DNA of 64,000 bases, taken from contig JAZNUB010000041.1 in the NCBI GenBank assembly GCA_045592105.1, positions 20,517-84,516 on the forward strand, given 5' to 3'. The notes beneath the pieces were generated by a model, which was given only the letters and a program-made list of their open reading frames with translations, ran no database searches and had not been told where the DNA came from. The stretch's first letter is position 1; every line of letters begins with the position of its first letter. A program made the position numbers and the translations under genes. The DNA comes from Eubacteriales bacterium. Lineage in GTDB: Bacteria > Bacillota > Clostridia > Oscillospirales > CAG-382. Below, piece after piece: positions 1 to 64,000 of the stretch.

Positions 1-545
1 ATTATCTCTGCCTTTTTCTTTTCGGTAACCTTGTCAATTTCCTTGATGTACTTGTCCGTAAGGTCCTGAACGTCCTTTTCGCTTGCCTTCTGCTCGTCCT
101 CTGTCATTTCGCTTGCCTTTTTCATATCCTTGCACTTATCGTTAGCATCACGGCGGATATTGCGAAGCGCAACCTTTGCATCCTCGCCCATATCCTTAAC
201 CTGCTTTGTAAGCTCTTTACGTCTGTCCTCTGTCAAAGCGGGGAACACCAAGCGGATGCTCTTACCGTCGCTTTGAGGGGTTATGCCAACGTCGGACGCC
301 TGTATTGCCTTCTCAAGCGCTTTAAGCACGGAAGGGTCCCACGGGGTTATAAGCAAGGTTTTTGCATCGGGTGCTTTAATGTCCGCAACCTGGTTAACGG
401 GCGTGGGCACACCGTAGTAGGGAACGCTAACCTTGTCCAAAACCTTTGCGCTTGCTCTGCCAACACGGATGCCTGCAAGGTCTTCTTCGTAAACGGAAAT
501 GGTTTTTTTCATTTTTTCTTCGTAGGGCTTAATGTGTAACTTCAT
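1..545 (-). CDS. frr: ribosome recycling factor (C-terminus cut by window edge)
   Basis: Reverse translation from the ATG at 545-543 reads MKLHIKPYEEKMKKTISVYEEDLAGIRVGRAS...LITPWDPSVLKALEKAI...IRLVFPALTEDRRKEL. It runs off the window start, so it is absent from the ORF track. Lies downstream of pyrH, the usual order. Confidence 0.9.
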   Translation of the reverse strand, partial: MKLHIKPYEEKMKKTISVYEEDLAGIRVGRASAKVLDKVSVPYYGVPTPVNQVADIKAPDAKTLLITPWDPSVLKALEKAIQASDVGITPQSDGKSIRLVFPALTEDRRKELTKQVKDMGEDAKVALRNIRRDANDKCKDMKKASEMTEDEQKASEKDVQDLTDKYIKEIDKVTEKKKAEI

Positions 546-584
546 AGCTATCTATCCTTTCGTAAGTAGAGTGTTATTTATCGT

Positions 585-1301
585 TTAGTCGGGTAAAACA
601 ACGGTGCCAAGCTCCTCGCCCATAGCGGCGCGGCAGATATTTTCAGGGTCGGAAAGTGCGAAAACAAGCATCTTCATACCGTTTTCACTGCCCATACACG
701 CGGCGGTACTGTCCACAGCCTTAAGGTTTTCCTCCAGCATTTTGCCGTAGGTAAGCGTTTGGTAACGCTTTGCAAGCGGGTTTTGTTTAGGGTCGCTGTC
801 ATAAACGCCGTCGATATTCTTTGCACACATAAGAATGTCCGCCTCTATCTCAAGCGCGCGCAGCATCGCGCCCGTGTCGGTAGAAAAATAGGGGTTTGCC
901 GTTCCGCAGGCAAGTATGGCAACGCCGCCGTTTTCCATACAGCGAACAGCCGCCTCCGGCGAATAAACCTCTGCCAGCCTTTGAACCTGAAGCGCGGAGA
1001 AAACGTGTGCATCCACACCGCATTTGATAAGCGCATCCTGCACCGCTATCGAGTTTATAAGCGTTGCAAGCATCCCCATACCGTCACTACGCGAACGCTG
1101 TACGCTTATGCCTATACGCCCGCGCCAGATGTTGCCGCCGCCTAAAACCAGCGCAACCTGAACGCCCATATCCGTGCAACGCTTTATCGCACCGCATACC
1201 TCCATCAAAAACTGACCGTTGATGATGCTGTCCTCAGCAGAAAGCGCCTCGCCCGAAAGCTTAAGCAGAACTCTTTTGTATTTCGGAACCATTTTTACCA
1301 A
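585..1301 (-). CDS. pyrH: UMP kinase
   Basis: 238-aa ORF with KRVLLKLSGEAL and LVLGGGNIWRG motifs of the amino-acid-kinase-fold UMP kinases. Adjacent to frr. Confidence 0.95.
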   Translation of the reverse strand: MVKMVPKYKRVLLKLSGEALSAEDSIINGQFLMEVCGAIKRCTDMGVQVALVLGGGNIWRGRIGISVQRSRSDGMGMLATLINSIAVQDALIKCGVDAHVFSALQVQRLAEVYSPEAAVRCMENGGVAILACGTANPYFSTDTGAMLRALEIEADILMCAKNIDGVYDSDPKQNPLAKRYQTLTYGKMLEENLKAVDSTAACMGSENGMKMLVFALSDPENICRAAMGEELGTVVLPD

Positions 1302-1332
1302 CTCCTAACTATAAGCGTTTATCTTAAATTAA

Positions 1333-2715
1333 TTATAAACATTCATCAAGCACAGCCTTAAGCTGTGGGTTAAGCCATTTATCCCAGCCAATAAGCTTTG
1401 CGGTAAGCGGGCCAATGTAGCACTCGTGTATATTAGTAGGCTCGTATCGCATAAGGTCGCTTGCAAAATAAGTGCCTGCAAGCTTATCCCCCAGCTCGCT
1501 AACGGTACCCTCGTACAAATCCTTTGCACCAAACGCGTGCAACAGCTCGTGCGCGTAAACGGCAGGGCAGGAGAAGTAATCCCCCTGCTCAGGTGTGCTG
1601 TAAAACATCACGCCAAACTCATAGAACCATTCACTTTCGTTAGTGAAATCCCTTTCACAGGGGACGAAATAGCTACGCCCGTGCTTGTTAAAATGGAACA
1701 GCACACAAACGTTATCGTAGCTTTTGCCCTCACACACGCTATCTGTAAACTGCTTTATGCCATCGTACTCGGTGCCGATAAACGCGCTTTTTCCGTAGTT
1801 ACCGCCAACGGTGTAATCAGCCGCATCCTCCCCCACGCGAAAATCAACCTCCACGGTGGTGAAGCTTAGCTCGGACACCTCGTAGCCATCAGCGGCATCC
1901 TTCAAAAACTCAAGCCCCTCGTTAAGCATAGCCCTTGCATCCGCTTTTGCCGCATCAGTCCAATAGCTGTTACTGTCGTTAGCAAACACGTTTATTATCA
2001 TACATTCGCCGCTTAGGGTTTTACAGCTTCCGTTTCGTTCGGTAACGGTGTTTTGCACCCAGGGCAAGCTTTTTTTCCACTCTTGCTCTATATAATAAAG
2101 GCTGTTTGTAAGCCGTAGCCCCTCGCTTGTTTCAACGGCGTGCACAGTATATCTGCGCTCACCGTCGTCATAGTTAAAAGCATATCCGCTTTCGGTTTCC
2201 TCCAAAAAGCTGATATTAGCGTTATCCACGTTGGGGCAGAAGCCTGCGCTGTATATAAAGCTTGCCTCCGTACACCCACCTTCACCCTCACGCAAGGCTA
2301 AAGGGCCGTATTGCGGGCAGCTTTGCAAATAACGCTCCTTAACCGTGCTTGTGTCCGCATAAACCTTGTCAAGCAGGGAAACCACGCTGTCGTAACGGAA
2401 AAACTCGCTGTCCTCCCGCAGAACGCCGTACTCACCCAAATCAGGTTCGTCCCCTGCCAGCTCGCTTTTCAAAGCTCCGTTTGCAAATATATCTATAATC
2501 TGCCTGTCAAGCTTTATCAGCTTGTACACTTTAGCGCAAAGCTCTGCATTTTCCTCGCTTGATTCTTCAAAGGAGTAAACAACGCTGTTCTCACTTGAAG
2601 GCAGCACGCTTTCCTCGGCATAGCTATGCTCCGAATAGCTTGGGGTTACGGTAACGGTGCAAGCGCTTAAGCACAAGATAACGGCAAGCACACATATTAA
2701 TAACGCACGTTTCAT
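1333..2715 (-). CDS. lipoprotein with C-terminal HExxH (putative zinc metalloprotease)
   Basis: N-terminal MKRALLICVLAVILCLSAC signal with lipobox. AHELLHAFGAKDLY motif near the C-terminus. Confidence 0.6.
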   Translation of the reverse strand: MKRALLICVLAVILCLSACTVTVTPSYSEHSYAEESVLPSSENSVVYSFEESSEENAELCAKVYKLIKLDRQIIDIFANGALKSELAGDEPDLGEYGVLREDSEFFRYDSVVSLLDKVYADTSTVKERYLQSCPQYGPLALREGEGGCTEASFIYSAGFCPNVDNANISFLEETESGYAFNYDDGERRYTVHAVETSEGLRLTNSLYYIEQEWKKSLPWVQNTVTERNGSCKTLSGECMIINVFANDSNSYWTDAAKADARAMLNEGLEFLKDAADGYEVSELSFTTVEVDFRVGEDAADYTVGGNYGKSAFIGTEYDGIKQFTDSVCEGKSYDNVCVLFHFNKHGRSYFVPCERDFTNESEWFYEFGVMFYSTPEQGDYFSCPAVYAHELLHAFGAKDLYEGTVSELGDKLAGTYFASDLMRYEPTNIHECYIGPLTAKLIGWDKWLNPQLKAVLDECL

Positions 2716-3920
2716 TCGCTTTTCTTGTAGAAATAAGTAGCCATAAGCGTAGCGATAGCGGCTATTACGAGAACTGCCGAAGCTATGCTTAATTTAACAA
2801 TCAAGCCGTCTATAAAATCGCCGCGCTCGCTTTCGGTGGTAACACGCGAAAGCTCAACGGAAACGGATTGGTTAGTGGTTATATTGCTTAGCTTGCAGAT
2901 GTACTGCCTTTTGTTGCTTTTAGTGCTTTCAAAAACGGATACGTCCTTCTCAACGCCGTTTATCGTTACCTTTGTTATCGCATAGCCTTGGTTAAGCGTG
3001 AGCGTTACCTTGGCACCGGAGCCGTAGGTTACACTTGCGGGCGATGCGCTTATCTTACCGCCTTCGTTGTTACAGCTTGTGCTTATTTTAAACCTTCTGC
3101 TCGTATAAGTGTCCTTAATAGCCCAATCGGCAATGGTGGGCTCGGTATAGCTTAGCGCGTAATCCAAGCAATCGTCAAACGTGCCGTCCACAAAGGTGAT
3201 AGGTGCGGTGACACCGGAAATAACCTTTATATTTGCGGCAAGCTTTTTAATGCTTGTGTTGCTTCCCTCGGCAAACATAAAGAAATCCACGCCGGCATCG
3301 TAAATCTGCGCCGCGTTTGCGGGAACACGGATACCGCCTACGGTTAGCAAACGGTTTACCTTAGAGGTTTTGCGTGCCGCATAGTCAAAAGCGGCATCTG
3401 CCCCCGTGCCGATACCTGCCACAAGATGCTTTTCAAGGATTATTTCCGTTGCCTCTATTTCGCCCGCAAGCTCCATAACTGCGTTCATAACCTGCGTTGG
3501 CACCGTTTCGCTTTCGGAACTTTCTTCCGTAAAGCTTTCCTCCACGGGGCATTGGGGTGCTACTATTATATATTGAAAATCTTTGTAAAGCGCATCAGCC
3601 CCATCGGAAACAAGCTGGTTTAGCAGCCCTTTTTCGTTAAGCTGTGCCGTGTTATCGTTGCCCTTGCCGCCTTCACCGTGAAAATAAAGGATAAGCATAG
3701 CGGGCTTGTCCGTATTAGCGGAAGAATAGGAGGGGGAATAATATATACGATAGTTAAGCTCGTACTTTGTAGTAGATATATAGGTTTTGGCCACCATCTT
3801 TTCAGCAAGCTGCTGTGCCGTGGCAGAATCTAAAGCCCCTGCCGCAAAAACGGTTACGGAAAGCGCCGATATAAATATTATAACGGCAAAAAGCGCCGCA
3901 CTTATTCTTTTGATATTCAT
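2712..3920 (-). CDS. secreted alpha/beta-hydrolase (esterase-like) with Ig-like repeat and C-terminal TM anchor
   Basis: Signal peptide. LILYFHGEGGKGNDN motif typical of esterase/PHB-depolymerase-type hydrolases. C-terminal hydrophobic helix LSIASAVLVIAAIATLMATYF. ATGA overlap with the downstream gene. Confidence 0.6.
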   Translation of the reverse strand: MNIKRISAALFAVIIFISALSVTVFAAGALDSATAQQLAEKMVAKTYISTTKYELNYRIYYSPSYSSANTDKPAMLILYFHGEGGKGNDNTAQLNEKGLLNQLVSDGADALYKDFQYIIVAPQCPVEESFTEESSESETVPTQVMNAVMELAGEIEATEIILEKHLVAGIGTGADAAFDYAARKTSKVNRLLTVGGIRVPANAAQIYDAGVDFFMFAEGSNTSIKKLAANIKVISGVTAPITFVDGTFDDCLDYALSYTEPTIADWAIKDTYTSRRFKISTSCNNEGGKISASPASVTYGSGAKVTLTLNQGYAITKVTINGVEKDVSVFESTKSNKRQYICKLSNITTNQSVSVELSRVTTESERGDFIDGLIVKLSIASAVLVIAAIATLMATYFYKKSE

Positions 3921-4108
3921 AAAAATCTATCCTTTCAAGCGATGCCGATACAAGTATACGGCAAGGCATTATAATCCCATATTTACAATTATATATATTT
4001 TAGCTAATTTGTCAAGTGCTTACTGCACCCGCTTTAGGCGATGTTGCTTGACAAAGCAAGGCGCGTTTGGTATACTTAATACACATAAAGCCAAAGGAGT
4101 TTTTTTAG

Positions 4109-4594
4109 ATGGAGCGTATAGCAAAATTTGAAGCCGTAAGTGAAGCGCAGTATATAAAGGATGCGGGCGAGGACAAGGCAGAAAGCTTTAACGCCTTGCG
4201 TTTGCCGCGCCGCGCCACGGCACATTCCGCGGGCTACGATTTCTTTGCCCCGTACGATGTTTTTCTGCCTGCAAACGGTAGCGCGGTAATAAAAACGGGC
4301 GTGCGTGCTATGATAGCGGAGGGGTGGGTGCTTATGCTGTACCCCAGAAGCGGCTTGGGCTTTAAGCTGGGGCTTCGGCTTGCCAACACCGTTGGCGTTA
4401 TTGATGGGGACTATTATTTTGCCGATAACGAGGGGCATATTATGATAAAGCTTGTAAACCCAAGCGAAAACAGCATAACCCTGCAAGCGGGCACGGCGTT
4501 TGCACAGGGCGTGTTTGTTCCTTACGGTATTACCGAGGACGATAATCAGGAAGCAAAGCGCCACGGCGGCTTCGGCAGCACGGGCTCTATGTAA
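4109..4594 (+). CDS. dut: dUTP diphosphatase
   Basis: GYDFFAP, RSGLGFKLG, GVIDGDYY and C-terminal HGGFGSTG motifs of trimeric dUTPases. Confidence 0.9.
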   Translation: MERIAKFEAVSEAQYIKDAGEDKAESFNALRLPRRATAHSAGYDFFAPYDVFLPANGSAVIKTGVRAMIAEGWVLMLYPRSGLGFKLGLRLANTVGVIDGDYYFADNEGHIMIKLVNPSENSITLQAGTAFAQGVFVPYGITEDDNQEAKRHGGFGSTGSM

Positions 4595-4614
4595 TATAAA
4601 TCAGGAGGTATGTT

Positions 4615-4920
4615 ATGGCGTTGACTATAAACAAAAACAATTTTGAAAGCGAAGTATTGAAAAGCGAAAAGCCTGTTCTTTTGGATTTTTGGGCAAGCTG
4701 GTGCGGCCCCTGCCGTATGATAGCCCCAACGCTGGAGGAAATAGCAGAGCAGCATCCCGAATACAAGGTTGGTAAGATAAACGTGGATGAGGAGGCGGAG
4801 CTTACCGAGCAGTTTAAAATAGTAAGCATCCCCGCGCTTTTCGTTGTGAAAAACGGCAAGGTGGTAAACCAAGCCGTGGGCGTTATGCCTAAAGAAAAGA
4901 TACTTGATATGCTGAAATGA
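4615..4920 (+). CDS. trxA: thioredoxin
   Basis: 101 aa with [10 protein letters not shown] active site. AGGAGG RBS upstream. Confidence 0.95.
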
Positions 4921-5708
4921 AAATAACCGTTCTTTGTGAAAACACATCGGATAACGCCGCGCTTTCGGCAGAGCACGGCTTAAGCCTTTATATTGAAACG
5001 GATATGCATATACTGCTTTTTGATATGGGGCAAACCGCGCTGTTTGCCGATAACGCGCGCGCTTTGGGTAAGGACCTTGGGCGTGTGGACACAGCCGTTT
5101 TGTCACACGGGCATTACGACCACGCGGGCGGCATAAAGGCTTTCTTGGCGGCGAACAGCCACGCGCCGCTGTATCTTAATGAAAACGTTTTCGGCAACTA
5201 TTATAACGGAGCCGAAAAGTATATAGGTATGGATAAAAGCCTTGTCGATAACAGCCGTTTGCATCTAACGGGCGATGAGCTGAGGATAGACAAGCAGCTT
5301 TCTTTATATTCGTGCAACGAAAGGGCGCGGAAACACAAAACCAACCCCTATGGGCTGTGTGAACGTAAAAACGGCGGCTTTGTACCCGATAGCTTTCTGC
5401 ACGAGCAGTATTTGCTGATAGAGGAGAACGGTAAGCGCGTTCTTTTAAGCGGTTGCTCGCACAAGGGCGTGCTTAATATACTTGATTGGTTTAAGCCGGA
5501 TGTTTTTGTGGGCGGCTTTCACTTCACAAAGCTTGATGCGAACGGAGAGGGTGCCGAGGTGCTTAACCAAGCGGCAAAGGAGATGCTTTCCTATCCAACC
5601 GTGTACTACACCTGCCATTGCACGGGCGTGGAGCAATACGAACACCTAAAAAACCGTATGGGCGAAAGAGTTTCGTCTCTTTCCACGGGAACAACGATTG
5701 ATATATAA
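4917..5708 (+). CDS. MBL-fold metallo-hydrolase
   Basis: [10 protein letters not shown] (HxHxDH-type) motif. ATGA overlap with trxA. Confidence 0.8.
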
Positions 5709-5768
5709 CAGATAAAAGCGGCGCATATTTTGCTCCGTAAAATACAGCGAAATGAGAGGTTTTTTATT

Positions 5769-6707
5769 ATGCTAAAAAGATTTTTTGCTATAATAGCTGC
5801 GGCAACAATCTCTATGTCATGCTTGTGCGGCACTGTGTCTGCGTATGATACGTTGGGGAATGATTATTCTCCGGATGCGATTATAATTACCTTGGCCTCT
5901 GATCGCGGCTCGATAGAGCTTGCGGAGGTAAAAGAGCTTAACGGTTTTGCCGCTGCACAGCCTTCCGAAAGGCCTGAGTTTGTCAACTTCTGTGGTATAG
6001 ATGTAAGCGGTGTCACCACTTTTACCGCTACGCCCGATATGTTTATCTTAAAGCTTTTAAATCAGGAAAAGCAGTATTATTTACCCCAGTTGGACTTTTT
6101 AAAGATAGCTTCGGGGGATACCCTTTCAAGTATTGATGCAAATATATTTGTTAGCATAGAAGATTCTTACTCGGCGCTTAACAAGATAATTATACCTAAT
6201 GAGGTGCTGTACTTTGTTGAAGTTGGCTCTGAGGCGGACGAGGTTTTGAAGGGCTTTTCCGAAAATGGGTGCGCCCTAAAAAGCTTTTACGGCGTTACTC
6301 TTGTCAGCGTTTCAACTATTGCAAGATACGAGGGCGAAGAAAAGCTTGCTTTGTATGCTATAAAGGTTTTGAAAAACAGCGATGTTTTGCCGCTTATAGA
6401 ACTGCTTAACGGCGAAAAGCTTGCAGAAAACAGAAATGCCGCACTTCACAGCTATCTTGGATATTCCGCTGTAGAAAGCCACTATCTTGATAGTACGGAG
6501 AAGCCAAGCGACAATGCAGTACGCAATATTGCAGTTGGGGACGTAAACGGCGATGGGGCGTTGGATAATATAGATGCCGCTTTGATACTTAAGTACGATG
6601 CCGGTATAGAGGATTTGGCAGATGCTGAATATGCCGATATAAACGGCGACGGTGAAGCAAATAACCTTGATGCCGCGATTATTCTTAGATACGATGCGGG
6701 TATGTAA
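5769..6707 (+). CDS. secreted dockerin-domain protein
   Basis: Start moved to MLKRFFAIIAAATISMSCLCGTVSA (signal peptide, GAGAGG RBS). C-terminus has two dockerin type I Ca-binding repeats: DVNGDGALDNIDAALILKY and DINGDGEANNLDAAIILRY. Confidence 0.85.
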   Translation: MLKRFFAIIAAATISMSCLCGTVSAYDTLGNDYSPDAIIITLASDRGSIELAEVKELNGFAAAQPSERPEFVNFCGIDVSGVTTFTATPDMFILKLLNQEKQYYLPQLDFLKIASGDTLSSIDANIFVSIEDSYSALNKIIIPNEVLYFVEVGSEADEVLKGFSENGCALKSFYGVTLVSVSTIARYEGEEKLALYAIKVLKNSDVLPLIELLNGEKLAENRNAALHSYLGYSAVESHYLDSTEKPSDNAVRNIAVGDVNGDGALDNIDAALILKYDAGIEDLADAEYADINGDGEANNLDAAIILRYDAGM

Positions 6708-6852
6708 CTTATAATTAACATGAAAAACGCTTGCCAAAAATCGGCAGGCGTTTTTTTAAAAAATATTGTGGTAATATCTTTCAATTTAAAGAGCTTTGTG
6801 GTATAATGATTTGATAAACCGCAGATAGTAGTAACGATAAGGAGGCGGCTGT

Positions 6853-7176
6853 ATGGCAAATTTCGAGCTTGTGTCCAAATTCAAGCCCACGGGTGACCAG
6901 CCCGAGGCGATAGAAAAGCTTACAAACGGTATATTGTCGGGGCTGAACGAGCAGGTTTTACTGGGGGTTACGGGTTCGGGTAAGACCTTTACTATGGCTA
7001 ACATTATAGCCAAGGTAAACAAGCCCACCTTGGTGCTTGTTCATAACAAAACGCTTGCCGCACAGTTATGCTCTGAGTTTCGAGAGTTCTTCCCCAACAA
7101 CGCGGTAGAATACTTCGTATCCTATCGGAAAATTCCCCTAAATTTTAGTGCAATATGTTCATATAATTTCATTTAG
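6853..7176 (+). pseudogene. uvrB: uvrB 5' remnant (native N-terminal ~91 codons, then unrelated sequence and a stop)
   Basis: [23 protein letters not shown]...[54 protein letters not shown] parallels the N-terminus of the full-length UvrB at 35318. Homology stops at 7125. Confidence 0.9.
7067..7094 (+). repeat. 28-nt perfect block shared by the two uvrB 5' copies (putative att core, left copy)
   Basis: tatgctctgagtttcgagagttcttccc is identical to 35532-35559. Flanking uvrB-like sequence is diverged. Confidence 0.85.
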
Positions 7177-7330
7177 TTCGCTAAAAGATGCGCAAAGTGC
7201 ACATAAAATATACGATTTTGCAATGCGGAAAAATCGTCAAAATGACCTGATTCGTCATCGAAAATAGAAGGTCATAGGGACGAACTCAAATTGAATATCG
7301 ATGGAATCAGGACGAATTAAAATATATAAT

Positions 7331-7380
7331 AGTCAGCAATATTATTGTGCCTATCGGCACGAGTATTGCTGACTTTTTTT
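7331..7380 (+). terminator. rho-independent terminator
   Basis: Stem agtcagcaata (7331-7341) pairs with tattgctgact (7364-7374), followed by a T run. Confidence 0.75.
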
Positions 7381-7539
7381 ATATGAAATCCTGTGTAAAA
7401 AATTTTTTGAAAAAATTCAATTTTTTTATAGACGTTTTTGCTTTTTTCGACATTTATATAGTGGAGACATTAGATAAATCTCAAAAATATTATTTTATAG
7501 GTCATGTTAAGCCAAAAACTCAAGATAAGGGAGCGTAAA

Positions 7540-8070
7540 ATGGGGAATATACTGCAACGTATCATTTATTATGCATCGTGTGCTACTCCCATAGCAATTA
7601 CATTTTCAATAGTATGGTGCATTCAAGAGCATACATGTTTAGTTCCTTCAATTATAATCTTGGTAGGCATATTTATATTAATCCTTTTCAAAAAGTTATT
7701 TTTGTATGCACTTAAATCATCACAAATAACTACGGTAAACGTGATAGAAGTTATCCCAAAAGATGGATGGGTACTTGCGTATATAATTTCTTACTTGTTC
7801 CCATTTGTGAGCTTTGTAATAGACGATGTTGATTATTTATTGTTCGGTATACTTTCGGTATTATTTGTAATCATTGCCGGATGTACGCATTCCGCAACGC
7901 CAAATCCTATCCTATGGGCATTCGGATATCACTTTTATGAATTGAAAAGTAAACACGGTATGTCCGGTTACATTTACGCATGTAAAGGCAAATTATGTAC
8001 TCCAAAGGATATAAAGACCGCTAGGCGTTATTTTGACTTGTTATTAGTAGAAGATAAATCTGAAAGGTAA
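7540..8070 (+). CDS. small 4-TM membrane protein, KwaA-like
   Basis: Start moved to MGNILQRII (AAGGGAG RBS). Four hydrophobic helices in ~176 aa. A 4-nt gap separates it from the next gene. Size and topology match Kiwa KwaA. Confidence 0.5.
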   Translation: MGNILQRIIYYASCATPIAITFSIVWCIQEHTCLVPSIIILVGIFILILFKKLFLYALKSSQITTVNVIEVIPKDGWVLAYIISYLFPFVSFVIDDVDYLLFGILSVLFVIIAGCTHSATPNPILWAFGYHFYELKSKHGMSGYIYACKGKLCTPKDIKTARRYFDLLLVEDKSER

Positions 8071-8074
8071 AATT

Positions 8075-8962
8075 ATGTTTGAAAACAGCTCTGTATTTAT
8101 ATTCACAGAATCCAATTGCCAGCATAGTGTATTGAAATTAGAAATGGATGCTAATACACAAAAAGCGATTTGCGAGACCTTTAATCAAGCACAAATAAGC
8201 TTGACGGAAAATAAGAACAAAATCGTTTTTGACGGTAACTATAAACCTCACGATGATGAATTCCTTTCGATTTCCAATTTTACATTGGCGGATGAAATTA
8301 AGGACGCAATCCGAAACCCTTTAGGAGTTCATAGTTATTGTAAAAGTGAAGATAAATATCCCGAAATTAAAGCTATCTTTGTAGGTGAAAAAGAAGATAG
8401 CAACGATAAAGAAGTTTTTCGCATTGCTTTTCAGCGTTTCAAAAAGGAACAGTATATATCTACAAAACCGTTCAATTTGTTTTTTGATAACAAAACATTT
8501 ATTCAAGAAACAAGATTTGGTATAAGTATCGCTGATACTATTGACTGTTATTATGAAGACGGAGAGCTTCAATTCCTATCATTTTATTTCGCTCGTCAAA
8601 TATTTGATTTAAGCGATTATTATCGCACAGCAACCGATAATGAAGTAACCACATTTGCTGCCAGCGATAAACTGGCTTTAGAAGATAAAGATCTATTTAT
8701 CGCAAATGCGAATTCTTGGATAAGGAGAAAAATCGCATTGATAAACGACTCCGGAGTTTTAAACAATAACACCGCACATCAAATAAAGTCGTTAGCCAAA
8801 AAAATAGGGGTTTCAGTTGATGTTGCTGACAACAAGGTGGTAATCCCCAGAGACAAAGAACAGGTCAAAATTATTTTAGGCTTCTTAGACGAAGAAGCAT
8901 ATAAAGGCCCTTTTACCAAAAAGACCTTTTTAGCAAATTCCAAAAGAACGATCGGGAAATAG
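8075..8962 (+). CDS. KwaB-like (DUF4868-like) protein
   Basis: 295 aa, soluble, tightly coupled to the 4-TM gene. The central ...IDCYYEDGELQFLSFYFARQIFDLSDYY... and C-terminal ...KIILGFLDEEAYKGPFTKKTF... regions resemble DUF4868 as I remember it. Not verified by HMM. Confidence 0.5.
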   Translation: MFENSSVFIFTESNCQHSVLKLEMDANTQKAICETFNQAQISLTENKNKIVFDGNYKPHDDEFLSISNFTLADEIKDAIRNPLGVHSYCKSEDKYPEIKAIFVGEKEDSNDKEVFRIAFQRFKKEQYISTKPFNLFFDNKTFIQETRFGISIADTIDCYYEDGELQFLSFYFARQIFDLSDYYRTATDNEVTTFAASDKLALEDKDLFIANANSWIRRKIALINDSGVLNNNTAHQIKSLAKKIGVSVDVADNKVVIPRDKEQVKIILGFLDEEAYKGPFTKKTFLANSKRTIGK

Positions 8963-8967
8963 GGAGG

Positions 8968-9876
8968 CTACAACTGATTTCTATAGTTGTATTTATTTAG
9001 CACTTGACGTTTGCGCTTGATACTGACTTCGGTATAAATTTCCGTTGTTGCTACGCTGCTATGCCCTAGAAGCTCCTGAACAGAACGAAGGTCTGCGCCG
9101 TTTGATAACAGATTGGTTGCTAATGTGTGACGAAGGCAATGTGGCGTTGCCTTTTCAGTTATTTTCGCGCTTTGTTTTGCGCTTTTGAATATGTATTCTA
9201 TGCCGTGTATACTTATTTGATTGCCATAGCGATTTACAAATACCTTATCGGTATAAAGTTCGGTTTTGTTACGGTATTTAAGCCATTGAGTAAGATTGTG
9301 CCAGGTTTCCGGGCAAGAAATATATATCAGCCTTTGCTTTCTACCCTTGCCGTGTATAAGTATTGTGTGTTCAGATGAAATAATGTCTGACAACGAAATG
9401 TTGGATGCTTCTTCTATACGAATTCCCGTGCATATAAGAATGTCAAGTAAGGCAAGGTTGCGTGCGTTTTTCCATTTTGCAGCTTCGGTATTTGATTGTT
9501 CGAAGCGCTTGTAGACAGCCTCCAAAAGAGAGCACACTTCCTTTTTGGTAAGTGTTTTGGGAAGGCGTTTAGCTTTTTTGAATTTGAATACATTAGCGTA
9601 ATAGTTTTTGTCTGTGTATCCTTTTTGATTAAGATACGCAAAAAACATTTTCAGTACAATGAGTTTTCGGTTGATTGTGCTGTCAGATAACTGTCGTGTA
9701 TCCATAAGATATGAAACATATTTAACAACCGTTTCTTCGTTGATGTCATCATCAAGAATATAGTTATTAAAATCTTTCAAATCTGAAAAGTAGGCAGTTA
9801 TTGTTTTAACCGATAGGTTCTTAGTGGAGCGTATGTGCTCCAAAAATTCGTTAGTAATGCTCTGATATTTGTTCAT
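8968..9876 (-). CDS. tyrosine recombinase, XerC/XerD-like
   Basis: 302 aa. Catalytic-signature motifs TGIRIEE (R), HCLRHTLATNLL (HxxR), LLGHSSVATTEIYTEV (H...Y). Confidence 0.9.
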   Translation of the reverse strand: MNKYQSITNEFLEHIRSTKNLSVKTITAYFSDLKDFNNYILDDDINEETVVKYVSYLMDTRQLSDSTINRKLIVLKMFFAYLNQKGYTDKNYYANVFKFKKAKRLPKTLTKKEVCSLLEAVYKRFEQSNTEAAKWKNARNLALLDILICTGIRIEEASNISLSDIISSEHTILIHGKGRKQRLIYISCPETWHNLTQWLKYRNKTELYTDKVFVNRYGNQISIHGIEYIFKSAKQSAKITEKATPHCLRHTLATNLLSNGADLRSVQELLGHSSVATTEIYTEVSIKRKRQVLNKYNYRNQL

Positions 9877-9951
9877 TTGTAAGCCCCTTTCTTGTCAAGC
9901 GGTAATCTTATATATTATAACAAAATTCGAGCAATTACAAATAAAATATAA

Positions 9952-10006
9952 TTACAATAACTACTTATTATTGTGAGATTACGAACACAGGATATTATTT
10001 TATTAT
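9952..10006 (+). repeat. R1: 55-bp element, perfect inverted partner of R2
   Basis: ttacaataactacttattattgtgagattacgaacacaggatattattttattat. Contains the palindrome ACAATAA-N7-TTATTGT. Ends 31 bp before the ATG at 10038. Confidence 0.95.
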
Positions 10007-10037
10007 CAATGATAAGTCTAGAAAATGAGGTGTCATT

Positions 10038-11498
10038 ATGGATGGCGTAGAAAAATCTAACATTTATATGGAGGATGGTCAGGATCATGAGTGCTGTAGT
10101 CTTACAGATATGGTATTCAAAGATCTCGACTATAGCCAATATAAGAACCCTATTTCTTTCTTTAGAAGCGATTTTAGTCGCAGCAGATTCTACAGTTGTA
10201 CATTCAATCGAAATTCGTTTGGGCGGGCAGATTTTATTGATGTCTTAATTAAAAACACAGAATTTGAATCTGTTGATTTTGGTTCTTGCTTGCTTAAAAA
10301 CGTATTGCTCGAAAAAGTGATTTTTTCTCGTAACAGTTATCGCGGTATAGCAATCCAATATACATGTTTTAGGAAGTGTGTTTTCAGAAATGAGGATTTC
10401 ATCACCAATATGTATCATTGCGAATTTCACGAGTGTACATTCATAAACTGTACATTCAAAAAATCATCTCTTGATTCTAATACATTTTCAAATTGTGAGT
10501 TTATCAAAGTAGATATGTCAGAGTGTATTGCAGAGAATTTAAAATTCGGTAATTGCTCGTTACGAGATGTATTCCTTGGAGCTAATCTTTGGACAACCTA
10601 TTTATATCGAGACACAGATATATACAGCTTTGGCTTTAAGTATAGAGGTAAACAAGTTGATATTTGGAATGGAGATCCTGCATCATTTGTAGGCGGATTG
10701 TTACAGAAGGAACTATTCTTTGAGTACTTTAATGTTTTAATAATCGGTGATCTCATTCCCCAATATGGCTTTGCATGTGAATTTGAAAGATTATTCCCCC
10801 AAATAATGACACTATCTTCACAGCAAAGGAAGAGAACGATTATAAAAATACTGGATATGCTCCTATTTTATCAAAACTATCAAAAGCTTCCAATTGGCGA
10901 ATATCTTTCTGTGTATACTTACTTGCTTCAAATGAATTGGGGAGATACTCCATTTGATGAAGTACTTATATACAATGCTGAATTGTTCAAAATTCAAAAA
11001 TCCATGGAGCAGTTAGACTTTGATTTGTCCTACATTAGAAGCTTTCCAACCAACGCTATCTGTATATCTAAGTATCATATCAACTGTGATGATGCTGCAA
11101 TTGCGCGGGAGTATTTAGAAAATGTCTTTAATTCAGCAAATCATCTGTTATGTGGTAATGAGTATAGTCAGCCATTAATTAAAGTAATTAATGAGGAAAA
11201 AGGGTCTGTAATTCTAACGATAGCTTCTGCTGCAGTTTTAGCACTGCTTGTATCATATGTTGCCAAAAAGGTTATGCACAATTTACATAGTATTCAAATA
11301 GAACACGGAATCAAAAAGCAATTATTAAGAAGTTTAACGGAGGGAGGAACAGATATATCCGATATCAAAAAAAGCTGTACGCTTGCCCAAAAACTAGATT
11401 TGCTGCCCAATGAAAAAGATTCTGAGCACATTAATCGTCTTTCATCCGAACTCACTAAGGGTGAGATACTTGATATCATTCTAAATTTCCTATTTTAG
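10038..11498 (+). CDS. pentapeptide-repeat protein with C-terminal TM helix
   Basis: Residues ~30-190 are runs of pentapeptide repeats (FSRSRFYSCTFNRNSFGRADFIDVLIKNTEFESVDFGSCLL...). One hydrophobic helix VILTIASAAVLALLVSYVAKKV sits near residue 400. GAGGTG RBS. Confidence 0.8.
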   Translation: MDGVEKSNIYMEDGQDHECCSLTDMVFKDLDYSQYKNPISFFRSDFSRSRFYSCTFNRNSFGRADFIDVLIKNTEFESVDFGSCLLKNVLLEKVIFSRNSYRGIAIQYTCFRKCVFRNEDFITNMYHCEFHECTFINCTFKKSSLDSNTFSNCEFIKVDMSECIAENLKFGNCSLRDVFLGANLWTTYLYRDTDIYSFGFKYRGKQVDIWNGDPASFVGGLLQKELFFEYFNVLIIGDLIPQYGFACEFERLFPQIMTLSSQQRKRTIIKILDMLLFYQNYQKLPIGEYLSVYTYLLQMNWGDTPFDEVLIYNAELFKIQKSMEQLDFDLSYIRSFPTNAICISKYHINCDDAAIAREYLENVFNSANHLLCGNEYSQPLIKVINEEKGSVILTIASAAVLALLVSYVAKKVMHNLHSIQIEHGIKKQLLRSLTEGGTDISDIKKSCTLAQKLDLLPNEKDSEHINRLSSELTKGEILDIILNFLF

Positions 11499-12660
11499 TG
11501 ATTCCTTCAATCAAGCATTGTTGATCAAGAAGTAGGTTTACGCGGAACGAATACAAGCCTTCCTCCCGATACAGATAACGTGAATGTGGTGTTGTTAGAA
11601 CTCCCGTCTTTTTTAAAATGTCCAACGCAAACTGGGTGTCATCTGTTTTTTCCGTATTTGGAACAGATAACAACGCAAAGTACCCACAGTTGGTAGAAGA
11701 AATCACTGTGCGTGTATCTCGTAATATTGCTTTTATCATCTTGTATCGATTCTGCGCAAGTTTTGCATTTTCAGCTATTAAACTTGTTAGAGTTTGAGAC
11801 GATACGAGTGAATATATCTGTGGAACCAGATTAACTTGTTGCTGTGCCATTGAACCTACCATAAATACAGAAAGGCGGAGTATCCTTTTCATTATTTTAG
11901 GAGAAGCAAATACAAGTGCAAATTTAGCCCCATTTAAAAATACTCGTTTTGATATTGACTCGATAAACACGTAATGCTCAGCGGAGCTTATTGCTTGAAA
12001 AACAGGAGAATTGAACATATAATATGATGGATTGAAAATATTCCATGGCATGCCGCCATACACATAATCCATAACAAGGCATACATTATGTTTGTTGCAC
12101 AGTGTAACAATACTCATTATTGTTTCAGTACTGAGTTCAATGCCACAACCAAATAGCGGGTTGGTAATTATAAGTGTATCAATGGAATTGCTAACGAAAT
12201 AGTTTTCTATAATATCGTTATGTAGCGAAAAATTATCGTTTGCACACAATTTATATTCAACGACATTGAAATCCAGTTCATCAAGCAGATTAAGCGTGGA
12301 AAAATACACAGGAGTGACAACCAATGCACTGTGTCTTCCTGCTTCTTTCAACGATGATAGTGTAAGCATTATGCCAGATGTACCATTTGACCCGATTGTA
12401 AAACTGTCCTTATGGAGCGAAATTGAATACTGATTTGAAAAAAATTTTTGAATAGTATCGCGATAACCTTCTTCGTCTGTCCAAAAATAGTACTTCTGAA
12501 CATCTGAAAGCTGCACAGAGTTAAGTGCTAAGCTTGGCATGTGAATGCTGTTATAATCAGCATCCCAATCCGATAGAAAAATTGGACTTGTGCCCGTTCT
12601 CTGGTAATAGGCAATTTTTGCTTGCATTATTGCTTTGATACTAGTATTATATCGTCTCAT
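11476..12660 (-). CDS. PLP-dependent aminotransferase-fold protein (class I/II-like)
   Basis: ITNPLFGCG (compare NPxNPTG), VMDYVYGG (compare DEVY) and SISKRVFLNGAKFA (SxSK PLP-lysine motif). ATGA overlap with the upstream GNAT gene. 23-nt convergent overlap with the pentapeptide gene. Confidence 0.7.
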   Translation of the reverse strand: MRRYNTSIKAIMQAKIAYYQRTGTSPIFLSDWDADYNSIHMPSLALNSVQLSDVQKYYFWTDEEGYRDTIQKFFSNQYSISLHKDSFTIGSNGTSGIMLTLSSLKEAGRHSALVVTPVYFSTLNLLDELDFNVVEYKLCANDNFSLHNDIIENYFVSNSIDTLIITNPLFGCGIELSTETIMSIVTLCNKHNVCLVMDYVYGGMPWNIFNPSYYMFNSPVFQAISSAEHYVFIESISKRVFLNGAKFALVFASPKIMKRILRLSVFMVGSMAQQQVNLVPQIYSLVSSQTLTSLIAENAKLAQNRYKMIKAILRDTRTVISSTNCGYFALLSVPNTEKTDDTQFALDILKKTGVLTTPHSRYLYREEGLYSFRVNLLLDQQCLIEGITKIGNLE

Positions 12661-13319
12661 TCTTTTTCCTGCCTTGAGATTAAAATAAGGGTCTTGTTTT
12701 CAGATCCTAGTGCAATACCTTCATAACCACATCGGAGCATTAGGTTTAACTGATTTATTTCTCCTCTTGGGACGACAAACATTTTTTGATCGTTATCTTT
12801 CTCCTGCAGAGGTAAATTTGCGCACATAATAAACCGTTTTACCCCATAGATTTCATCATGCAAAACAATTCGTTGCTTTATTTTAAAAGCCAATGCCAGA
12901 CTAGGCGTATTTTGAGGTGATACCGTGCTCAATAAGATAGTAAATTGAGGATCGATATGTAACATCAAATATCGAATAAGCCGTTCAGCTATTCCCAATC
13001 TTCTGAATTCGGGCACAATACAAATGTGCTCCATTTGCACAACAGAAAGAAGTTTTTTCTCATCATAATGGAGCAAGTGTCCAAGGTTATTCTTACCTCT
13101 TTTAGGAAAAACAAATGATACGAATCCGATGAGAGCGTCTTCATAAAAAGCCCCCATCGTGTGGCCGTATCCAGAAATGATTTTAATGATGTAGTATAAA
13201 CTAGGGGGGATAAATAAGTCATTGCTTAATGTTGAAGTAACGATTTGCAAACAACGAGAAATCTGATGTATGTCATCCAAATTCAATAATCTTATTGTAA
13301 GATGTTTCTCAAAATTCAT
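12657..13319 (-). CDS. GNAT-family N-acetyltransferase
   Basis: Motif A ICIVPEFRRLGIAERLIRYL. Start moved to MNFEK because the track start at 13373 lies inside repeat R2. Confidence 0.75.
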   Translation of the reverse strand: MNFEKHLTIRLLNLDDIHQISRCLQIVTSTLSNDLFIPPSLYYIIKIISGYGHTMGAFYEDALIGFVSFVFPKRGKNNLGHLLHYDEKKLLSVVQMEHICIVPEFRRLGIAERLIRYLMLHIDPQFTILLSTVSPQNTPSLALAFKIKQRIVLHDEIYGVKRFIMCANLPLQEKDNDQKMFVVPRGEINQLNLMLRCGYEGIALGSENKTLILISRQEKE

Positions 13320-13339
13320 CAATCCACCACGCATACTGT

Positions 13340-13394
13340 ATAATAAAATAATATCCTGTGTTCGTAATCTCACAATAATAAGTAGTTATTGTAA
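13340..13394 (-). repeat. R2: 55-bp element, perfect inverted copy of R1
   Basis: Its reverse complement equals 9952-10006 base for base. Lies immediately upstream of the minus-strand GNAT/aminotransferase operon. Confidence 0.95.
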
Positions 13395-13449
13395 GGTAAG
13401 TACGTACGTCAACAGAACACGTAAAAAAGAAAAATAACCTAATTATATC

Positions 13450-13467
13450 ACAATAATCCGGTTATTG
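13450..13467. promoter_or_regulatory. degenerate fifth copy of the repeat core overlapping a minus-strand promoter-like sequence
   Basis: acaataatccggttattg (CAATAA-N5-TTATTG). The minus strand reads caataaccggattattgtgatataat, an extended -10 TGnTATAAT aligned to the attattgtgagatta segment of R1-R4. Confidence 0.5.
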
Positions 13468-13553
13468 AAATTGAATTATTAAGTTTGTGCGCATGAACGG
13501 CAAGCTGTATCATAACTGATTTTAATATGATTTAAGAATAAATATAAAATACG

Positions 13554-13612
13554 ATAATCCTACAATAACTGCTAATTATTGTGAGATTATGATAGCTAGG
13601 GACTGTAATTTG
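13554..13612 (+). repeat. R3: 59-bp element, perfect inverted partner of R4
   Basis: ataatcctacaataactgctaattattgtgagattatgatagctagggactgtaatttg. Shares the core tacaataact..attattgtgagatta with R1/R2. Confidence 0.95.
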
Positions 13613-13647
13613 TTTATATCAAATTAAAACAAAAGTACAATGTTGAT

Positions 13648-14718
13648 TCACTTAGGAATGGCATATACTACTGACTCCTCATAATAACAAGAATGATGCC
13701 GAAAATATAAATCATATCCCAAACCTAATTTATGTATGTATTGAGGAATTTCTACATAATCTGATATTTTATGATATGAGCATACTGCTAATATTGGTTT
13801 ACAAGATTTAATAGTTTTTATTGCGCCTTCAAGTGCCTGCAATTCTGCCCCCTCGATATCTAAAGCGATTATTGCAACATCGCTGAGGCAGCAATCATCT
13901 AATAGTAATGTTTGAACAATACTATTTCCGTTACCTTCTGCGCACACTTTGGCTCCTAGTTCATTTGAATTATCAAAGGAAATGTAACCATTGCTGTTAT
14001 AAAGTGCTTTTTCAATTATTTTTATTTTAGACAAATTACAAAACTTTTGACGCAAATATTCTGTCCAAATTGAATTCGGCTCGAAAAGTATGGCATTCTT
14101 TATATCTGTTTGCGTTAGCGCCCTATCAATGTGACTTCCATTATAGGCGCCTCCAAGAATTATTGTTCCTTTTTCTGGAACGTTTGGCACTATATCATTT
14201 CCCCAGTATGGATGCCCAGAAAAAAGCATAGGATCATATACGCGTCCTATTATTCGTGATTTCCAATATTCCTTATATAGTTTTTGAGAAGTTGCATCTG
14301 CGAAAAGTTTCGAAGTGTCAATAATTTCTAATTCATGATCCAATGCATAAAAATATGCTTCAATCGATGTACATGGTAGTATTGGGAAATAGTAGCATTG
14401 CAAATGATCATATAGCTCACCTAAATAATTATAAAACTCCTGATCTTCTGCGGCAATCAATATTATAGCGTTCTCTGAGCGTATGTTTTTTATTTCGTGT
14501 AACGGAAATACAGGAATTCCGCGCACACCGTTTGGATACTCTTCTGGGGAAAAATCGTATATTTTGTATGGCAACGGCAATCGCGGATTGGTTTCAGAAC
14601 AAAATGGTTCTAATAGAAAAGACTCTGCATGCTTCGCACCCAAACATAGCAATGATTTAGTTCCGTAAAAAACTGGAGTTAGCATTTTTGTAATAACGGA
14701 AATACTATCAAGACTCAT
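13648..14718 (-). CDS. FkbM-family SAM-dependent methyltransferase with N-terminal extension
   Basis: GGAYNGSHI and IALDIEGAELQALEGA motifs of FkbM methyltransferases. Start moved to MSLDSISV (AGGAGG, then 7 nt, then ATG). Confidence 0.7.
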   Translation of the reverse strand: MSLDSISVITKMLTPVFYGTKSLLCLGAKHAESFLLEPFCSETNPRLPLPYKIYDFSPEEYPNGVRGIPVFPLHEIKNIRSENAIILIAAEDQEFYNYLGELYDHLQCYYFPILPCTSIEAYFYALDHELEIIDTSKLFADATSQKLYKEYWKSRIIGRVYDPMLFSGHPYWGNDIVPNVPEKGTIILGGAYNGSHIDRALTQTDIKNAILFEPNSIWTEYLRQKFCNLSKIKIIEKALYNSNGYISFDNSNELGAKVCAEGNGNSIVQTLLLDDCCLSDVAIIALDIEGAELQALEGAIKTIKSCKPILAVCSYHKISDYVEIPQYIHKLGLGYDLYFRHHSCYYEESVVYAIPK

Positions 14719-14751
14719 ATTTAAACCTCCTGTGAAAGGATTGATACCACA

Positions 14752-17700
14752 ATGAAAGACCAATGGCAATTTACATTAATATCTGAAATCAAATCGATCA
14801 TTCGGGGAAAAGGCTGTTCTGAAGGACTATGTTTTTTCCTTGGTGCGGGAGCAGATATTACTAGTGGAGGAATGCTGTTTTCAGATTTAAAAAGACGATG
14901 TCTATACCAACAAGGCATTTCTCTTCCTATAAATGCTTCACCTTTGATGATTGATTGCACCTTTGACCAATACTTTCGTGCGTTGACAGAAGATGAACGT
15001 TGTATTGTTTTAGAAAATCTTCTTCGCGAAACAAGAAGATTTAATCCGTCGGATGGATATCGGTTACTTGTACTCATGGCCAGGGAAAAGTTTGTATCCT
15101 CTGTAATTACGACTAATTTCGATAATTTAATGGAACAGACAGAGTTAGATATGGGAATTAATGCATTTCAGATATATTCCCCTGGAATTTCTATTCCGGC
15201 GTCACACATAATAAATCATCGTTCATCGAGGGCAATTTATCTAAAAATGCACGGAGATGTTGATGGTAGGTGCGTTACGCACCTCACAGTAGAAGAAATT
15301 AACAATCGTAATTATCAAGATGAATATAAAATATTGTTGCAGCATTTGCTTACACATAGTACGGTCATTGTTGCAGGCTATAGTGGCTATGACTCAAAGA
15401 TTGCAGATATATTTCAGCAAAATCTTGATCGATTACATACCGTATATTGGTGCAATCCGTCTTTACCAAACCCTGATGCTCCGCTGGTGAAGGTCCTAAA
15501 CAGTGCACAAAAGTTACGATATATTCAAACCGGATTCGATGCTTTCGTAGAAACTATTGCAAGTGAACTGTTTCGAGAGCGCATGATATTTCATGCAGAC
15601 TCAATTTTTATATGGTCGCTAATTAAAACAAAAATCGAAAAGCTACAAGATATCTATCGCAAGAGCGCAGACTTGCCAACTAGTGAAATCTGCATCCCAA
15701 GACTTGCCGCATTGTCCCAATTCGATCAATTTTTAGCCCAAACGGAAAAAAATCTTTTCATTTTATCCGGTCCTCAAGGTTCGGGAAAAACAGTTTTAAT
15801 TTCTCAGTTATTAATGCGCAATGAAGCGGATAACCTATATGTTGTTCCTATATCCGCTCCAGGTGCATTAGTTCCTGATCCCTCTGCTTATTTAATTGAA
15901 AATCTCGGCTATATTACAACCAACCCAATGTCTGTGCTCTATCAATTTACGGAATGGTTGCATGAAATCAAGAAGGATGTTGTAATTGTATTTGACTCCA
16001 TTGGCAGTGGACAATCTAGTAGGGAACGTATCGCAGATTATCTGAGTACAATAATAGAATTAGCATATATACTTCGACATGTTCCAAATGTAAAATTCAT
16101 AATTTCATTAAAAGACGATATATTTAACAACGTGGCAAAGGATTTAGATCAAAACTATTTGCGTACTGTTCTTTGGAGTAATAGTCATTCTCTTGGTCTA
16201 TCAAGTTTGTTCATGGACGGCTTCACGGACGAGGAACTATCTAGTGCTCTTCAAATATTCCGTTATCGTTTTACAGCACATGAGGTTAATGAGATATCGG
16301 ATGATATTCGTAGTTTATTTCGAATCCCATTTTTCTTCGGATTAGCGTTACAGCATAATTTCAACAGCGGAACATCGATATTTGACGTAGCGGGATTAAT
16401 GCCTACAATTGATCGTATCTTTGCGATATATGAATTGTCGTTCGCGGAAAGGAAGTTTCTCCAAAATCTTGCAACAAAAATGTTAAATACAAACAATTCG
16501 GTTTTGCGCATTGATGAAATAGAATTTGAAACTTTGCACGGTTTGAAACAGATTCTGAATGTGACTTCCGATTGTGTTTCTTTTCGTCATCCGCTATTTT
16601 GGCAGTACTTTCTCGTGCGTTCATATAAGACAAAACAAATTTTAAATAATGGTACGTTTGTTGACCTTAATTGGATAGCGTCTACTTTTTTGTGCGAAAC
16701 GACTGAACGAGCAATTCAAGAAAGTTTTGTATTATTTCTTTCGGATGAAGAAGAAATCGATTGCGTGTGTAATTTTTTTGTTAGATTGTTACAGGAAAAT
16801 CAGTGCAATTCTTCTCGATTATTGCATGTGAACAAATTAATTGGACAGGTAGTTGATAACTGGGCTATTAACCGTACAAATGATCTTTTGCAGTGGGTAA
16901 AATATGTAGATTCCAAAAGTGAAAGTTTTATATTAATTTCGAAAAGACTTGCGTATTGCTCGACTCATATGGATGATACGAATGCATATTTGTTACTGGA
17001 TATGTTACGAATTCGTTGTACAAATCCAATTGCGTTAGAGTGTTGCGTGTTGATCAATGATCGTTTTTCAGAGGGATTAAAACGTGTACCAGAGGGAGAG
17101 GAATGCGAATATTTTGGCAAGTATGGCTATATTCTTAAGTCCAACACCGCACTTGGAACATTAGTACAATTTGTATGGTTAATGAGTAAAATCGGAATCG
17201 ATAATCTCGAACTCAATCATTACACTCGATTGGCCAAGTGCGTAAAAAAACAGATCGAATCTTTGGACGTTTCTAATGTCACCAAGGAAGATGCAGAGCT
17301 ACTTAAAGAAGGTTTTGTACAAAATGTATACATGATCTTCTTTAATGCTAATAGTAATTTGGAAGAAAAATTTTACTGCTTCGCAGCAAAGTCTAAAACA
17401 TCCCCAATAATCCGTACTTTACTCAACGGCAAAGATGGTATAACATTACAGCATTTGTACGAAATTCGTTCATGTGTTGATCATTTCGATGAAACAATAG
17501 AGTTCTTTGTCTGTAATTTATTGTTTACGCTCTCTATGTTGCAAAATCCCAATCGTGCGCTTAGTGAATTGGATGCCCTGTATAATAGTTTCGGAGATAA
17601 TGTAAATATCCTTGAACTAGACTTCTATCTCAGTGCGTTGTTCATGTCTTGTTATATATCAGATCCCAGAGAACGGATGCAATATTTAACTCGATTCGAA

Positions 17701-18375
17701 CAAACCATCATCGATTACGAAACATTAATTTTTTATACACCAGCAGATGGACGTATATCATCTTGTCGGCGTTTTTCTGATCAATTTGATCTTGAGTTTG
17801 AAGATGGGTTTAATGCTCTAACAAACTATTCATATACAGCTCCTAGTATAAATTATATAAATCGTGACAATGAGAAACAGGGCGTTGATGAATATTTAAA
17901 AGCATACTGGTACCTTCTGGATACATTGGAAACAACGGGCAATTATGAAAAAATTCTACGACTTTTGCAAGCAGTCAGTCAAATGATTGTGAATTGGCCA
18001 AAAGAAGGATTTGATGCCTTGGAAAAATTTGTTTCGATCAAACATCCACTTATCCACCGCGGCGTAGTTAGAGTGTTGTCTCAGAACTATTTGCGTTATC
18101 CTTCGATTACAAAATCATTTCTTAACAAGAACGGTGATAATTTCACGTATCATGAACTTTTGGAGATTCAAGGCAATGCATCAGCAAATATTGAGTATCG
18201 AACGCTTGAGCAACTACAATGGGCGCGTATGTTATACTTTTTGCGCACATGGATTGACGCAGATATCATCGAAAAGGTTTTGACGATTTTTATTACAACT
18301 GATACTCTAGAATCAGCGCTTATGAAAATTATTGCTTTAACGAAAGGTTCAAATAGTGACGAATTAATTGGTTGA
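14752..18375 (+). CDS. SIR2-like domain / P-loop NTPase / helical-repeat protein (SIR2-STAND, Avs-like architecture)
   Basis: N-terminal motifs FFLGAGADITSGG, VITTNFDNLMEQ, YLKMHGDV and VIVAGYSGYD match the SIR2_2-type pattern. Walker A GPQGSGKT (nt 15769-15792) and Walker B-like DVVIVFDS. About 750 aa of mostly helical C-terminal sequence follow. Confidence 0.75.
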   Translation: MKDQWQFTLISEIKSIIRGKGCSEGLCFFLGAGADITSGGMLFSDLKRRCLYQQGISLPINASPLMIDCTFDQYFRALTEDERCIVLENLLRETRRFNPSDGYRLLVLMAREKFVSSVITTNFDNLMEQTELDMGINAFQIYSPGISIPASHIINHRSSRAIYLKMHGDVDGRCVTHLTVEEINNRNYQDEYKILLQHLLTHSTVIVAGYSGYDSKIADIFQQNLDRLHTVYWCNPSLPNPDAPLVKVLNSAQKLRYIQTGFDAFVETIASELFRERMIFHADSIFIWSLIKTKIEKLQDIYRKSADLPTSEICIPRLAALSQFDQFLAQTEKNLFILSGPQGSGKTVLISQLLMRNEADNLYVVPISAPGALVPDPSAYLIENLGYITTNPMSVLYQFTEWLHEIKKDVVIVFDSIGSGQSSRERIADYLSTIIELAYILRHVPNVKFIISLKDDIFNNVAKDLDQNYLRTVLWSNSHSLGLSSLFMDGFTDEELSSALQIFRYRFTAHEVNEISDDIRSLFRIPFFFGLALQHNFNSGTSIFDVAGLMPTIDRIFAIYELSFAERKFLQNLATKMLNTNNSVLRIDEIEFETLHGLKQILNVTSDCVSFRHPLFWQYFLVRSYKTKQILNNGTFVDLNWIASTFLCETTERAIQESFVLFLSDEEEIDCVCNFFVRLLQENQCNSSRLLHVNKLIGQVVDNWAINRTNDLLQWVKYVDSKSESFILISKRLAYCSTHMDDTNAYLLLDMLRIRCTNPIALECCVLINDRFSEGLKRVPEGEECEYFGKYGYILKSNTALGTLVQFVWLMSKIGIDNLELNHYTRLAKCVKKQIESLDVSNVTKEDAELLKEGFVQNVYMIFFNANSNLEEKFYCFAAKSKTSPIIRTLLNGKDGITLQHLYEIRSCVDHFDETIEFFVCNLLFTLSMLQNPNRALSELDALYNSFGDNVNILELDFYLSALFMSCYISDPRERMQYLTRFEQTIIDYETLIFYTPADGRISSCRRFSDQFDLEFEDGFNALTNYSYTAPSINYINRDNEKQGVDEYLKAYWYLLDTLETTGNYEKILRLLQAVSQMIVNWPKEGFDALEKFVSIKHPLIHRGVVRVLSQNYLRYPSITKSFLNKNGDNFTYHELLEIQGNASANIEYRTLEQLQWARMLYFLRTWIDADIIEKVLTIFITTDTLESALMKIIALTKGSNSDELIG

Positions 18376-19684
18376 ACAGTTCAAGTTCATGTTCTTCCAT
18401 AAAAAGACTGGGCGATAAAAGAAAAGCATTTTCAAAAATACCCCCAACAGATATAATTAACCCATAGTTTGTATTTCTTATAGACATAGGTTGAGTTAAT
18501 GCTAATTCGGCAACTCTACGAGTTAATACTGGATCGGGTCGCTTTGAAATAGGATCTACCAATTCTAGACCAGCGGCCATTCCGCAGCAATCAACGCGTC
18601 CAATGATGGAATAATCCGCTTTTAGCTGTGTTATTATTTCGTTAAATACATGGGATTTTCTTGCCACCTGATTCTGCAGGCTTTCTGAAGCCGTAAGTTC
18701 CATCGCTGTGATTCCTAGAGACATTGCAATTGGGTTCCCTGAAAAGGTAGAGTGAGAAGAACCACATGGCCATTGATCGGGGGATATTATTTCTTCGCGT
18801 GCCCATACACCAGACAGAGGCCATAATCCATTGGTTATCGATTTACCAAATGTAAACATATCTGGAGTTACGTTATAGTTTTCAAATGCCCACATTTTCC
18901 CTGTTCGAAAAAAACCCATTTGAATTTCATCGAAAACAAGATAAATACGGTGTTTATTTAGTAACGCTTTTAACTCACCAAAGTATTCCTTTGGGGGCAT
19001 AACATATCCACAGCGTCCGAGGAGCGGTTCTGCAAAAAAGGCTCTATATTCGCTAATCTCATTTTGGGGTTGAAATACGCCATAGTACTCCGATTCAAAC
19101 ACACGTTCGATCTGCTTGATGCAAAATAAATTGCAAGAAGTGTTTATTTTTTCATATGGACATCGGATACAACATGGAAATGGAATACGATATGTATTGA
19201 TAATACTGCCAAACTGATTATGGTATCGGTTACTTGAACTTATACTAGATGCAGCCATCGTTCTGCCATGGTATGCACCTTCAAACGTAAACACATTTTT
19301 AGTTCCAGTCGATGATGAAATTATTTTTAATGCATCATCGACTGCTTGTGCTCCCCCAACTGAGAAGTGTACACGTCCTTTTACTCCATGTTTCTGTTCC
19401 ATATAGGAACATATCTTTTCGGCAAGTATGACTTGAGAGTCGCACATATACTCTCCAGATAAACTTGGAAGTTGTTTCATCTGTCGCACTAAAGCTTCTT
19501 CAAATAAGGGATTTCGATATCCAAAGTTCGCTGCACTATTATACATCTGCATATCAAGATATTTCGTTCCGCTATTATCGAACAAAAAACAACCTTCGCC
19601 CTTACTGAAGTACTTCTTAGGTTGGTGTCGAGCGCTAGTATCGCCCTGAGAACAATACTTTTGCTCCGTTTCTTGAATATTCAT
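18329..19684 (-). CDS. class III (omega-type) PLP aminotransferase
   Basis: YLVFDEIQMGFFRTGKMWAFE and FTFGKSITNG (PLP lysine) motifs. Strong RBS AAAGAGGGG. 47-nt convergent overlap with the SIR2-STAND gene. Confidence 0.8.
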   Translation of the reverse strand: MNIQETEQKYCSQGDTSARHQPKKYFSKGEGCFLFDNSGTKYLDMQMYNSAANFGYRNPLFEEALVRQMKQLPSLSGEYMCDSQVILAEKICSYMEQKHGVKGRVHFSVGGAQAVDDALKIISSSTGTKNVFTFEGAYHGRTMAASSISSSNRYHNQFGSIINTYRIPFPCCIRCPYEKINTSCNLFCIKQIERVFESEYYGVFQPQNEISEYRAFFAEPLLGRCGYVMPPKEYFGELKALLNKHRIYLVFDEIQMGFFRTGKMWAFENYNVTPDMFTFGKSITNGLWPLSGVWAREEIISPDQWPCGSSHSTFSGNPIAMSLGITAMELTASESLQNQVARKSHVFNEIITQLKADYSIIGRVDCCGMAAGLELVDPISKRPDPVLTRRVAELALTQPMSIRNTNYGLIISVGGIFENAFLLSPSLFMEEHELELFNQLIRHYLNLSLKQ

Positions 19685-19729
19685 GATATTTACCCCTCTT
19701 TAACTTAATGTAGTCCAATAAAAAGATTG

Positions 19730-19788
19730 CAAATTACAGTCCCTAGCTATCATAATCTCACAATAATTAGCAGTTATTGTAGGATTAT
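19730..19788 (-). repeat. R4: 59-bp element, perfect inverted copy of R3
   Basis: Its reverse complement equals 13554-13612. Ends 45 bp upstream of the class III aminotransferase start codon. Confidence 0.95.
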
Positions 19789-19870
19789 TGCGGATTTAAA
19801 AGGATTTGCACATTTTTTCAGCGTAAAAACAAAACGTATAAAGAAAAGACCTGTAATCGCAATTGATTAA

Positions 19871-19927
19871 TCCCCTTAGAGCAATCTTGAAACATTTTTG
19901 TTGTTTCAAGTGTCTACTCTAAGGGGA
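19871..19927. other. long nested hairpin at a module boundary
   Basis: Outer stem tccccttagag (19871-19881) pairs with ctctaagggga (19917-19927). Inner stem cttgaaaca (19886-19894) pairs with tgtttcaag (19902-19910). No flanking T run. Confidence 0.7.
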
Positions 19928-19969
19928 TCATATCAAACACAGCAATTTCATTTTTATGTGCAAAAAGCA

Positions 19970-19998
19970 TTGACACGCTACTTATCATAGTGTATAAT
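19970..19998 (+). promoter_or_regulatory. consensus sigma-70/sigA-type promoter
   Basis: TTGACA (19970-19975), 17-nt spacer, TATAAT (19993-19998), about 35 nt upstream of the ATG at 20032. Confidence 0.7.
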
Positions 19999-20031
19999 AA
20001 TTATACCAACAGATGATAGGCGGGCGATTAT

Positions 20032-20886
20032 ATGAATGAGCTAATTAAATACATTCGGGCATCGGCAAATATGAATCAGGAGCAGTTTGCTTCTGCTCTC
20101 GGTACTACGGTGCAATCTATAAACCGTTGGGAGAACGGAAAGACACTTCCCAACAATATGGCGCAAAAGCAGATATATCAGTTTTGCCTGGGCAATAATA
20201 TTAACATAAGCGATCATATCATTATGTCAAAGGAATATCCCCATTCCGATGATAAGCTGATTTTGTATCATGGATCTAAAAAGGGGTTGAAGGGAGATAT
20301 TGCCCCTGTCAGCCGTGAGGAATGTGACTTCGGGCAGGGCTTCTATATGGGTACTACAACTCTGCAGCCTTTAACTCTTGTCTGTGCCGAGTCAAAACCC
20401 AAGTTTTATACGGTGGAGCTTGATTTGACCGGTTTGAAGGTTCTCCGTGTCGGCATCGATATGGATTGGGCTATGCTGATTGCCTACTTTCGTAAGGAAA
20501 TGGAAGAAGCAAAAGGCACGGCGATCTACGAGAAATATGCGCATTTCGCAGATGGCTACGACATTATCGTAGGTTATATCGCAAATGACCGTATGTATAC
20601 CGAATTGTCAAGATTCTTTAACCGTACACTTACCGATGTGGCACTTATCAATTGTCTGTCTGCGTTGGATCTTGGTATGCAGTATGTGGCTATTACGGAA
20701 AAAGCCTGTAAGCAAATCAAGGTTGTTAAAGAGGAACAGTTGCATCTCCTTGAGCTTTCTGCATTGATTGATTTGAGTGTCGCACGCCGTAAGGAAGGTA
20801 TCGCATTGGCGGAGGATATCGAAGTCAAGTACAGACGTGAAGGAAAATTCTTTGATGAAATTTTGAGAGGTGGGTTAGATGAGTAA
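20032..20886 (+). CDS. XRE-type HTH fused to a DUF3990-like domain
   Basis: N-terminal MNQEQFASALGTTVQSINRWENGKTLP is an HTH_3 pattern. The C-terminal LILYHGSKKGL...DFGQGFYMGT pattern matches DUF3990 as I remember it. Confidence 0.65.
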   Translation: MNELIKYIRASANMNQEQFASALGTTVQSINRWENGKTLPNNMAQKQIYQFCLGNNINISDHIIMSKEYPHSDDKLILYHGSKKGLKGDIAPVSREECDFGQGFYMGTTTLQPLTLVCAESKPKFYTVELDLTGLKVLRVGIDMDWAMLIAYFRKEMEEAKGTAIYEKYAHFADGYDIIVGYIANDRMYTELSRFFNRTLTDVALINCLSALDLGMQYVAITEKACKQIKVVKEEQLHLLELSALIDLSVARRKEGIALAEDIEVKYRREGKFFDEILRGGLDE

Positions 20887-21298
20887 ATCACTGCAGCTTG
20901 CTCTTTGTGATACTCAGGGACAGCTTTTTGTGTTGTCTGCGAAAAACGGTTACGATAGTCAGGCGTTTGCCAAAGCGTTTATGACCACCGAAGTTGCCGC
21001 CGATATGGATAAGGACTTTCACCATGTTCAATGGGCAGGCAAGGAATACATTCTGTCACGCATTGAGGACGAACATTCCGAGCTACTGTCGAAAGGCGAG
21101 CCCTTCGACACAGAAACGCTGTATTGGATGGGATACATTTACCGCTATTGGAATTTCTATACAGGAGAAAGCAGTGAGAAAATATACAAACAAGCGCCTG
21201 CTAAAACAATGCAGATTGTCTATCTGATGTATCACACTATGAGTCCCGAACTTGCTATCGAAAGACTGAAAGAGTCTTATAAAGAAAAACACAGTTAA
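20879..21298 (+). CDS. DUF3791-like protein
   Basis: 139 aa with an 8-nt overlap with the preceding gene. DUF3990/DUF3791 genes are frequent neighbours in Firmicutes. The family call is from memory of that pairing, not an HMM. Confidence 0.5.
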   Translation: MSKSLQLALCDTQGQLFVLSAKNGYDSQAFAKAFMTTEVAADMDKDFHHVQWAGKEYILSRIEDEHSELLSKGEPFDTETLYWMGYIYRYWNFYTGESSEKIYKQAPAKTMQIVYLMYHTMSPELAIERLKESYKEKHS

Positions 21299-21400
21299 AT
21301 CGCTTTAAAACGTCTTCTGAAAACGAAGGCGTTTTTTTCTTGCCAAAACGGACTTCCTTTTTCATTCTGTTTACACAATCAAAAGGAAGGAGGAACCGCT

Positions 21401-21607
21401 ATGGCTAAAAGAACCGAAAATGATAAGTGTGAGGTTTATTTTGCGGCAGATATTCAGGAAAAACTCGGCATCGGTAAAACCAAAACCTACGAGTTTTTAG
21501 AAGATGTGTATATACAGAAATCTCCCTTTACGGTTTTCAAAATCGGTAAGCTCTATCGTGTGCCCAAAGCATCGTTTGATAGATGGTATTATACCGATAA
21601 CGTGTAA
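21401..21607 (+). CDS. excisionase-family / MerR-like small HTH protein
   Basis: 68 aa. ...IQEKLGIGKTKTYEFLEDV...IGKLYRVPKASFDRWY is the typical Xis-like HTH_17 pattern. GGAAGGAGG RBS. Confidence 0.7.
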   Translation: MAKRTENDKCEVYFAADIQEKLGIGKTKTYEFLEDVYIQKSPFTVFKIGKLYRVPKASFDRWYYTDNV

Positions 21608-21737
21608 ACCGCCCCCCGTTACGGGGGTACATATCGGAAGTTAAATTGCTTAAACATAGCGATTTTGCAAATTATGAACTGATTACAATCGTAAATCTCC
21701 CCAAACTATGGGATGATTTACAATTGTGCTTTTTTTA

Positions 21738-21798
21738 TCCCTAAAAACTTGTCGATTATCCCAAAGCCTTTGACACAGCGCACGGTATGTGTTAAAAT
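21738..21798 (+). promoter_or_regulatory. conserved 29-nt box (copy 1) plus promoter of the two-component operon
   Basis: tccctaaaaacttgtcgattatcccaaag is followed by TTGACA (21770-21775), 17 nt, then TAAAAT (21793-21798). The box holds two TCCC(T)AAA half-sites about 21 nt apart, the LytTR-type geometry. Confidence 0.6.
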
Positions 21799-21821
21799 TA
21801 CTTGTTAAAGGAGGGATAAAA

Positions 21822-22550
21822 GTGTTTCACGTTGGAATGTGCGATGACAATAGGGTGTTTTTGGCTTCGATAGGGCCGATAATAGAAAGGGAGTTTAAGA
21901 AAACAGTCTCTCCGAAGCTTGATATGGCTTTTACTGCTTTTGCTTCGGCAGAGGGCGTTTTACAGCACGTCAAAACAAATAAGCTTGACCTTCTATTTCT
22001 TGACATAGATATGCCCCGCATCAGCGGCTTTGAGCTTGCAAAGACACTTGGCAGGGAAAGCAAAAGCACACTAGTGGTCTTTATGTCCGCCTATGATAGC
22101 TTTATGTACGAATCCTTTGATTTTTGTCCCTTTGCCTATATCAAAAAAAGCTCCTTCGAGAAGGATTTGCAAAAGGTTGTAAGGCGAGTTAACGAGGAAA
22201 TACTGTCACCCCAAAAATATATAAGCATTATCTCCGATAACAACGAGATAGAGCTTGACGTAGGGAAGATACTATGCGTTGAAAGCGACAAAAACTATTA
22301 TATCGTCCATTTGGTTGGCGGCGGCAAATACGTTTGCCGCGGTACTCTGTCGGGTGTAGAGGAAAAGCTTTCGGACTTTGATTTTTACAAGGTACACTCT
22401 GCCTTTCTCGTTAATTTGGAGCACGCTGGCAGGATAAGCGAAGACAGATTTTTGCATTTAGGAGCTATGTGCGTACCCGTTGCGCAAAAGCGCGTGAGCG
22501 ACTTTAAAAAGGCACTTTCGGAATTTATGAGAAGAAAGGCGGGAATATAA
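21822..22550 (+). CDS. LytTR-family response regulator
   Basis: Start moved to the GTG after AGGAGG. Receiver domain (LLFLDIDMPRISGFELA) plus a C-terminal LytTR-type DNA-binding region (CVESDKNYYIVHLVGG...HSAFLVNLEH). Confidence 0.85.
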   Translation: MFHVGMCDDNRVFLASIGPIIEREFKKTVSPKLDMAFTAFASAEGVLQHVKTNKLDLLFLDIDMPRISGFELAKTLGRESKSTLVVFMSAYDSFMYESFDFCPFAYIKKSSFEKDLQKVVRRVNEEILSPQKYISIISDNNEIELDVGKILCVESDKNYYIVHLVGGGKYVCRGTLSGVEEKLSDFDFYKVHSAFLVNLEHAGRISEDRFLHLGAMCVPVAQKRVSDFKKALSEFMRRKAGI

Positions 22551-23855
22551 ATGCACAGACTTATCGAAGTTGCGGCTACCGTTACCGACGCTGTTTTTAT
22601 GGCGTGGTTTGTGCCAAGGTTTTGCGGTGTTTCCGTAAAAGATAAGCGCCGTACGCTATGTATACCCTTGGTATACTGTATCTTGCAGCTTTTAATGGAT
22701 ATCTATTTAAAAAGCTTTGATATTTTGCCTTTACTTGTGCCCATAGCTTTGTGGTTTGTATACGCCCTCTCCTTGATACCGAAACGTTACCTGCGTTCGC
22801 TTTTTTGTACGTCTTGCTTTATGATACCCCTGATGCTTACAAACACCTTGCTGTTTGCCTTCTTTTCGGTGTACTTAGACGACGTAAATGTAATTATGCC
22901 GGGTGCAAACGTGGGCATACGAACTATGTTTTTGATAATTGCAAAAATAGTGTTGTTTGTTTTCTATCGTTTGATGCTGTTCTTGTTCGGCAAAGATAAG
23001 GAGCTTGGCAGGTCAGGAGGAATATTATCCCTGGTTTGGTCTCTTGCTACTGCGGCAGGAATAGCCGTATTAATGAAAACGGCTATAAAAATAAACTACA
23101 CGGACATTAGCACCGAGGTTTTTATCGTAGTGTTTTTGCTTATGGGCATAAACGTGGCGTTCTATTATCTGCTAAGCCAAAACCAAAAGCTGGAAAAAAG
23201 CAAGTACGAGCTACAGCTTATGAAGGACAGAATAAGCTTTGAGGAAAAACGCAGTGAAGACGCCGCTATAATCTGGGAAAACATTAAAAAGGTAAGGCAT
23301 GACCTTAAAAACCATTTTACCTATTTAAGGCTACAGCTTGACGCGGCTAATTACGAGGAATGTAAACAGTATTTAGGGGAAATACAAGCTGAGGTCGACA
23401 GTATGGGCAGCCTTATAAGGTCGGGCAACTCCGCTATAGATTACCTTATAAACACAAAGCTTTCGTTGGTGAAGGGGGCGCAGATTTTTATCACGGGCGA
23501 CGTGGAAAGCTTTAGTGACGTTACAGATCTTGATATGGTTTGTATCTTAGGTAATATTTTAGATAACGCAGTAGAAGCTTTGGCTAAGGTCGAAGGGGAT
23601 AAGCGGATAGAGCTTTATTTTTCAAAGGTCAACGGGAACCGTATAATAGTATGTAAAAACACCGTGAGTGCTTCCGTGTTGGATTCTGATAAGCGGCTTA
23701 TACCTTCAAAGCAAGACACGGAGTTCCACGGCTTGGGACATAAAATTATAGAAACCACCACGGGAAAATACGGCGGCTACGTGGACTATTTTGAAGAGGA
23801 CGGAATGTTTGGCATACAAGTATCCATCCCCTCACCCACGGATAAAGACAATTAA
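22551..23855 (+). CDS. AgrC-like membrane sensor histidine kinase (GHKL)
   Basis: Six or so N-terminal TM helices. H-box VRHDLKNHF, N-box LGNILDNAVEA, G-box HGLGHKII. Start codon directly follows the regulator's stop codon. Confidence 0.85.
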   Translation: MHRLIEVAATVTDAVFMAWFVPRFCGVSVKDKRRTLCIPLVYCILQLLMDIYLKSFDILPLLVPIALWFVYALSLIPKRYLRSLFCTSCFMIPLMLTNTLLFAFFSVYLDDVNVIMPGANVGIRTMFLIIAKIVLFVFYRLMLFLFGKDKELGRSGGILSLVWSLATAAGIAVLMKTAIKINYTDISTEVFIVVFLLMGINVAFYYLLSQNQKLEKSKYELQLMKDRISFEEKRSEDAAIIWENIKKVRHDLKNHFTYLRLQLDAANYEECKQYLGEIQAEVDSMGSLIRSGNSAIDYLINTKLSLVKGAQIFITGDVESFSDVTDLDMVCILGNILDNAVEALAKVEGDKRIELYFSKVNGNRIIVCKNTVSASVLDSDKRLIPSKQDTEFHGLGHKIIETTTGKYGGYVDYFEEDGMFGIQVSIPSPTDKDN

Positions 23856-23861
23856 TATAAA

Positions 23862-23898
23862 AGCAGTGCGTGATTACAAACTCACGCACTGCTTTTGT
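23862..23898 (+). terminator. rho-independent terminator
   Basis: agcagtgcgtga (23862-23873) pairs with tcacgcactgct (23883-23894), followed by a T run. Confidence 0.8.
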
Positions 23899-23951
23899 TG
23901 TCGGGGTCCCCACGAAGTCGTTAGACTTTGTGGGGTGATTTTAGTCAATTG

Positions 23952-23988
23952 TCCCTAAAAATGTGTCGATTATCCCAAAGGGTTGAAA
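23952..23988 (+). promoter_or_regulatory. conserved 29-nt box (copy 2) plus -35-like TTGAAA
   Basis: tccctaaaaatgtgtcgattatcccaaag matches 21738-21766 at 27 of 29 positions. It has the same 2-3 nt spacing to a -35-like hexamer, upstream of the lipoprotein/ABC genes. Confidence 0.6.
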
Positions 23989-24054
23989 GTGTATTTTTCT
24001 TATTATACCATATATGTGTACCGAAAAATAGTCTTTGAAAGGTAGCTGAAGTAT

Positions 24055-24903
24055 ATGAGAAAAAGTATTTTTATATTTATATGTTTGTGCTTGGCTGCGG
24101 TTTTGGCGCTTACCTCCTGCGCTCGCATCAAAAGTGCAGTAGGCATTGACCGTATGGAAAACGCCGACGTGGGCATTATCCCCGATAATAATTCCTCGGG
24201 CACTTCTGCAAAAGATCCTCATACCGAGCAAAATCAGGTTGTGTCCGTTGGACCTACCGAGGAAATTGAAAAAAACGACAGCCCATATTTCAAAATAGGT
24301 GATCCGATGCTTATAGACCTGTCTCCTAAAGACGAAAAGGGCTCTACCATATTTCAATACACCGTTACAAATGTGGAGATTCTTACCGACCTTGACGGCA
24401 TTGACAATATAATTATGAAAATATATGAGGATGAAAACGGTAATATACAAACAAGGAATCTTGCGGATTATCTGAACGAAGATGGAAAACTTAAAGATGA
24501 TTATTTTTACGTTGTTGTGGATATAAACACAAAATACGTATCAGGCTATGATGAGGTAAGAGATGAACTGTATCACGGAAAACTGGGATACGATTGTGAG
24601 CCAGTAGCTAAGAAAGAAGTTGTTACCGAACACGAAAATGGAATTACAAGTATTAGTTATGTGTTTTTGGACGAAAACGGGAACGAGTTTCGCTATCCAG
24701 AGTATATTGGAGGCCATTCAAGCTTTTACCGCGAGGACGGTTCTAAAGACGCCAACCATATGTATTTAAAAATAGGCGAGGAAATAAATTGGCAGGTAGG
24801 CAAAATTTTAGAAAAAAGCCTTGTTAAAAAATACGGAGCGGTATTTGCCATAAACAGCTCTACAAAAGTTGAACTGCCTATTGACCTTAGCGAATACGAT
24901 TAA
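24055..24903 (+). CDS. lipoprotein, paralog 1
   Basis: MRKSIFIFICLCLAAVLALTSC lipobox. Paralogous along its whole length to the next ORF. Confidence 0.8.
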   Translation: MRKSIFIFICLCLAAVLALTSCARIKSAVGIDRMENADVGIIPDNNSSGTSAKDPHTEQNQVVSVGPTEEIEKNDSPYFKIGDPMLIDLSPKDEKGSTIFQYTVTNVEILTDLDGIDNIIMKIYEDENGNIQTRNLADYLNEDGKLKDDYFYVVVDINTKYVSGYDEVRDELYHGKLGYDCEPVAKKEVVTEHENGITSISYVFLDENGNEFRYPEYIGGHSSFYREDGSKDANHMYLKIGEEINWQVGKILEKSLVKKYGAVFAINSSTKVELPIDLSEYD

Positions 24904-24924
24904 GAAGAAAGGAAAGGCTGTAAA

Positions 24925-25776
24925 ATGAAGAAAAGCATTTTTATACTTATGTGTTTGTGCTTGGCTGCGGTTTTGGCGCTTACCTCCTGCGCTCGTATAA
25001 AAAGCGCGGTAGGCATTGATCGTATGGATAACGCCGACGTGGCTATTCTTCCTGATAATGATGATTCCAGACTCACGGTAAATGATCCCCACGCCGATGA
25101 GAATTACGAGATTTCTTACGGCAAAACAGAGGAAATTGAAAAGCCGACAGAGCCAACGGTACAGATAGGCGAGCCCCTGTTAGTTGACCATTCACCGAAA
25201 AACGAAAAGGGCTCTACAATATTTCAGTATACCGTAACTGACGTGCAAGTTCTTGACGATGTGCGCGGTATTGAAAATTTGATTATATATGATCATATAG
25301 ACGAAAACGGCATTCCCCACGAAAGAAAGCTTGATGAATTCACAGACGAAAACGGGAAGCTAAAGGACGAATACGTTTACGTTAGCGTAGATATTAACGT
25401 GAAATACATATCCGGCTTTGAAGAAACAAGGGATGAGCTGCGTTACGGTGATATCTTGTATGACTATTGGCCTTCCGGTAAGCGGGAGGTTACAACTGAA
25501 TATGAAAACGGACTTAAGCTTACAGATTGGGAATATTTTGATGAAAACGGAAATGTGTTTGTTTCCCCCAAGTATATTGGCGGAGCCGATAGCTATTGGT
25601 ATGAGGGCGCACCTAAAGAGGCAGGACACGTAGTACTTAAAATAGGTGAAGAAGCTAATTGGCAGGTGGGGCGAATTTTAGAAAAAAGTCTCGTTTTAAA
25701 GCACGGAGTAGTTTTAAAGATTGGGAGCGAAATTGGTAGTGACAAAAAGATTGAGTTGTCAATTGATTTAGGGTAA
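24925..25776 (+). CDS. lipoprotein, paralog 2
   Basis: MKKSIFILMCLCLAAVLALTSC. Shares blocks with paralog 1, such as KGSTIFQYTVT, ENGKLKD.Y.YV.VDIN.KY.SG and IGEE.NWQVG.ILEKSLV.K.G. Confidence 0.8.
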   Translation: MKKSIFILMCLCLAAVLALTSCARIKSAVGIDRMDNADVAILPDNDDSRLTVNDPHADENYEISYGKTEEIEKPTEPTVQIGEPLLVDHSPKNEKGSTIFQYTVTDVQVLDDVRGIENLIIYDHIDENGIPHERKLDEFTDENGKLKDEYVYVSVDINVKYISGFEETRDELRYGDILYDYWPSGKREVTTEYENGLKLTDWEYFDENGNVFVSPKYIGGADSYWYEGAPKEAGHVVLKIGEEANWQVGRILEKSLVLKHGVVLKIGSEIGSDKKIELSIDLG

Positions 25777-25790
25777 ACGAGGTAGTATGT

Positions 25791-26651
25791 ATGAAAGCGT
25801 TGCTAAAAACAGAGCTTGCAAAAGCCTTAAAAAACAAGTATTTTATAATAACTTTGATTATAGCATCCGTTATTTGCGTTTTAGGTGCTATAAACAGAAT
25901 TAATGAGTACAACGTTATGTTAGACTACATAAAAGCAGACAAAGCCGCCCACGGTGGCGAAATATTTAAAAACCCATATTTACCGGCAGACTCTTTGTTT
26001 ACATATTGGATAGGCGGGGAGTATTCTTCTTTGTATTTTTCGCTTTACTATTTGCTAATACCTTTGTTTGCTGCTTTTCCTTACGGATGGTCTTATTTTA
26101 TGGAGCGTAAAAAAGGGTATATAAAAAATGTTTTCACAAGGACTGACAAGAAGAACTACTTTTTATCAAAGTATATAGCTGTGTTTGTAGCAGGTGGGCT
26201 TGCTGTAGTACTGCCGCTTTTGCTTAACTTCCTTTTAACCTCCTGTTTTATTCCTGCAAGAACGCCCGACGTGTTGTATGACACGTATACCGGTGTAGGC
26301 TTTTTGCAAATGTGGTCGTCTTTATACTACACCCATCCATTTATTTACGTAGGCTTGTATATGCTGCTTAGTTTTGTCTTTGGCGGCCTTATTGCAGCGC
26401 TTTGTCTTGCTATTGCCTTTTTTATCAGAAACAGAGTAGCCGTGCTTTTGCTTCCGTTCTTCCTTATGCTAGGCTTGAATTTTGCAAATACATATTCAAA
26501 CACTTGGGAACTTTCTCCCCTTAACTTTTTGCATCCTGCAAGTGTAGTAAACATTACAAACGGATGGATTGTACTTATAGAAGGTATTTTGCTGTTTGTC
26601 ATAAGCTTTGGCATTACAATGTGGAGAGGTCAAAAGGATGATGTTTTTTAA
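25791..26651 (+). CDS. ABC-2-type permease-like membrane protein
   Basis: 286 aa, about 6 TM helices, directly upstream of a second permease and an ABC ATPase. Confidence 0.65.
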   Translation: MKALLKTELAKALKNKYFIITLIIASVICVLGAINRINEYNVMLDYIKADKAAHGGEIFKNPYLPADSLFTYWIGGEYSSLYFSLYYLLIPLFAAFPYGWSYFMERKKGYIKNVFTRTDKKNYFLSKYIAVFVAGGLAVVLPLLLNFLLTSCFIPARTPDVLYDTYTGVGFLQMWSSLYYTHPFIYVGLYMLLSFVFGGLIAALCLAIAFFIRNRVAVLLLPFFLMLGLNFANTYSNTWELSPLNFLHPASVVNITNGWIVLIEGILLFVISFGITMWRGQKDDVF

Positions 26652-27498
26652 GACCACCTATTTTGATATAAAAAACTTTTTAAGGCAAGAGTGGAAAAAG
26701 CTTTTGGTTGTTCCATTAGGCTTTTTACTCCTTTGTTTTACGTTCTATTTTCAATACGTTAAAAACACTATGCCTCAGAATATATCAGGTAGCTTTGGGG
26801 ACTATTGGCTTTACATTTTTGGCGGAATGAAGGAGTATATCCCAAGCCCCCTTGAATCCTTTAAGTTTCCTGTGTTTTGGATGGTTTTGTTTTTGTATCT
26901 GTTTTACGTTACGCTGTACTATCCCTATAACGATTTGTTGGGTTACGGTCAAAATGTGCTCGTGCGCTCCCGTGGGCGATTTAATTGGTGGCTTTCAAAA
27001 TGCATGTGGAACGTTTTTACGGTGCTTTCGTTCTTTTTGATAGGCGTTGTAACGGTAGCACTGTTTTGCGCCATAACGGGCGGCGTTTTCAGTTTTAAGA
27101 TATCTCCTAATATGTATACCGAGGTTTTCAGCCTTGGCGAGGGTGGAATATTATTTGAGCCTGTTCCCCCAAAATACCCTGCATACATAACGGGTGCGCT
27201 TATAGGCTTACCGATACTAACGGCCATAGCTATAAGTCAGCTTCAAATGCTCGTTTCTCTATGGCTTCGCCCAATCTTCAGCTTTTGCGTAACTGCGGCG
27301 GTACTTGTAGCATCGGCATATTATGTAAGCCCCTTTATGATAGGTAATTACGCTATGCCTATCCGTTGTGATGCGGTTATTTCAAACGGTGTTTCCCCTG
27401 TGACGGGTGTAATTACGCTATCCGTAATAATTATCGTTTGTATAATCGTTGGTGGCATAGCCTTTAAGCACTATGACATTATCAATAAGGAGAACTAA
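26638..27498 (+). CDS. second permease-like membrane protein
   Basis: Start moved to MMFFKTTYFD (AAAAGG RBS, 14-nt overlap with the preceding gene). Multi-TM, 286 aa. Confidence 0.6.
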   Translation: MMFFKTTYFDIKNFLRQEWKKLLVVPLGFLLLCFTFYFQYVKNTMPQNISGSFGDYWLYIFGGMKEYIPSPLESFKFPVFWMVLFLYLFYVTLYYPYNDLLGYGQNVLVRSRGRFNWWLSKCMWNVFTVLSFFLIGVVTVALFCAITGGVFSFKISPNMYTEVFSLGEGGILFEPVPPKYPAYITGALIGLPILTAIAISQLQMLVSLWLRPIFSFCVTAAVLVASAYYVSPFMIGNYAMPIRCDAVISNGVSPVTGVITLSVIIIVCIIVGGIAFKHYDIINKEN

Positions 27499-27499
27499 A

Positions 27500-28153
27500 A
27501 TGGCAAAAATTATATGTAAAGATCTTGTTAAGGATATAAAAGGTCACCGCGTTATAGACGGTATAAGCCTTGAGCTTTCATCGGGTAAAATAGTTGGCTT
27601 TAAGGGAATAAACGGCTCCGGCAAAACTATGCTTATGCGTCTGCTTTCGGGACTTATCGGTATAAGCTCCGGCAGTATCACCATAGACGGCAAGGAGCTG
27701 GGCAAGGATATTACCTTTCCGCCAAGTCTTGGTATACTTATAGAAAATCCTGCCTTTTTGGATAGCTATACAGGCTTTCAAAACCTCAAAATGTTAGCCG
27801 CTATAAAAGGGGAAGCAAGTGACGAAAAAATAGCAGAAACCATAGCTCTCGTAGGGCTTGACCCTACGGATAAGAAAAAATACCGCAAGTATTCCTTGGG
27901 CATGAAACAACGCCTTGGTATTGCGGCGGCAGTTATGGAAAGCCCCGAGATTATCATATTGGACGAGCCGACAAACGCCCTTGATTCAAGCGGTATAGAC
28001 ACGCTAAAGGCAATACTGCAAAAGGAAAAGGAGCGTGGCGCACTTATAGTTATTTCCTGCCACGACCTTGCGATTTTAAAGGAGCTGTCGGACGAGATAT
28101 TCGTTTTGGAAACAGGCAAGGTGGTAGAGCACATTGCTGACGTAAAGGAGTGA
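27500..28153 (+). CDS. ABC transporter ATP-binding protein
   Basis: Start at MAKIICKDL. Walker A GINGSGKT, signature YSLGMKQRL, Walker B IIILDEPT. Confidence 0.9.
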   Translation: MAKIICKDLVKDIKGHRVIDGISLELSSGKIVGFKGINGSGKTMLMRLLSGLIGISSGSITIDGKELGKDITFPPSLGILIENPAFLDSYTGFQNLKMLAAIKGEASDEKIAETIALVGLDPTDKKKYRKYSLGMKQRLGIAAAVMESPEIIILDEPTNALDSSGIDTLKAILQKEKERGALIVISCHDLAILKELSDEIFVLETGKVVEHIADVKE

Positions 28154-28785
28154 GCAAGGTGAAAAGGAAAACGGTTAAACGCATTATAATAGTTTTGCTT
28201 ATAATAGCAATATTCAGCACTTGGGGCGTAGGTTTTTATACTGTAAACAGTCAAAGTGACAAGCAGGTAGTTAAAATATATAACACGGGTGATACCGTAG
28301 CAATAGGCGACAACTTTTGCCAAACTGCAAACGAAGATAGCAATGGATACGAGTTCACGGTGATTGGCGGAACGGTAAAAACCACAGAACAATTTTTAAA
28401 AGATAACGGCAAAGAGCCCGATTATTTACATAAATTAAACCCTAAAGGCTTTGTTCCCAGCTACGTTTATCTTTTAGAGGTAAAAGTGCGCAACGTGGGC
28501 AACACAAACCAAAAGGGCTTTTCCCTCGTTGGAATGCCGCTCGTTACTTCTAACCTACAGCTTCAGGTACATGATGCTATGTTTGATATACTGTATCCTA
28601 AGCTTGCCGGATTTTACGGCTTTGCAGTAAGGCCCGATACGGAAATGATAATGTACTTGCCCTATGCCGCAACAAAAAGCATAGACAAATACTGTAACTA
28701 TGATTATTTAACATCTGAGCAGTTTAGCTTTGTTATTTCCTGGTTTCCCGAGGAAATTAGAATTAAGGTTGAAACAAGCGTTTGA
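28150..28785 (+). CDS. N-terminally anchored extracytoplasmic protein
   Basis: GTG start overlapping the ATPase stop codon. One TM helix IIIVLLIIAIFSTWGVGFY, then a beta-rich domain. Function unknown. Confidence 0.55.
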   Translation: MSKVKRKTVKRIIIVLLIIAIFSTWGVGFYTVNSQSDKQVVKIYNTGDTVAIGDNFCQTANEDSNGYEFTVIGGTVKTTEQFLKDNGKEPDYLHKLNPKGFVPSYVYLLEVKVRNVGNTNQKGFSLVGMPLVTSNLQLQVHDAMFDILYPKLAGFYGFAVRPDTEMIMYLPYAATKSIDKYCNYDYLTSEQFSFVISWFPEEIRIKVETSV

Positions 28786-28837
28786 TAAGAGGGAGAGCAG
28801 GTACAATGGTACTTATACTGTTAGAAAGGGAAAATAT

Positions 28838-29701
28838 ATGAAAAAAACTTTATGTCTCGTCACAACGTTTGTTATAATAATTGCATTCGCTTCTTGCAGT
28901 GGAAACGGTGCTAACAATAATGCCTCGCAAGACATTACAAGCAAAAATGAAATTTCCAAAACTCATAGTTCTACAGAAGATGATTTTTCTGTTATGGATA
29001 CGCGTTCCGAAGATGATTATACTTCACAACTGACCCAGTCGGAAATTGATGATAGTTATGATACATCAGAACCTGATGACAACTCCATTGTTTCCGAATC
29101 GGATAACAGTTCAGTCGTTCCTGAACCTGATGACAGTTCTGTTGTTTCTGAGCCTGATGATAGTTCTGTTGTTTCAGAACCCAATGATAGCTCTGCTCCC
29201 TCTGAACCGGATACAAGTATTGATACACCGCCTATAACCGTAAACAGCTCGCCGGCGGATATATTTAGTGCTGTTTCAAGTAATAATAACATTCTTTCGT
29301 TAAACACAATAATGACATCGATCATCAAGAATTATTTGAACGGACAAGACGTTTTGTATATCCGCAGTTTTTCCTCGGGAGATTCAAAGCTTTTTGATCT
29401 TGCGGTAACAGATACCTCTGTTATTGACGGTGCTATATGCGTTGAGCCTTATGAAGGGCCTATAGAGTATTGCTGTTACTTAATCAAATTGAAAAACGGC
29501 GTGGACAAGGACAGCATAAAAGCGGAAGTTTTGTCTTCCATGGACAAAAATCGTTGGGGTTGTATTACCGCCGAAAAAGCCATTGTTATTGATAGCGGAA
29601 ACATTTTGCTTGCTATTATGGCGAGCAAGGCTGAAACCGATGCATACGCAAAGGCTTTTGAGTCAGTAATGGGCAGCGCCGGTACGGTTTTGTCTAAATA
29701 A
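28838..29701 (+). CDS. lipoprotein with acidic 9-aa tandem repeats and a DUF4358-like C-terminal domain
   Basis: Start moved to MKKTLCLVTTFVIIIAFASC. Contains SEPDDNSIV/SESDNSSVV/PEPDDSSVV/SEPDDSSVV/SEPNDSSAP repeats. The DUF4358 call rests on its common association with MBOAT/DHHW genes in Clostridia. Confidence 0.6.
   Translation: MKKTLCLVTTFVIIIAFASCSGNGANNNASQDITSKNEISKTHSSTEDDFSVMDTRSEDDYTSQLTQSEIDDSYDTSEPDDNSIVSESDNSSVVPEPDDSSVVSEPDDSSVVSEPNDSSAPSEPDTSIDTPPITVNSSPADIFSAVSSNNNILSLNTIMTSIIKNYLNGQDVLYIRSFSSGDSKLFDLAVTDTSVIDGAICVEPYEGPIEYCCYLIKLKNGVDKDSIKAEVLSSMDKNRWGCITAEKAIVIDSGNILLAIMASKAETDAYAKAFESVMGSAGTVLSK
29066..29218 (+). repeat. 27-bp in-frame tandem repeat (about 5.5 units)
   Basis: Encodes the SEPDDSSVV-type repeats inside the lipoprotein gene. 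Confidence 0.85.
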
Positions 29702-29705
29702 AGCT

Positions 29706-31103
29706 ATGGTTTTTTCAAGTATAAGCTTTATATATTTCTTTTTACCGGCAGTGCTTGTTTTGCACACGGTGCTTCCGAAAAGGTTTAAGAATACCTCACT
29801 TTTAATATCAAGCCTTGCGTTCTATTTTGCTTCAGAGCAGTTTTACATAGTGCTTTTATTGTTTTCTTCGGTAGTTGACTACTGCTGTGCTATGCTTATA
29901 AGCAAAGGTAGGTTGAAAAAAGCTTCTGTCACTACTTCTATAATTGTAAACCTATCATTACTCGGTGTTTTTAAGTATTTTGACTTTTTTGTGGGGAGCA
30001 TAAACGGTGCGTTCGGTATATCCATACCGCTCCTTCGCGTTGCGCTTCCTGTCGGAATAAGCTTTTACACCTTTCAAACCATGAGCTACACTTTAGACGT
30101 ATACATGGGCAGAGTTAAGGCAAGCAGAAACATTTTGAATTTTCTTACCTATGTAACGCTTTTCCCACAGCTTATAGCAGGGCCTATCGTTAGATACGAA
30201 GATGTGGAGAAGGAGCTTTGCGACAGGAAAGTAAGCCTCTCTGTGTTCGCAGAGGGTATTAGCGTTTTTGCGGTTGGACTTGCAAAGAAGGTTATTCTTT
30301 CAAACCAGCTTGCAGAGCTTGTGGAAAAGTTCAGCTCATCAAACGAACAAACGGTTTTGTTCCATTGGGTGTACATTGTTGCTTATACCCTACAGGTTTA
30401 TTTCGACTTTTCAGGATATTCGGATATGGCGGTAGGAATAGGTAAAATGTTAGGGTTCAGTTTTCCTCAAAACTTTAACTATCCTTTTATTGCTTCTACG
30501 GTTGCAGAATACTGGAGACGTTGGCATATAACTCTCGGAACGTGGTTCAGAGATTATTTGTATTTTCCTTTGGGCGGCAGCAGATGCGGTAAGATTAAAA
30601 CCGTTAGAAACATTTTTATCGTGTGGTTTTTAACGGGGCTTTGGCACGGTGCCGCTTGGAACTTTGTGCTTTGGGGCGTTTTCTTTGCCTTTGTTCTTTG
30701 TGCAGAACGATTTGTTTTTCAAAAGCTTTTGAAAAGAACACCTAAAGCTTTGAAGCATATATACGTGCTGATAACGGTAGCAATAAGTATGGTTATATTT
30801 AACGGCAACGGAATATCTGCTTCCGTAAAACAGCTTTTGGCTATGGTGGGAATAGGAGCGGATGGAGTTTTTGGCAACGAAGCGCTATACTATCTTAAAA
30901 GCTATGCGGTGGTAATTATCATTTCCGTTATAGCCGCAATACCGGTGTTTAATAGAGCAAGAGAAAAGCTTTTACAGCGCTCAAGACACTATAAGGTGGC
31001 GGAAAACCTGCTTGCTCCCATAATACCTGTCGTTTTAATTCTTGTTTCAACGGCGTATTTGGTGGACGGTTCTTTTAATCCGTTTTTGTATTTTAGGTTT
31101 TAG
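29706..31103 (+). CDS. MBOAT-family O-acyltransferase (AlgI/DltB-like)
   Basis: YWRRWHITLGTWFRDYLYFPLGG contains the conserved MBOAT His region. Multi-TM. Confidence 0.9.
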   Translation: MVFSSISFIYFFLPAVLVLHTVLPKRFKNTSLLISSLAFYFASEQFYIVLLLFSSVVDYCCAMLISKGRLKKASVTTSIIVNLSLLGVFKYFDFFVGSINGAFGISIPLLRVALPVGISFYTFQTMSYTLDVYMGRVKASRNILNFLTYVTLFPQLIAGPIVRYEDVEKELCDRKVSLSVFAEGISVFAVGLAKKVILSNQLAELVEKFSSSNEQTVLFHWVYIVAYTLQVYFDFSGYSDMAVGIGKMLGFSFPQNFNYPFIASTVAEYWRRWHITLGTWFRDYLYFPLGGSRCGKIKTVRNIFIVWFLTGLWHGAAWNFVLWGVFFAFVLCAERFVFQKLLKRTPKALKHIYVLITVAISMVIFNGNGISASVKQLLAMVGIGADGVFGNEALYYLKSYAVVIIISVIAAIPVFNRAREKLLQRSRHYKVAENLLAPIIPVVLILVSTAYLVDGSFNPFLYFRF

Positions 31104-31114
31104 GGGGTGCTGAA

Positions 31115-32203
31115 ATGACAGGAAGACTAAAAGACATTATTACAATTATACTGTTTGGTGCTATTATTTTTGGATTTTCTTTAACCACCATTTTTATGCC
31201 CAAAGAAAAGTATTCCTTTAGCGAAAGACGAGAGAACGCCACTTTCCCTACAGAAAGCATTACAGACAAGAAGTTTTACGACGGCTTTGATGCATATATG
31301 CTGGACCATTTTACTCTTCGTGAAGAGTTCCGCACCGTTAAAGCTTTAAGCCATTACTATGTTTTCGGTCACAGCGATAATAACGGAATTGCCATAATAG
31401 ACGGCAATGCGGTGAAGCTATCCGAAACCTTGGACGAAGATTCCGTAAGGTATACAGCTCGTCATATTTCCGATATACAAAAACGGTATTTATCGGGTTG
31501 CCGTGTTTTTGTTTCCCTTGTTCCGGATAAGGCGTATTTTGCATCTAAAAACGCTTTTTATCCCGGGATCGATTACAAAAAGATGCAAAAGCTTCTTATG
31601 GAAAACATAAGCGGTGCGGAATATATAGACATATTTCCTTTGCTATCATTGGAGGGCTACTATAAAACAGACCCCCATTGGAATCAAGCACGTATTTTAC
31701 CTGTGGCAAAAGAAATAGCAACAAATATGGGTGCCGAATTAAAGGATAAGTATACCGAAAAGGAGCTGTACCCCTTTTACGGTGCGTATTACGGACAGTC
31801 TGCGCTACCGCTTAAACCCGAGGATATGGTGTATTTACAAAGCGAAACCTTATCTGCTTGCAAGGTTACGGTAGTTAATTCTGCCGGAAAAAGAGAAACA
31901 ACGGTTTATGAAACAGATAAGTTTGGAAGTAAAGATTCCTACGATTTGTTTTTATCGGGTGCCGCAAACATTGTGGAAATACAAAACCCTAAAAGTACAA
32001 GCGGCAAGGAATTGATTATATTTCGTGACTCTTTCGGCAGCAGTCTTGCGCCTTTGTTGGTTGAAGCCTATGATAAGGTCACTCTTATTGATACAAGATA
32101 CATATCAATGCACATCCTTGAAAAATATGTGCGATTCAACAACCAAGACGTTTTATTTTTATATAACACGGCTCTTGTGAATAGCTCCTTTGTGTTGAAG
32201 TAA
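31115..32203 (+). CDS. DHHW-family (AlgJ/AlgX-like SGNH) protein
   Basis: N-terminal TM anchor. YKTDPHWNQ motif. Usual partner of clostridial MBOAT genes. Confidence 0.75.
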   Translation: MTGRLKDIITIILFGAIIFGFSLTTIFMPKEKYSFSERRENATFPTESITDKKFYDGFDAYMLDHFTLREEFRTVKALSHYYVFGHSDNNGIAIIDGNAVKLSETLDEDSVRYTARHISDIQKRYLSGCRVFVSLVPDKAYFASKNAFYPGIDYKKMQKLLMENISGAEYIDIFPLLSLEGYYKTDPHWNQARILPVAKEIATNMGAELKDKYTEKELYPFYGAYYGQSALPLKPEDMVYLQSETLSACKVTVVNSAGKRETTVYETDKFGSKDSYDLFLSGAANIVEIQNPKSTSGKELIIFRDSFGSSLAPLLVEAYDKVTLIDTRYISMHILEKYVRFNNQDVLFLYNTALVNSSFVLK

Positions 32204-32265
32204 TACAATAATTATGGGGCTGTCTCAAATTGAAATTTTGAGATGAAACCATATACAAAAGTAAC

Positions 32266-32304
32266 AAAAAATCAAGGGCAGTCAAATAACGCCCTTGATT
32301 TTTT
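32266..32304. terminator. bidirectional rho-independent terminator
   Basis: An A run, atcaagggc (32271-32279) pairing with gcccttgat (32291-32299), then a T run. Confidence 0.8.
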
Positions 32305-32553
32305 GTTAAGGTTGCACATAGCGTTCACAATTTGTTAATGCTATGAGACAGCCCCACATATTTTCAAACACACTTCGTTTTGGAGTGTGTTTTGTTTTTT
32401 ACTTGCCAAAATGAATCCCGTATCAAATATTTTCTGCGTAAATTTCGCAAAGGTAAAGGAGGAATAGCACTGTGAGCAAATAAAACGTCAGCAAGCTTCA
32501 CATTGTGTACTGACCTGTTGCGAGAAATAAATTCAGAAAGGATTTGATACACA

Positions 32554-33729
32554 ATGGGAAAGGAACAAGGAAAAGCGTTCTTCTACAACGGATCGTGGTA
32601 TCACAGAACGAAAATACTTCGAAATGATTTTACTGTCGGGTACAGTAAGAAGGGCGGCTTTGCCACCGAGAAAGAAGCATTGGAAAGCAATGCGCTGATG
32701 GAGGCAGAATTTGAGGCAAAGCAAAAAGCTTTGAGTGTGAAAAACCGCACAAGTATAACCTTAGTGGATTATCTTGCTTATTGGTTCTATCAGGTGGAGG
32801 TGCCGAGAATCTCATCGTCAACACGGATGGTGTGGGAGATCGTGTTTACGGACATTCTGAAACCGCATATAACGGATATCAAGCTGGCACATTGTACGGT
32901 TGAGTATTACGACACGCTGCTTGAAACGGCATCGGCTTATTCTCAGTCTGCCGGCAACAAAGCAAGGGAGTTTTTGTACAACGCCCTTAAAACGGCGGTA
33001 AATGACGGCTATCTGCAAAGCAATCCGATTGAGAATACAAAACGATATCCACGTGATAAGCCTAAGATTACTATTCTCTCAAAAGCAGAGCTTAAAAAGC
33101 TGATGGTTGAAGTCAGCAAGTCAAATTGGCTACTTGAAGTAATGTTAGCGTTATTTTGCGGCTTGCGTAAGGGTGAAATCTACGGACTAAAGTTTTCGGA
33201 TTTTGATATGGAACAGGAAACCGTCAAAATTCAAAGACAGGTGACGCAGGAATATCATTTCAACGAGGAGGGTAAGAGAATCGGTCAGAAGCCCTCTGAA
33301 AAGCCGCCAAAGACCGAGAACAGCTATCGTACACTCCGTGTGCCGTCTGTTATTATTGCAGAGTTGAAGAACCGTAAAAAACTGATAGAAGCCAACAAGG
33401 AGAAAATGGGGGATGCGTACATTGACAACGATTATATTTGCTGTCAGAAGAACGGCGAATCCTCCAGTATGTCCGCTATCAATATTGCACTCAACAAGGC
33501 TTGTAAGAAAAGCGGTGTCCGTCAGGTATCGGTACATTCCTTCCGTCATATTTATGCAACCGTTCTGTTGGAACGGGGTGTGCCGTTGGCAAAGATATCC
33601 GCCCTGCTCGGTCACAGTTCCATTCATACGACCTTTGAATATTACTGCGAGGTAATCGACGAGCGTGAAAACATCAAGACCTATATTGATGAGACCTTCT
33701 CGGTCGAGGAGGATCAGGATGGCATTTGA
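32554..33729 (+). CDS. tyrosine integrase (phage-integrase family with N-terminal arm-binding-type domain)
   Basis: FCGLRKGEIYGL (R), HSFRHIYATVLL (HxxR), LLGHSSIHTTFEYYCEV (H...Y). N-terminal FFYNGSWYHRTK...GYSKKGGFATEKEA is typical of the Tn916-like Int N-domain. Confidence 0.9.
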   Translation: MGKEQGKAFFYNGSWYHRTKILRNDFTVGYSKKGGFATEKEALESNALMEAEFEAKQKALSVKNRTSITLVDYLAYWFYQVEVPRISSSTRMVWEIVFTDILKPHITDIKLAHCTVEYYDTLLETASAYSQSAGNKAREFLYNALKTAVNDGYLQSNPIENTKRYPRDKPKITILSKAELKKLMVEVSKSNWLLEVMLALFCGLRKGEIYGLKFSDFDMEQETVKIQRQVTQEYHFNEEGKRIGQKPSEKPPKTENSYRTLRVPSVIIAELKNRKKLIEANKEKMGDAYIDNDYICCQKNGESSSMSAINIALNKACKKSGVRQVSVHSFRHIYATVLLERGVPLAKISALLGHSSIHTTFEYYCEVIDERENIKTYIDETFSVEEDQDGI

Positions 33730-35058
33730 GAGCTATGTGGATTGGAAAATAAGTGATGCGCTGAAAATCAAGGATAAATACGGCTACAGAGTCACGCTCA
33801 TTTTTGCAGACGGAACCAAAAAGGTGCAGCAAAAGAGTGGCTTTAAGAGTGAACGTGAATGCAAAAAGGCGAGGAATGCCACAGTTGCCAAGCTGTATAA
33901 CGGCAGTTATATTGTAAACGAAGATATCACCCTGAAGGAGTTTTTTGAATGTTGGGTAAATGATGTTGTTGTAAAAATGAAAGCCAGTACCTATCGTGGA
34001 TTTACGTACATTATCCGCAACAACATCAATCCCAAAATCGGCAATATTAATCTTGCAGAGTAACAAAAGGACACTTGACTGCCTTTTATACCGAGCTTTG
34101 CAACAGCTCATACGATAATGCCCGCCGTTGCCGTGTTGTCTTGAAGTTGTGCCTTCGGTACGCTGTCGGCAAAAAACTGATTCCCGAAAGTCCTGCAGAG
34201 AATCTTCTGCTTCCAAAGCAGAACAAAAAGAAAACGGAGTATCACACCATAACCATTAAACCGGAGCAGACACTTACGGCTGAGCAGTTGAAATTACTGA
34301 TTGATAAAAGCAAGGACACGCCGATTTATCTGTTTATCCTGTTTGCCGGTCTTATGGGTATGCGTAAAGGTGAGATCATTGGTCTTAAATATTCCGACAT
34401 TGATTATGCAAAGCAGACCATTACCGTTCAGCGGCAGTTGGGTGAGGAAATCGTTGTTGATCCCGAAACATCGGAGCATAAGATTTTGAAGAAACAGGAA
34501 ATCACAACGAAAACCAAATCCAGTACACGAGTGCTGGATATTCCCGACATCGTTTTCAATGCGATTATAGAGGAACGCAAGAAGTATGAAGCCAACCGCA
34601 GACGAAGATCGACTACATTTCAGGATTTGGATTTTATAGTTTGCTCGTCCTACGGCAGACCGAGAAGTTCGGGTTATGCATCACCGCTGTATAAAAAGCT
34701 CCTGCGTGAAAACGGTTTGCCGGACATACGCTTTCACGACCTGCGGCACACCTTTGCAACGCTATTGCTGAAAAAAGACATTGATCTGAAGGCAATATCC
34801 AATGCGCTCGGTCATTCCAAAAGCATTATTTCGGTGGATGTATACGGCGATAATCAACAGATCATTGCCGACGGAGTAGAGGAAATCATTCCTTTCATCC
34901 ATGAGATAATGCCCGAGGACGTGCTTGCACATTTGGAGGAAGGGCAGGAAAAACAGCGTGTGAATTTCGAACCGGATATCTGTTTTCCGAACGAGCTTGC
35001 TGATGACATTATGCAGGATGTGATGAATAATCGAGCATCCTGCGGGAAAGATAATTAA
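33719..35058 (+). pseudogene. second tyrosine integrase, interrupted by a 1-nt frameshift near 34058-34062
   Basis: The ATG at 33719 overlaps the first integrase's stop codon. Frame 2 ends ...KIGNINLAE* at 34063. The adjacent frame continues VTKGHLTAFYTEL... and carries GMRKGEIIGL, HDLRHTFATLLL and ALGHSKSIISVDVYGD. Restoring one g in gcagag-taac would fuse the frames. Confidence 0.75.
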
Positions 35059-35317
35059 CGGAACAAAAGAGGGCGGTTTTTGGATTTTTGTAAAAAAGTC
35101 CGCCGTCCTCTTTTATTTTATCTAAAAGTGTGATATAATGTTATATTGAAGATTTTTGTCATTCACCCAGTTCGTGCAGTTCGCACTTTCCGTTAAAATG
35201 ACCTGATTCGTCATCAGCCATTTTTGGGCGGTTTTTGAGCGGAAACGGAATATGCGCTTTTGACGAATTTTGGGCTTATAGAAGCGATACTAAATCCCCA
35301 GAAAAGGAGGTTTTACC

Positions 35318-37264
35318 GTGGATAAATTTGAATTGGTGGCTCCCTACGCACCGACAGGAGACCAGCCGGAGGCTATTAAAAAGTTAACCGAAGGCATACA
35401 AAAAGGCTTAAAAGAGCAGGTTTTACTGGGTGTTACAGGTAGTGGTAAGACCTTTACTATGGCTAACATTATAGCAAAGGTAAACAAACCAACACTTGTG
35501 CTTGTTCACAACAAAACGCTTGCCGCACAGCTATGCTCTGAGTTTCGAGAGTTCTTCCCGAACAACGCGGTTGAATACTTTGTTTCCTACTACGACTACT
35601 ATCAGCCGGAGGCGTACGTGCCGGGTAAGGACGTTTATATTGAAAAGGATGCTTCTATAAACGACGAGATAGACAAGCTGCGCCACAGCGCAACAAGTGC
35701 TTTGTTTGAGCGTGAGGACGTTATTATAGTGTCAAGCGTTTCCTGTATTTATTCTTTGGGTGACCCGCTTGAATACCGCAAGCAGGTTATATCCATCCGC
35801 CCGGGGCTTCAAATGAGCCGCGAAACACTTATTAAGCGGCTTGTTGCCGTGCAGTATACGAGAAGCGACATAGGCTTTGAGCGTAACAACTTCCGCGTGC
35901 GTGGGGACGTGGTGGAGATATTCCCGTCCAATTCGGGCGCAGAGGCTATAAGGGTGGAGTTTTTTGGTGACGAGATAGACCGTATCTCCGTTATAGACAC
36001 CGTTACGGGTGAGCTAAAGGCAAGGCTTAACCACGCGGCTGTGTATCCGTCCTCACACTATGTAACGGACGAGGAGCTGCGTAAAGCCGCGCTTACGGAG
36101 ATATACGACGAGATGCTTGAGAGGGTAGAGTATTTTGAAGCGCAAGGCAAGCTGATAGAGGCACAGCGTATCAAAGAGCGTACGATGTTTGATATGGAGC
36201 AGATACGCGAGATAGGCTATTGCAGCGGCGTTGAAAACTATTCCCGCGTGCTTTCGGGCAGGAAGCCCGGCAGCGTGCCGTACACCCTGCTGGACTATTT
36301 TCCCGAGGACTTTTTGCTGTTCATAGATGAAAGCCACGTAACGGTGCCGCAGGTGCGCGGTATGAGCGGGGGGGACGGCGCAAGAAAGAAGAATCTTATA
36401 GATTACGGCTTCCGCCTGCCCTCTGCATACGATAACCGCCCGTTAAGGTTTGAGGAGTTTGTGGCTAAAAAGGGGCAAACGGTTTACGTTAGCGCAACGC
36501 CCGGCGAATACGAAAAGAACTGTGCCGAGGCGATGGCGGAGCAGATAATAAGACCCACGGGCTTGCTTGACCCTACGGTGGAGGTACGCCCCGTAGCAGG
36601 GCAAATAGACGATTTGCTTGGCGAGATAAGAAACTGCATAGCCAACGGTGAGAGGGTTCTTGTTACCACGCTTACAAAAAAGATGGCGGAGGATTTAAGC
36701 GAGTATTTTTTGCAAAACGGTGTTAAAACCAAGTATTTGCACTACGATATAGAAACCATCGAGCGTATAGAGCTGCTTCGTCAGCTCCGCGCAGGGGAAT
36801 ACGACGTGCTTGTGGGCATAAACCTGCTTCGCGAGGGGCTGGATTTGCCTGAGGTTGCGCTGATAGGCATACTTGATGCGGATAAGGAAGGCTTTTTGCG
36901 CTCGGAAATGAGCCTTATACAAACGATAGGGCGTGCGGCGCGTAACGCAAACGGGCGCGTAATAATGTATGCGGACAAGATAACGGGCTCTATGCGCCGC
37001 GCTATGGATGAAACCAACCGCCGCCGCGCAAAGCAGGACGCGTACAACAAGGCAAACGGCATAACGCCCAAAACCATAATCAAGGAGATACGCGCGCCGA
37101 TAGAGATAACCGTAAAGGGCGCGGCGCCTGACGGAAAGCTTAACAAGGCAGAAAAGAAGCAGCTTATAGAAAAGCTTCAAAAGCAAATGAAGCAGGCGGC
37201 AAAGGATCTGGATTTCGAAACGGCAGCCGCGTTGCGTGATAAGATACGCTCGCTTTTAGCGTAA
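35318..37264 (+). CDS. uvrB: excinuclease ABC subunit B
   Basis: 648 aa, GTG start with [19 protein letters not shown] Walker [11 protein letters not shown], and the C-terminal UVR domain ...[11 protein letters not shown]. Confidence 0.97.
35532..35559 (+). repeat. 28-nt perfect block (putative att core, right copy)
   Basis: Identical to 7067-7094. Confidence 0.85.
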
Positions 37265-37274
37265 AGGAGAAGCA

Positions 37275-40109
37275 ATGAACAAAGAACTTACAGTTAGAGG
37301 CGCAAGAGTAAACAACCTTAAAAACGTGAACGTTTCTATACCCAGAGATAAGCTTGTGGTGTTCACGGGGGTTTCGGGCTGCGGCAAAAGCTCGCTTGCG
37401 TTTGACACCATATACGCCGAGGGGCACAGACGGTTTGTGGAGTCTTTGTCCTCCTACGCACGAATGTTTTTGGGGCAGTTGGACAAGCCCGATATTGATG
37501 GGATAGACGGGCTTTCGCCCGCTATATCCATAGACCAGAAAACCACCTCTAAAAATCCGCGCTCCACGGTGGGCACGGTGACGGAGATATACGATTATAT
37601 ACGCCTTTTGTACGCACGCATAGGCGTGCCGCATTGCCCTGTGTGCGGTGAGGTTATAGCACAGCAAAGCGTGGACGAGATAGTGGATAGCGTTTGCGCT
37701 TTGGAGGAGGGCACGCGCTTTTTGGTGCTTGCGCCTGTTGTTAGGGGCAAAAAGGGGCAGCACGAAAAGCTGTTGGACGGTGCGGCGCGAAGCGGATACG
37801 TGCGCGTTCGCATAGACGGCTCTATGTACGAGCTGGACGACAGGCCTGAGCTTGATAAAAACAAAAAGCATGATATAGACATAGTTGTAGACCGTTTGAT
37901 ACTGCGCGAGGATATAAAAAGCCGCCTTACGGACAGCGTTGAAACAGCCGCCAAGCTTGGTGACGGTATAGTGTGCATCCAAACGCTTAACGCTGACGGC
38001 GCGGAGGGGGAGGAGCTTACCTTCAGCCAAAACTACGCCTGCAAAACGCACGGCATTAGCTTAGGTGAGCTTACGCCGCGTATGTTTTCCTTCAACAACC
38101 CCTACGGTGCTTGCGAAAAGTGCGGCGGCTTGGGGGAAAGCTTTGTGCTGTCACCCGATAAGCTTATACCCGATAAAACGCGCTCCCTTTATACGGGCGC
38201 AATTATATGCAACGGCTTTAAATCCATAACCGCAAACAGCTATTACGGCGATATATACAACCGCCTCGGCAAATATCACGGCTTTGATATCCACACGCCT
38301 ATTCAAGACTATACCGAGGAGGCGTTGGAGGTGTTGCTGTACGGCAATATGGGCGCGGTAAAGGCGCGCCGCAGGGATGTGTACGAGCCTAAATTTGAAG
38401 GCATTATCAATATGATAGACCGTCGCTACCGTCAATGCGGCAACGATTTTACCACGCGTGAGTATTACGAGGAGTTTATGGAAAACATCCCCTGCTCGGA
38501 GTGCGGTGGCAAACGCCTTAAGGCAGAGGCGCTTGCGGTAACTGTGGGCGGGCTTAACATAGCGGAGCTTTGCGACCTTTCCGTTGGCAAGTGCAAAAGC
38601 TTTTTTGAAAGCCTTGTGCTAACGCCTAAGGAGGCATCTATAGCCAAGGAGATACTAAAGGAGATAAAGGCAAGGCTTAGCTTCTTAAACAGCGTTGGGC
38701 TGGAGTATTTAACGCTGTCACGCAAGTCCGGCGGGCTTTCGGGCGGGGAAGCGCAACGCATAAGGCTTGCAACGCAGATAGGCTCTTCTCTTATGGGTGT
38801 GCTTTATATTCTTGACGAGCCAAGCATAGGCTTGCACCAGCGCGACAATATGAAGCTTATACAAACGCTTAAAAATCTGCGCGATATCGGCAACACCGTG
38901 ATAGTGGTGGAGCACGACGAGGAAACTATGCTTGCCGCTGATTATATCGTGGATATAGGGCCTGCCGCAGGCATCCACGGGGGCGAGGTTGTGTTTTCGG
39001 GTACGCCCGATGAGCTTTTGAAGGACGAACGCTCGCTTACGGGTATGTACCTTTCGGGCAAGCTGAAGGTGGAGGTGCCGAAAAAGCGCAGAGAGGGCAA
39101 CGGCGGCTTTATAACCGTGCGCGGTGCTACGGAAAACAACCTTAAGGATATAGACGTTAGCTTCCCTTTGGGTTGCTTTGTGTGCGTAACGGGCGTTTCG
39201 GGTTCAGGTAAAAGCTCGCTTGTGAACTCCGTTTTGTATAACGGCATAGCGAAAAAGCTTGGGCGCTACACGCTAAGCCCCGGTAAGCACAAATGCATAG
39301 AGGGTATTGAAAACATTGATAAAATCATCGCGATAGACCAAAGCCCCATTGGGCGCACTCCGCGCTCCAACCCCGCAACGTATACGGGCATCTTTTCGGA
39401 GATACGCTCTATCTTTGCTTCCACGCCCGATGCGAAAGCGCGCGGGTATACGGATGGGAGGTTTTCCTTTAACATAAAGGGCGGTAGGTGTGAGGCGTGT
39501 CAGGGCGACGGTACCTTGAAGATAGAGATGCACTTTTTGCCTGACGTGTACGTGAACTGTGACGTGTGCAAGGGTAAGAGATACAACCGCGAAACGCTGG
39601 AGATAAAATACAAGGGAAAAACTATTAGCGATATACTTGAGATGACCGTGGACGAGGGCTGTGAGTTCTTTGAGGCGTACCCCTCCTTAAAACGCAAGCT
39701 TTGTGTAATGCGTGACGTTGGCTTGGGGTACATCAAGATAGGGCAAAGCTCCACAACTCTCTCAGGCGGCGAAGCGCAAAGGGTAAAGCTATCCAGCGAG
39801 CTTGCAAGAAGAAGCACGGGCAAAACGCTGTATATACTTGACGAGCCTACAACGGGCTTGCACACGGACGACGTGAACAAGCTGAAGGACGTTTTGCAAA
39901 AGCTTGTGGAGGCGGGCAACACCGTTGTTGTTATCGAGCATAATTTAGACCTTATTAAAACGGCAGACTATATAATTGATATGGGCCCCGAGGGTGGTGA
40001 CGGCGGCGGCACGGTTGTTGTGCAGGGCACGCCGGAGCAGGTTGCTTGTTGCGAGCAGTCACACACGGGGGCGTATCTTAAAAGCTATCTAAACGGAGGT
40101 GCGGTATGA
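37275..40109 (+). CDS. uvrA: excinuclease ABC subunit A
   Basis: 944 aa with two ABC modules ([20 protein letters not shown]), zinc-finger CxxC pairs and LSGGEAQR signatures. Confidence 0.97.
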
Positions 40110-41953
40110 ACACCGACAGAATAAAGCATATACTTGCAAGGGTTGAGAAGCCGGGTAGATATACCGGCGGTGAATACGGCGAGCTTATAAAGGACAAATC
40201 GCAAATAGAGGTGCGGATGGCGTTCTGCTTCCCCGATACCTACGAGATAGGTATGTCTAACCTCGGTGTAAAGATACTGCGCCATTGTCTTAATAAAAAG
40301 GACTATTTGTGGTGCGAGCGTTGCTATGCCCCGTGGGACGATATGGAAAAGGAGATGCGGCGCGAGGGTATACCGCTTTACGCGCTTGAAAGCGGGGACG
40401 ATATCAAGGATTTTGATATCGTGGCGTTCACGCTTCAGTACGAGCTTTCCTATACCAACGCCGTGAATATGCTGCAGCTTGCGGGGATACCGCTTTTTGC
40501 CGCAGAGCGCGGAGAGGAGTATCCGCTTATAATAGCAGGCGGTCCTTGCGCTTACAATCCGGAGCCGATGGCGGATTTTGTTGATATCTTCTCCATAGGT
40601 GAGGGGGAGGAAACCTTGTGCGAGCTTGCGGATTTGTACCGCGAGTGTAAGAAAAACGGCACCCCTAAGGCAGAGCTTTTGAAAAAAGCTTCACAGATAA
40701 AGGGGATGTACGTTCCGTCGCTTTACAGCGTTGAGTATAACGAAAACGGCACTATTAAAGACTTTAAGCCCGTAGAGGATGGAGTTCCTGCGGTTATAGA
40801 GAAGACCTTTATTACGGATATGGACAGCGTGGAGTTCCCAACCGAGCACGAGCTGCCGTATCTTGAAACCGTGCACGACCGTATGGTTTTAGAGGTGTTC
40901 CGCGGCTGTATACGCGGATGCCGCTTCTGCCAAGCGGGGATGGTGTACCGCCCCGTGCGTGAGAAAAGCCCCGAGGTGCTGGACGAGCAGGCGAAAAAGC
41001 TTTACAAAAGCACGGGGTATAACGAGATATCTATGTGCTGTCTAAGCATAAGCGACTATTCGCGCCTTAAAGAGCTTTTGGACAAGCTGCTTGTATGGAC
41101 GGAGGACGAGCGCATAAATCTTTCGTTGCCCTCTATGCGTATAGACAGCTTTTACGGCGAGCTTATGGAAAAGGCAATGAACGTGCGCCAAAGCGGCTTA
41201 ACCTTTGCGCCCGAAGCGGGCACGCAAAGGCTACGCAACGTTATAAACAAGAACCTAACGGAGGAGGAGATCCTTTCGGGCTGTGCAACCGCGTTTGACG
41301 GTGGGCGCAGCAGCTTGAAGCTGTATTTTATGAACGGCCTGCCCACGGAAACCGACGACGATATCCGCGGCATAGCATCGCTTGGGCAGAAGATAGTGGA
41401 CCTTTATTATTCTAAAAAACGCCGCAACCCCAAGGGCGTAAACGTGAATATAAGCGTTTCGTGTTTGGTGCCCAAACCCTTTACGCCATTCCAATGGATG
41501 CCGCAGGATACGATAGACGAGCTTAAGCGCAAACAGCTTTTGCTAAAGGAATGTATAACCACGCGCAAGATAAACTATAACTACCACGATAGCGAGGTAA
41601 GCTTTTTGGAGGCTGTTTTTGCAAGAGGGGACCGCAGGCTTTCCGCCGCTATTGCGGAGGCGGTAGCGCAAGGTCAGCGCTTTGATAGCTGGGACGAGTT
41701 TTTTAACTACGAAAAGTGGATGGAGATATTTGAGAAAACGGGCATAGACCCCACGTTTTACGCCAACCGCGCATTTGGCTTTGACGAGAAGCTTCCGTGG
41801 GACCATATAGATTGCGGTGTAAGCAAGGAGTTCCTTGTGCGTGAAGCAAAGGCGGCACTTGCCGCAACCACCACGCCCGATTGCCGCACGCGTTGCTCTG
41901 CCTGCGGTATGCAAAGCAAAGGCTGTACCATTTGCAAAGGAGGGGATAAGTAA
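40106..41953 (+). CDS. B12-binding-domain radical SAM protein (TIGR03960-like)
   Basis: CIRGCRFCQAG (CX3CX2C). Conserved pairing with the downstream DUF2344-type gene. Confidence 0.8.
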   Translation: MNTDRIKHILARVEKPGRYTGGEYGELIKDKSQIEVRMAFCFPDTYEIGMSNLGVKILRHCLNKKDYLWCERCYAPWDDMEKEMRREGIPLYALESGDDIKDFDIVAFTLQYELSYTNAVNMLQLAGIPLFAAERGEEYPLIIAGGPCAYNPEPMADFVDIFSIGEGEETLCELADLYRECKKNGTPKAELLKKASQIKGMYVPSLYSVEYNENGTIKDFKPVEDGVPAVIEKTFITDMDSVEFPTEHELPYLETVHDRMVLEVFRGCIRGCRFCQAGMVYRPVREKSPEVLDEQAKKLYKSTGYNEISMCCLSISDYSRLKELLDKLLVWTEDERINLSLPSMRIDSFYGELMEKAMNVRQSGLTFAPEAGTQRLRNVINKNLTEEEILSGCATAFDGGRSSLKLYFMNGLPTETDDDIRGIASLGQKIVDLYYSKKRRNPKGVNVNISVSCLVPKPFTPFQWMPQDTIDELKRKQLLLKECITTRKINYNYHDSEVSFLEAVFARGDRRLSAAIAEAVAQGQRFDSWDEFFNYEKWMEIFEKTGIDPTFYANRAFGFDEKLPWDHIDCGVSKEFLVREAKAALAATTTPDCRTRCSACGMQSKGCTICKGGDK

Positions 41954-42597
41954 TGCAAGCGCCTGTAAAATTTACCGTTAGAGTGTTCTGGCAAAAGCTG
42001 GGCAACGCCAAATACATATCCCATCTTGATACACAGCGCGCCATAGTGCGCGCGCTTATCAGAAGCGGGCTGCCCGTTTACTACTCGCAGGGGTTTAATC
42101 CGCACCCAAAGCTTGTGTTTGCATTGCCCGTTTCCATTTATCAAGAGGCGTATTACGATATCTTTGATATAGATATAAAAGAGATGCTTCCCGTTAAAAG
42201 GATAGAGGAGATGCTATCGGCGGTTATGCCCGCAGATATGCCGATACTGCGCGTTGCGTACCCTAAAAGAAAGCTAAAGGAGCTTTGCTTTGCCTCCTAC
42301 AATATTCTGCTTGAAACAAGCTGCACCAAGGCGGAGATAGAAAACGCCTTTAGCGGTGCCGTTGTGGTGGAGAAGAAAAGCAAAAAGAAGTGCGAAACGG
42401 TTGATATTTCCCCGATGATAAAGGAGCTTTCCTTTAAGCAGGAGGAAAACGGCGTGCTTATGCAGGCAACGCTTTCTGCCGCGCCCGATGCGTATTTAAG
42501 CCCCAAATATTTGGTGGACTTTTTGGGTGAGCGCGTTGGGTTTTCGCAAACGGTGCGTACTATGCTGTTTGATAAGGATATGAAGCCCTTGGAATAA
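41953..42597 (+). CDS. radical-SAM-associated protein (DUF2344/TIGR03936-like)
   Basis: GNAKYISHLDTQRAIVRALIRSGLPVYYSQGFNPHPKLVFALPVSI. Start overlaps the upstream stop codon. Confidence 0.75.
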   Translation: MQAPVKFTVRVFWQKLGNAKYISHLDTQRAIVRALIRSGLPVYYSQGFNPHPKLVFALPVSIYQEAYYDIFDIDIKEMLPVKRIEEMLSAVMPADMPILRVAYPKRKLKELCFASYNILLETSCTKAEIENAFSGAVVVEKKSKKKCETVDISPMIKELSFKQEENGVLMQATLSAAPDAYLSPKYLVDFLGERVGFSQTVRTMLFDKDMKPLE

Positions 42598-42670
42598 ATA
42601 TTTTTTATAATACCACTTGTATAACGCGAAAAAATGGTGTATTATAAAAGTAGATTAACAGGCGAGGTAT

Positions 42671-43096
42671 TTGCTTATGAATAAAACAAAATCCGTATGG
42701 GGCGGCGTAGCGGGGAAGGTGATTGCCACGCTTATGGTGCTTTCCGTTATTTGCGGCGCCGTTACCGTAACGCTTGCCTATTCCGTTTATGGGGATAGCC
42801 TTCTTTCCAAAGACGAAATAAAGGTTATAAGCTCTATCGACAATAAAAACGGCACTATTAATATAAAGCTTAGGCTGGAAAAGCCGGGGTACTATTTGTC
42901 CGATTACAAAACCGAAAAGGTGGGGGACAAGCTTATGGTTAAGCTGTACTCTTCCGTAAGAGAGGGCGATATAAAGGCAGATTCCACAGGTGCCTACACC
43001 CTTGATTTTAAGGTGGATACGAGTGTTAAGAGTGTGGTACAGGAGGGTCCTGACGGTGAGGAATACATACTTGTTAAAGTCAACATCGCTTCTTAA
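42671..43096 (+). CDS. N-terminally anchored hypothetical protein
   Basis: 141-aa ORF with one TM helix (VIATLMVLSVICGAVTVTLAY). No recognisable motifs. Confidence 0.55.
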   Translation: MLMNKTKSVWGGVAGKVIATLMVLSVICGAVTVTLAYSVYGDSLLSKDEIKVISSIDNKNGTINIKLRLEKPGYYLSDYKTEKVGDKLMVKLYSSVREGDIKADSTGAYTLDFKVDTSVKSVVQEGPDGEEYILVKVNIAS

Positions 43097-44096
43097 GCGC
43101 ACTTTCGTTGCGCTTTTAGTGCTTTGCTTGCTTTTGTCGCTTGCAAGCTGTAAAAAAGAGCCCAAGCTTAAAGAGTATACGGACGCGGTGGGCGGCTATT
43201 CGTTTTCCTACCCCGAAAATTGGGAGGTATACAGCGAGGGCGGAAACGCTTGTATCAGCATAGCGGACGTTGGCGGTGCGCTTCCGTTTGCTATGGTGCG
43301 CTTTTCTGCTTTCGAAAATAAAGAGGGTATTACCGCCGCAGAGTATTGGAACAACGGCGTGGAAGGCTTTTCTACGATTTATGAAAGCTATAACATCCTT
43401 CAAAACAAGCGCGGTGTGTTTGAAAAAGAGGGTGTAGGCAGTGCCTACGGCGCAGTTGTGGAGGTAAGCTTGAAGGGCGAAACCAAGCTGGACGGGCAGC
43501 CCTCCAAGGCGGGCGAGGCGGCTAACTACACAATCCATCAGCTTGTTTTTGAGGGCGATGGCAGGATTTGCGTTGTAAGCTATATGTCCGCTAAGGACAA
43601 CTATGAGATATACGGCACCGTTATGGACGAAATAAAGGAAAGCTTTGCTTTTACAACGCCCAATCCTGCAGGCGATATCTCGGACAAGGGCTATACCGAT
43701 TTCAATATGCCCGTGCCTGAGGGGTGGACGCTTGAAACGGCAGAGGCGTATTACAGGCTAAGCAACGGCAAGGCAACCATTATAGCCTGCGTTTTCTCTA
43801 TGGAGCAAACCGTTAGCCCAAAGCAGTATTGGGAAAGCGTGTATCGCAGCTCCGTTCAAACGGGGATAGACGGCTTTAAGGAAATTTCAGCAAAGGATTG
43901 TAAGATGGGCGGTGTGGACGCGCTGGACGTTTACTATACCGGCAAATCCGTATCGGGCAACAGCTATAAGTTCCGTCAATGCCTTGCTGTAAAGGACAGT
44001 CAGGTTTACATAATTACCCTAACCGCGAACGATGCGGACTACGAAAGAGTAGCGGGCGGATACGAAGCTGTTATAAAGGGGTTTAGCTTTAAATGA
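43071..44096 (+). CDS. lipoprotein, function unknown
   Basis: Proposed TTG start giving MLKSTSLLKRTFVALLVLCLLLSLASC (lipobox). The start is uncertain; the ORF track begins at 42990. Confidence 0.55.
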   Translation: MLKSTSLLKRTFVALLVLCLLLSLASCKKEPKLKEYTDAVGGYSFSYPENWEVYSEGGNACISIADVGGALPFAMVRFSAFENKEGITAAEYWNNGVEGFSTIYESYNILQNKRGVFEKEGVGSAYGAVVEVSLKGETKLDGQPSKAGEAANYTIHQLVFEGDGRICVVSYMSAKDNYEIYGTVMDEIKESFAFTTPNPAGDISDKGYTDFNMPVPEGWTLETAEAYYRLSNGKATIIACVFSMEQTVSPKQYWESVYRSSVQTGIDGFKEISAKDCKMGGVDALDVYYTGKSVSGNSYKFRQCLAVKDSQVYIITLTANDADYERVAGGYEAVIKGFSFK

Positions 44097-45025
44097 TAAA
44101 GCTTATAGCTGTGGCGGGTGCTACCGCAACAGGCAAAAGCGCGCTTGCGGTAAGGCTGGCGGCGGCGCTGGGCGGTGAGATAATATCGGGCGATTCTGCA
44201 CAGGTTTACCGTGGGATGGATATTGGCACGGCTAAAGTAACCGATGCGGAAACGTGCGGTATACCGCATTATTTGATTGATATATTGGATATAAACAGCC
44301 CCTTTTCGGCAGGAAGCTTTGCTTCCCTTGCAGGGGAAAAGGCACAGGAGATACACAGCCGTGGCAAAATACCGTTTATAGCGGGTGGCACGGGCTTGTA
44401 TATTGATGCGCTGACAGGCGCGCGCGCTTTTTCCGAAACTGCTGACAGTGACCCTGCCGTTCGCGCTAACCTTATGCGGAAGGCAGAAACGGAAGGGGCG
44501 CTTGCGTTGCACGCTTATCTCGCTACGATAGACCCGCAAGCGGCGGCGGAGATACACCCAAACAACGTAAAGCGTGTTGCTCGCGCTATTGAGATATATC
44601 TTGTAAACGGAAAAACCAAAACGGAGCTTATTGCGGAAAACAAGGCGCAAAGCCGTTTTAAGCGTTGCCTTATATTGCTTGATGCCGACAGGCAAATGCT
44701 TTACGAGCGCATAAACGCTCGTGTGGACGTGATGTTTGAGCGCGGCTTGGAGGCAGAGGCTTTAAGGCTTTGGCAAAGCGGTTTGGAAAACACGCCCACC
44801 GCAGGGCAAGCGATAGGGTATAAGGAGCTGTTTCCGTATTTTAAGGGGCTTATAAGCCTTGACGAAGCGAAGGAAAATATAAAGCAGGCAACGCGTAACT
44901 ACGCAAAGCGGCAGGTAACCTATTTTAAGCGTATGAGCGATGCTTTTGTGCTGGACTGTGCCGAGGGTGCAGACGGTGTTTACGAAAAGGCACTTGCGCG
45001 TTGTAAGGAGTTCTTGGCGGAATAA
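44093..45025 (+). CDS. miaA: tRNA dimethylallyltransferase
   Basis: IAVAGATATGKSALA P-loop, SGDSAQVYRGMDIGTAK, PHYLIDI. Confidence 0.93.
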   Translation: MIKLIAVAGATATGKSALAVRLAAALGGEIISGDSAQVYRGMDIGTAKVTDAETCGIPHYLIDILDINSPFSAGSFASLAGEKAQEIHSRGKIPFIAGGTGLYIDALTGARAFSETADSDPAVRANLMRKAETEGALALHAYLATIDPQAAAEIHPNNVKRVARAIEIYLVNGKTKTELIAENKAQSRFKRCLILLDADRQMLYERINARVDVMFERGLEAEALRLWQSGLENTPTAGQAIGYKELFPYFKGLISLDEAKENIKQATRNYAKRQVTYFKRMSDAFVLDCAEGADGVYEKALARCKEFLAE

Positions 45026-45047
45026 AGTTAAGTAAAGGGGGATAAGG

Positions 45048-46292
45048 GTGAAGCAGATACTTAAACAGGTATTAACCGTAGTTTGCTCTGTGTTTATAGT
45101 TGCGTATACCATAATGCAGCTTTCGTTAAGCACGGGAGATACCGTTGAAACCGAGCATGCGTTTTACTCCGTAGTAAACGAAGCCCTTGTAACCTCCGCG
45201 TATATTTTTAGGGATGAAACCGTGGTTATGCAAAGCGGCGGCGGTACGCGCAGCTATAGCGTGGAGAACGGCGAAAAGGTACACATGGGGCAACAGCTTT
45301 GCGTTACCTACCAAACCTCGGACGAGGCTGGCGTGCAGGAAACAATAAATTTGCTGAACGGCAAAATAGACCTGCTTAACAAAAGCAGTATCGGAAGCGG
45401 CTCGTTTTCAACGGATTTGTCTAGAATAAACGGCAACATAAGCAGTTATATGCTTGATATCCAGCGTGACGTTGCGGCGGGTGACCTTGCGGCGGCGGCA
45501 AGATTGCAGGACGAGCTTCTTATTCAGATGAACCGCAGGCAGGCAACCGTTGCGGACAGTGACGATTTCTTCGGCTCGCGCATTTCGGAGCTTACGCAAA
45601 AAAAGGCGATGCTTGAAAGCTCCTTAAGCGGTGTTAAGGTTACAACAACGGCGGCATCTGCAGGGTATTTTTACTCCGCGGCAGATGGCTACGAGCGTAG
45701 CTTTACCGTTTCTGCGCTTGGCTCTGTAACCGCGCAGGAATTTAAAAAGCTTATTGCCACACAGCCCGATAAGGATGTTCTTGAAAACGCCGTTGGCAAA
45801 ATAGCCGGCACCTCAAAATGGTACATAGCGTTTATTGCAACGCGCAGAGATGCGGCGTATTTCGTTGAAAACCAAAAATACAGCGTTACGTTCTCTTATG
45901 CGGATGACCGTGAGATAAAGATGTGCTACGAGGGCACGGGCGGCGATACGAAGGGTGACGAGGTTGTGCTGATATTCAGCTCCGGCACCTTGCCAAGCGG
46001 CTTCAACTTCGCGCGCAAGCAGGAGGTTAAGGTTATCAAAAACACTATGCAGGGCTTGAAGATACGCACCTCTGCTTTGGTAAACGTTGACGGTGAAACG
46101 GGCGTTTATTCGCTTTCCGCCGGCAGGGTTGTTTTCAAAACCACCGAGGTGCTTGGCGAAAGCGGCGGGTTCTATCTTGTAAAGCTTCCAAACGAAAAGA
46201 ACCGTTCGGAACGCTCTGCAACAAAGCTGTCCTTGCACGATACCGTGCTTATAGGCGGCAAAAACCTTTATGTGGGGAAGGTGCTGTCATAA
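45048..46292 (+). CDS. membrane-anchored protein, possibly HlyD-like (function uncertain)
   Basis: GTG start, N-terminal TM helix, long coiled-coil-like middle region. No catalytic motifs seen. Confidence 0.45.
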   Translation: MKQILKQVLTVVCSVFIVAYTIMQLSLSTGDTVETEHAFYSVVNEALVTSAYIFRDETVVMQSGGGTRSYSVENGEKVHMGQQLCVTYQTSDEAGVQETINLLNGKIDLLNKSSIGSGSFSTDLSRINGNISSYMLDIQRDVAAGDLAAAARLQDELLIQMNRRQATVADSDDFFGSRISELTQKKAMLESSLSGVKVTTTAASAGYFYSAADGYERSFTVSALGSVTAQEFKKLIATQPDKDVLENAVGKIAGTSKWYIAFIATRRDAAYFVENQKYSVTFSYADDREIKMCYEGTGGDTKGDEVVLIFSSGTLPSGFNFARKQEVKVIKNTMQGLKIRTSALVNVDGETGVYSLSAGRVVFKTTEVLGESGGFYLVKLPNEKNRSERSATKLSLHDTVLIGGKNLYVGKVLS

Positions 46293-46293
46293 A

Positions 46294-46983
46294 ATGGACC
46301 AAAAGAAGCTTCAAATAAAGGAAAACCTTGAAAAAATACTTGGGGCGATGCCCGAAAACGTAACCCTGCTTGCCGCAACCAAAACCGTTCCTGCGGAGTA
46401 TATAAACTACGCGGCGGAGCTTGGGCTTAAGGTTATCGGTGAAAACCGCGTGAACGAGCTGCTTGAGAAGTATGACGCTATCGACAAAACGCGGCTGGAC
46501 GTGCAGTTTATAGGGCATTTGCAAACCAACAAGGTAAAGTACATAATAGATAAGGTTTCGCTTATCCACTCGGTAGACAGCGTTAAGCTTGCCGAGGAGA
46601 TAAGCAAGCGCGCCTTGGCAAAGGGCATTGTGATGCCCGTGCTGGTGGAGATAAACATCGGCGGCGAGGAAAGCAAAAGCGGCGTGCGCCCTGAGGAGGC
46701 TATGGATTTTGTTAAGAGCATAGCCGTTTTAAAGGGCATTACCGTGCGCGGATTGATGACAATACCGCCTAAAAGTGATGATATCAGTAAAAATATTGCG
46801 TTTTATCAAAAAATAAGAAAAATATTTATTGACATATCGGAGCAAAATGTGGATAATGTTAGTATGAGCATTTTGTCTGCCGGGATGAGCGGCGATTGGG
46901 AAGCGGCTATAAGCTGTGGCTCCAATATGGTAAGGATAGGCTCTGGAATTTTTGGAAACAGGATTTACAAAACAGAAATATAA
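46294..46983 (+). CDS. yggS: YggS-family pyridoxal-phosphate homeostasis protein
   Basis: Start moved to MDQKKLQ, just after the upstream stop codon. LLAATKTV (PLP lysine), FIGHLQTNK, LSAGMSGD. Confidence 0.88.
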   Translation: MDQKKLQIKENLEKILGAMPENVTLLAATKTVPAEYINYAAELGLKVIGENRVNELLEKYDAIDKTRLDVQFIGHLQTNKVKYIIDKVSLIHSVDSVKLAEEISKRALAKGIVMPVLVEINIGGEESKSGVRPEEAMDFVKSIAVLKGITVRGLMTIPPKSDDISKNIAFYQKIRKIFIDISEQNVDNVSMSILSAGMSGDWEAAISCGSNMVRIGSGIFGNRIYKTEI

Positions 46984-47003
46984 TATTGACGGAGGACATA
47001 AAT

Positions 47004-47441
47004 ATGGCAAATTGGAAATGGGCAGAAAAGCTTTTAGGTAAAGAAGAGGCTTATATAAGCGAAGAAGACGATGTAGAATACGGTGATGAGGGTTATGTGG
47101 ATACTCCCCGTGCAGCGGCACAGGAAGCTCCGCGTCAGACCAGCACTATATCCAGCTCTGCTTCCGCGGCGTTGGAGATGAAGATTGTTAAGCCCGAAAA
47201 GTTTGAGGACGTTACGGGTATAGCTGACCATCTGCTTGAAAAGCGCACCGTTGTGCTTAACCTTGAAAACACTAACAAAGAAACTATCAGGCGTATACTT
47301 GACTTCCTTACGGGTACTACCTACGCTATCGAGGGGAAGATAAAGCGCGCGGCTAACTCTACCTACGTTATCACACCCAAGAACGTGGACGTATCTGCTG
47401 ATTTGGAGCAGGCTCCTGCCGCACAGAAGGAACTTTATTAA
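47004..47441 (+). CDS. sepF: cell division protein SepF
   Basis: GGAGGA RBS. C-terminal DUF552 pattern KIVKPEKFEDVTGIADHLLEKRTVVLNLEN...DFLTGTTYAIEG. Confidence 0.88.
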   Translation: MANWKWAEKLLGKEEAYISEEDDVEYGDEGYVDTPRAAAQEAPRQTSTISSSASAALEMKIVKPEKFEDVTGIADHLLEKRTVVLNLENTNKETIRRILDFLTGTTYAIEGKIKRAANSTYVITPKNVDVSADLEQAPAAQKELY

Positions 47442-47452
47442 GGGTGAACTGA

Positions 47453-47728
47453 TTGTATAGAATAATGGCGTTTATTGCGCTTTGCGTTAGCGCATATATT
47501 ACGTTGACCTATTTGGCGCTTATGGTACGCGTTTTTATCGGGATATTTTCTGAGGGCAGCGGTGTTTTAGCCTCGTTTGTTTATACCGTTACCGAGCCGA
47601 TTTTAATCCCCATAAGGCAGAAGTTGGATAAAATTGAAATGTTGCAGGACATACCGCTGGATATATCGGTGTTTGTTGCGGCGATCATATTAATGGTACT
47701 GGGCATATTTTTGCCAAGCGTGGTATAG
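47453..47728 (+). CDS. yggT: YggT-family membrane protein
   Basis: Small 2-3 TM protein between sepF and divIVA. The start is uncertain (TTG at 47453 or ATG at 47465). Confidence 0.75.
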   Translation: MYRIMAFIALCVSAYITLTYLALMVRVFIGIFSEGSGVLASFVYTVTEPILIPIRQKLDKIEMLQDIPLDISVFVAAIILMVLGIFLPSVV

Positions 47729-47758
47729 TTTTGCGAAAAGGAAGGGGAAAGATTTGCA

Positions 47759-48493
47759 ATGTTAGCACCGCACGAGCTTAAAAATAAGGCTTTTTCCAAG
47801 GCAGTAAGAGGCTATAACCCTGCCGAGGTTGATGACCATATCGAGTTTTTGATAGAAAAATATACCGAGCTTTACCGTGAAAACGCAGAGCTTAACAGGA
47901 AGCTTAGAATTGTTGGCACAAAGCTTGATGAGATTAAGGACGAGGAGGAGTCTATCCGTAACACCCTTGTCGGCGCGCAGAAAATGGGCGAGAAAATCAT
48001 TAGAGATGCTAACGATAAGGCGGACCTTATTACGGGCTCTATTAAAGAGCGTTGTGATGCCGTTATTGCGGACTTTAAGCGCAGAATGGTTAAGGAAAAG
48101 GAAGAGATGTGGCTTATCCGCACCTCCGTTTTGGACTTCAAGCAGGACGTGTTTGACCTTTATCGCAAGCACATAGAGGAGCTTCAGGGTATAAACGTAA
48201 ACAGGCTTGAGGATATCGTGCTTCCTAACGAAAGCGCGATTGTTGAAAATATTTTAAGCGACGTTGCAGAGGCTGTTAAGAACGATAACGCCGCCGCGCT
48301 TATGGATGAGGAAAACGAGAATCTAAACCCCGTTTCGGAGCGGGCTGAGGCGGCTGCGGTTGATGCACCCGTGGCAGAGCCTGTTGCAACCCTTGCAACC
48401 GATGCTGATGCAGGCGGCAAGGCTGAAGCGGCTAATAATAACGACGATGAGGACTTTTTTATAAAAAGCCTTGAAAGCCTAAAGAACGAATAA
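47759..48493 (+). CDS. divIVA: DivIVA-domain protein
   Basis: N-terminal LAPHELKNKAFSKAVRGYNPAEVDDHIEFL followed by coiled coil. Confidence 0.88.
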   Translation: MLAPHELKNKAFSKAVRGYNPAEVDDHIEFLIEKYTELYRENAELNRKLRIVGTKLDEIKDEEESIRNTLVGAQKMGEKIIRDANDKADLITGSIKERCDAVIADFKRRMVKEKEEMWLIRTSVLDFKQDVFDLYRKHIEELQGINVNRLEDIVLPNESAIVENILSDVAEAVKNDNAAALMDEENENLNPVSERAEAAAVDAPVAEPVATLATDADAGGKAEAANNNDDEDFFIKSLESLKNE

Positions 48494-48548
48494 GGGGCTT
48501 TGCGGGCTGTATAGCCACAGTTAGGTGCTTTTTTATGAAGTGCTGATG

Positions 48549-48594
48549 CAGCCGTAGGCTTATGCGGGTATTGCCGCGCTTACGGCTGCTTTTC
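48549..48594 (+). terminator. rho-independent terminator
   Basis: gcagccgta (48549-48557) pairs with tacggctgc (48582-48590), followed by TTTT. Confidence 0.7.
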
Positions 48595-48655
48595 AACGAT
48601 TATATAATAGAAGAAAATACCAGTAATTTTACAGAAATACGAGGGGCTTTGGTTT

Positions 48656-51463
48656 ATGAAGGATTACAAGGATACACTTAATCTGCCGGGTACGGCGTTC
48701 CCCATGCGTGCAAGCCTGCCGCAGAAAGAACCCGAAATAAAGAAGCAATGGGACGAGATGCGTTTATATCAAAAGCTAATGGAAAATAACGAGGGTAAAA
48801 AGCCCTTCGTTATGCATGACGGCCCGCCCTATGCAAACGGCGATATGCATATAGGGCACGCTTTGAATAAATGCCTAAAGGATTTTATAATTAAAAGCAA
48901 GAATATGTCCGGCTACAAAGCTCCCTACATACACGGTTGGGACACGCACGGTCTGCCCATAGAGAACCAGATGATAAAGAAGCACGGCGTTAAGCGCGGT
49001 GCTATGGATGCTGTTGAGTTTAGGCGTCTTTGCGAGGGCTTTGCAAGGGACAACGTTGCAAGGCAGATGGGGCAGCAGCAGCGTCTTGGCGTTATAGGCG
49101 ATTGGGAGAACAGCTATCTAACGCTTATCCCGCTTTTCGAGGCGGAGCAGATTCGTATATTCGGCAAAATGCAGCAAAAGGGCTATATCTATAAGGGCTT
49201 AAAGCCTGTTTATTGGTGCCCTGCGGACGAAACCGCGCTTGCAGAGGCTGAAATAGAATACGCAGAGGACGAGTGCGATTCTATCTACGTTAAGTTCCGC
49301 GTAATTGATGACAAGGGGCTTATCACCCCCCACACAGGCACGCTGGACAACGTTTATTTCGTTATTTGGACCACCACTACGTGGACACTTCCGGGCAATG
49401 TTGCAATTTGCCTTAACGGCGAGTTTGAGTATGGGCTTTACAAAAGCGGTAACGAGTATTACATGCTTGCTTGCGAGCTCGCGGAGCAGGTTGCAAAGGT
49501 TTGCGGCATAGAAGTAGAGCTTGTTGCAAAGTTCAAGGGCAGCGAGCTTGAATATATAAGAACGGCACACCCCTTTATCGAGCGTGAAAGCCTTGTTATC
49601 AACGGTGAGCACGTTACGCTTGAAAGCGGTACGGGCTGTGTTCACACCGCGCCCGGCCACGGTATGGAGGACTTTGCGGTTTGCAAAAACTATAAGGAGC
49701 TTGATATAATAGTTCCCGTTGATTCTCGCGGCCGTCTTACTGCGCTTGCAGGCAAGTACGAGGGCTTGAAGACCGCAGAAGCTAACGTTGAGATATTAAA
49801 GGATATAAAGGAAAGCGGCGCGCTTCTTGCTACCCAGCATATAAGCCATACCTATCCGCATTGCTGGCGTTGTAAGAACCCCGTTATCTTCCGCGCAACA
49901 GAGCAGTGGTTCTGCTCCGTAAACGATTTCAAGAAGGAAGCGCTTGAGGCTATCAAGAACGTGCGCTGGATACCCGGCTGGGGGCAGGCACGCATTGAAA
50001 GCATGGTTGGCGACAGGGCGGATTGGTGTATCTCCCGCCAGCGCAAATGGGGCGTTCCGATACCGATTTTCTATTGTGAGGACTGTGGCGAGCCTATAAT
50101 CAACGCCGAAACGATAGAGCGTATTGCGAAAGCGTTTGAAGAAGAAGGCTCTATCGCTTGGTGCAACAAAACGCCCGAGCAGCTAATTGGCGACCTTGCC
50201 GTTTGCCCTAAGTGCGGCTGTAAGCACCTTAAGGCAGAGCAGGATATTATGGACGTTTGGTTTGACAGCGGCTCTTCCTACGCCTACGTTCTTGACCATT
50301 TTAAGGACCATTCCTTCCCTGCGGACGTGTATCTTGAGGGTAACGACCAGTATAGGGGCTGGTTCCAATCCTCCTTGCTTACCTCCGTGGCAACAAGGGG
50401 CGTTGCACCCTATAAAACCGTTATTACGCACGGTATGGTTGTTGACGGTGAGGGCAAGAAGATGTCCAAATCCCTTGGCAACGGCGTAGACCCCTTGCAG
50501 GTTTGCGATACCTACGGTGCAGATGTGCTTCGTCTTTGGGCTTCCTCCGTTGAGTATACGGGTGAGGTTAGAATAAGCCCTGAGATACTAAAGCAGCTTT
50601 CCGAGATATACCGTAAGATAAGAAACACGCTTCGTATACTTATGGCAAACCTCGGCACGCCCGAAACGGATTTTGACCCCAACCGCGATATGGTTGCGCC
50701 TGAAGCGCTTGACGATATTGATAAGTGGGCACTTTCCCGTCTTAACGGCTTGTGCGGCAGAGTTTGCAAGGCGTTTGAGAATTACGAGTTCCACACCATT
50801 TACCACGATTTGCACAATTTCTGCACCATAGATATGTCTAAGCTGTATATAGACATAACTAAGGACAGGCTGTATTGCGAAAAGAAGGACAGCGTTCTTC
50901 GCCGCGGTACGCAAACCGTTATGTATCTTGTGCTTAACGCACTTATCCGCCTTATCGCGCCGATACTTTCCTATACGGCAGAGGAGGCTTGGGGCTATAT
51001 TGCACACAGAGAAGGCGATAACAAGGAAAGCGTTTTCTTTAACGATATGCCTAACGAGCAGGCAGGCTACTCCTTCCCCAAGGAAGAGGAGCATTTTAAC
51101 GCTTTGTTTGCCGTGCGTGACGATGTTATGAAGGCGCTTGAGATAGCGCGTGCAGAAAAACGCATTGGTAAATCCTTGGAGGCGGCAATAACCGTTTACG
51201 GTGCTGACGATAACAAGGCAATGCAGTTGTTTAAAGAGTTTGAAAAGGATTTAAAAACTATATTTATAGTTTCTAACGTTAAGCTTTCGGCAGAAAACGC
51301 ACCCGAAGGCGCGTTTACCGAAACGCAAAGCGGCATTGCCGTTTCCGTAGAGAGCGCAACGGGTGACAAATGCGTTCGCTGCTGGATGTTTACGGACGGT
51401 GCCGAAAAGGATAGCGATGGGCAGGCGCTTTGCCCGCGCTGTAAGTCTGTTATGGCGGACTAA
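48656..51463 (+). CDS. ileS: isoleucine--tRNA ligase
   Basis: 935 aa. PPYANGDMHIGHALNK (HIGH), KMSKSLGN (KMSKS), C-terminal CVRCW...CPRC zinc finger. Confidence 0.97.
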   Translation: MKDYKDTLNLPGTAFPMRASLPQKEPEIKKQWDEMRLYQKLMENNEGKKPFVMHDGPPYANGDMHIGHALNKCLKDFIIKSKNMSGYKAPYIHGWDTHGLPIENQMIKKHGVKRGAMDAVEFRRLCEGFARDNVARQMGQQQRLGVIGDWENSYLTLIPLFEAEQIRIFGKMQQKGYIYKGLKPVYWCPADETALAEAEIEYAEDECDSIYVKFRVIDDKGLITPHTGTLDNVYFVIWTTTTWTLPGNVAICLNGEFEYGLYKSGNEYYMLACELAEQVAKVCGIEVELVAKFKGSELEYIRTAHPFIERESLVINGEHVTLESGTGCVHTAPGHGMEDFAVCKNYKELDIIVPVDSRGRLTALAGKYEGLKTAEANVEILKDIKESGALLATQHISHTYPHCWRCKNPVIFRATEQWFCSVNDFKKEALEAIKNVRWIPGWGQARIESMVGDRADWCISRQRKWGVPIPIFYCEDCGEPIINAETIERIAKAFEEEGSIAWCNKTPEQLIGDLAVCPKCGCKHLKAEQDIMDVWFDSGSSYAYVLDHFKDHSFPADVYLEGNDQYRGWFQSSLLTSVATRGVAPYKTVITHGMVVDGEGKKMSKSLGNGVDPLQVCDTYGADVLRLWASSVEYTGEVRISPEILKQLSEIYRKIRNTLRILMANLGTPETDFDPNRDMVAPEALDDIDKWALSRLNGLCGRVCKAFENYEFHTIYHDLHNFCTIDMSKLYIDITKDRLYCEKKDSVLRRGTQTVMYLVLNALIRLIAPILSYTAEEAWGYIAHREGDNKESVFFNDMPNEQAGYSFPKEEEHFNALFAVRDDVMKALEIARAEKRIGKSLEAAITVYGADDNKAMQLFKEFEKDLKTIFIVSNVKLSAENAPEGAFTETQSGIAVSVESATGDKCVRCWMFTDGAEKDSDGQALCPRCKSVMAD

Positions 51464-51487
51464 TTTAGTAATTTATGCATATAGGGG

Positions 51488-52024
51488 GTGAAGCAGGTGC
51501 TTTGTGCATTGATAATACTTGCTGTTGTTGTTGCAGACCAAGTAAGCAAGGCGATAGTTGTTGCCAAGCTTGATATGGGGGAGAGCACCGGTTTTATTCC
51601 CTATATTTTAAGCTTTTGCCGTAGCGAGAATACGGGGATGGCTTGGGGTATGCTAAAGAACCACCGTTGGGTGTTTTTAACGCTTTCGATAGTGGCGCTT
51701 GTTGGCTTTGGCATTTTGTATTACAAAACCAAAAAGCCGCACATCCTTTATACAATATCCATGGCATTTATCCTCGGCGGCGGTGTTGGCAATATGATAG
51801 ACAGGCTTTTTAGGCAGGGTGTAAACACCTCCCAAAACGCCGTTGTTGATTTTTTAAAGTTCGAGTTTATCGATTTCCCCATATTCAACGTGGCAGATGC
51901 GTTTATTACCGTTGGCACGGTTTTGATATTTGTGTATCTTTTGTTCTATGACAAAAAGCAGGAGTATCCTTTGTTCTTTGACGTGAAGAAGGAAGCAAAA
52001 GCAGATGAGCAAGCAGATATATGA
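51488..52024 (+). CDS. lspA: signal peptidase II
   Basis: DQVSK, NTGMAWG and FNVADAFITVG motifs. Non-ATG (GTG) start. Confidence 0.88.
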   Translation: MKQVLCALIILAVVVADQVSKAIVVAKLDMGESTGFIPYILSFCRSENTGMAWGMLKNHRWVFLTLSIVALVGFGILYYKTKKPHILYTISMAFILGGGVGNMIDRLFRQGVNTSQNAVVDFLKFEFIDFPIFNVADAFITVGTVLIFVYLLFYDKKQEYPLFFDVKKEAKADEQADI

Positions 52025-52925
52025 GGAGCTTTGCTTTGTAGCGGAAGCAGAGGATAACGGCGAACGGTTGGATGTTTTCGTGTCCACCGCGGCGGATATA
52101 AGCCGCGCACGCGCACAAGCGCTTATAGATGGCGGTGCCGTTACGGTAAACGACGTTGCTGTGCCCAAGCGCACGCGCCTTAAAGCGGGTGACAGCGTTA
52201 GGGTAAATATGCCGCCCCCGCAGGAGCTTTGCGCGGTGGCGCAGGATATACCCATAGAGGTTGTTTATGAGGACGAGGATTTGCTTGTTGTAAACAAGCC
52301 GCAGGGTATGGTGGTGCATCCCGCCCCGGGCAACCCTGACGGTACGCTGGTAAACGCCTTGCTTTACTACCTTGGAGATAGGCTTTCAACTATAAACGGC
52401 GTGCTTCGCCCGGGGATAGTTCACCGTATTGATAAGGACACGGCGGGGCTTTTGATAGTTGCCAAAAACGATGCCGCGCACACAAGCCTTGCTTCACAGA
52501 TAGAGAAGCACAGCTTTAGCCGCTGTTACGAGGCGGTTATTCGCGGCCATTTAAAGGACAAGCAAGGTACTGTGAACGCTCCCATAGCTCGCCATAGAAC
52601 GGATAGGAAGCGTATGGCGATAGTGAACGGTGGGCGTGGCGCCATAACACATTACAGCCTTATAGACGAATACAAGGGCTACAGCCATATAAGGCTACAG
52701 CTTGAAACAGGCAGAACTCATCAGATAAGGGTACACATGGCACATATAGGCCACCCCGTTGTTGGCGACCCTGTTTACGGCGGCGGAACGTTGCCGTGCC
52801 TTAACGGGCAATGCTTGTTTGCAAAGCATATAGGCTTTAGCCACCCAACAAGCGGCAAGTGGCTGGAGTTTGAGGCAGAGCTGCCTCGGTTTTTTAACAA
52901 CGTTTTAGATTATATTAATAAATAG
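52005..52925 (+). CDS. rluD: RluA-family 23S rRNA pseudouridine synthase
   Basis: S4 domain (RLDVFVS), HRIDKDTAGLLIVAKN catalytic Asp motif, GRTHQIRVH. Confidence 0.9.
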   Translation: MSKQIYEELCFVAEAEDNGERLDVFVSTAADISRARAQALIDGGAVTVNDVAVPKRTRLKAGDSVRVNMPPPQELCAVAQDIPIEVVYEDEDLLVVNKPQGMVVHPAPGNPDGTLVNALLYYLGDRLSTINGVLRPGIVHRIDKDTAGLLIVAKNDAAHTSLASQIEKHSFSRCYEAVIRGHLKDKQGTVNAPIARHRTDRKRMAIVNGGRGAITHYSLIDEYKGYSHIRLQLETGRTHQIRVHMAHIGHPVVGDPVYGGGTLPCLNGQCLFAKHIGFSHPTSGKWLEFEAELPRFFNNVLDYINK

Positions 52926-52933
52926 TCTTATTT

Positions 52934-53794
52934 TTGCGGAGGAGTTTTATGGAAAACCAGAAATTTCTTGCAGAGCGCGCGGCTAAAATGCGCTGTCTGC
53001 TTGTAAAAGCACTTCACAAAGCAGGTTCGGGCCATCCCGGCGGTTCTCTTTCTTGTGCAGATATCGTTACATATCTTTATTTCAACAAGATGAACGTATC
53101 GCCGGAAACAGCAAAATCCCCCGACAGGGATAGGTTTGTTATGTCCAAAGGGCACGCTTGCCCCGCATTGTATGCGGCGCTTGCTATGCGCGGCTTCTTT
53201 AATGAGGAGGAGCTTTGGCATCTAAGAACAAACGGGGGCTTGCTTCAGGGGCATCCCGATATGCACCGTATCAACGGTATAGATATGTCTACGGGCTCTC
53301 TCGGTCAGGGCATCTCCGCCGCTTGCGGCATTGCCGTAGCAGGCAAGGTGGACGGTAAGAGCTACCGCACCTACACCATACTTGGTGACGGTGAGATACA
53401 GGAAGGTCAGGTTTGGGAGGCGGCTATGTTTGCCGCACACTACAAGCTTGATAAGCTTACCGCTTTTGTGGATTACAACGGCTTGCAGATAGATGGTGAC
53501 GTGCATCAGGTTATGAGCCCTGCACCCATAGATGAAAAGTTCCGCGCTTTCGGCTGGCACGTTCAGGTTATAGACGGCCACAGCTTTGAGGAAATAGACA
53601 ACGCCGTTACCGCCGCAGAGCAGGTTACGGACAAGCCCTCCGCAATAATATGCCGTACCGTAAAGGGCAAGGGCGTTTCCTTTATGGAAAACAACGCTTC
53701 TTGGCACGGCAAGGCTCCTAATAAAGAGCAGTACGCGATAGCCGAAGCAGAGCTTGAGGCGGCACATCAAAAGGCAAAGGAGGCACTTAACTAA
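52934..53794 (+). CDS. transketolase, N-terminal (TPP-binding) subunit
   Basis: GSGHPGGSLS and ILGDGEIQEGQVWEA motifs. Split-type transketolase. Confidence 0.9.
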   Translation: MRRSFMENQKFLAERAAKMRCLLVKALHKAGSGHPGGSLSCADIVTYLYFNKMNVSPETAKSPDRDRFVMSKGHACPALYAALAMRGFFNEEELWHLRTNGGLLQGHPDMHRINGIDMSTGSLGQGISAACGIAVAGKVDGKSYRTYTILGDGEIQEGQVWEAAMFAAHYKLDKLTAFVDYNGLQIDGDVHQVMSPAPIDEKFRAFGWHVQVIDGHSFEEIDNAVTAAEQVTDKPSAIICRTVKGKGVSFMENNASWHGKAPNKEQYAIAEAELEAAHQKAKEALN

Positions 53795-54720
53795 TGGAAA
53801 AGCAAGCTACAAGAATGGCTTATGGTCAGGCGCTTTGCGACCTTGGCGAAAAGTATGATTTTATAGTAATGGATGCCGACCTTTCCGGCTCTACCCAAAC
53901 GGGTATGTTTGCTAAAAAGTTCCCCGAAAGGTTCTTCAACTGCGGCATAGCGGAGCAGAATATGCTTTCCGTTGCGGCAGGCATCGCTACCACGGGCAAG
54001 CCCGTTTTCGTGTCCTCGTTTGCAATGTTTGCAGTAGGCAGAGCATACGAGCAGATACGCAACTCCGTTTGTTATCCCTCGCTTAACGTGAAGATCTGCG
54101 CTTCGCACGCAGGCGTTACCGTTGGTGAGGACGGTGCTACCCACCAGTATTGTGAGGATTTGGGCGTGCTTCGCACTATCCCCGGTCTTACCGTTATCAG
54201 CCCTGCGGACGCGGTAGAGGCTTATGCCGCTATCGAGGCTGTGCTTAAGATGGACGGCCCCGTTTACGTTCGCCTTGGCAGATACTCCGTTCCCGTTGTA
54301 TTTGATAAGGAAACCTATAAGTTCCAAGCGGGCAAGGCTGTTCCCGTTTGCGATGGGGACGATGCCGTTGTTTTTGCTACGGGTATAATGCTTGCGGCGG
54401 CGCTTGAGGCAAAGGATATACTTGCCGCAGAAGGCATCAATATCTCCGTTGTAAACGTACACACTATTAAACCCATAGATAAAGAAACCGTTGTTAAGTA
54501 CGCCACCAAAACGGGCAGAGTTGTTACCGCAGAGGAGCATACTATCGTTGGCGGCCTTGGCAGTGCCGTTGCAGAGGTGCTTAGCGAAAACGCTCCCACC
54601 CGTATGAAGCGCGTTGGTATGAACGATTGCTTTGGCAGAAGTGCCCCCGCAGGCGAGCTGCTTGATTTTTATAAGCTTAACGCGGCAGGCATTGTTGCGG
54701 CTGTTAAGGAGTTGATGTAG
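53794..54720 (+). CDS. transketolase, C-terminal (pyrimidine-binding) subunit
   Basis: FFNCGIAEQNM motif. Start overlaps the stop codon of the N-terminal subunit. Confidence 0.9.
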   Translation: MEKQATRMAYGQALCDLGEKYDFIVMDADLSGSTQTGMFAKKFPERFFNCGIAEQNMLSVAAGIATTGKPVFVSSFAMFAVGRAYEQIRNSVCYPSLNVKICASHAGVTVGEDGATHQYCEDLGVLRTIPGLTVISPADAVEAYAAIEAVLKMDGPVYVRLGRYSVPVVFDKETYKFQAGKAVPVCDGDDAVVFATGIMLAAALEAKDILAAEGINISVVNVHTIKPIDKETVVKYATKTGRVVTAEEHTIVGGLGSAVAEVLSENAPTRMKRVGMNDCFGRSAPAGELLDFYKLNAAGIVAAVKELM

Positions 54721-54724
54721 CACT

Positions 54725-55441
54725 ATGAGTAAGAAGCCACTTATAGGTTTGTTCCCCTCCTATGACGAAAAAGAGCTACAGCAAACGGTTTATATGCGCT
54801 ACGTTCGTGCTATACAGCGTGCAGGCGGTGCGCCATTCGTTTTGCCTTTAACAGAAGATGTGGCTGTTATGCAGCGTATGGTGGAGGCTTGCGACGGTGT
54901 TCTGTTTACGGGTGGGGACGATATGCACCCCCGCTATTACGGCTGTTGCTTGCATGAGCATTGCGGCGAGCTTGCGCTTGTTAGAGATAAGGCTGAGGTT
55001 ATCTTTGCTAACGAGTTTTTAAAAACGGATAAGCCCTTCCTTGGCATTTGCAGAGGTATACAGTTTATAAATGTAATGTACGGCGGCACTTTGTATCAGG
55101 ATATACCGGCAGAATTTAAGGCGGGCTGTATCCACCGCCAGCCAAGACCTTTTAACGTGCCTTTCCACGAGGTAAAGCTAACGAAAGGCGGCAGACTTGC
55201 CGAGATTTGCGGTGCGGAAACGATACAGGTAAACAGTATGCACCACCAAAGCGTTAAAAAGCTGGGCGCGGGGCTTGTGGCAGAAGGCTATGCGCCGGAC
55301 GGTGTTTTTGAAGCCTTGTCCGCTACCGACCGCGAGTATGGCATAGGCGTACAGTGGCATCCGGAGCATCTTGTGGAAAAGGATAACGAAGCGGCACTTA
55401 GGATATTCACAAGCTTTATAGAAGCCGCAACCACAAAATAG
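54725..55441 (+). CDS. gamma-glutamyl-GABA hydrolase-family class I amidotransferase (peptidase C26)
   Basis: GICRGIQFINV nucleophile elbow and VQWHPE His motif. Confidence 0.85.
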   Translation: MSKKPLIGLFPSYDEKELQQTVYMRYVRAIQRAGGAPFVLPLTEDVAVMQRMVEACDGVLFTGGDDMHPRYYGCCLHEHCGELALVRDKAEVIFANEFLKTDKPFLGICRGIQFINVMYGGTLYQDIPAEFKAGCIHRQPRPFNVPFHEVKLTKGGRLAEICGAETIQVNSMHHQSVKKLGAGLVAEGYAPDGVFEALSATDREYGIGVQWHPEHLVEKDNEAALRIFTSFIEAATTK

Positions 55442-55529
55442 ATTAATAATGAAAAAACGTTTGGGTATCATAAATATCCAAGCGTTTTTTGTTGCGTTTG
55501 CTATTGACAATAGCTGGCAACGTGTGTTA

Positions 55530-55778
55530 TTACTTTTCTGTTTTGTCAAAAAGCTCTTCGATAGAAACCCCTAAAGCTTTAGCAAGCCCATAAAGTTCAA
55601 TGTCTGTAACCGTGCGTTGCTTGTCTTCTATGCGAGATATAGAGCCGCGACATATATAAATCGCGTAGGTTTCCAGTTTGTTCGATAGAGCTTGTTGACT
55701 CATCTTAGCTTGTATTCTAAGACTACGCACCCTGTCACCTACTATGTTCATTGCGTTACCGTCAATTATTCTTGCCAT
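55530..55778 (-). CDS. XRE-family transcriptional regulator
   Basis: Start moved to MARIIDGN (GGAGTG RBS). LRIQAKMSQQALSNKL HTH_3 pattern. Confidence 0.8.
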   Translation of the reverse strand: MARIIDGNAMNIVGDRVRSLRIQAKMSQQALSNKLETYAIYICRGSISRIEDKQRTVTDIELYGLAKALGVSIEELFDKTEK

Positions 55779-55800
55779 TACCATCACTCCGTATATAATT

Positions 55801-55870
55801 TTTGTCTTGACACAGGACAAATATTATGATATTATAAACACAAATCAAATTTGTCCTATCACAGGACAAA
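55801..55870. promoter_or_regulatory. two palindromic operators in the divergent XRE / zinc-ribbon intergenic region
   Basis: tttgtcttgacacaggacaaa (55801-55821) and tttgtcctatcacaggacaaa (55850-55870). The second has perfect 8-bp arms TTTGTCCT/AGGACAAA. Confidence 0.65.
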
Positions 55871-55907
55871 AGTTTGAAATTTATAATAAAAAACGGAGGA
55901 CAAATGA

Positions 55908-56621
55908 ATGAAATGTGAGAAGTGTGGTCAAATAACGGAAAGTGCGTCGGAGCTTTGCCCAAATTGCGGAGAAAAAATCGAGATTGTTGAGGAGAGTGAA
56001 TGCTGTAAAACAAATAACAACAAAAAAACAATTCTTATATGTGCGGGAATTGCAACAAGCGTGGTGTTAATAGTAATAATTGCAGGTTTATTTATTGGTG
56101 GTATATTCAGCAAAAAAGATGGCATTGATGAAGCTATCGAACGGTTCATAGACATTGGTGTGTATTTTGAGTGCGACAAAGATAAGATAATGGCTATGGC
56201 TCCCAGCCAATTTTGGAGAGCAGCTGATATAATGGTAGGACGTGGAGAAGCATATCGTAAAGTCAAAGAAGAGCTAGAAATGGAAAGAAAATTGAAAGAT
56301 ACGGACCCGTACTGGAAAAAGCTTAAGGTTGATTGGGAAATAAATTACCTAACAACGTTATCTGTAGAAGAATGTAGGAATATCGAAAAAGAATTTGAAA
56401 GCAAACATGGAATTGAATATAGTGCAATCGATGAAGCTTATTCTTTTACTCTTGAAGTGGAGCTCACCTTTGAAGAAGAGGTTGCTCGTTATGATTTTGA
56501 CCTTTATGCTATCAAAATGGATGATAATTGGTATCTTGCTTATATTGAAGAGGGGTATCGAGATAATGACGATGAAATTTGTTGGTTTATTGAAGACTTT
56601 ATGTGGTTTCTAACTTGGTAA
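55908..56621 (+). CDS. zinc-ribbon membrane protein
   Basis: MKCEKCGQ...CPNCG zinc ribbon, one TM helix (ILICAGIATSVVLIVIIAGLFIGGIF), acidic C-terminal domain. Confidence 0.7.
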   Translation: MKCEKCGQITESASELCPNCGEKIEIVEESECCKTNNNKKTILICAGIATSVVLIVIIAGLFIGGIFSKKDGIDEAIERFIDIGVYFECDKDKIMAMAPSQFWRAADIMVGRGEAYRKVKEELEMERKLKDTDPYWKKLKVDWEINYLTTLSVEECRNIEKEFESKHGIEYSAIDEAYSFTLEVELTFEEEVARYDFDLYAIKMDDNWYLAYIEEGYRDNDDEICWFIEDFMWFLTW

Positions 56622-56711
56622 TAATTAACCGAAATACAACAACGAAAAAATGCACATAAAAAGTGGTAGAACAAAACGCGTATTGTTCTACCGCTTTTTG
56701 TTGAAAATATA

Positions 56712-56788
56712 TTGACAATAGCTGCCAACGTGTGTATAATAAACACAATATTGTGCGTGGTGCGGCGGTACGCCACTATATATTGCGT
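56712..56788 (+). promoter_or_regulatory. nrdG promoter with two NrdR-box-like palindromes
   Basis: TTGACA (56712-56717), 17 nt, TATAAT (56735-56740). Boxes are acacaatattgtgcgt (56743-56758) and ccactatatattgcgt (56773-56788), resembling the acaCwAtATaTwGtgt NrdR consensus. Confidence 0.6.
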
Positions 56789-56807
56789 TAAGCTTGGAGA
56801 ATGAGAT

Positions 56808-57494
56808 ATGAGAATATACGGTATACAAAAGCTAACTTTATTAGATTTTCCCCTAAAGGTTGCTTGCACGGTGTTTACGGGCGGCTGCAATTTGCGTTGC
56901 CCCTTCTGCCACAACGCTTCTCTTGTAAAATGCGGCGGTGCTGAAAGCATAGAGGCGGAGGTGGAGGCGTTTCTTAAAAAGCGCGCAGGCGTAATAGAGG
57001 GCGTTTGCATTTCGGGTGGGGAGCCGCTTTTACAGCCCGATATAGCACCGTTTTTGCGTTTTGTGCGCTCGCTTGGGCTTTGCACCAAGCTTGACACGAA
57101 CGGAACGCTACCACAACATCTTGTGCCGCTTCTAAACGAGGGGCTTCTGGATTACGTGGCAATGGACCTTAAAAACAGCCCTGCGTTATACGCAAAAACC
57201 GTTGGTGTGGAGGGCTTTGATTTTGCCCCCGTTGCCGAAACGATGGAGCTGCTTCGCAAAAGCGGGATAGCGTATGAGTTTAGAACAACCGTTGTAAAGG
57301 GGCTTCATACAGTGGAAAGCCTTAAAGAAGCGGCAAGCCTTATAAAAGACGGGGAGAAGTGGTTCTTACAACAATTTGTGGACAGTGGGGACATTTTAAA
57401 AGGCGGTATGGAGGGCTACACCCCCGAAGAAATGCGTGCAATACACGCGGAATTGTTGCCTTTTGCGCCCTCCGTGGACTTGCGCGGGCTTTGA
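56808..57494 (+). CDS. nrdG: anaerobic ribonucleoside-triphosphate reductase activating protein
   Basis: GGCNLRCPFCHN radical-SAM cluster motif. Located next to nrdD. Confidence 0.88.
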   Translation: MRIYGIQKLTLLDFPLKVACTVFTGGCNLRCPFCHNASLVKCGGAESIEAEVEAFLKKRAGVIEGVCISGGEPLLQPDIAPFLRFVRSLGLCTKLDTNGTLPQHLVPLLNEGLLDYVAMDLKNSPALYAKTVGVEGFDFAPVAETMELLRKSGIAYEFRTTVVKGLHTVESLKEAASLIKDGEKWFLQQFVDSGDILKGGMEGYTPEEMRAIHAELLPFAPSVDLRGL

Positions 57495-57501
57495 TGCTTT
57501 A

Positions 57502-57549
57502 ACACAATAAAATGTGTGGCTATAAAAAATATTTTACCATATATTGTGT
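57502..57549 (+). promoter_or_regulatory. pair of NrdR boxes upstream of nrdD
   Basis: acacaataaaatgtgt (57502-57517) and ttaccatatattgtgt (57534-57549), centres 32 bp apart, followed by TTGACA at about 57559. Confidence 0.65.
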
Positions 57550-57660
57550 TTTTACTATTGACAAACGCTTATATAGTATGTTATTCTAAACAGGCGGCGC
57601 GATAAGCGCGCTAAACTAATGAAAAGATTTTAACGATATAAAAATGATGGAGGTTTCACT

Positions 57661-60036
57661 ATGTACAAGGTAATGAAGCGTAACGGCAAAACCGTTGATT
57701 TTGAGCTTAGCAAGATAGCAAACGCCATAACGCTTGCTTTCGATGCAAAGGGCATTAATTATAATAGGGACACTATTGATTTCTTGGCACTTAAAGTTAC
57801 AAGCGATTTCCAAAGCAAGATTAAGGATAACCTTATAGCGGTTGAGGATATACAGGATAGCGTTGAATCCGTGCTTGTTCAGGCGGGCTATGCAGAGGTT
57901 GCAAAGGCCTATATATTGTATCGCCGCCAGCACGAAAAGCTTCGTAATATAGATTCTACTATTTTGGACTACAAGATGGTTGTGGACAACTATCTTAAGA
58001 TAAACGATTGGCGCGTTAAGGAAAACAGCACCGTAACCTATTCCGTTGGCGGTCTTATCCTAAGCAACAGCGGCGCTATAACCGCTAACTATTGGCTTAG
58101 CGAGATTTATGATGACGAGATAGCAGATGCACACCGTAACGCAGATATCCATTTGCACGACCTTTCTATGCTCACGGGTTACTGTGCAGGCTGGTCACTT
58201 AAACAGCTTATTAAAGAGGGGCTTGGCGGTGTTAGAGGTAAGATAACAAGCGCACCCGCAAGCCACCTTGCAACGCTTTGTAACCAGATGGTAAACTTCC
58301 TTGGCATAATGCAGAACGAGTGGGCGGGCGCGCAGGCGTTCTCCTCCTTCGATACCTACCTTGCGCCCTTCGTTAAGGTTGACAATCTTGATTACAAGCA
58401 GGTTAAAAAGTGCATTGAAAGTTTTGTTTTCGGCGTAAACACCCCCTCTCGTTGGGGCACGCAGGCACCCTTCTCCAACATAACGCTGGATTGGGTTGTT
58501 CCTGCTGACCTTAAGGATATGCCCGCAATAGTTGGCGGCAAGGAGATGGACTTTACTTATGGTGACTGTAAGGCTGAAATGGATATGGTAAACCGCGCCT
58601 TTATCGAAACCATGATAGAGGGTGACGCTAACGGCAGAGGCTTCCAATACCCCATCCCCACCTATTCCATAACCAGCAACTTTGACTGGTCTGATACCGA
58701 AAACAACCGTTTGTTGTTTGAGATGACAACAAAGTACGGTACACCCTATTTCTCCAATTACATCAACAGCGATATGGAGCCTTCGGACGTTAGAAGTATG
58801 TGCTGCCGTTTGCGCCTTGACCTTAGAGAGCTTAGAAAAAAGAGCGGTGGCTTCTTCGGTAGCGGTGAAAGCACGGGCTCTGTTGGTGTTGTAACCATCA
58901 ATATGCCGCGTATTGCATACCTTGCAACCAGCAAGCAGGATTTCTATGCAAGGCTTGACAGGCTTATGGACATAGCTGCGCGCAGCCTTAAGGTTAAGCG
59001 TACCGTTATTTCCAAGCTTATGGAGGAGGGCTTGTACCCCTACACCAAGCGTTACCTTGGCAGTTTTGACAATCACTTCAGCACCATTGGCCTTGTTGGT
59101 ATGAACGAGGTTGGCCTTAACGCTAAATGGCTTGGCCACGATATGACGCATCCTGACACGCAGGAGTTCACTAAGGACGTGCTTAACCATATGAGAGAGC
59201 GTCTTTCCGACTATCAGGAGCAGTACGGTGACCTTTATAACCTTGAAGCTACCCCTGCGGAATCTACGTCCTACCGTCTTGCAAAGCACGATGTTAAGCG
59301 TTACCCCGGCATAAGAACTGCCGCTAAGGACGGCGAAACTCCTTATTACACCAATTCCAGCCATCTTCCCGTTGGCTTCACGGCTGATATATTTGAAGCA
59401 CTTGACATTCAGGACGAGCTTCAAACGCTTTACACCTCCGGCACGGTGTTCCACGCGTTCCTTGGCGAAAAGCTTCCCGATTGGAAGGCTGCCGCAAGCC
59501 TTGTACGCAAGATAGCAGAGAACTACAAGCTTCCTTACTACACCTTGTCGCCCACCTACTCCGTATGTGCAACCCACGGCTATTTGGTTGGCGAGCAGAA
59601 GGTTTGCCCGGAATGCGGCGCAGTAACCGAGGTTTACAGCCGTATCACAGGCTACTACCGCCCCGTACAGAACTGGAACGACGGTAAAACCCAGGAGTAT
59701 AAGGACAGAAAGGTTTACGATATAAAGAACTCCGTTCTTAAAAGGGACGGCGTTAAGGCAGAAGAAAGCGCAGAATGCGGCTGTGCGGCACAGGACACGG
59801 CAGAGGGCAAGGTATTGCTTTTCGCTACCAAAACCTGCCCCAAGTGCAAAATAGCCGCCGCAGAGCTTGATAAGAACGGCATCGCTTACGAAAAGCTGTT
59901 TGTTGAGGATAACAGAGAGCTGGCGGCTTCCTTAGGGCTTAAACAAGCGCCCACGATAGTTGTACAGGGTGCAGAAACCAAGCTTTATGCAGACCTGCCC
60001 GCAGTTAAGGAATTTATTAAGGCATACACCAAATAA
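57661..60036 (+). CDS. nrdD: anaerobic ribonucleoside-triphosphate reductase with C-terminal glutaredoxin/NrdH-like extension
   Basis: ATP-cone N-terminus, CPECG zinc site, glycyl-radical region SRITGYYRPV. An extra ~90 aa follow, containing LLFATKTCPKCK...QAPTIVV (thioredoxin-fold CxxC). Confidence 0.92.
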   Translation: MYKVMKRNGKTVDFELSKIANAITLAFDAKGINYNRDTIDFLALKVTSDFQSKIKDNLIAVEDIQDSVESVLVQAGYAEVAKAYILYRRQHEKLRNIDSTILDYKMVVDNYLKINDWRVKENSTVTYSVGGLILSNSGAITANYWLSEIYDDEIADAHRNADIHLHDLSMLTGYCAGWSLKQLIKEGLGGVRGKITSAPASHLATLCNQMVNFLGIMQNEWAGAQAFSSFDTYLAPFVKVDNLDYKQVKKCIESFVFGVNTPSRWGTQAPFSNITLDWVVPADLKDMPAIVGGKEMDFTYGDCKAEMDMVNRAFIETMIEGDANGRGFQYPIPTYSITSNFDWSDTENNRLLFEMTTKYGTPYFSNYINSDMEPSDVRSMCCRLRLDLRELRKKSGGFFGSGESTGSVGVVTINMPRIAYLATSKQDFYARLDRLMDIAARSLKVKRTVISKLMEEGLYPYTKRYLGSFDNHFSTIGLVGMNEVGLNAKWLGHDMTHPDTQEFTKDVLNHMRERLSDYQEQYGDLYNLEATPAESTSYRLAKHDVKRYPGIRTAAKDGETPYYTNSSHLPVGFTADIFEALDIQDELQTLYTSGTVFHAFLGEKLPDWKAAASLVRKIAENYKLPYYTLSPTYSVCATHGYLVGEQKVCPECGAVTEVYSRITGYYRPVQNWNDGKTQEYKDRKVYDIKNSVLKRDGVKAEESAECGCAAQDTAEGKVLLFATKTCPKCKIAAAELDKNGIAYEKLFVEDNRELAASLGLKQAPTIVVQGAETKLYADLPAVKEFIKAYTK

Positions 60037-60051
60037 TAAGGGGGCAAAAAT

Positions 60052-60966
60052 ATGCACGATATAATCGTTATAGGTGCAGGTCCCGCAGGGCTTACTGCCG
60101 CAGTTTATGCGCGCAGGGCAGGCAAAAGCGTGCTTATACTTGAAAAAAGCACCTTTGGCGGGCAGGTAACCTACTCCCCTAAAATAGAAAACGTGCCCGG
60201 CTTTGTTTCCATAAGCGGTGCAGAGCTTGCGGATAAGCTTGTGGAGCAGGCTTTGGCGCAGGGCGCGGATATAGAGATGGAAACGGTAACGGCACTTTCC
60301 AAAACGGAAAACGGCTTTACCGTTACCACCGAGGACGGAACGCATTCCTGCCGCGCTGTTATCATCGCGGCAGGCGTAAAGCATAGGCTTCTTGGCTTAG
60401 AGGGCGAGGAGGGCTATATAGGCAACGGCATAAGCTTTTGTGCCGTGTGTGACGGTGCTTTTTATGCAAACGGTACCGTTGCCGTTATAGGCGGCGGAAA
60501 CAGCGCATTGCAGGAGGCTTTGATGCTTTCGGAGCTTTGCAAGAAGGTGTACGTTGTGCAAAACCTTGGCTTCCTAACGGGTGAGGAAAGCTTGCAAAAG
60601 GAGCTTTCTGCAAAGCCTAATGTGGAGCTGATATTAAACACGGTTGTTAAAGAACTGCACGGAGATGCCGCGCTTAACGCCATAAGCGTAGAGAATACCG
60701 AAACGGGTGAGAGCCGCAATATAGGGCTGGACGGTATGTTTATAGCCATAGGGCTTGAGCCGCAAAACGGTATATACGGCGATTACGTTAAGCTTGACAG
60801 GGGCTATATCGCCTCCGACGAGGGATGCCGCACGGAAACCGAGGGCGTTTACGCCGCGGGGGATTGCCGCACCAAGGCGGTACGTCAGATAGCTACCGCC
60901 ACGGCAGACGGTGCTTTGGCCGCGCTTGCCGCTTGCGCTTATCTCGACGGCAGAAATAATGGGTAG
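60052..60966 (+). CDS. trxB: thioredoxin-disulfide reductase
   Basis: GAGPAGLTAAVYA FAD motif, redox-active CAVCDG, GGGNSALQEA NADPH motif. Confidence 0.9.
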   Translation: MHDIIVIGAGPAGLTAAVYARRAGKSVLILEKSTFGGQVTYSPKIENVPGFVSISGAELADKLVEQALAQGADIEMETVTALSKTENGFTVTTEDGTHSCRAVIIAAGVKHRLLGLEGEEGYIGNGISFCAVCDGAFYANGTVAVIGGGNSALQEALMLSELCKKVYVVQNLGFLTGEESLQKELSAKPNVELILNTVVKELHGDAALNAISVENTETGESRNIGLDGMFIAIGLEPQNGIYGDYVKLDRGYIASDEGCRTETEGVYAAGDCRTKAVRQIATATADGALAALAACAYLDGRNNG

Positions 60967-60979
60967 AGGAGAGGGCGTT

Positions 60980-61414
60980 GTGAAAAGATTTTTTGCTTTG
61001 TTTTTAGTGCTTGCTTCGTTGCTTGCGTTTGCAGGCTGTGGCGAAAAGGTGGACGAATATCCCGTGGCTTGGGAATACGTTACGGGCTTGCCAGCAGGGT
61101 TCCCAACGCTTTCCGAAAAGCTTACCACCTCAAACGAAAGCTATTCCTCCGATAAAGCAGAGATAGAGCTTGCTTGGGCGCGTGTTAGCGAAAGCGATTT
61201 TAACGGCTACAAGGCTAAGATAGAGGAATGGGCAGGCGCAAAATTTGCCGCACAGGACGAAAACGGAACCGCGCTTTTAACGGCTACCGTAAATGGCAAA
61301 AGCATTGAGGTAAAGGCTGTTTATAAGCCTGATGCATCGGGCAAACACATCGAAGGTGCAGAATACGATTGCCAGGGCGTGATTATTGTAACCGAAGCGA
61401 AAAACGAAGATTAA
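60980..61414 (+). CDS. small lipoprotein
   Basis: GTG start after GGAGAGG, giving VKRFFALFLVLASLLAFAGC (lipobox). Confidence 0.65.
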   Translation: MKRFFALFLVLASLLAFAGCGEKVDEYPVAWEYVTGLPAGFPTLSEKLTTSNESYSSDKAEIELAWARVSESDFNGYKAKIEEWAGAKFAAQDENGTALLTATVNGKSIEVKAVYKPDASGKHIEGAEYDCQGVIIVTEAKNED

Positions 61415-61433
61415 AGGCAAATAAATAACAATT

Positions 61434-61479
61434 AAAGGCTTTCTCAATTGCAGTAATTGCAATTTGAGAAAGCCTTTTT
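61434..61479. terminator. bidirectional terminator
   Basis: aaaggctttctcaa (61434-61447) pairs with ttgagaaagccttt (61464-61477), flanked by A and T runs. Sits between convergent genes. Confidence 0.8.
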
Positions 61480-61598
61480 GTGCGTAAGATATTTAGTTAT
61501 TCCCAAACAAATCGGGTATATGCCGCGCTTGGTTTTAGATGCCGCGTAGCGGGTCATTCGTGAATGCCACCTACAATTAAAGCGTTAAGCTTTTGGCA

Positions 61599-61826
61599 CT
61601 ATTCCTCAGCTTCCGGCTCTTCCTTTTTTATGCTGCTTCTGTAACGGATTATCCAGATAACAGCCGCAAGCAACCACATAGCGGCACAGAAATAGTGGAT
61701 ATAAGAAAGGAAATGCGTGCGGTTGTATATCAAATCGAATATGCTTGTTGCAATCCAAGCCAGCGCGTTGAAAACGTTAAGTATAACAACAAATATGCTA
61801 ACCTTTTTCTTTTCTTTTTTAGCCAT
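61599..61826 (-). CDS. small 2-TM membrane protein
   Basis: Start moved to MAKKEKKK. Two hydrophobic helices. 8-nt overlap with the upstream gene. Confidence 0.55.
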   Translation of the reverse strand: MAKKEKKKVSIFVVILNVFNALAWIATSIFDLIYNRTHFLSYIHYFCAAMWLLAAVIWIIRYRSSIKKEEPEAEE

Positions 61827-62379
61827 TTTTCTTGCTCCTTCGTTTGCTTTCTTTAACAGCCGCTTTAACAGCCGCAAAAGCTTCCTTTTCGCCCTTTTCC
61901 GCAAGCAGGGTTAGCCAGCTTTCCAAAAGCGCGCTTGTGTTTTCGTTTATAAAACGCCGCTTCTTGTCACCATTCAGAAAGTAATCCAGCCCGCTTCTGT
62001 CGGTATAATCCTTGCCCTTGTATATTTTGCACGCCGCAACGCGGTCACAAAACATCTCGGCAACGTATTTAATGGGCATCTCCACAGGCTCCACCTTCTT
62101 TGTGTGAACGTTCACATCCGTCCAATACTCAAAGTGGTGGCGGTTGCGCCCCTTGTGGTGCATCCACGCGGCGGAATAGCCCTTGTCACGCCGTTCGTTC
62201 TCGTTAGGGCTGTAGGTGCCTGCGTAATATTTTGCACCTGCCCAAAACTCGGTTACCGTGTATTTGGATAGGTCGTGCCGTAGCCCTTGCCAAAATATAC
62301 CCACCTTAAAGCAGTGTGCTATAACCTTGTGGCGGTGCTTTGTTATGGTGCGAAAATGTTTAATAGGGTGTAGTTTCAC
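61819..62379 (-). CDS. DUF5662-like protein
   Basis: MKLHPIKHFRTITKHRHKVIAHCFKVGIFWQGLRHDLSKY N-terminus, as I recall for this family. Function unknown. Confidence 0.6.
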   Translation of the reverse strand: MKLHPIKHFRTITKHRHKVIAHCFKVGIFWQGLRHDLSKYTVTEFWAGAKYYAGTYSPNENERRDKGYSAAWMHHKGRNRHHFEYWTDVNVHTKKVEPVEMPIKYVAEMFCDRVAACKIYKGKDYTDRSGLDYFLNGDKKRRFINENTSALLESWLTLLAEKGEKEAFAAVKAAVKESKRRSKKNG

Positions 62380-62385
62380 CTAAAA

Positions 62386-63387
62386 TCAGTCTTCCTCGTC
62401 TTCAAGATAGTCTTTTATAATAAAGCGCGGTCTGCCCTTGGTTTCAAGATAAATCTTGCCGATATACGCGCCAACAACGCCTATCGACATCATAAGCAAG
62501 CCGCCTATTGCCCACAGCGATACAATAAGGCTTGTCCAACCCGGCTCCACATTAGTCCAAGCAGGTGCAATGCTTTCCCAATTCGGAACGGCCTTGTTAA
62601 GTATAAACAGCACAACGAAATAGATAAGCATAACAGCGCTTATACAAAACATACCCAAGCCAAGCTTTGTAATAAGGTTTATAGGGGTGGTGCTTAGGGA
62701 AGTAATCCCCTCTATAGAGAAGGATATCATCTTTTTAAGCGGATACTTGCTTTCGCCCGCAAAGCGTTCCGCACGCTCGTAATACACGATATCAGAGGGG
62801 TAGCCTATCATAGGCACGATACCGCGAAGGAACAAATTAACCTCTTTAAACTGAGCCAAGCCCTCAAGCGCGCGCTTGCTCATAAGCCTATAATCCGCAT
62901 GGTTAAAAACCGTTTTGGCGCCCATTTTGTTCATAAGGCGGTAAAAGCTTTCAGCTGTAAAGCGCTTGAAAAAGCTATCCGTTTTGCGCTTGCTGCGCAC
63001 GCCGTACACAATATCACAGCCTGCATGATATTTGTCCACCATCTCGTCAACGGCGTTGATATCGTCCTGCAAGTCGGCATCCATAGAGATTGCCATATCA
63101 GCCTCCTCCATAACGGTCATCAACCCGCCCAAAAGCGCGTTTTGATGCCCGCGGTTGCGGCTTAAATTTATGCCCGTAAACAAGGGGCTTTGCTTGTGAA
63201 GCTCGCTAATAATATCCCATGTTTTGTCCTTACTGCCGTCGTTTACAAAGGCAATCCTACTGTCCTTGGCTATTTTGCCTTCGCTTATCAAGGCTTGTAC
63301 CTTTGCAAGCAAGCGCTTAGAGGTTTCGGGCAAAACCTCCTCCTCGTTATAGCAGGGCACAACAATAAACAGTCTGTTTGGGCGCAT
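62386..63387 (-). CDS. family 2 glycosyltransferase, GtrB/bactoprenol-glucosyltransferase-like, with C-terminal TM helices
   Basis: VVPCYNEEEVL, DADLQDD (DxD), and two C-terminal TM helices. Confidence 0.85.
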   Translation of the reverse strand: MRPNRLFIVVPCYNEEEVLPETSKRLLAKVQALISEGKIAKDSRIAFVNDGSKDKTWDIISELHKQSPLFTGINLSRNRGHQNALLGGLMTVMEEADMAISMDADLQDDINAVDEMVDKYHAGCDIVYGVRSKRKTDSFFKRFTAESFYRLMNKMGAKTVFNHADYRLMSKRALEGLAQFKEVNLFLRGIVPMIGYPSDIVYYERAERFAGESKYPLKKMISFSIEGITSLSTTPINLITKLGLGMFCISAVMLIYFVVLFILNKAVPNWESIAPAWTNVEPGWTSLIVSLWAIGGLLMMSIGVVGAYIGKIYLETKGRPRFIIKDYLEDEED

Positions 63388-63522
63388 AGTATTACCTTCC
63401 TTTCCCCTTTTTTTATTATTGTATCATTGTTGTACGTATTTTTCAAGCACTTTTGCAATATTTGGTATAAACAGACGTGCCGCAGGGTATGCTAACGCAA
63501 AAGGAAGAAGGAGAGGGAACAA

Positions 63523-64000
63523 TGAAAAAGATAAGAAGGCTTTTTGCACTTGCCGCTTGTTTATGCGCGGTATTGTATTTCGGTGCGTCCAAGGGCGCGG
63601 CTATATCTCCCGGCTTGGAGGTGCTTCGCGCGGAAACAAAGCTTGTTAAATGCTGTGTGAACGGGCAAAAGGTTGGCTTTACCGCCGCCGAGTTTGAAGA
63701 GCTTACAGGTACGCGCTTTGACTATCTTACCCTTTGCACGCTGCCTTCCGTTAAGGACGGCGTTTTAAAGTTTGCGGGGGTAGATGCCGTTAAGGGGCAA
63801 AGGATTTCCGCATCAGGCATATCGCTTTTAAAGTTTGTGCCCGCAAGCGGCTTTAAGGGAAACAGCGGCTTTAGCTTTACGGTAAACTCTGCGGAGTGGG
63901 AAAGCAAGGAGATTAACTGCCTTATCCGCTTTTCGGAAACGGTAAACTTTGCGCCCATAGCGGTTGGAGAGGGCTTTAGCACCTACCGCAACGTTAGCGT
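63523..64000 (+). CDS. secreted protein, partial (runs off window end)
   Basis: GGAGAGGG RBS. MKKIRRLFALAACLCAVLYFGAS signal. Open frame to position 64000; absent from the ORF track because there is no stop codon in the window. Confidence 0.6.

Follow-up and report, generated by a model that had tools for sequence, protein, structure and literature searches.

An invertible cassette that may pair an Avs5-like SIR2-STAND protein with opposite-strand tailoring enzymes

Within the window (the whole 64,000-nucleotide stretch of DNA that was analysed), a SIR2-STAND gene, an FkbM-family methyltransferase gene and a class III aminotransferase gene together form cassette 2, an invertible segment between inversely oriented dif-like sites that is served by an adjacent Xer-like recombinase. 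What sets the system apart most is this invertible segment, with effector and enzymes always on opposite strands. From the observed gene content, conserved linkage, strand segregation, sites and inversion in relatives, cassette 2 is read, with moderate confidence, as a single functional unit within a two-stranded defence module that a recombinase flips and in which the enzymes would be obligate small-molecule partners. An invertible unit of a SIR2-STAND protein and tailoring enzymes has apparently not been described yet; the combination of SIR2-STAND protein, partner enzymes and inversion is in no PADLOC model and was not found in the literature searched. The arrangement spans gut Firmicutes to soil Proteobacteria.

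Gene content and boundaries of cassette 2

A repeat search of the window delimited cassette 2 by an inverted repeat of 59 nt with 100% complementarity (13554-13612 and 19730-19788). Inside it lie three intact genes, as a preliminary description of this DNA had stated:

13554-13612, left arm of the inverted repeat, 59 nt, complementary to 19730-19788
13561-13582, left dif-like core site, ACAATAA-CTGCTAA-TTATTGT
13648-14721, minus strand, FkbM-family SAM methyltransferase, 357 aa from the ATG at 14721, pointing outward to the left site
14752-18375, plus strand, SIR2-STAND gene, 1207 aa
18329-19684, minus strand, class III (omega) PLP aminotransferase, 451 aa, convergent with the SIR2-STAND gene
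19730-19788, right arm of the inverted repeat, with its core site at 19760-19781

The longest FkbM reading frame in the ORF list is TTG-initiated (13648-14769, minus strand), and translation almost certainly begins instead at position 14721, where an ATG lies downstream of an AGGAGG ribosome-binding site. The divergent start codons of the FkbM and SIR2-STAND genes are 30 nt apart (14722-14751), which corrects the 33 bp given previously, and the 47-nt overlap reported for the convergent 3' ends of the SIR2-STAND and aminotransferase genes proved exact (18329-18375).

The methyltransferase was matched by Methyltransf_21/FkbM (Pfam PF05050, E 6.8e-10), by TIGR01444 over its cut-off in a profile search, and by FkbM 2py6 in the PDB. 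The aminotransferase was matched by Aminotran_3 (Pfam, E 1.3e-67) and belongs to a subfamily with an invariant PLP lysine (K281) and its own cysteine cluster (C172, C175, C188).

For the large protein, Pfam gave SIR2_2 over the cut-off (E 6e-13) and a P-loop/nSTAND3-type NTPase slightly under it (E 7.5e-6). A SIR2 region (residues ~25-275), a P-loop NOD (~320-480), a winged helix and a HEAT/ARM-like alpha-solenoid (~650-1200) follow one another, which bears out the architecture of SIR2, STAND and helical C-terminus proposed earlier; the motifs listed with that proposal (FFLGAGADITSGG, ITTNFDNLMEQ, YLKMHGDV, VAGYSGYD, GPQGSGKT and DVVIVFDS) were all found in the translation. Across the family there is no variation at N122 and H167 of the SIR2 domain, at K346 of Walker A or at D415 of Walker B, nor in the solenoid motif F1016-E-D-G-F1020. 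In Foldseek searches, the top match of the N-terminal half was EfAvs5 (9jap_A, E 9.6e-14), the AVAST5 filament 9nc9 matched the same half, and the matches after EfAvs5 (SPARSA, DSR2, ThsA and KomC) were all defence NADases. By sequence, the SIR2 domain is nearest to pAgo-associated SIR2 (PADLOC pAgo/Aga_SIR2, E 2e-19 to 3e-17; 8in8/8jkz in the profile search of PDB sequences, E 8e-13); no PADLOC model named Avs was matched by the protein, and EfAvs5 was not retrieved by the profile search of PDB sequences. The SIR2-STAND protein is structurally closest to Avs5, yet stands in a small, sharply bounded family of its own (about 60 representatives). Its NADase activity and its role in defence are predicted from the sequence.

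Conserved linkage to tailoring enzymes

Of 26 distinct related loci, drawn from Firmicutes, Alpha- and Betaproteobacteria and Acidobacteriota, about 25 have tailoring enzymes beside the SIR2-STAND gene, and these never share its strand. The usual partners are an aminotransferase, a NodU-type carbamoyltransferase or both, accompanied occasionally by an FkbM or TylF methyltransferase, a GNAT, a 2OG oxygenase, an FAD oxidase or a small SIR2 protein. In Firmicutes the core partner is the aminotransferase, and in Proteobacteria and Acidobacteria it is the carbamoyltransferase; FkbM is not core. Of the enzyme pair first described, the aminotransferase has proved persistent, being still present where the large protein is only ~25% identical and in other phyla, and the methyltransferase clade-specific: FkbM is kept beside the SIR2-STAND gene in clades at least 36% identical, and elsewhere TylF takes its place, or GNAT and others are added. 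Swaps between non-orthologous enzymes stay within the function class, as where the GABA-AT-like aminotransferase is exchanged for a HemL/GntE-like one in relatives. The gene combination and strand layout recur in three phyla at SIR2-STAND identities down to 22-26%. The partner enzyme is more conserved than the effector, with aminotransferases 45-54% identical where the SIR2-STAND proteins are 25-35% identical.

A search from the aminotransferase side found homologues of ~49% identity (P0135, present in 192 collection blocks, and P0112) convergent to a SIR2 protein of 1114-1154 aa and accompanied by a recombinase; a 45%-identity homologue in Omnitrophota had no convergent SIR2 protein and recombinase. 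Among the loci examined, neither the SIR2-STAND family with unrelated non-enzymatic cargo nor the aminotransferase subfamily commonly apart from the SIR2-STAND family was seen. The enzymes are not random cargo: because the same kinds of enzymes lie beside nearly every homologue of the large protein, the 'unrelated cargo' that the preliminary description had allowed for is very unlikely.

Recombination sites, inversion and promoter arrangement

The repeats had been taken as unit boundaries; they are perfect inverted repeats, but they are more than boundaries, namely the recombination sites of an invertible segment. The sites of cassette 2 and those that flank related cassettes are of one dif-like class (ATAAy-N5-rTTAT), and the pattern ACAATAA-N(4-9)-TTATTG was matched 9 times at 5 positions of the window, each strand being counted separately, against 0.07 in shuffles. 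The features to the left of cassette 2 are as follows:

8968-9876, minus strand, Xer-like tyrosine recombinase, 302 aa, the presumed invertase of both cassettes
9952-13394, sister cassette 1, with a 55-nt perfect inverted repeat and a layout like that of cassette 2
10038-11498, plus strand, pentapeptide-repeat protein of cassette 1
11476-12660, minus strand, Aminotran_1_2 protein of cassette 1
12657-13319, minus strand, GNAT of cassette 1
13395-13553, spacer between cassettes 1 and 2, with an orphan site and two promoter-like elements (consensus matches only)
13450-13467, orphan fifth site in this spacer
13452->13442, minus strand, TGTGATATAAT extended -10 element directed into cassette 1 (consensus match only)
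13522-13550, plus strand, TTAATA-17-TAAAAT element directed into cassette 2 on the SIR2-STAND strand (consensus match only)

The recombinase carries Phage_integrase and SAM-like domains (Pfam) and matched the XerC and XerD models at E 1e-69 and 1e-65, both under their cut-offs; a homologous recombinase adjoins the cassette in most related loci. At least 13 loci across phyla have a cassette flanked by inverted site pairs with reverse-complementary spacers; the spacer in L002 is TGTATA, as in E. coli dif. In L016 the sites are present, but neither the ~10 kb upstream nor the 3 kb downstream contains a recombinase, and some Bradyrhizobium loci have no detectable site pair or recombinase. The effector of cassette 1 weakly matched the pentapeptide region of HalA (NF051894, E 1.7e-12, far under the cut-off). 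Sister cassettes combine a class I/II aminotransferase with GNAT, ATP-grasp with PALP, or a decarboxylase, with non-SIR2 effectors, and the segregation of effector and enzymes between the strands is strict in every cassette type examined. Kiwa adjoins the cassettes in the window and in L030, and type III CRISPR, RloB/AAA_21 and ICE genes occur near relatives.

Inversion of the cassette is real in relatives; in the window's own strain, only one orientation was seen. An identical SIR2-STAND protein (P0019) is encoded in L004/L006 and in L005/L007/L008, and L004 is collinear with L005, L007 and L008 over the 6.7-kb cassette (>99.5% DNA identity) with both flanks reversed. The inverted repeat of these loci is 25 nt and their contig names suggest assemblies with k = 87, so the assembly should not be confused by the repeat. 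A recombinant junction is visible in L002 and L003, and the cassettes of L030 and L032 are oppositely oriented relative to the recombinase.

The distance from gene start to site is 28 nt for the aminotransferase of L003 and 34 nt for the GNAT of L004, and the SIR2 gene of L032 starts 14 nt from the repeat; as judged from the sequence, the cassette genes lie too near the sites for internal promoters. A consensus promoter, mostly of extended -10 type, stands outside one site only in L002, L004, L031 and L023, and the recombinase gene runs directly into the cassette in L017, L022, L023, L029 and L035. Because genes abut sites and the outside promoter is one-sided in several loci, it probably depends on inversion whether the effector strand or the enzyme strand is transcribed. 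Promoter-like matches in the AT-rich DNA of the window numbered 45, against 46.6 expected from shuffles, and at several loci the flanks are ambiguous or weak promoter candidates stand on both sides.

Proposed function and comparison with known systems

In the proposed defence module, the Avs5-like SIR2-STAND protein would be both sensor and effector: the alpha-solenoid would detect a trigger, the STAND NTPase would oligomerise and the SIR2 domain would hydrolyse NAD+, leading to abortive infection. The opposite-strand enzymes, in cassette 2 the class III aminotransferase and FkbM, would modify a metabolite of amine or sugar type, most plausibly one derived from NAD or ADP-ribose, that would be the ligand or the product of the effector. 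The Xer-like recombinase would flip the unit between the dif-like sites. As the effector and enzyme transcription units would begin right at the sites and converge, inversion would swap the strand that faces a flanking promoter. Effector and enzymes would then be expressed in a phase-variable and probably reciprocal manner, and read-through would run antisense into the genes of the opposite strand. Strictly reciprocal expression would conflict with a ligand or product role, since enzymes and effector could not act together in one cell, unless the proteins persist or basal promoters exist. The C-terminal motif is identical between clades whose enzyme sets differ chemically, which speaks against recognition of the enzymes' product by this pocket.

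It is possible, though unlikely, that the enzymes act after the SIR2 NADase on ADP-ribose (its C1'' open-chain aldehyde might, for example, be transaminated, or its ribose hydroxyls might receive O-methyl, O-carbamoyl or acetyl groups) or possibly on nicotinamide, yielding products beyond recycling by phage NAD+ reconstitution, or a toxic or secondary-signal derivative. All partner families (aminotransferase, NodU/TobZ-type, TylF, FkbM, GNAT, 2OG oxygenase, FAD oxidase) are classic sugar- or amine-tailoring enzymes, interchangeable sets of different chemistry suit 'any derivatisation' better than one specific ligand, and in two loci a small second SIR2 protein lies on the enzyme strand beside the carbamoyltransferase. 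The rebuilding of NAD+ by phages reportedly starts from ADPR and nicotinamide. That phages rebuild NAD+ has been reported (10.1101/2024.02.11.579819). Such tailoring requires co-expression of the effector, however, which the convergent, invertible opposite-strand layout seems built to prevent, and sister cassettes pair similar enzymes with non-SIR2 effectors that yield no ADPR.

We also doubt that the strands are independent, mutually exclusive programmes between which inversion hedges, with an abortive-infection sensor on one and an enzyme-made metabolic, chemical-defence or envelope-modification programme on the other, the enzymes never working with the SIR2-STAND protein. The strict strand segregation, the one-sided flanking promoters, the existence of both orientations in nature and a design similar to the phage Mu G segment would all agree with this, as would the neighbours of the closest aminotransferase outgroup, which are envelope-type genes (DegT, FemAB-like, EamA). 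The aminotransferase subfamily is, however, dedicated to the SIR2-STAND family, and the two have diverged in parallel across phyla, a pattern that is difficult to account for unless they are functionally tied; a single cytoplasmic aminotransferase, the only enzyme in some related cassettes, is an unlikely stand-alone programme; and read-through from the recombinase gene together with a promoter at the other flank would express both strands at some loci.

A role outside immunity, with the SIR2-STAND protein as a MalT/AfsR-like metabolite-sensing regulator or a pathway enzyme and a phase-variable secondary metabolite as the outcome, is highly improbable. The tailoring repertoire resembles natural-product chemistry, and conservation of the C-terminal solenoid is higher than is usual in a sensor of phage proteins, but the protein has no DNA-binding output domain, its output is a SIR2 domain with catalytic N and H whose closest relatives in sequence and structure are all defence NADases, there are no core biosynthetic genes (aminotransferase-only cassettes have one enzyme), and the neighbourhoods are rich in mobile elements and defence genes. 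It is scarcely credible that the genes are hitch-hiking cargo without shared function, inverted as a by-product of mobility: inversely oriented Xer-type sites around gene modules are a hallmark of Acinetobacter dif modules (PMC13141974, PMC6449649), two such cassettes lie in tandem in the window and the island carrying both is itself mobile, but the combination and layout recur across three phyla at such low identity, swapped enzymes keep to one function class, a dedicated recombinase lies next to the cassette in place of host XerCD, and no relatives were found on PLSDB plasmids or viral contigs.

Among known systems, Avs5 is described as a STAND protein with a SIR2 effector (PMC11897194); upon activation it hydrolyses NAD+, and it detects a phage protein, with no partner genes described (PMC12931631). 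EfAvs5 and PaAvs5 share with the SIR2-STAND protein the N-terminal SIR2 domain with catalytic N and H, the STAND P-loop NTPase, C-terminal helical repeats and a length of ~1200 aa, whereas the family of cassette 2 is distinguished by its opposite-strand enzymes, a highly conserved C-terminal motif and a recombinase-invertible segment. With SPARSA, DSR2, ThsA and KomC only the SIR2 domain is shared, and the SIR2-STAND protein has no Argonaute/APAZ, SLOG or DSR2-type sensor. In Hailong (HalB/HalA), a small product of the partner enzyme reportedly restrains the effector; the likeness is limited to the concept of an inhibitory ligand, the match of the cassette 1 effector to HalA is confined to the repeats, and the cassettes contain no nucleotidyltransferase. 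In Thoeris a ThsB-made signal activates ThsA and in Kongming enzyme-made dITP triggers NAD+ depletion, which provides a precedent for control of a SIR2 NADase by an enzyme-made, nucleotide-derived small molecule (10.1101/2024.12.20.629578, PMC12967843, PMC11204291). Cassette 2 and its relatives use instead a PLP aminotransferase, FkbM/TylF and a carbamoyltransferase, without TIR, deaminase or nucleotide kinase logic; their partners lie on opposite strands of an invertible segment, and their signal is hypothetical.

Acinetobacter dif modules likewise consist of gene modules, possibly in tandem, bounded by inversely oriented dif-like sites with Xer cores; they use host XerC/XerD, lie on Rep_3 plasmids and carry mostly resistance or TA genes (PMC13141974, PMC6449649). 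The cassettes differ in having an adjacent dedicated recombinase, a location on chromosomal islands in many phyla, and a site pair and spacer of their own for each cassette, and inversion, not shuffling, was observed. In phage Mu, the G segment is inverted site-specifically by Gin, and a fixed outside promoter reads the end that faces it. The hsdS invertons with tyrosine invertases and the RecV switches of C. difficile also rely on a recombinase acting on inverted repeats, with both orientations present in populations (PMC7672463, PMC9881135, PMC7446863). A recombinase, inverted repeats and both orientations are common to these switches and the cassettes, as probably is an outer promoter reading the facing end. 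The known switches flip a promoter or alleles of the same protein (tail fibres, HsdS), whereas the relatives of cassette 2 flip 5-7 kb of complete, functionally different genes, with a predicted immune effector opposite metabolic enzymes.

Gene content of cassette 2 and its island

Cassette 2 holds three intact genes between the arms of a perfect inverted repeat, as follows (window coordinates):

13554-13612 and 19730-19788: 59-nt perfect inverted repeat, bounding the three genes
13648-14769, minus strand: FkbM-family methyltransferase (longest ORF, from TTG; likely start ATG at 14721, behind AGGAGG)
14752-18375, plus strand: SIR2-STAND protein, 1207 aa
18329-19684, minus strand: class III aminotransferase

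The domain calls of the preliminary description (SIR2_2, STAND-type P-loop, FkbM and Aminotran_3) were upheld by Pfam, NCBIfam and PADLOC, and all the motifs that it quoted were found in the translation. The 47-nt overlap of the convergent genes was confirmed, and the FkbM and SIR2-STAND genes are indeed divergent, with 30 nt between their starts instead of the 33 first reported.

The SIR2-STAND protein has the three domains expected of an Avs5 protein. The N-terminal SIR2 domain (PF13289, E 6e-13) has the catalytic Asn/His and the GAGxS NAD-binding loop, with G31-A-G33, D35, S38, N122 and H167 invariant in 18-42 homologues. The central STAND (NOD) NTPase was matched at residues 320-466 by nSTAND3 (slightly under its cut-off), AAA_22 and AAA_16, and its Walker residues (G340, G345, K346 and D415) are invariant in homologues. 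In the AF2 models, which were confident for the N-terminal half (pLDDT 86.7) and for residues 481-1207 (pLDDT 87.6), the latter region forms a winged helix followed by an all-alpha HEAT/ARM-like solenoid, corresponding to a C-terminal repeat sensor. With Foldseek, SIR2 and NOD both aligned to EfAvs5, which was the top fold match of the N-terminal half (9jap_A, E 9.6e-14, 13% identity), followed by SPARSA, DSR2, ThsA, the AVAST5 filament and KomC, all defence NADases.

By sequence, the SIR2 domain is nearest to pAgo-associated SIR2. A family profile searched against PDB sequences matched the SIR2 domain (SPARSA) and generic P-loops only, EfAvs5 being absent at E ≤ 1, and none of the 15 PADLOC matches at E ≤ 0.01 was to an Avs model. 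For the C-terminal solenoid, Foldseek against the PDB gave nothing at E ≤ 1e-3, and only generic importin, PP2A and AP2-like solenoids. With 60 representatives at E ≤ 1e-30 among 1.84 billion, the family is small, and its boundary is sharp. From family knowledge, the protein is predicted to work like Avs5, and it is not filed here within the described Avs5 clades. An acidic/aromatic motif in its C-terminal part (F1016-E-D-G-F, Y1026 and P1031) is invariant in the family; a reading of this motif as a pocket for the enzymes' product was dropped, since clades that differ in their enzyme sets all have it unchanged.

The cassette sits in a low-GC island of ~28 kb (~7123-35300) that interrupts uvrB near its 5' end. 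The first ~92 native codons are orphaned at 6853-~7122, and at the right end of the island a diverged substitute for them, which has an RBS of its own and a GTG at 35318, restores a full-length UvrB ORF (35318-37264). From left to right, the island carries Kiwa, directly upstream of the recombinase, then cassette 1 and cassette 2, with the following features around cassette 2:

7504-8962: complete Kiwa system, KwaA (188 aa) and KwaB (295 aa), PADLOC E 7e-22 and 3e-85
8968-9876, minus strand: Xer-like tyrosine recombinase
9952-13394: cassette 1, bounded by a 55-nt perfect inverted repeat; pentapeptide-repeat protein (plus strand), Aminotran_1_2 and GNAT (minus strand)
20032-21298: HTH-DUF3990 protein (284 aa) and an overlapping 139-aa gene
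21789-32203: LytTR response regulator and GHKL kinase, then several genes without Pfam match; cargo of the same island
32554-33729 and 34075-35058: two tyrosine integrases, right end of the island

KwaB also adjoins a related cassette at another locus (L030, 4465-5376). Among PADLOC candidate systems, PDC-M13, M42 and M10 match the HTH-DUF3990 protein. Nearby are a long hairpin (19873-19927) and a perfect TTGACA-17-TATAAT promoter (19970-19998). The 21789-32203 region also holds ABC-2-like membrane protein, ABC ATPase, DUF5028, MBOAT and DHHW genes.

Linkage to tailoring enzymes in related loci

A search of 5.8 billion proteins returned 61 SIR2-STAND homologues, many of them on contigs of ~6.1-6.25 kb, the size of the cassette. 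Neighbourhoods were read for five of these 61 homologues and for 20 loci identified by scanning GTDB representative genomes (loci are designated L and proteins of relatives P).

Partner enzymes in related loci, with the identity of the SIR2-STAND protein to that of the window
L001-L003: 75% and 57% identity; FkbM and aminotransferase
P0019 and P0027 clades and Roseburia L031: 36-37% identity; FkbM and HemL/GntE-like class III aminotransferase, with or without GNAT
L012: 33% identity; aminotransferase and TylF O-methyltransferase, without FkbM
L016, L022, L023, L025, L030 and L032: 26-35% identity; aminotransferase alone
Proteobacteria and Acidobacteria: 22-32% identity; convergent NodU/CmcH-type carbamoyltransferase

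The last group includes Bradyrhizobium, Rhodobium, Allosphingosinicella, Pseudoduganella, a betaproteobacterium, Pyrinomonadaceae and an Acidobacteriota MAG, and its carbamoyltransferase is accompanied by an aminotransferase, a 2OG-Fe oxygenase or a small SIR2 protein. Extra enzymes are an FAD (DAO) oxidoreductase in L024 and an ATP-grasp-methyltransferase fusion in L020. Enzymes stand beside the SIR2-STAND gene in about 25 of 26 distinct loci, the exception (L033) being a decayed copy. The interpretation in the preliminary description is partly supported: it was correct in proposing a multi-gene unit, and its reservation that homologues might never co-occur with such enzymes is answered by this recurrent linkage. 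FkbM is an accessory of one clade and no part of the core, and the preliminary description overlooked the inversion principle.

When the search was reversed and started from the aminotransferase, the best ~100 matches (≥47% identity) lay mostly on 4.8-6.3-kb contigs. Two of the aminotransferases found, P0135 (49% identity, 192 collection blocks) and P0112, are convergent to a 1114-1154-aa SIR2 protein, with a recombinase beside, and an Omnitrophota homologue (45% identity) has unrelated surroundings (DegT/FemAB/EamA). At loci whose SIR2-STAND protein has only 25-35% identity, the aminotransferase still has 45-54%. The cassettes tend to assemble into contigs of their own, 4.8-6.3 kb long, and would therefore escape defence-finding pipelines that rely on gene context.

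The aminotransferase gives a full-length PF00202 match (228.8 bits, cut-off 30.5) and contains the PROSITE-type motif of the PLP lysine, LVFDEIQMGFFRTG...FGKSITNG; K281 (the PLP lysine), D252 and Q255 do not vary within the subfamily. No NCBIfam equivalog reached its cut-off, and no substrate was assigned. The subfamily tied to SIR2-STAND also has invariant C172, C175 and C188 in an insertion (residues 168-188) and a nearly invariant C11, a cluster that suggests a putative metal site; we know of no such site in other class III aminotransferases. FkbM was matched by PF05050 (39.8 bits, cut-off 22.7), TIGR01444 (46.8, cut-off 37.7) and PDB 2py6, its N-terminal ~190 aa giving no match, and PADLOC had no model for any partner enzyme. 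Two proteobacterial loci carry a small second SIR2_2 protein (282-300 aa) on the enzyme strand (L021, 15369-16271; L028, 14195-15043), which resembles the SIR2 of ThsA and LmuA and adjoins the carbamoyltransferase, replacing the aminotransferase or the oxygenase.

All the partners in SIR2 cassettes are amine- or sugar-tailoring enzymes: omega-transaminases, O-methyltransferases, carbamoyltransferase, GNAT, and 2OG and FAD oxidases. Those of the sister cassettes are of the same type (class I/II aminotransferase, PALP, ATP-grasp and Orn/Arg decarboxylase). The pentapeptide-repeat protein of cassette 1 (486 aa, with a hydrophobic C-terminal stretch) converges on Aminotran_1_2/GNAT with a 23-nt overlap. 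A second invertible cassette in L004 (274-4749), on the other side of the recombinase, has ATP-grasp and PALP (PLP) enzymes on one strand and an 827-aa protein, without Pfam or PADLOC match, on the other, the same layout as cassette 2. The pentapeptide-repeat protein also shows a weak match, over the repeats only, to the Hailong effector HalA, and a related pentapeptide cassette in L032 (16331-20131) has an Orn/DAP/Arg decarboxylase as its enzyme instead.

Recombination sites, inversion and candidate promoters

In every cassette examined (both window cassettes, both L004 cassettes, L012, L017, L018, L020, L021, L024 and L032), the large effector occupies one strand and all the enzymes the other; the two units usually converge, their 3' ends overlapping or closely spaced. 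The inverted repeats contain a recombinase-type core, with 7-nt arms (ACAATAA/TTATTGT) around an asymmetric 7-nt spacer that is the same within a cassette and differs between cassettes (CTACTTA in cassette 1, CTGCTAA in cassette 2). This site pattern occurs at five places in the 64 kb, against 0.07 expected. The fifth site and the promoter candidates next to it lie between the two cassettes:

13442-13467 region: orphan dif-like site ACAATAATCCGGTTATTG in the 159 nt that separate the cassettes; its own spacer is shorter
13452 to 13442, minus strand: extended -10 candidate TGTGATATAAT, reading into cassette 1 and overlapping the orphan site (consensus match only)
13522-13550, plus strand: TTAATA-17-TAAAAT candidate, reading into cassette 2 on the SIR2-STAND strand (consensus match only)

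Relatives carry inverted pairs of dif-like sites, ATAAy-N5-rTTAT (often GATAAC...TTATC), with reverse-complementary spacers. The same class of site is paired in at least 13 related loci, in Firmicutes, Rhodobium, Bradyrhizobium, Pseudoduganella, the betaproteobacterium and Pyrinomonadaceae. As in the window, a recombinase is adjacent in most related loci, its homologues being found in L002, L004-9, L012, L017, L022-24, L028-32, L035 and L038; no adjacent recombinase was found in L016, L019 and L027. Near the recombinase of L024, an intergenic site pair of the same type (ATAACTGAGTATTAT / ATAATACTCAGTTAT, 4395-4681, 272 bp start to start) looks like a promoter-sized mini-inverton that may be served by the same recombinase.

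The cassette is read as an invertible segment, with inversion as the organising principle of the unit, and inversion is directly visible in three comparisons of relatives. Firstly, L004/L006 and L005/L007/L008 encode an identical SIR2-STAND protein (P0019) in opposite orientation: between L004 and L005, L007 and L008 (>99.5% DNA identity), the 6.7-kb cassette is collinear and both flanks are reverse-complemented. The repeat at these loci is 25 nt long and the contig names point to k = 87 assemblies, which makes an assembly artefact unlikely. Secondly, L002 and L003 have an outside flank in common, TTGGACAACTATG, which adjoins the FkbM end of the cassette at one locus and its aminotransferase end at the other. 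Thirdly, L030 and L032 are in opposite orientation relative to the recombinase. Both orientations are thus seen in relatives, the window strain being represented by one contig. Many cassette-sized contigs stop exactly at the sites, which, given assembler behaviour as we understand it, is consistent with mixed orientations within samples.

Two other kinds of mobile unit were considered and rejected. Transposon terminal repeats do not fit, as there is no transposase inside, each arm carries a core site with an asymmetric spacer, and inversion in relatives is clean. Integrons are characterised by an IntI-type integrase, one attC per cassette, and cassettes co-oriented behind Pc; integron cassettes were rejected because each cassette here is bounded by two inverted sites and has its genes divided between the strands, and because the recombinase scored low with integron integrase models (112 bits, cut-off 265; XerC/XerD 233 and 219).

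Little or no space for internal promoters is left between the FkbM and SIR2 starts, and outer starts lie close to the sites: 28 nt for the L003 aminotransferase, 34 nt for the L004 GNAT and, from the repeat, 14 nt for the L032 SIR2 gene. In L002, L004, L031 and L023, a consensus promoter reads inward from 7-23 nt beyond one of the sites, and beyond that one only (extended -10 TGnTATAAT in L002, L004 and L031); L009 and L012 have weaker one-sided candidates. L002 and L004 share the extended -10 element TGATATAAT with the window and have it immediately outside their sites; the dinucleotide before it is TG in the window and in L002, and TT in L004. In L017, L022, L023, L029 and L035, the recombinase gene reads directly into the cassette. 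Since a scan of 8.9-20.2 kb gave no more hits than shuffled sequence does (45 promoters against 46.6; 7 terminators against 6.3), only the comparative, single-sided extended -10 elements were used, as suggestive evidence. In the simplest reading, the flank would supply the promoter and inversion would pick the strand that is driven, with the transcript of one strand running antisense through the genes of the other. The layout suggests that effector and enzyme strands would be swapped between a strong promoter and a weak or absent one.

Predicted function and comparison with known systems

The unit of cassette 2 is real and goes beyond what was first described; its role in defence is predicted. 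Gene content, conserved linkage, strand segregation, dif-like site pairs, the adjacent recombinase and inversion in relatives were observed directly. Judging from its family, the SIR2-STAND protein would oligomerise on a trigger and hydrolyse NAD+, leading to abortive infection. One orientation would drive this NLR-like NADase sensor; the other would drive the tailoring enzymes and also yield RNA antisense to the sensor. The enzymes may make a small metabolite coupled to the effector, amine-derived or, as our best guess for SIR2 cassettes, derived from NAD/ADP-ribose. It could serve as a ligand of the sensor or as a brake, following the logic of Thoeris, Kongming or Hailong-type systems; alternatively, it could act as a product sink and keep phages from reconstituting NAD+. 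A simple ligand model is made less likely by the differing chemistry of the enzyme sets, the invariance of the sensor motif and the apparently reciprocal expression.

The general form of this reading, which we put forward tentatively as a possibility short of probable, is an unrecognised class of immune module, spread from Firmicutes to Proteobacteria/Acidobacteria: a two-faced cassette, flipped by a recombinase, that sets an NADase sensor against tailoring enzymes. The sister cassettes (pentapeptide membrane protein or 827-aa protein, with other PLP, ATP-grasp and GNAT enzymes) would obey the same rule. Product tailoring by the enzymes is an unlikely alternative. About equally improbable is that the two strands carry two independent programmes. 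We strongly doubt that the SIR2-STAND protein, whose fold matches are defence NADases, is a non-immune regulator. That the enzymes are hitch-hiking, unrelated cargo, as the preliminary description had allowed, is very unlikely, because the linkage is conserved in relatives.

If the proposed two-faced cassette is correct, it would represent a general "effector versus enzymes" inversion architecture. A sister family bound to PLP aminotransferases, carbamoyltransferases and methyltransferases would open unexplored small-molecule chemistry in NLR-like immunity, possibly a new signal, a brake, or an irreversible NAD breakdown directed against phage NAD-reconstitution pathways. Inversion would also explain how a dangerous NADase can be carried at low cost, and the system is compact (5-7 kb and one recombinase).

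SIR2-STAND (Avs5-type) proteins are described, as far as the account in PMC12931631 extends, as stand-alone sensors of phage proteins. The literature found covers Avs5, DSR, Thoeris, Kongming, dif modules and invertons separately; searches on SIR2/STAND with aminotransferase or carbamoyltransferase, and on invertible defence cassettes, gave no description of such a system. In the literature searched, no defence system is reported to use this kind of phase variation, in which a dedicated Xer-like recombinase flips whole gene sets between opposite strands, and there is a real chance that the combination of an Avs5-like effector with programmed inversion constitutes a new class of immune architecture. 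In layout, the cassettes resemble Acinetobacter-type dif modules, which are bounded by inversely oriented XerC/XerD-type sites (PMC13141974, PMC6449649), as the cassettes are by inversely oriented dif-like sites. Relatives were found neither on viral contigs nor among PLSDB plasmids, the latter unlike plasmid-borne dif modules. Whereas dif modules use the host XerC/XerD and occur on Rep_3 plasmids in many backbones, the cassettes described here have a dedicated, adjacent recombinase and a chromosomal or island setting.
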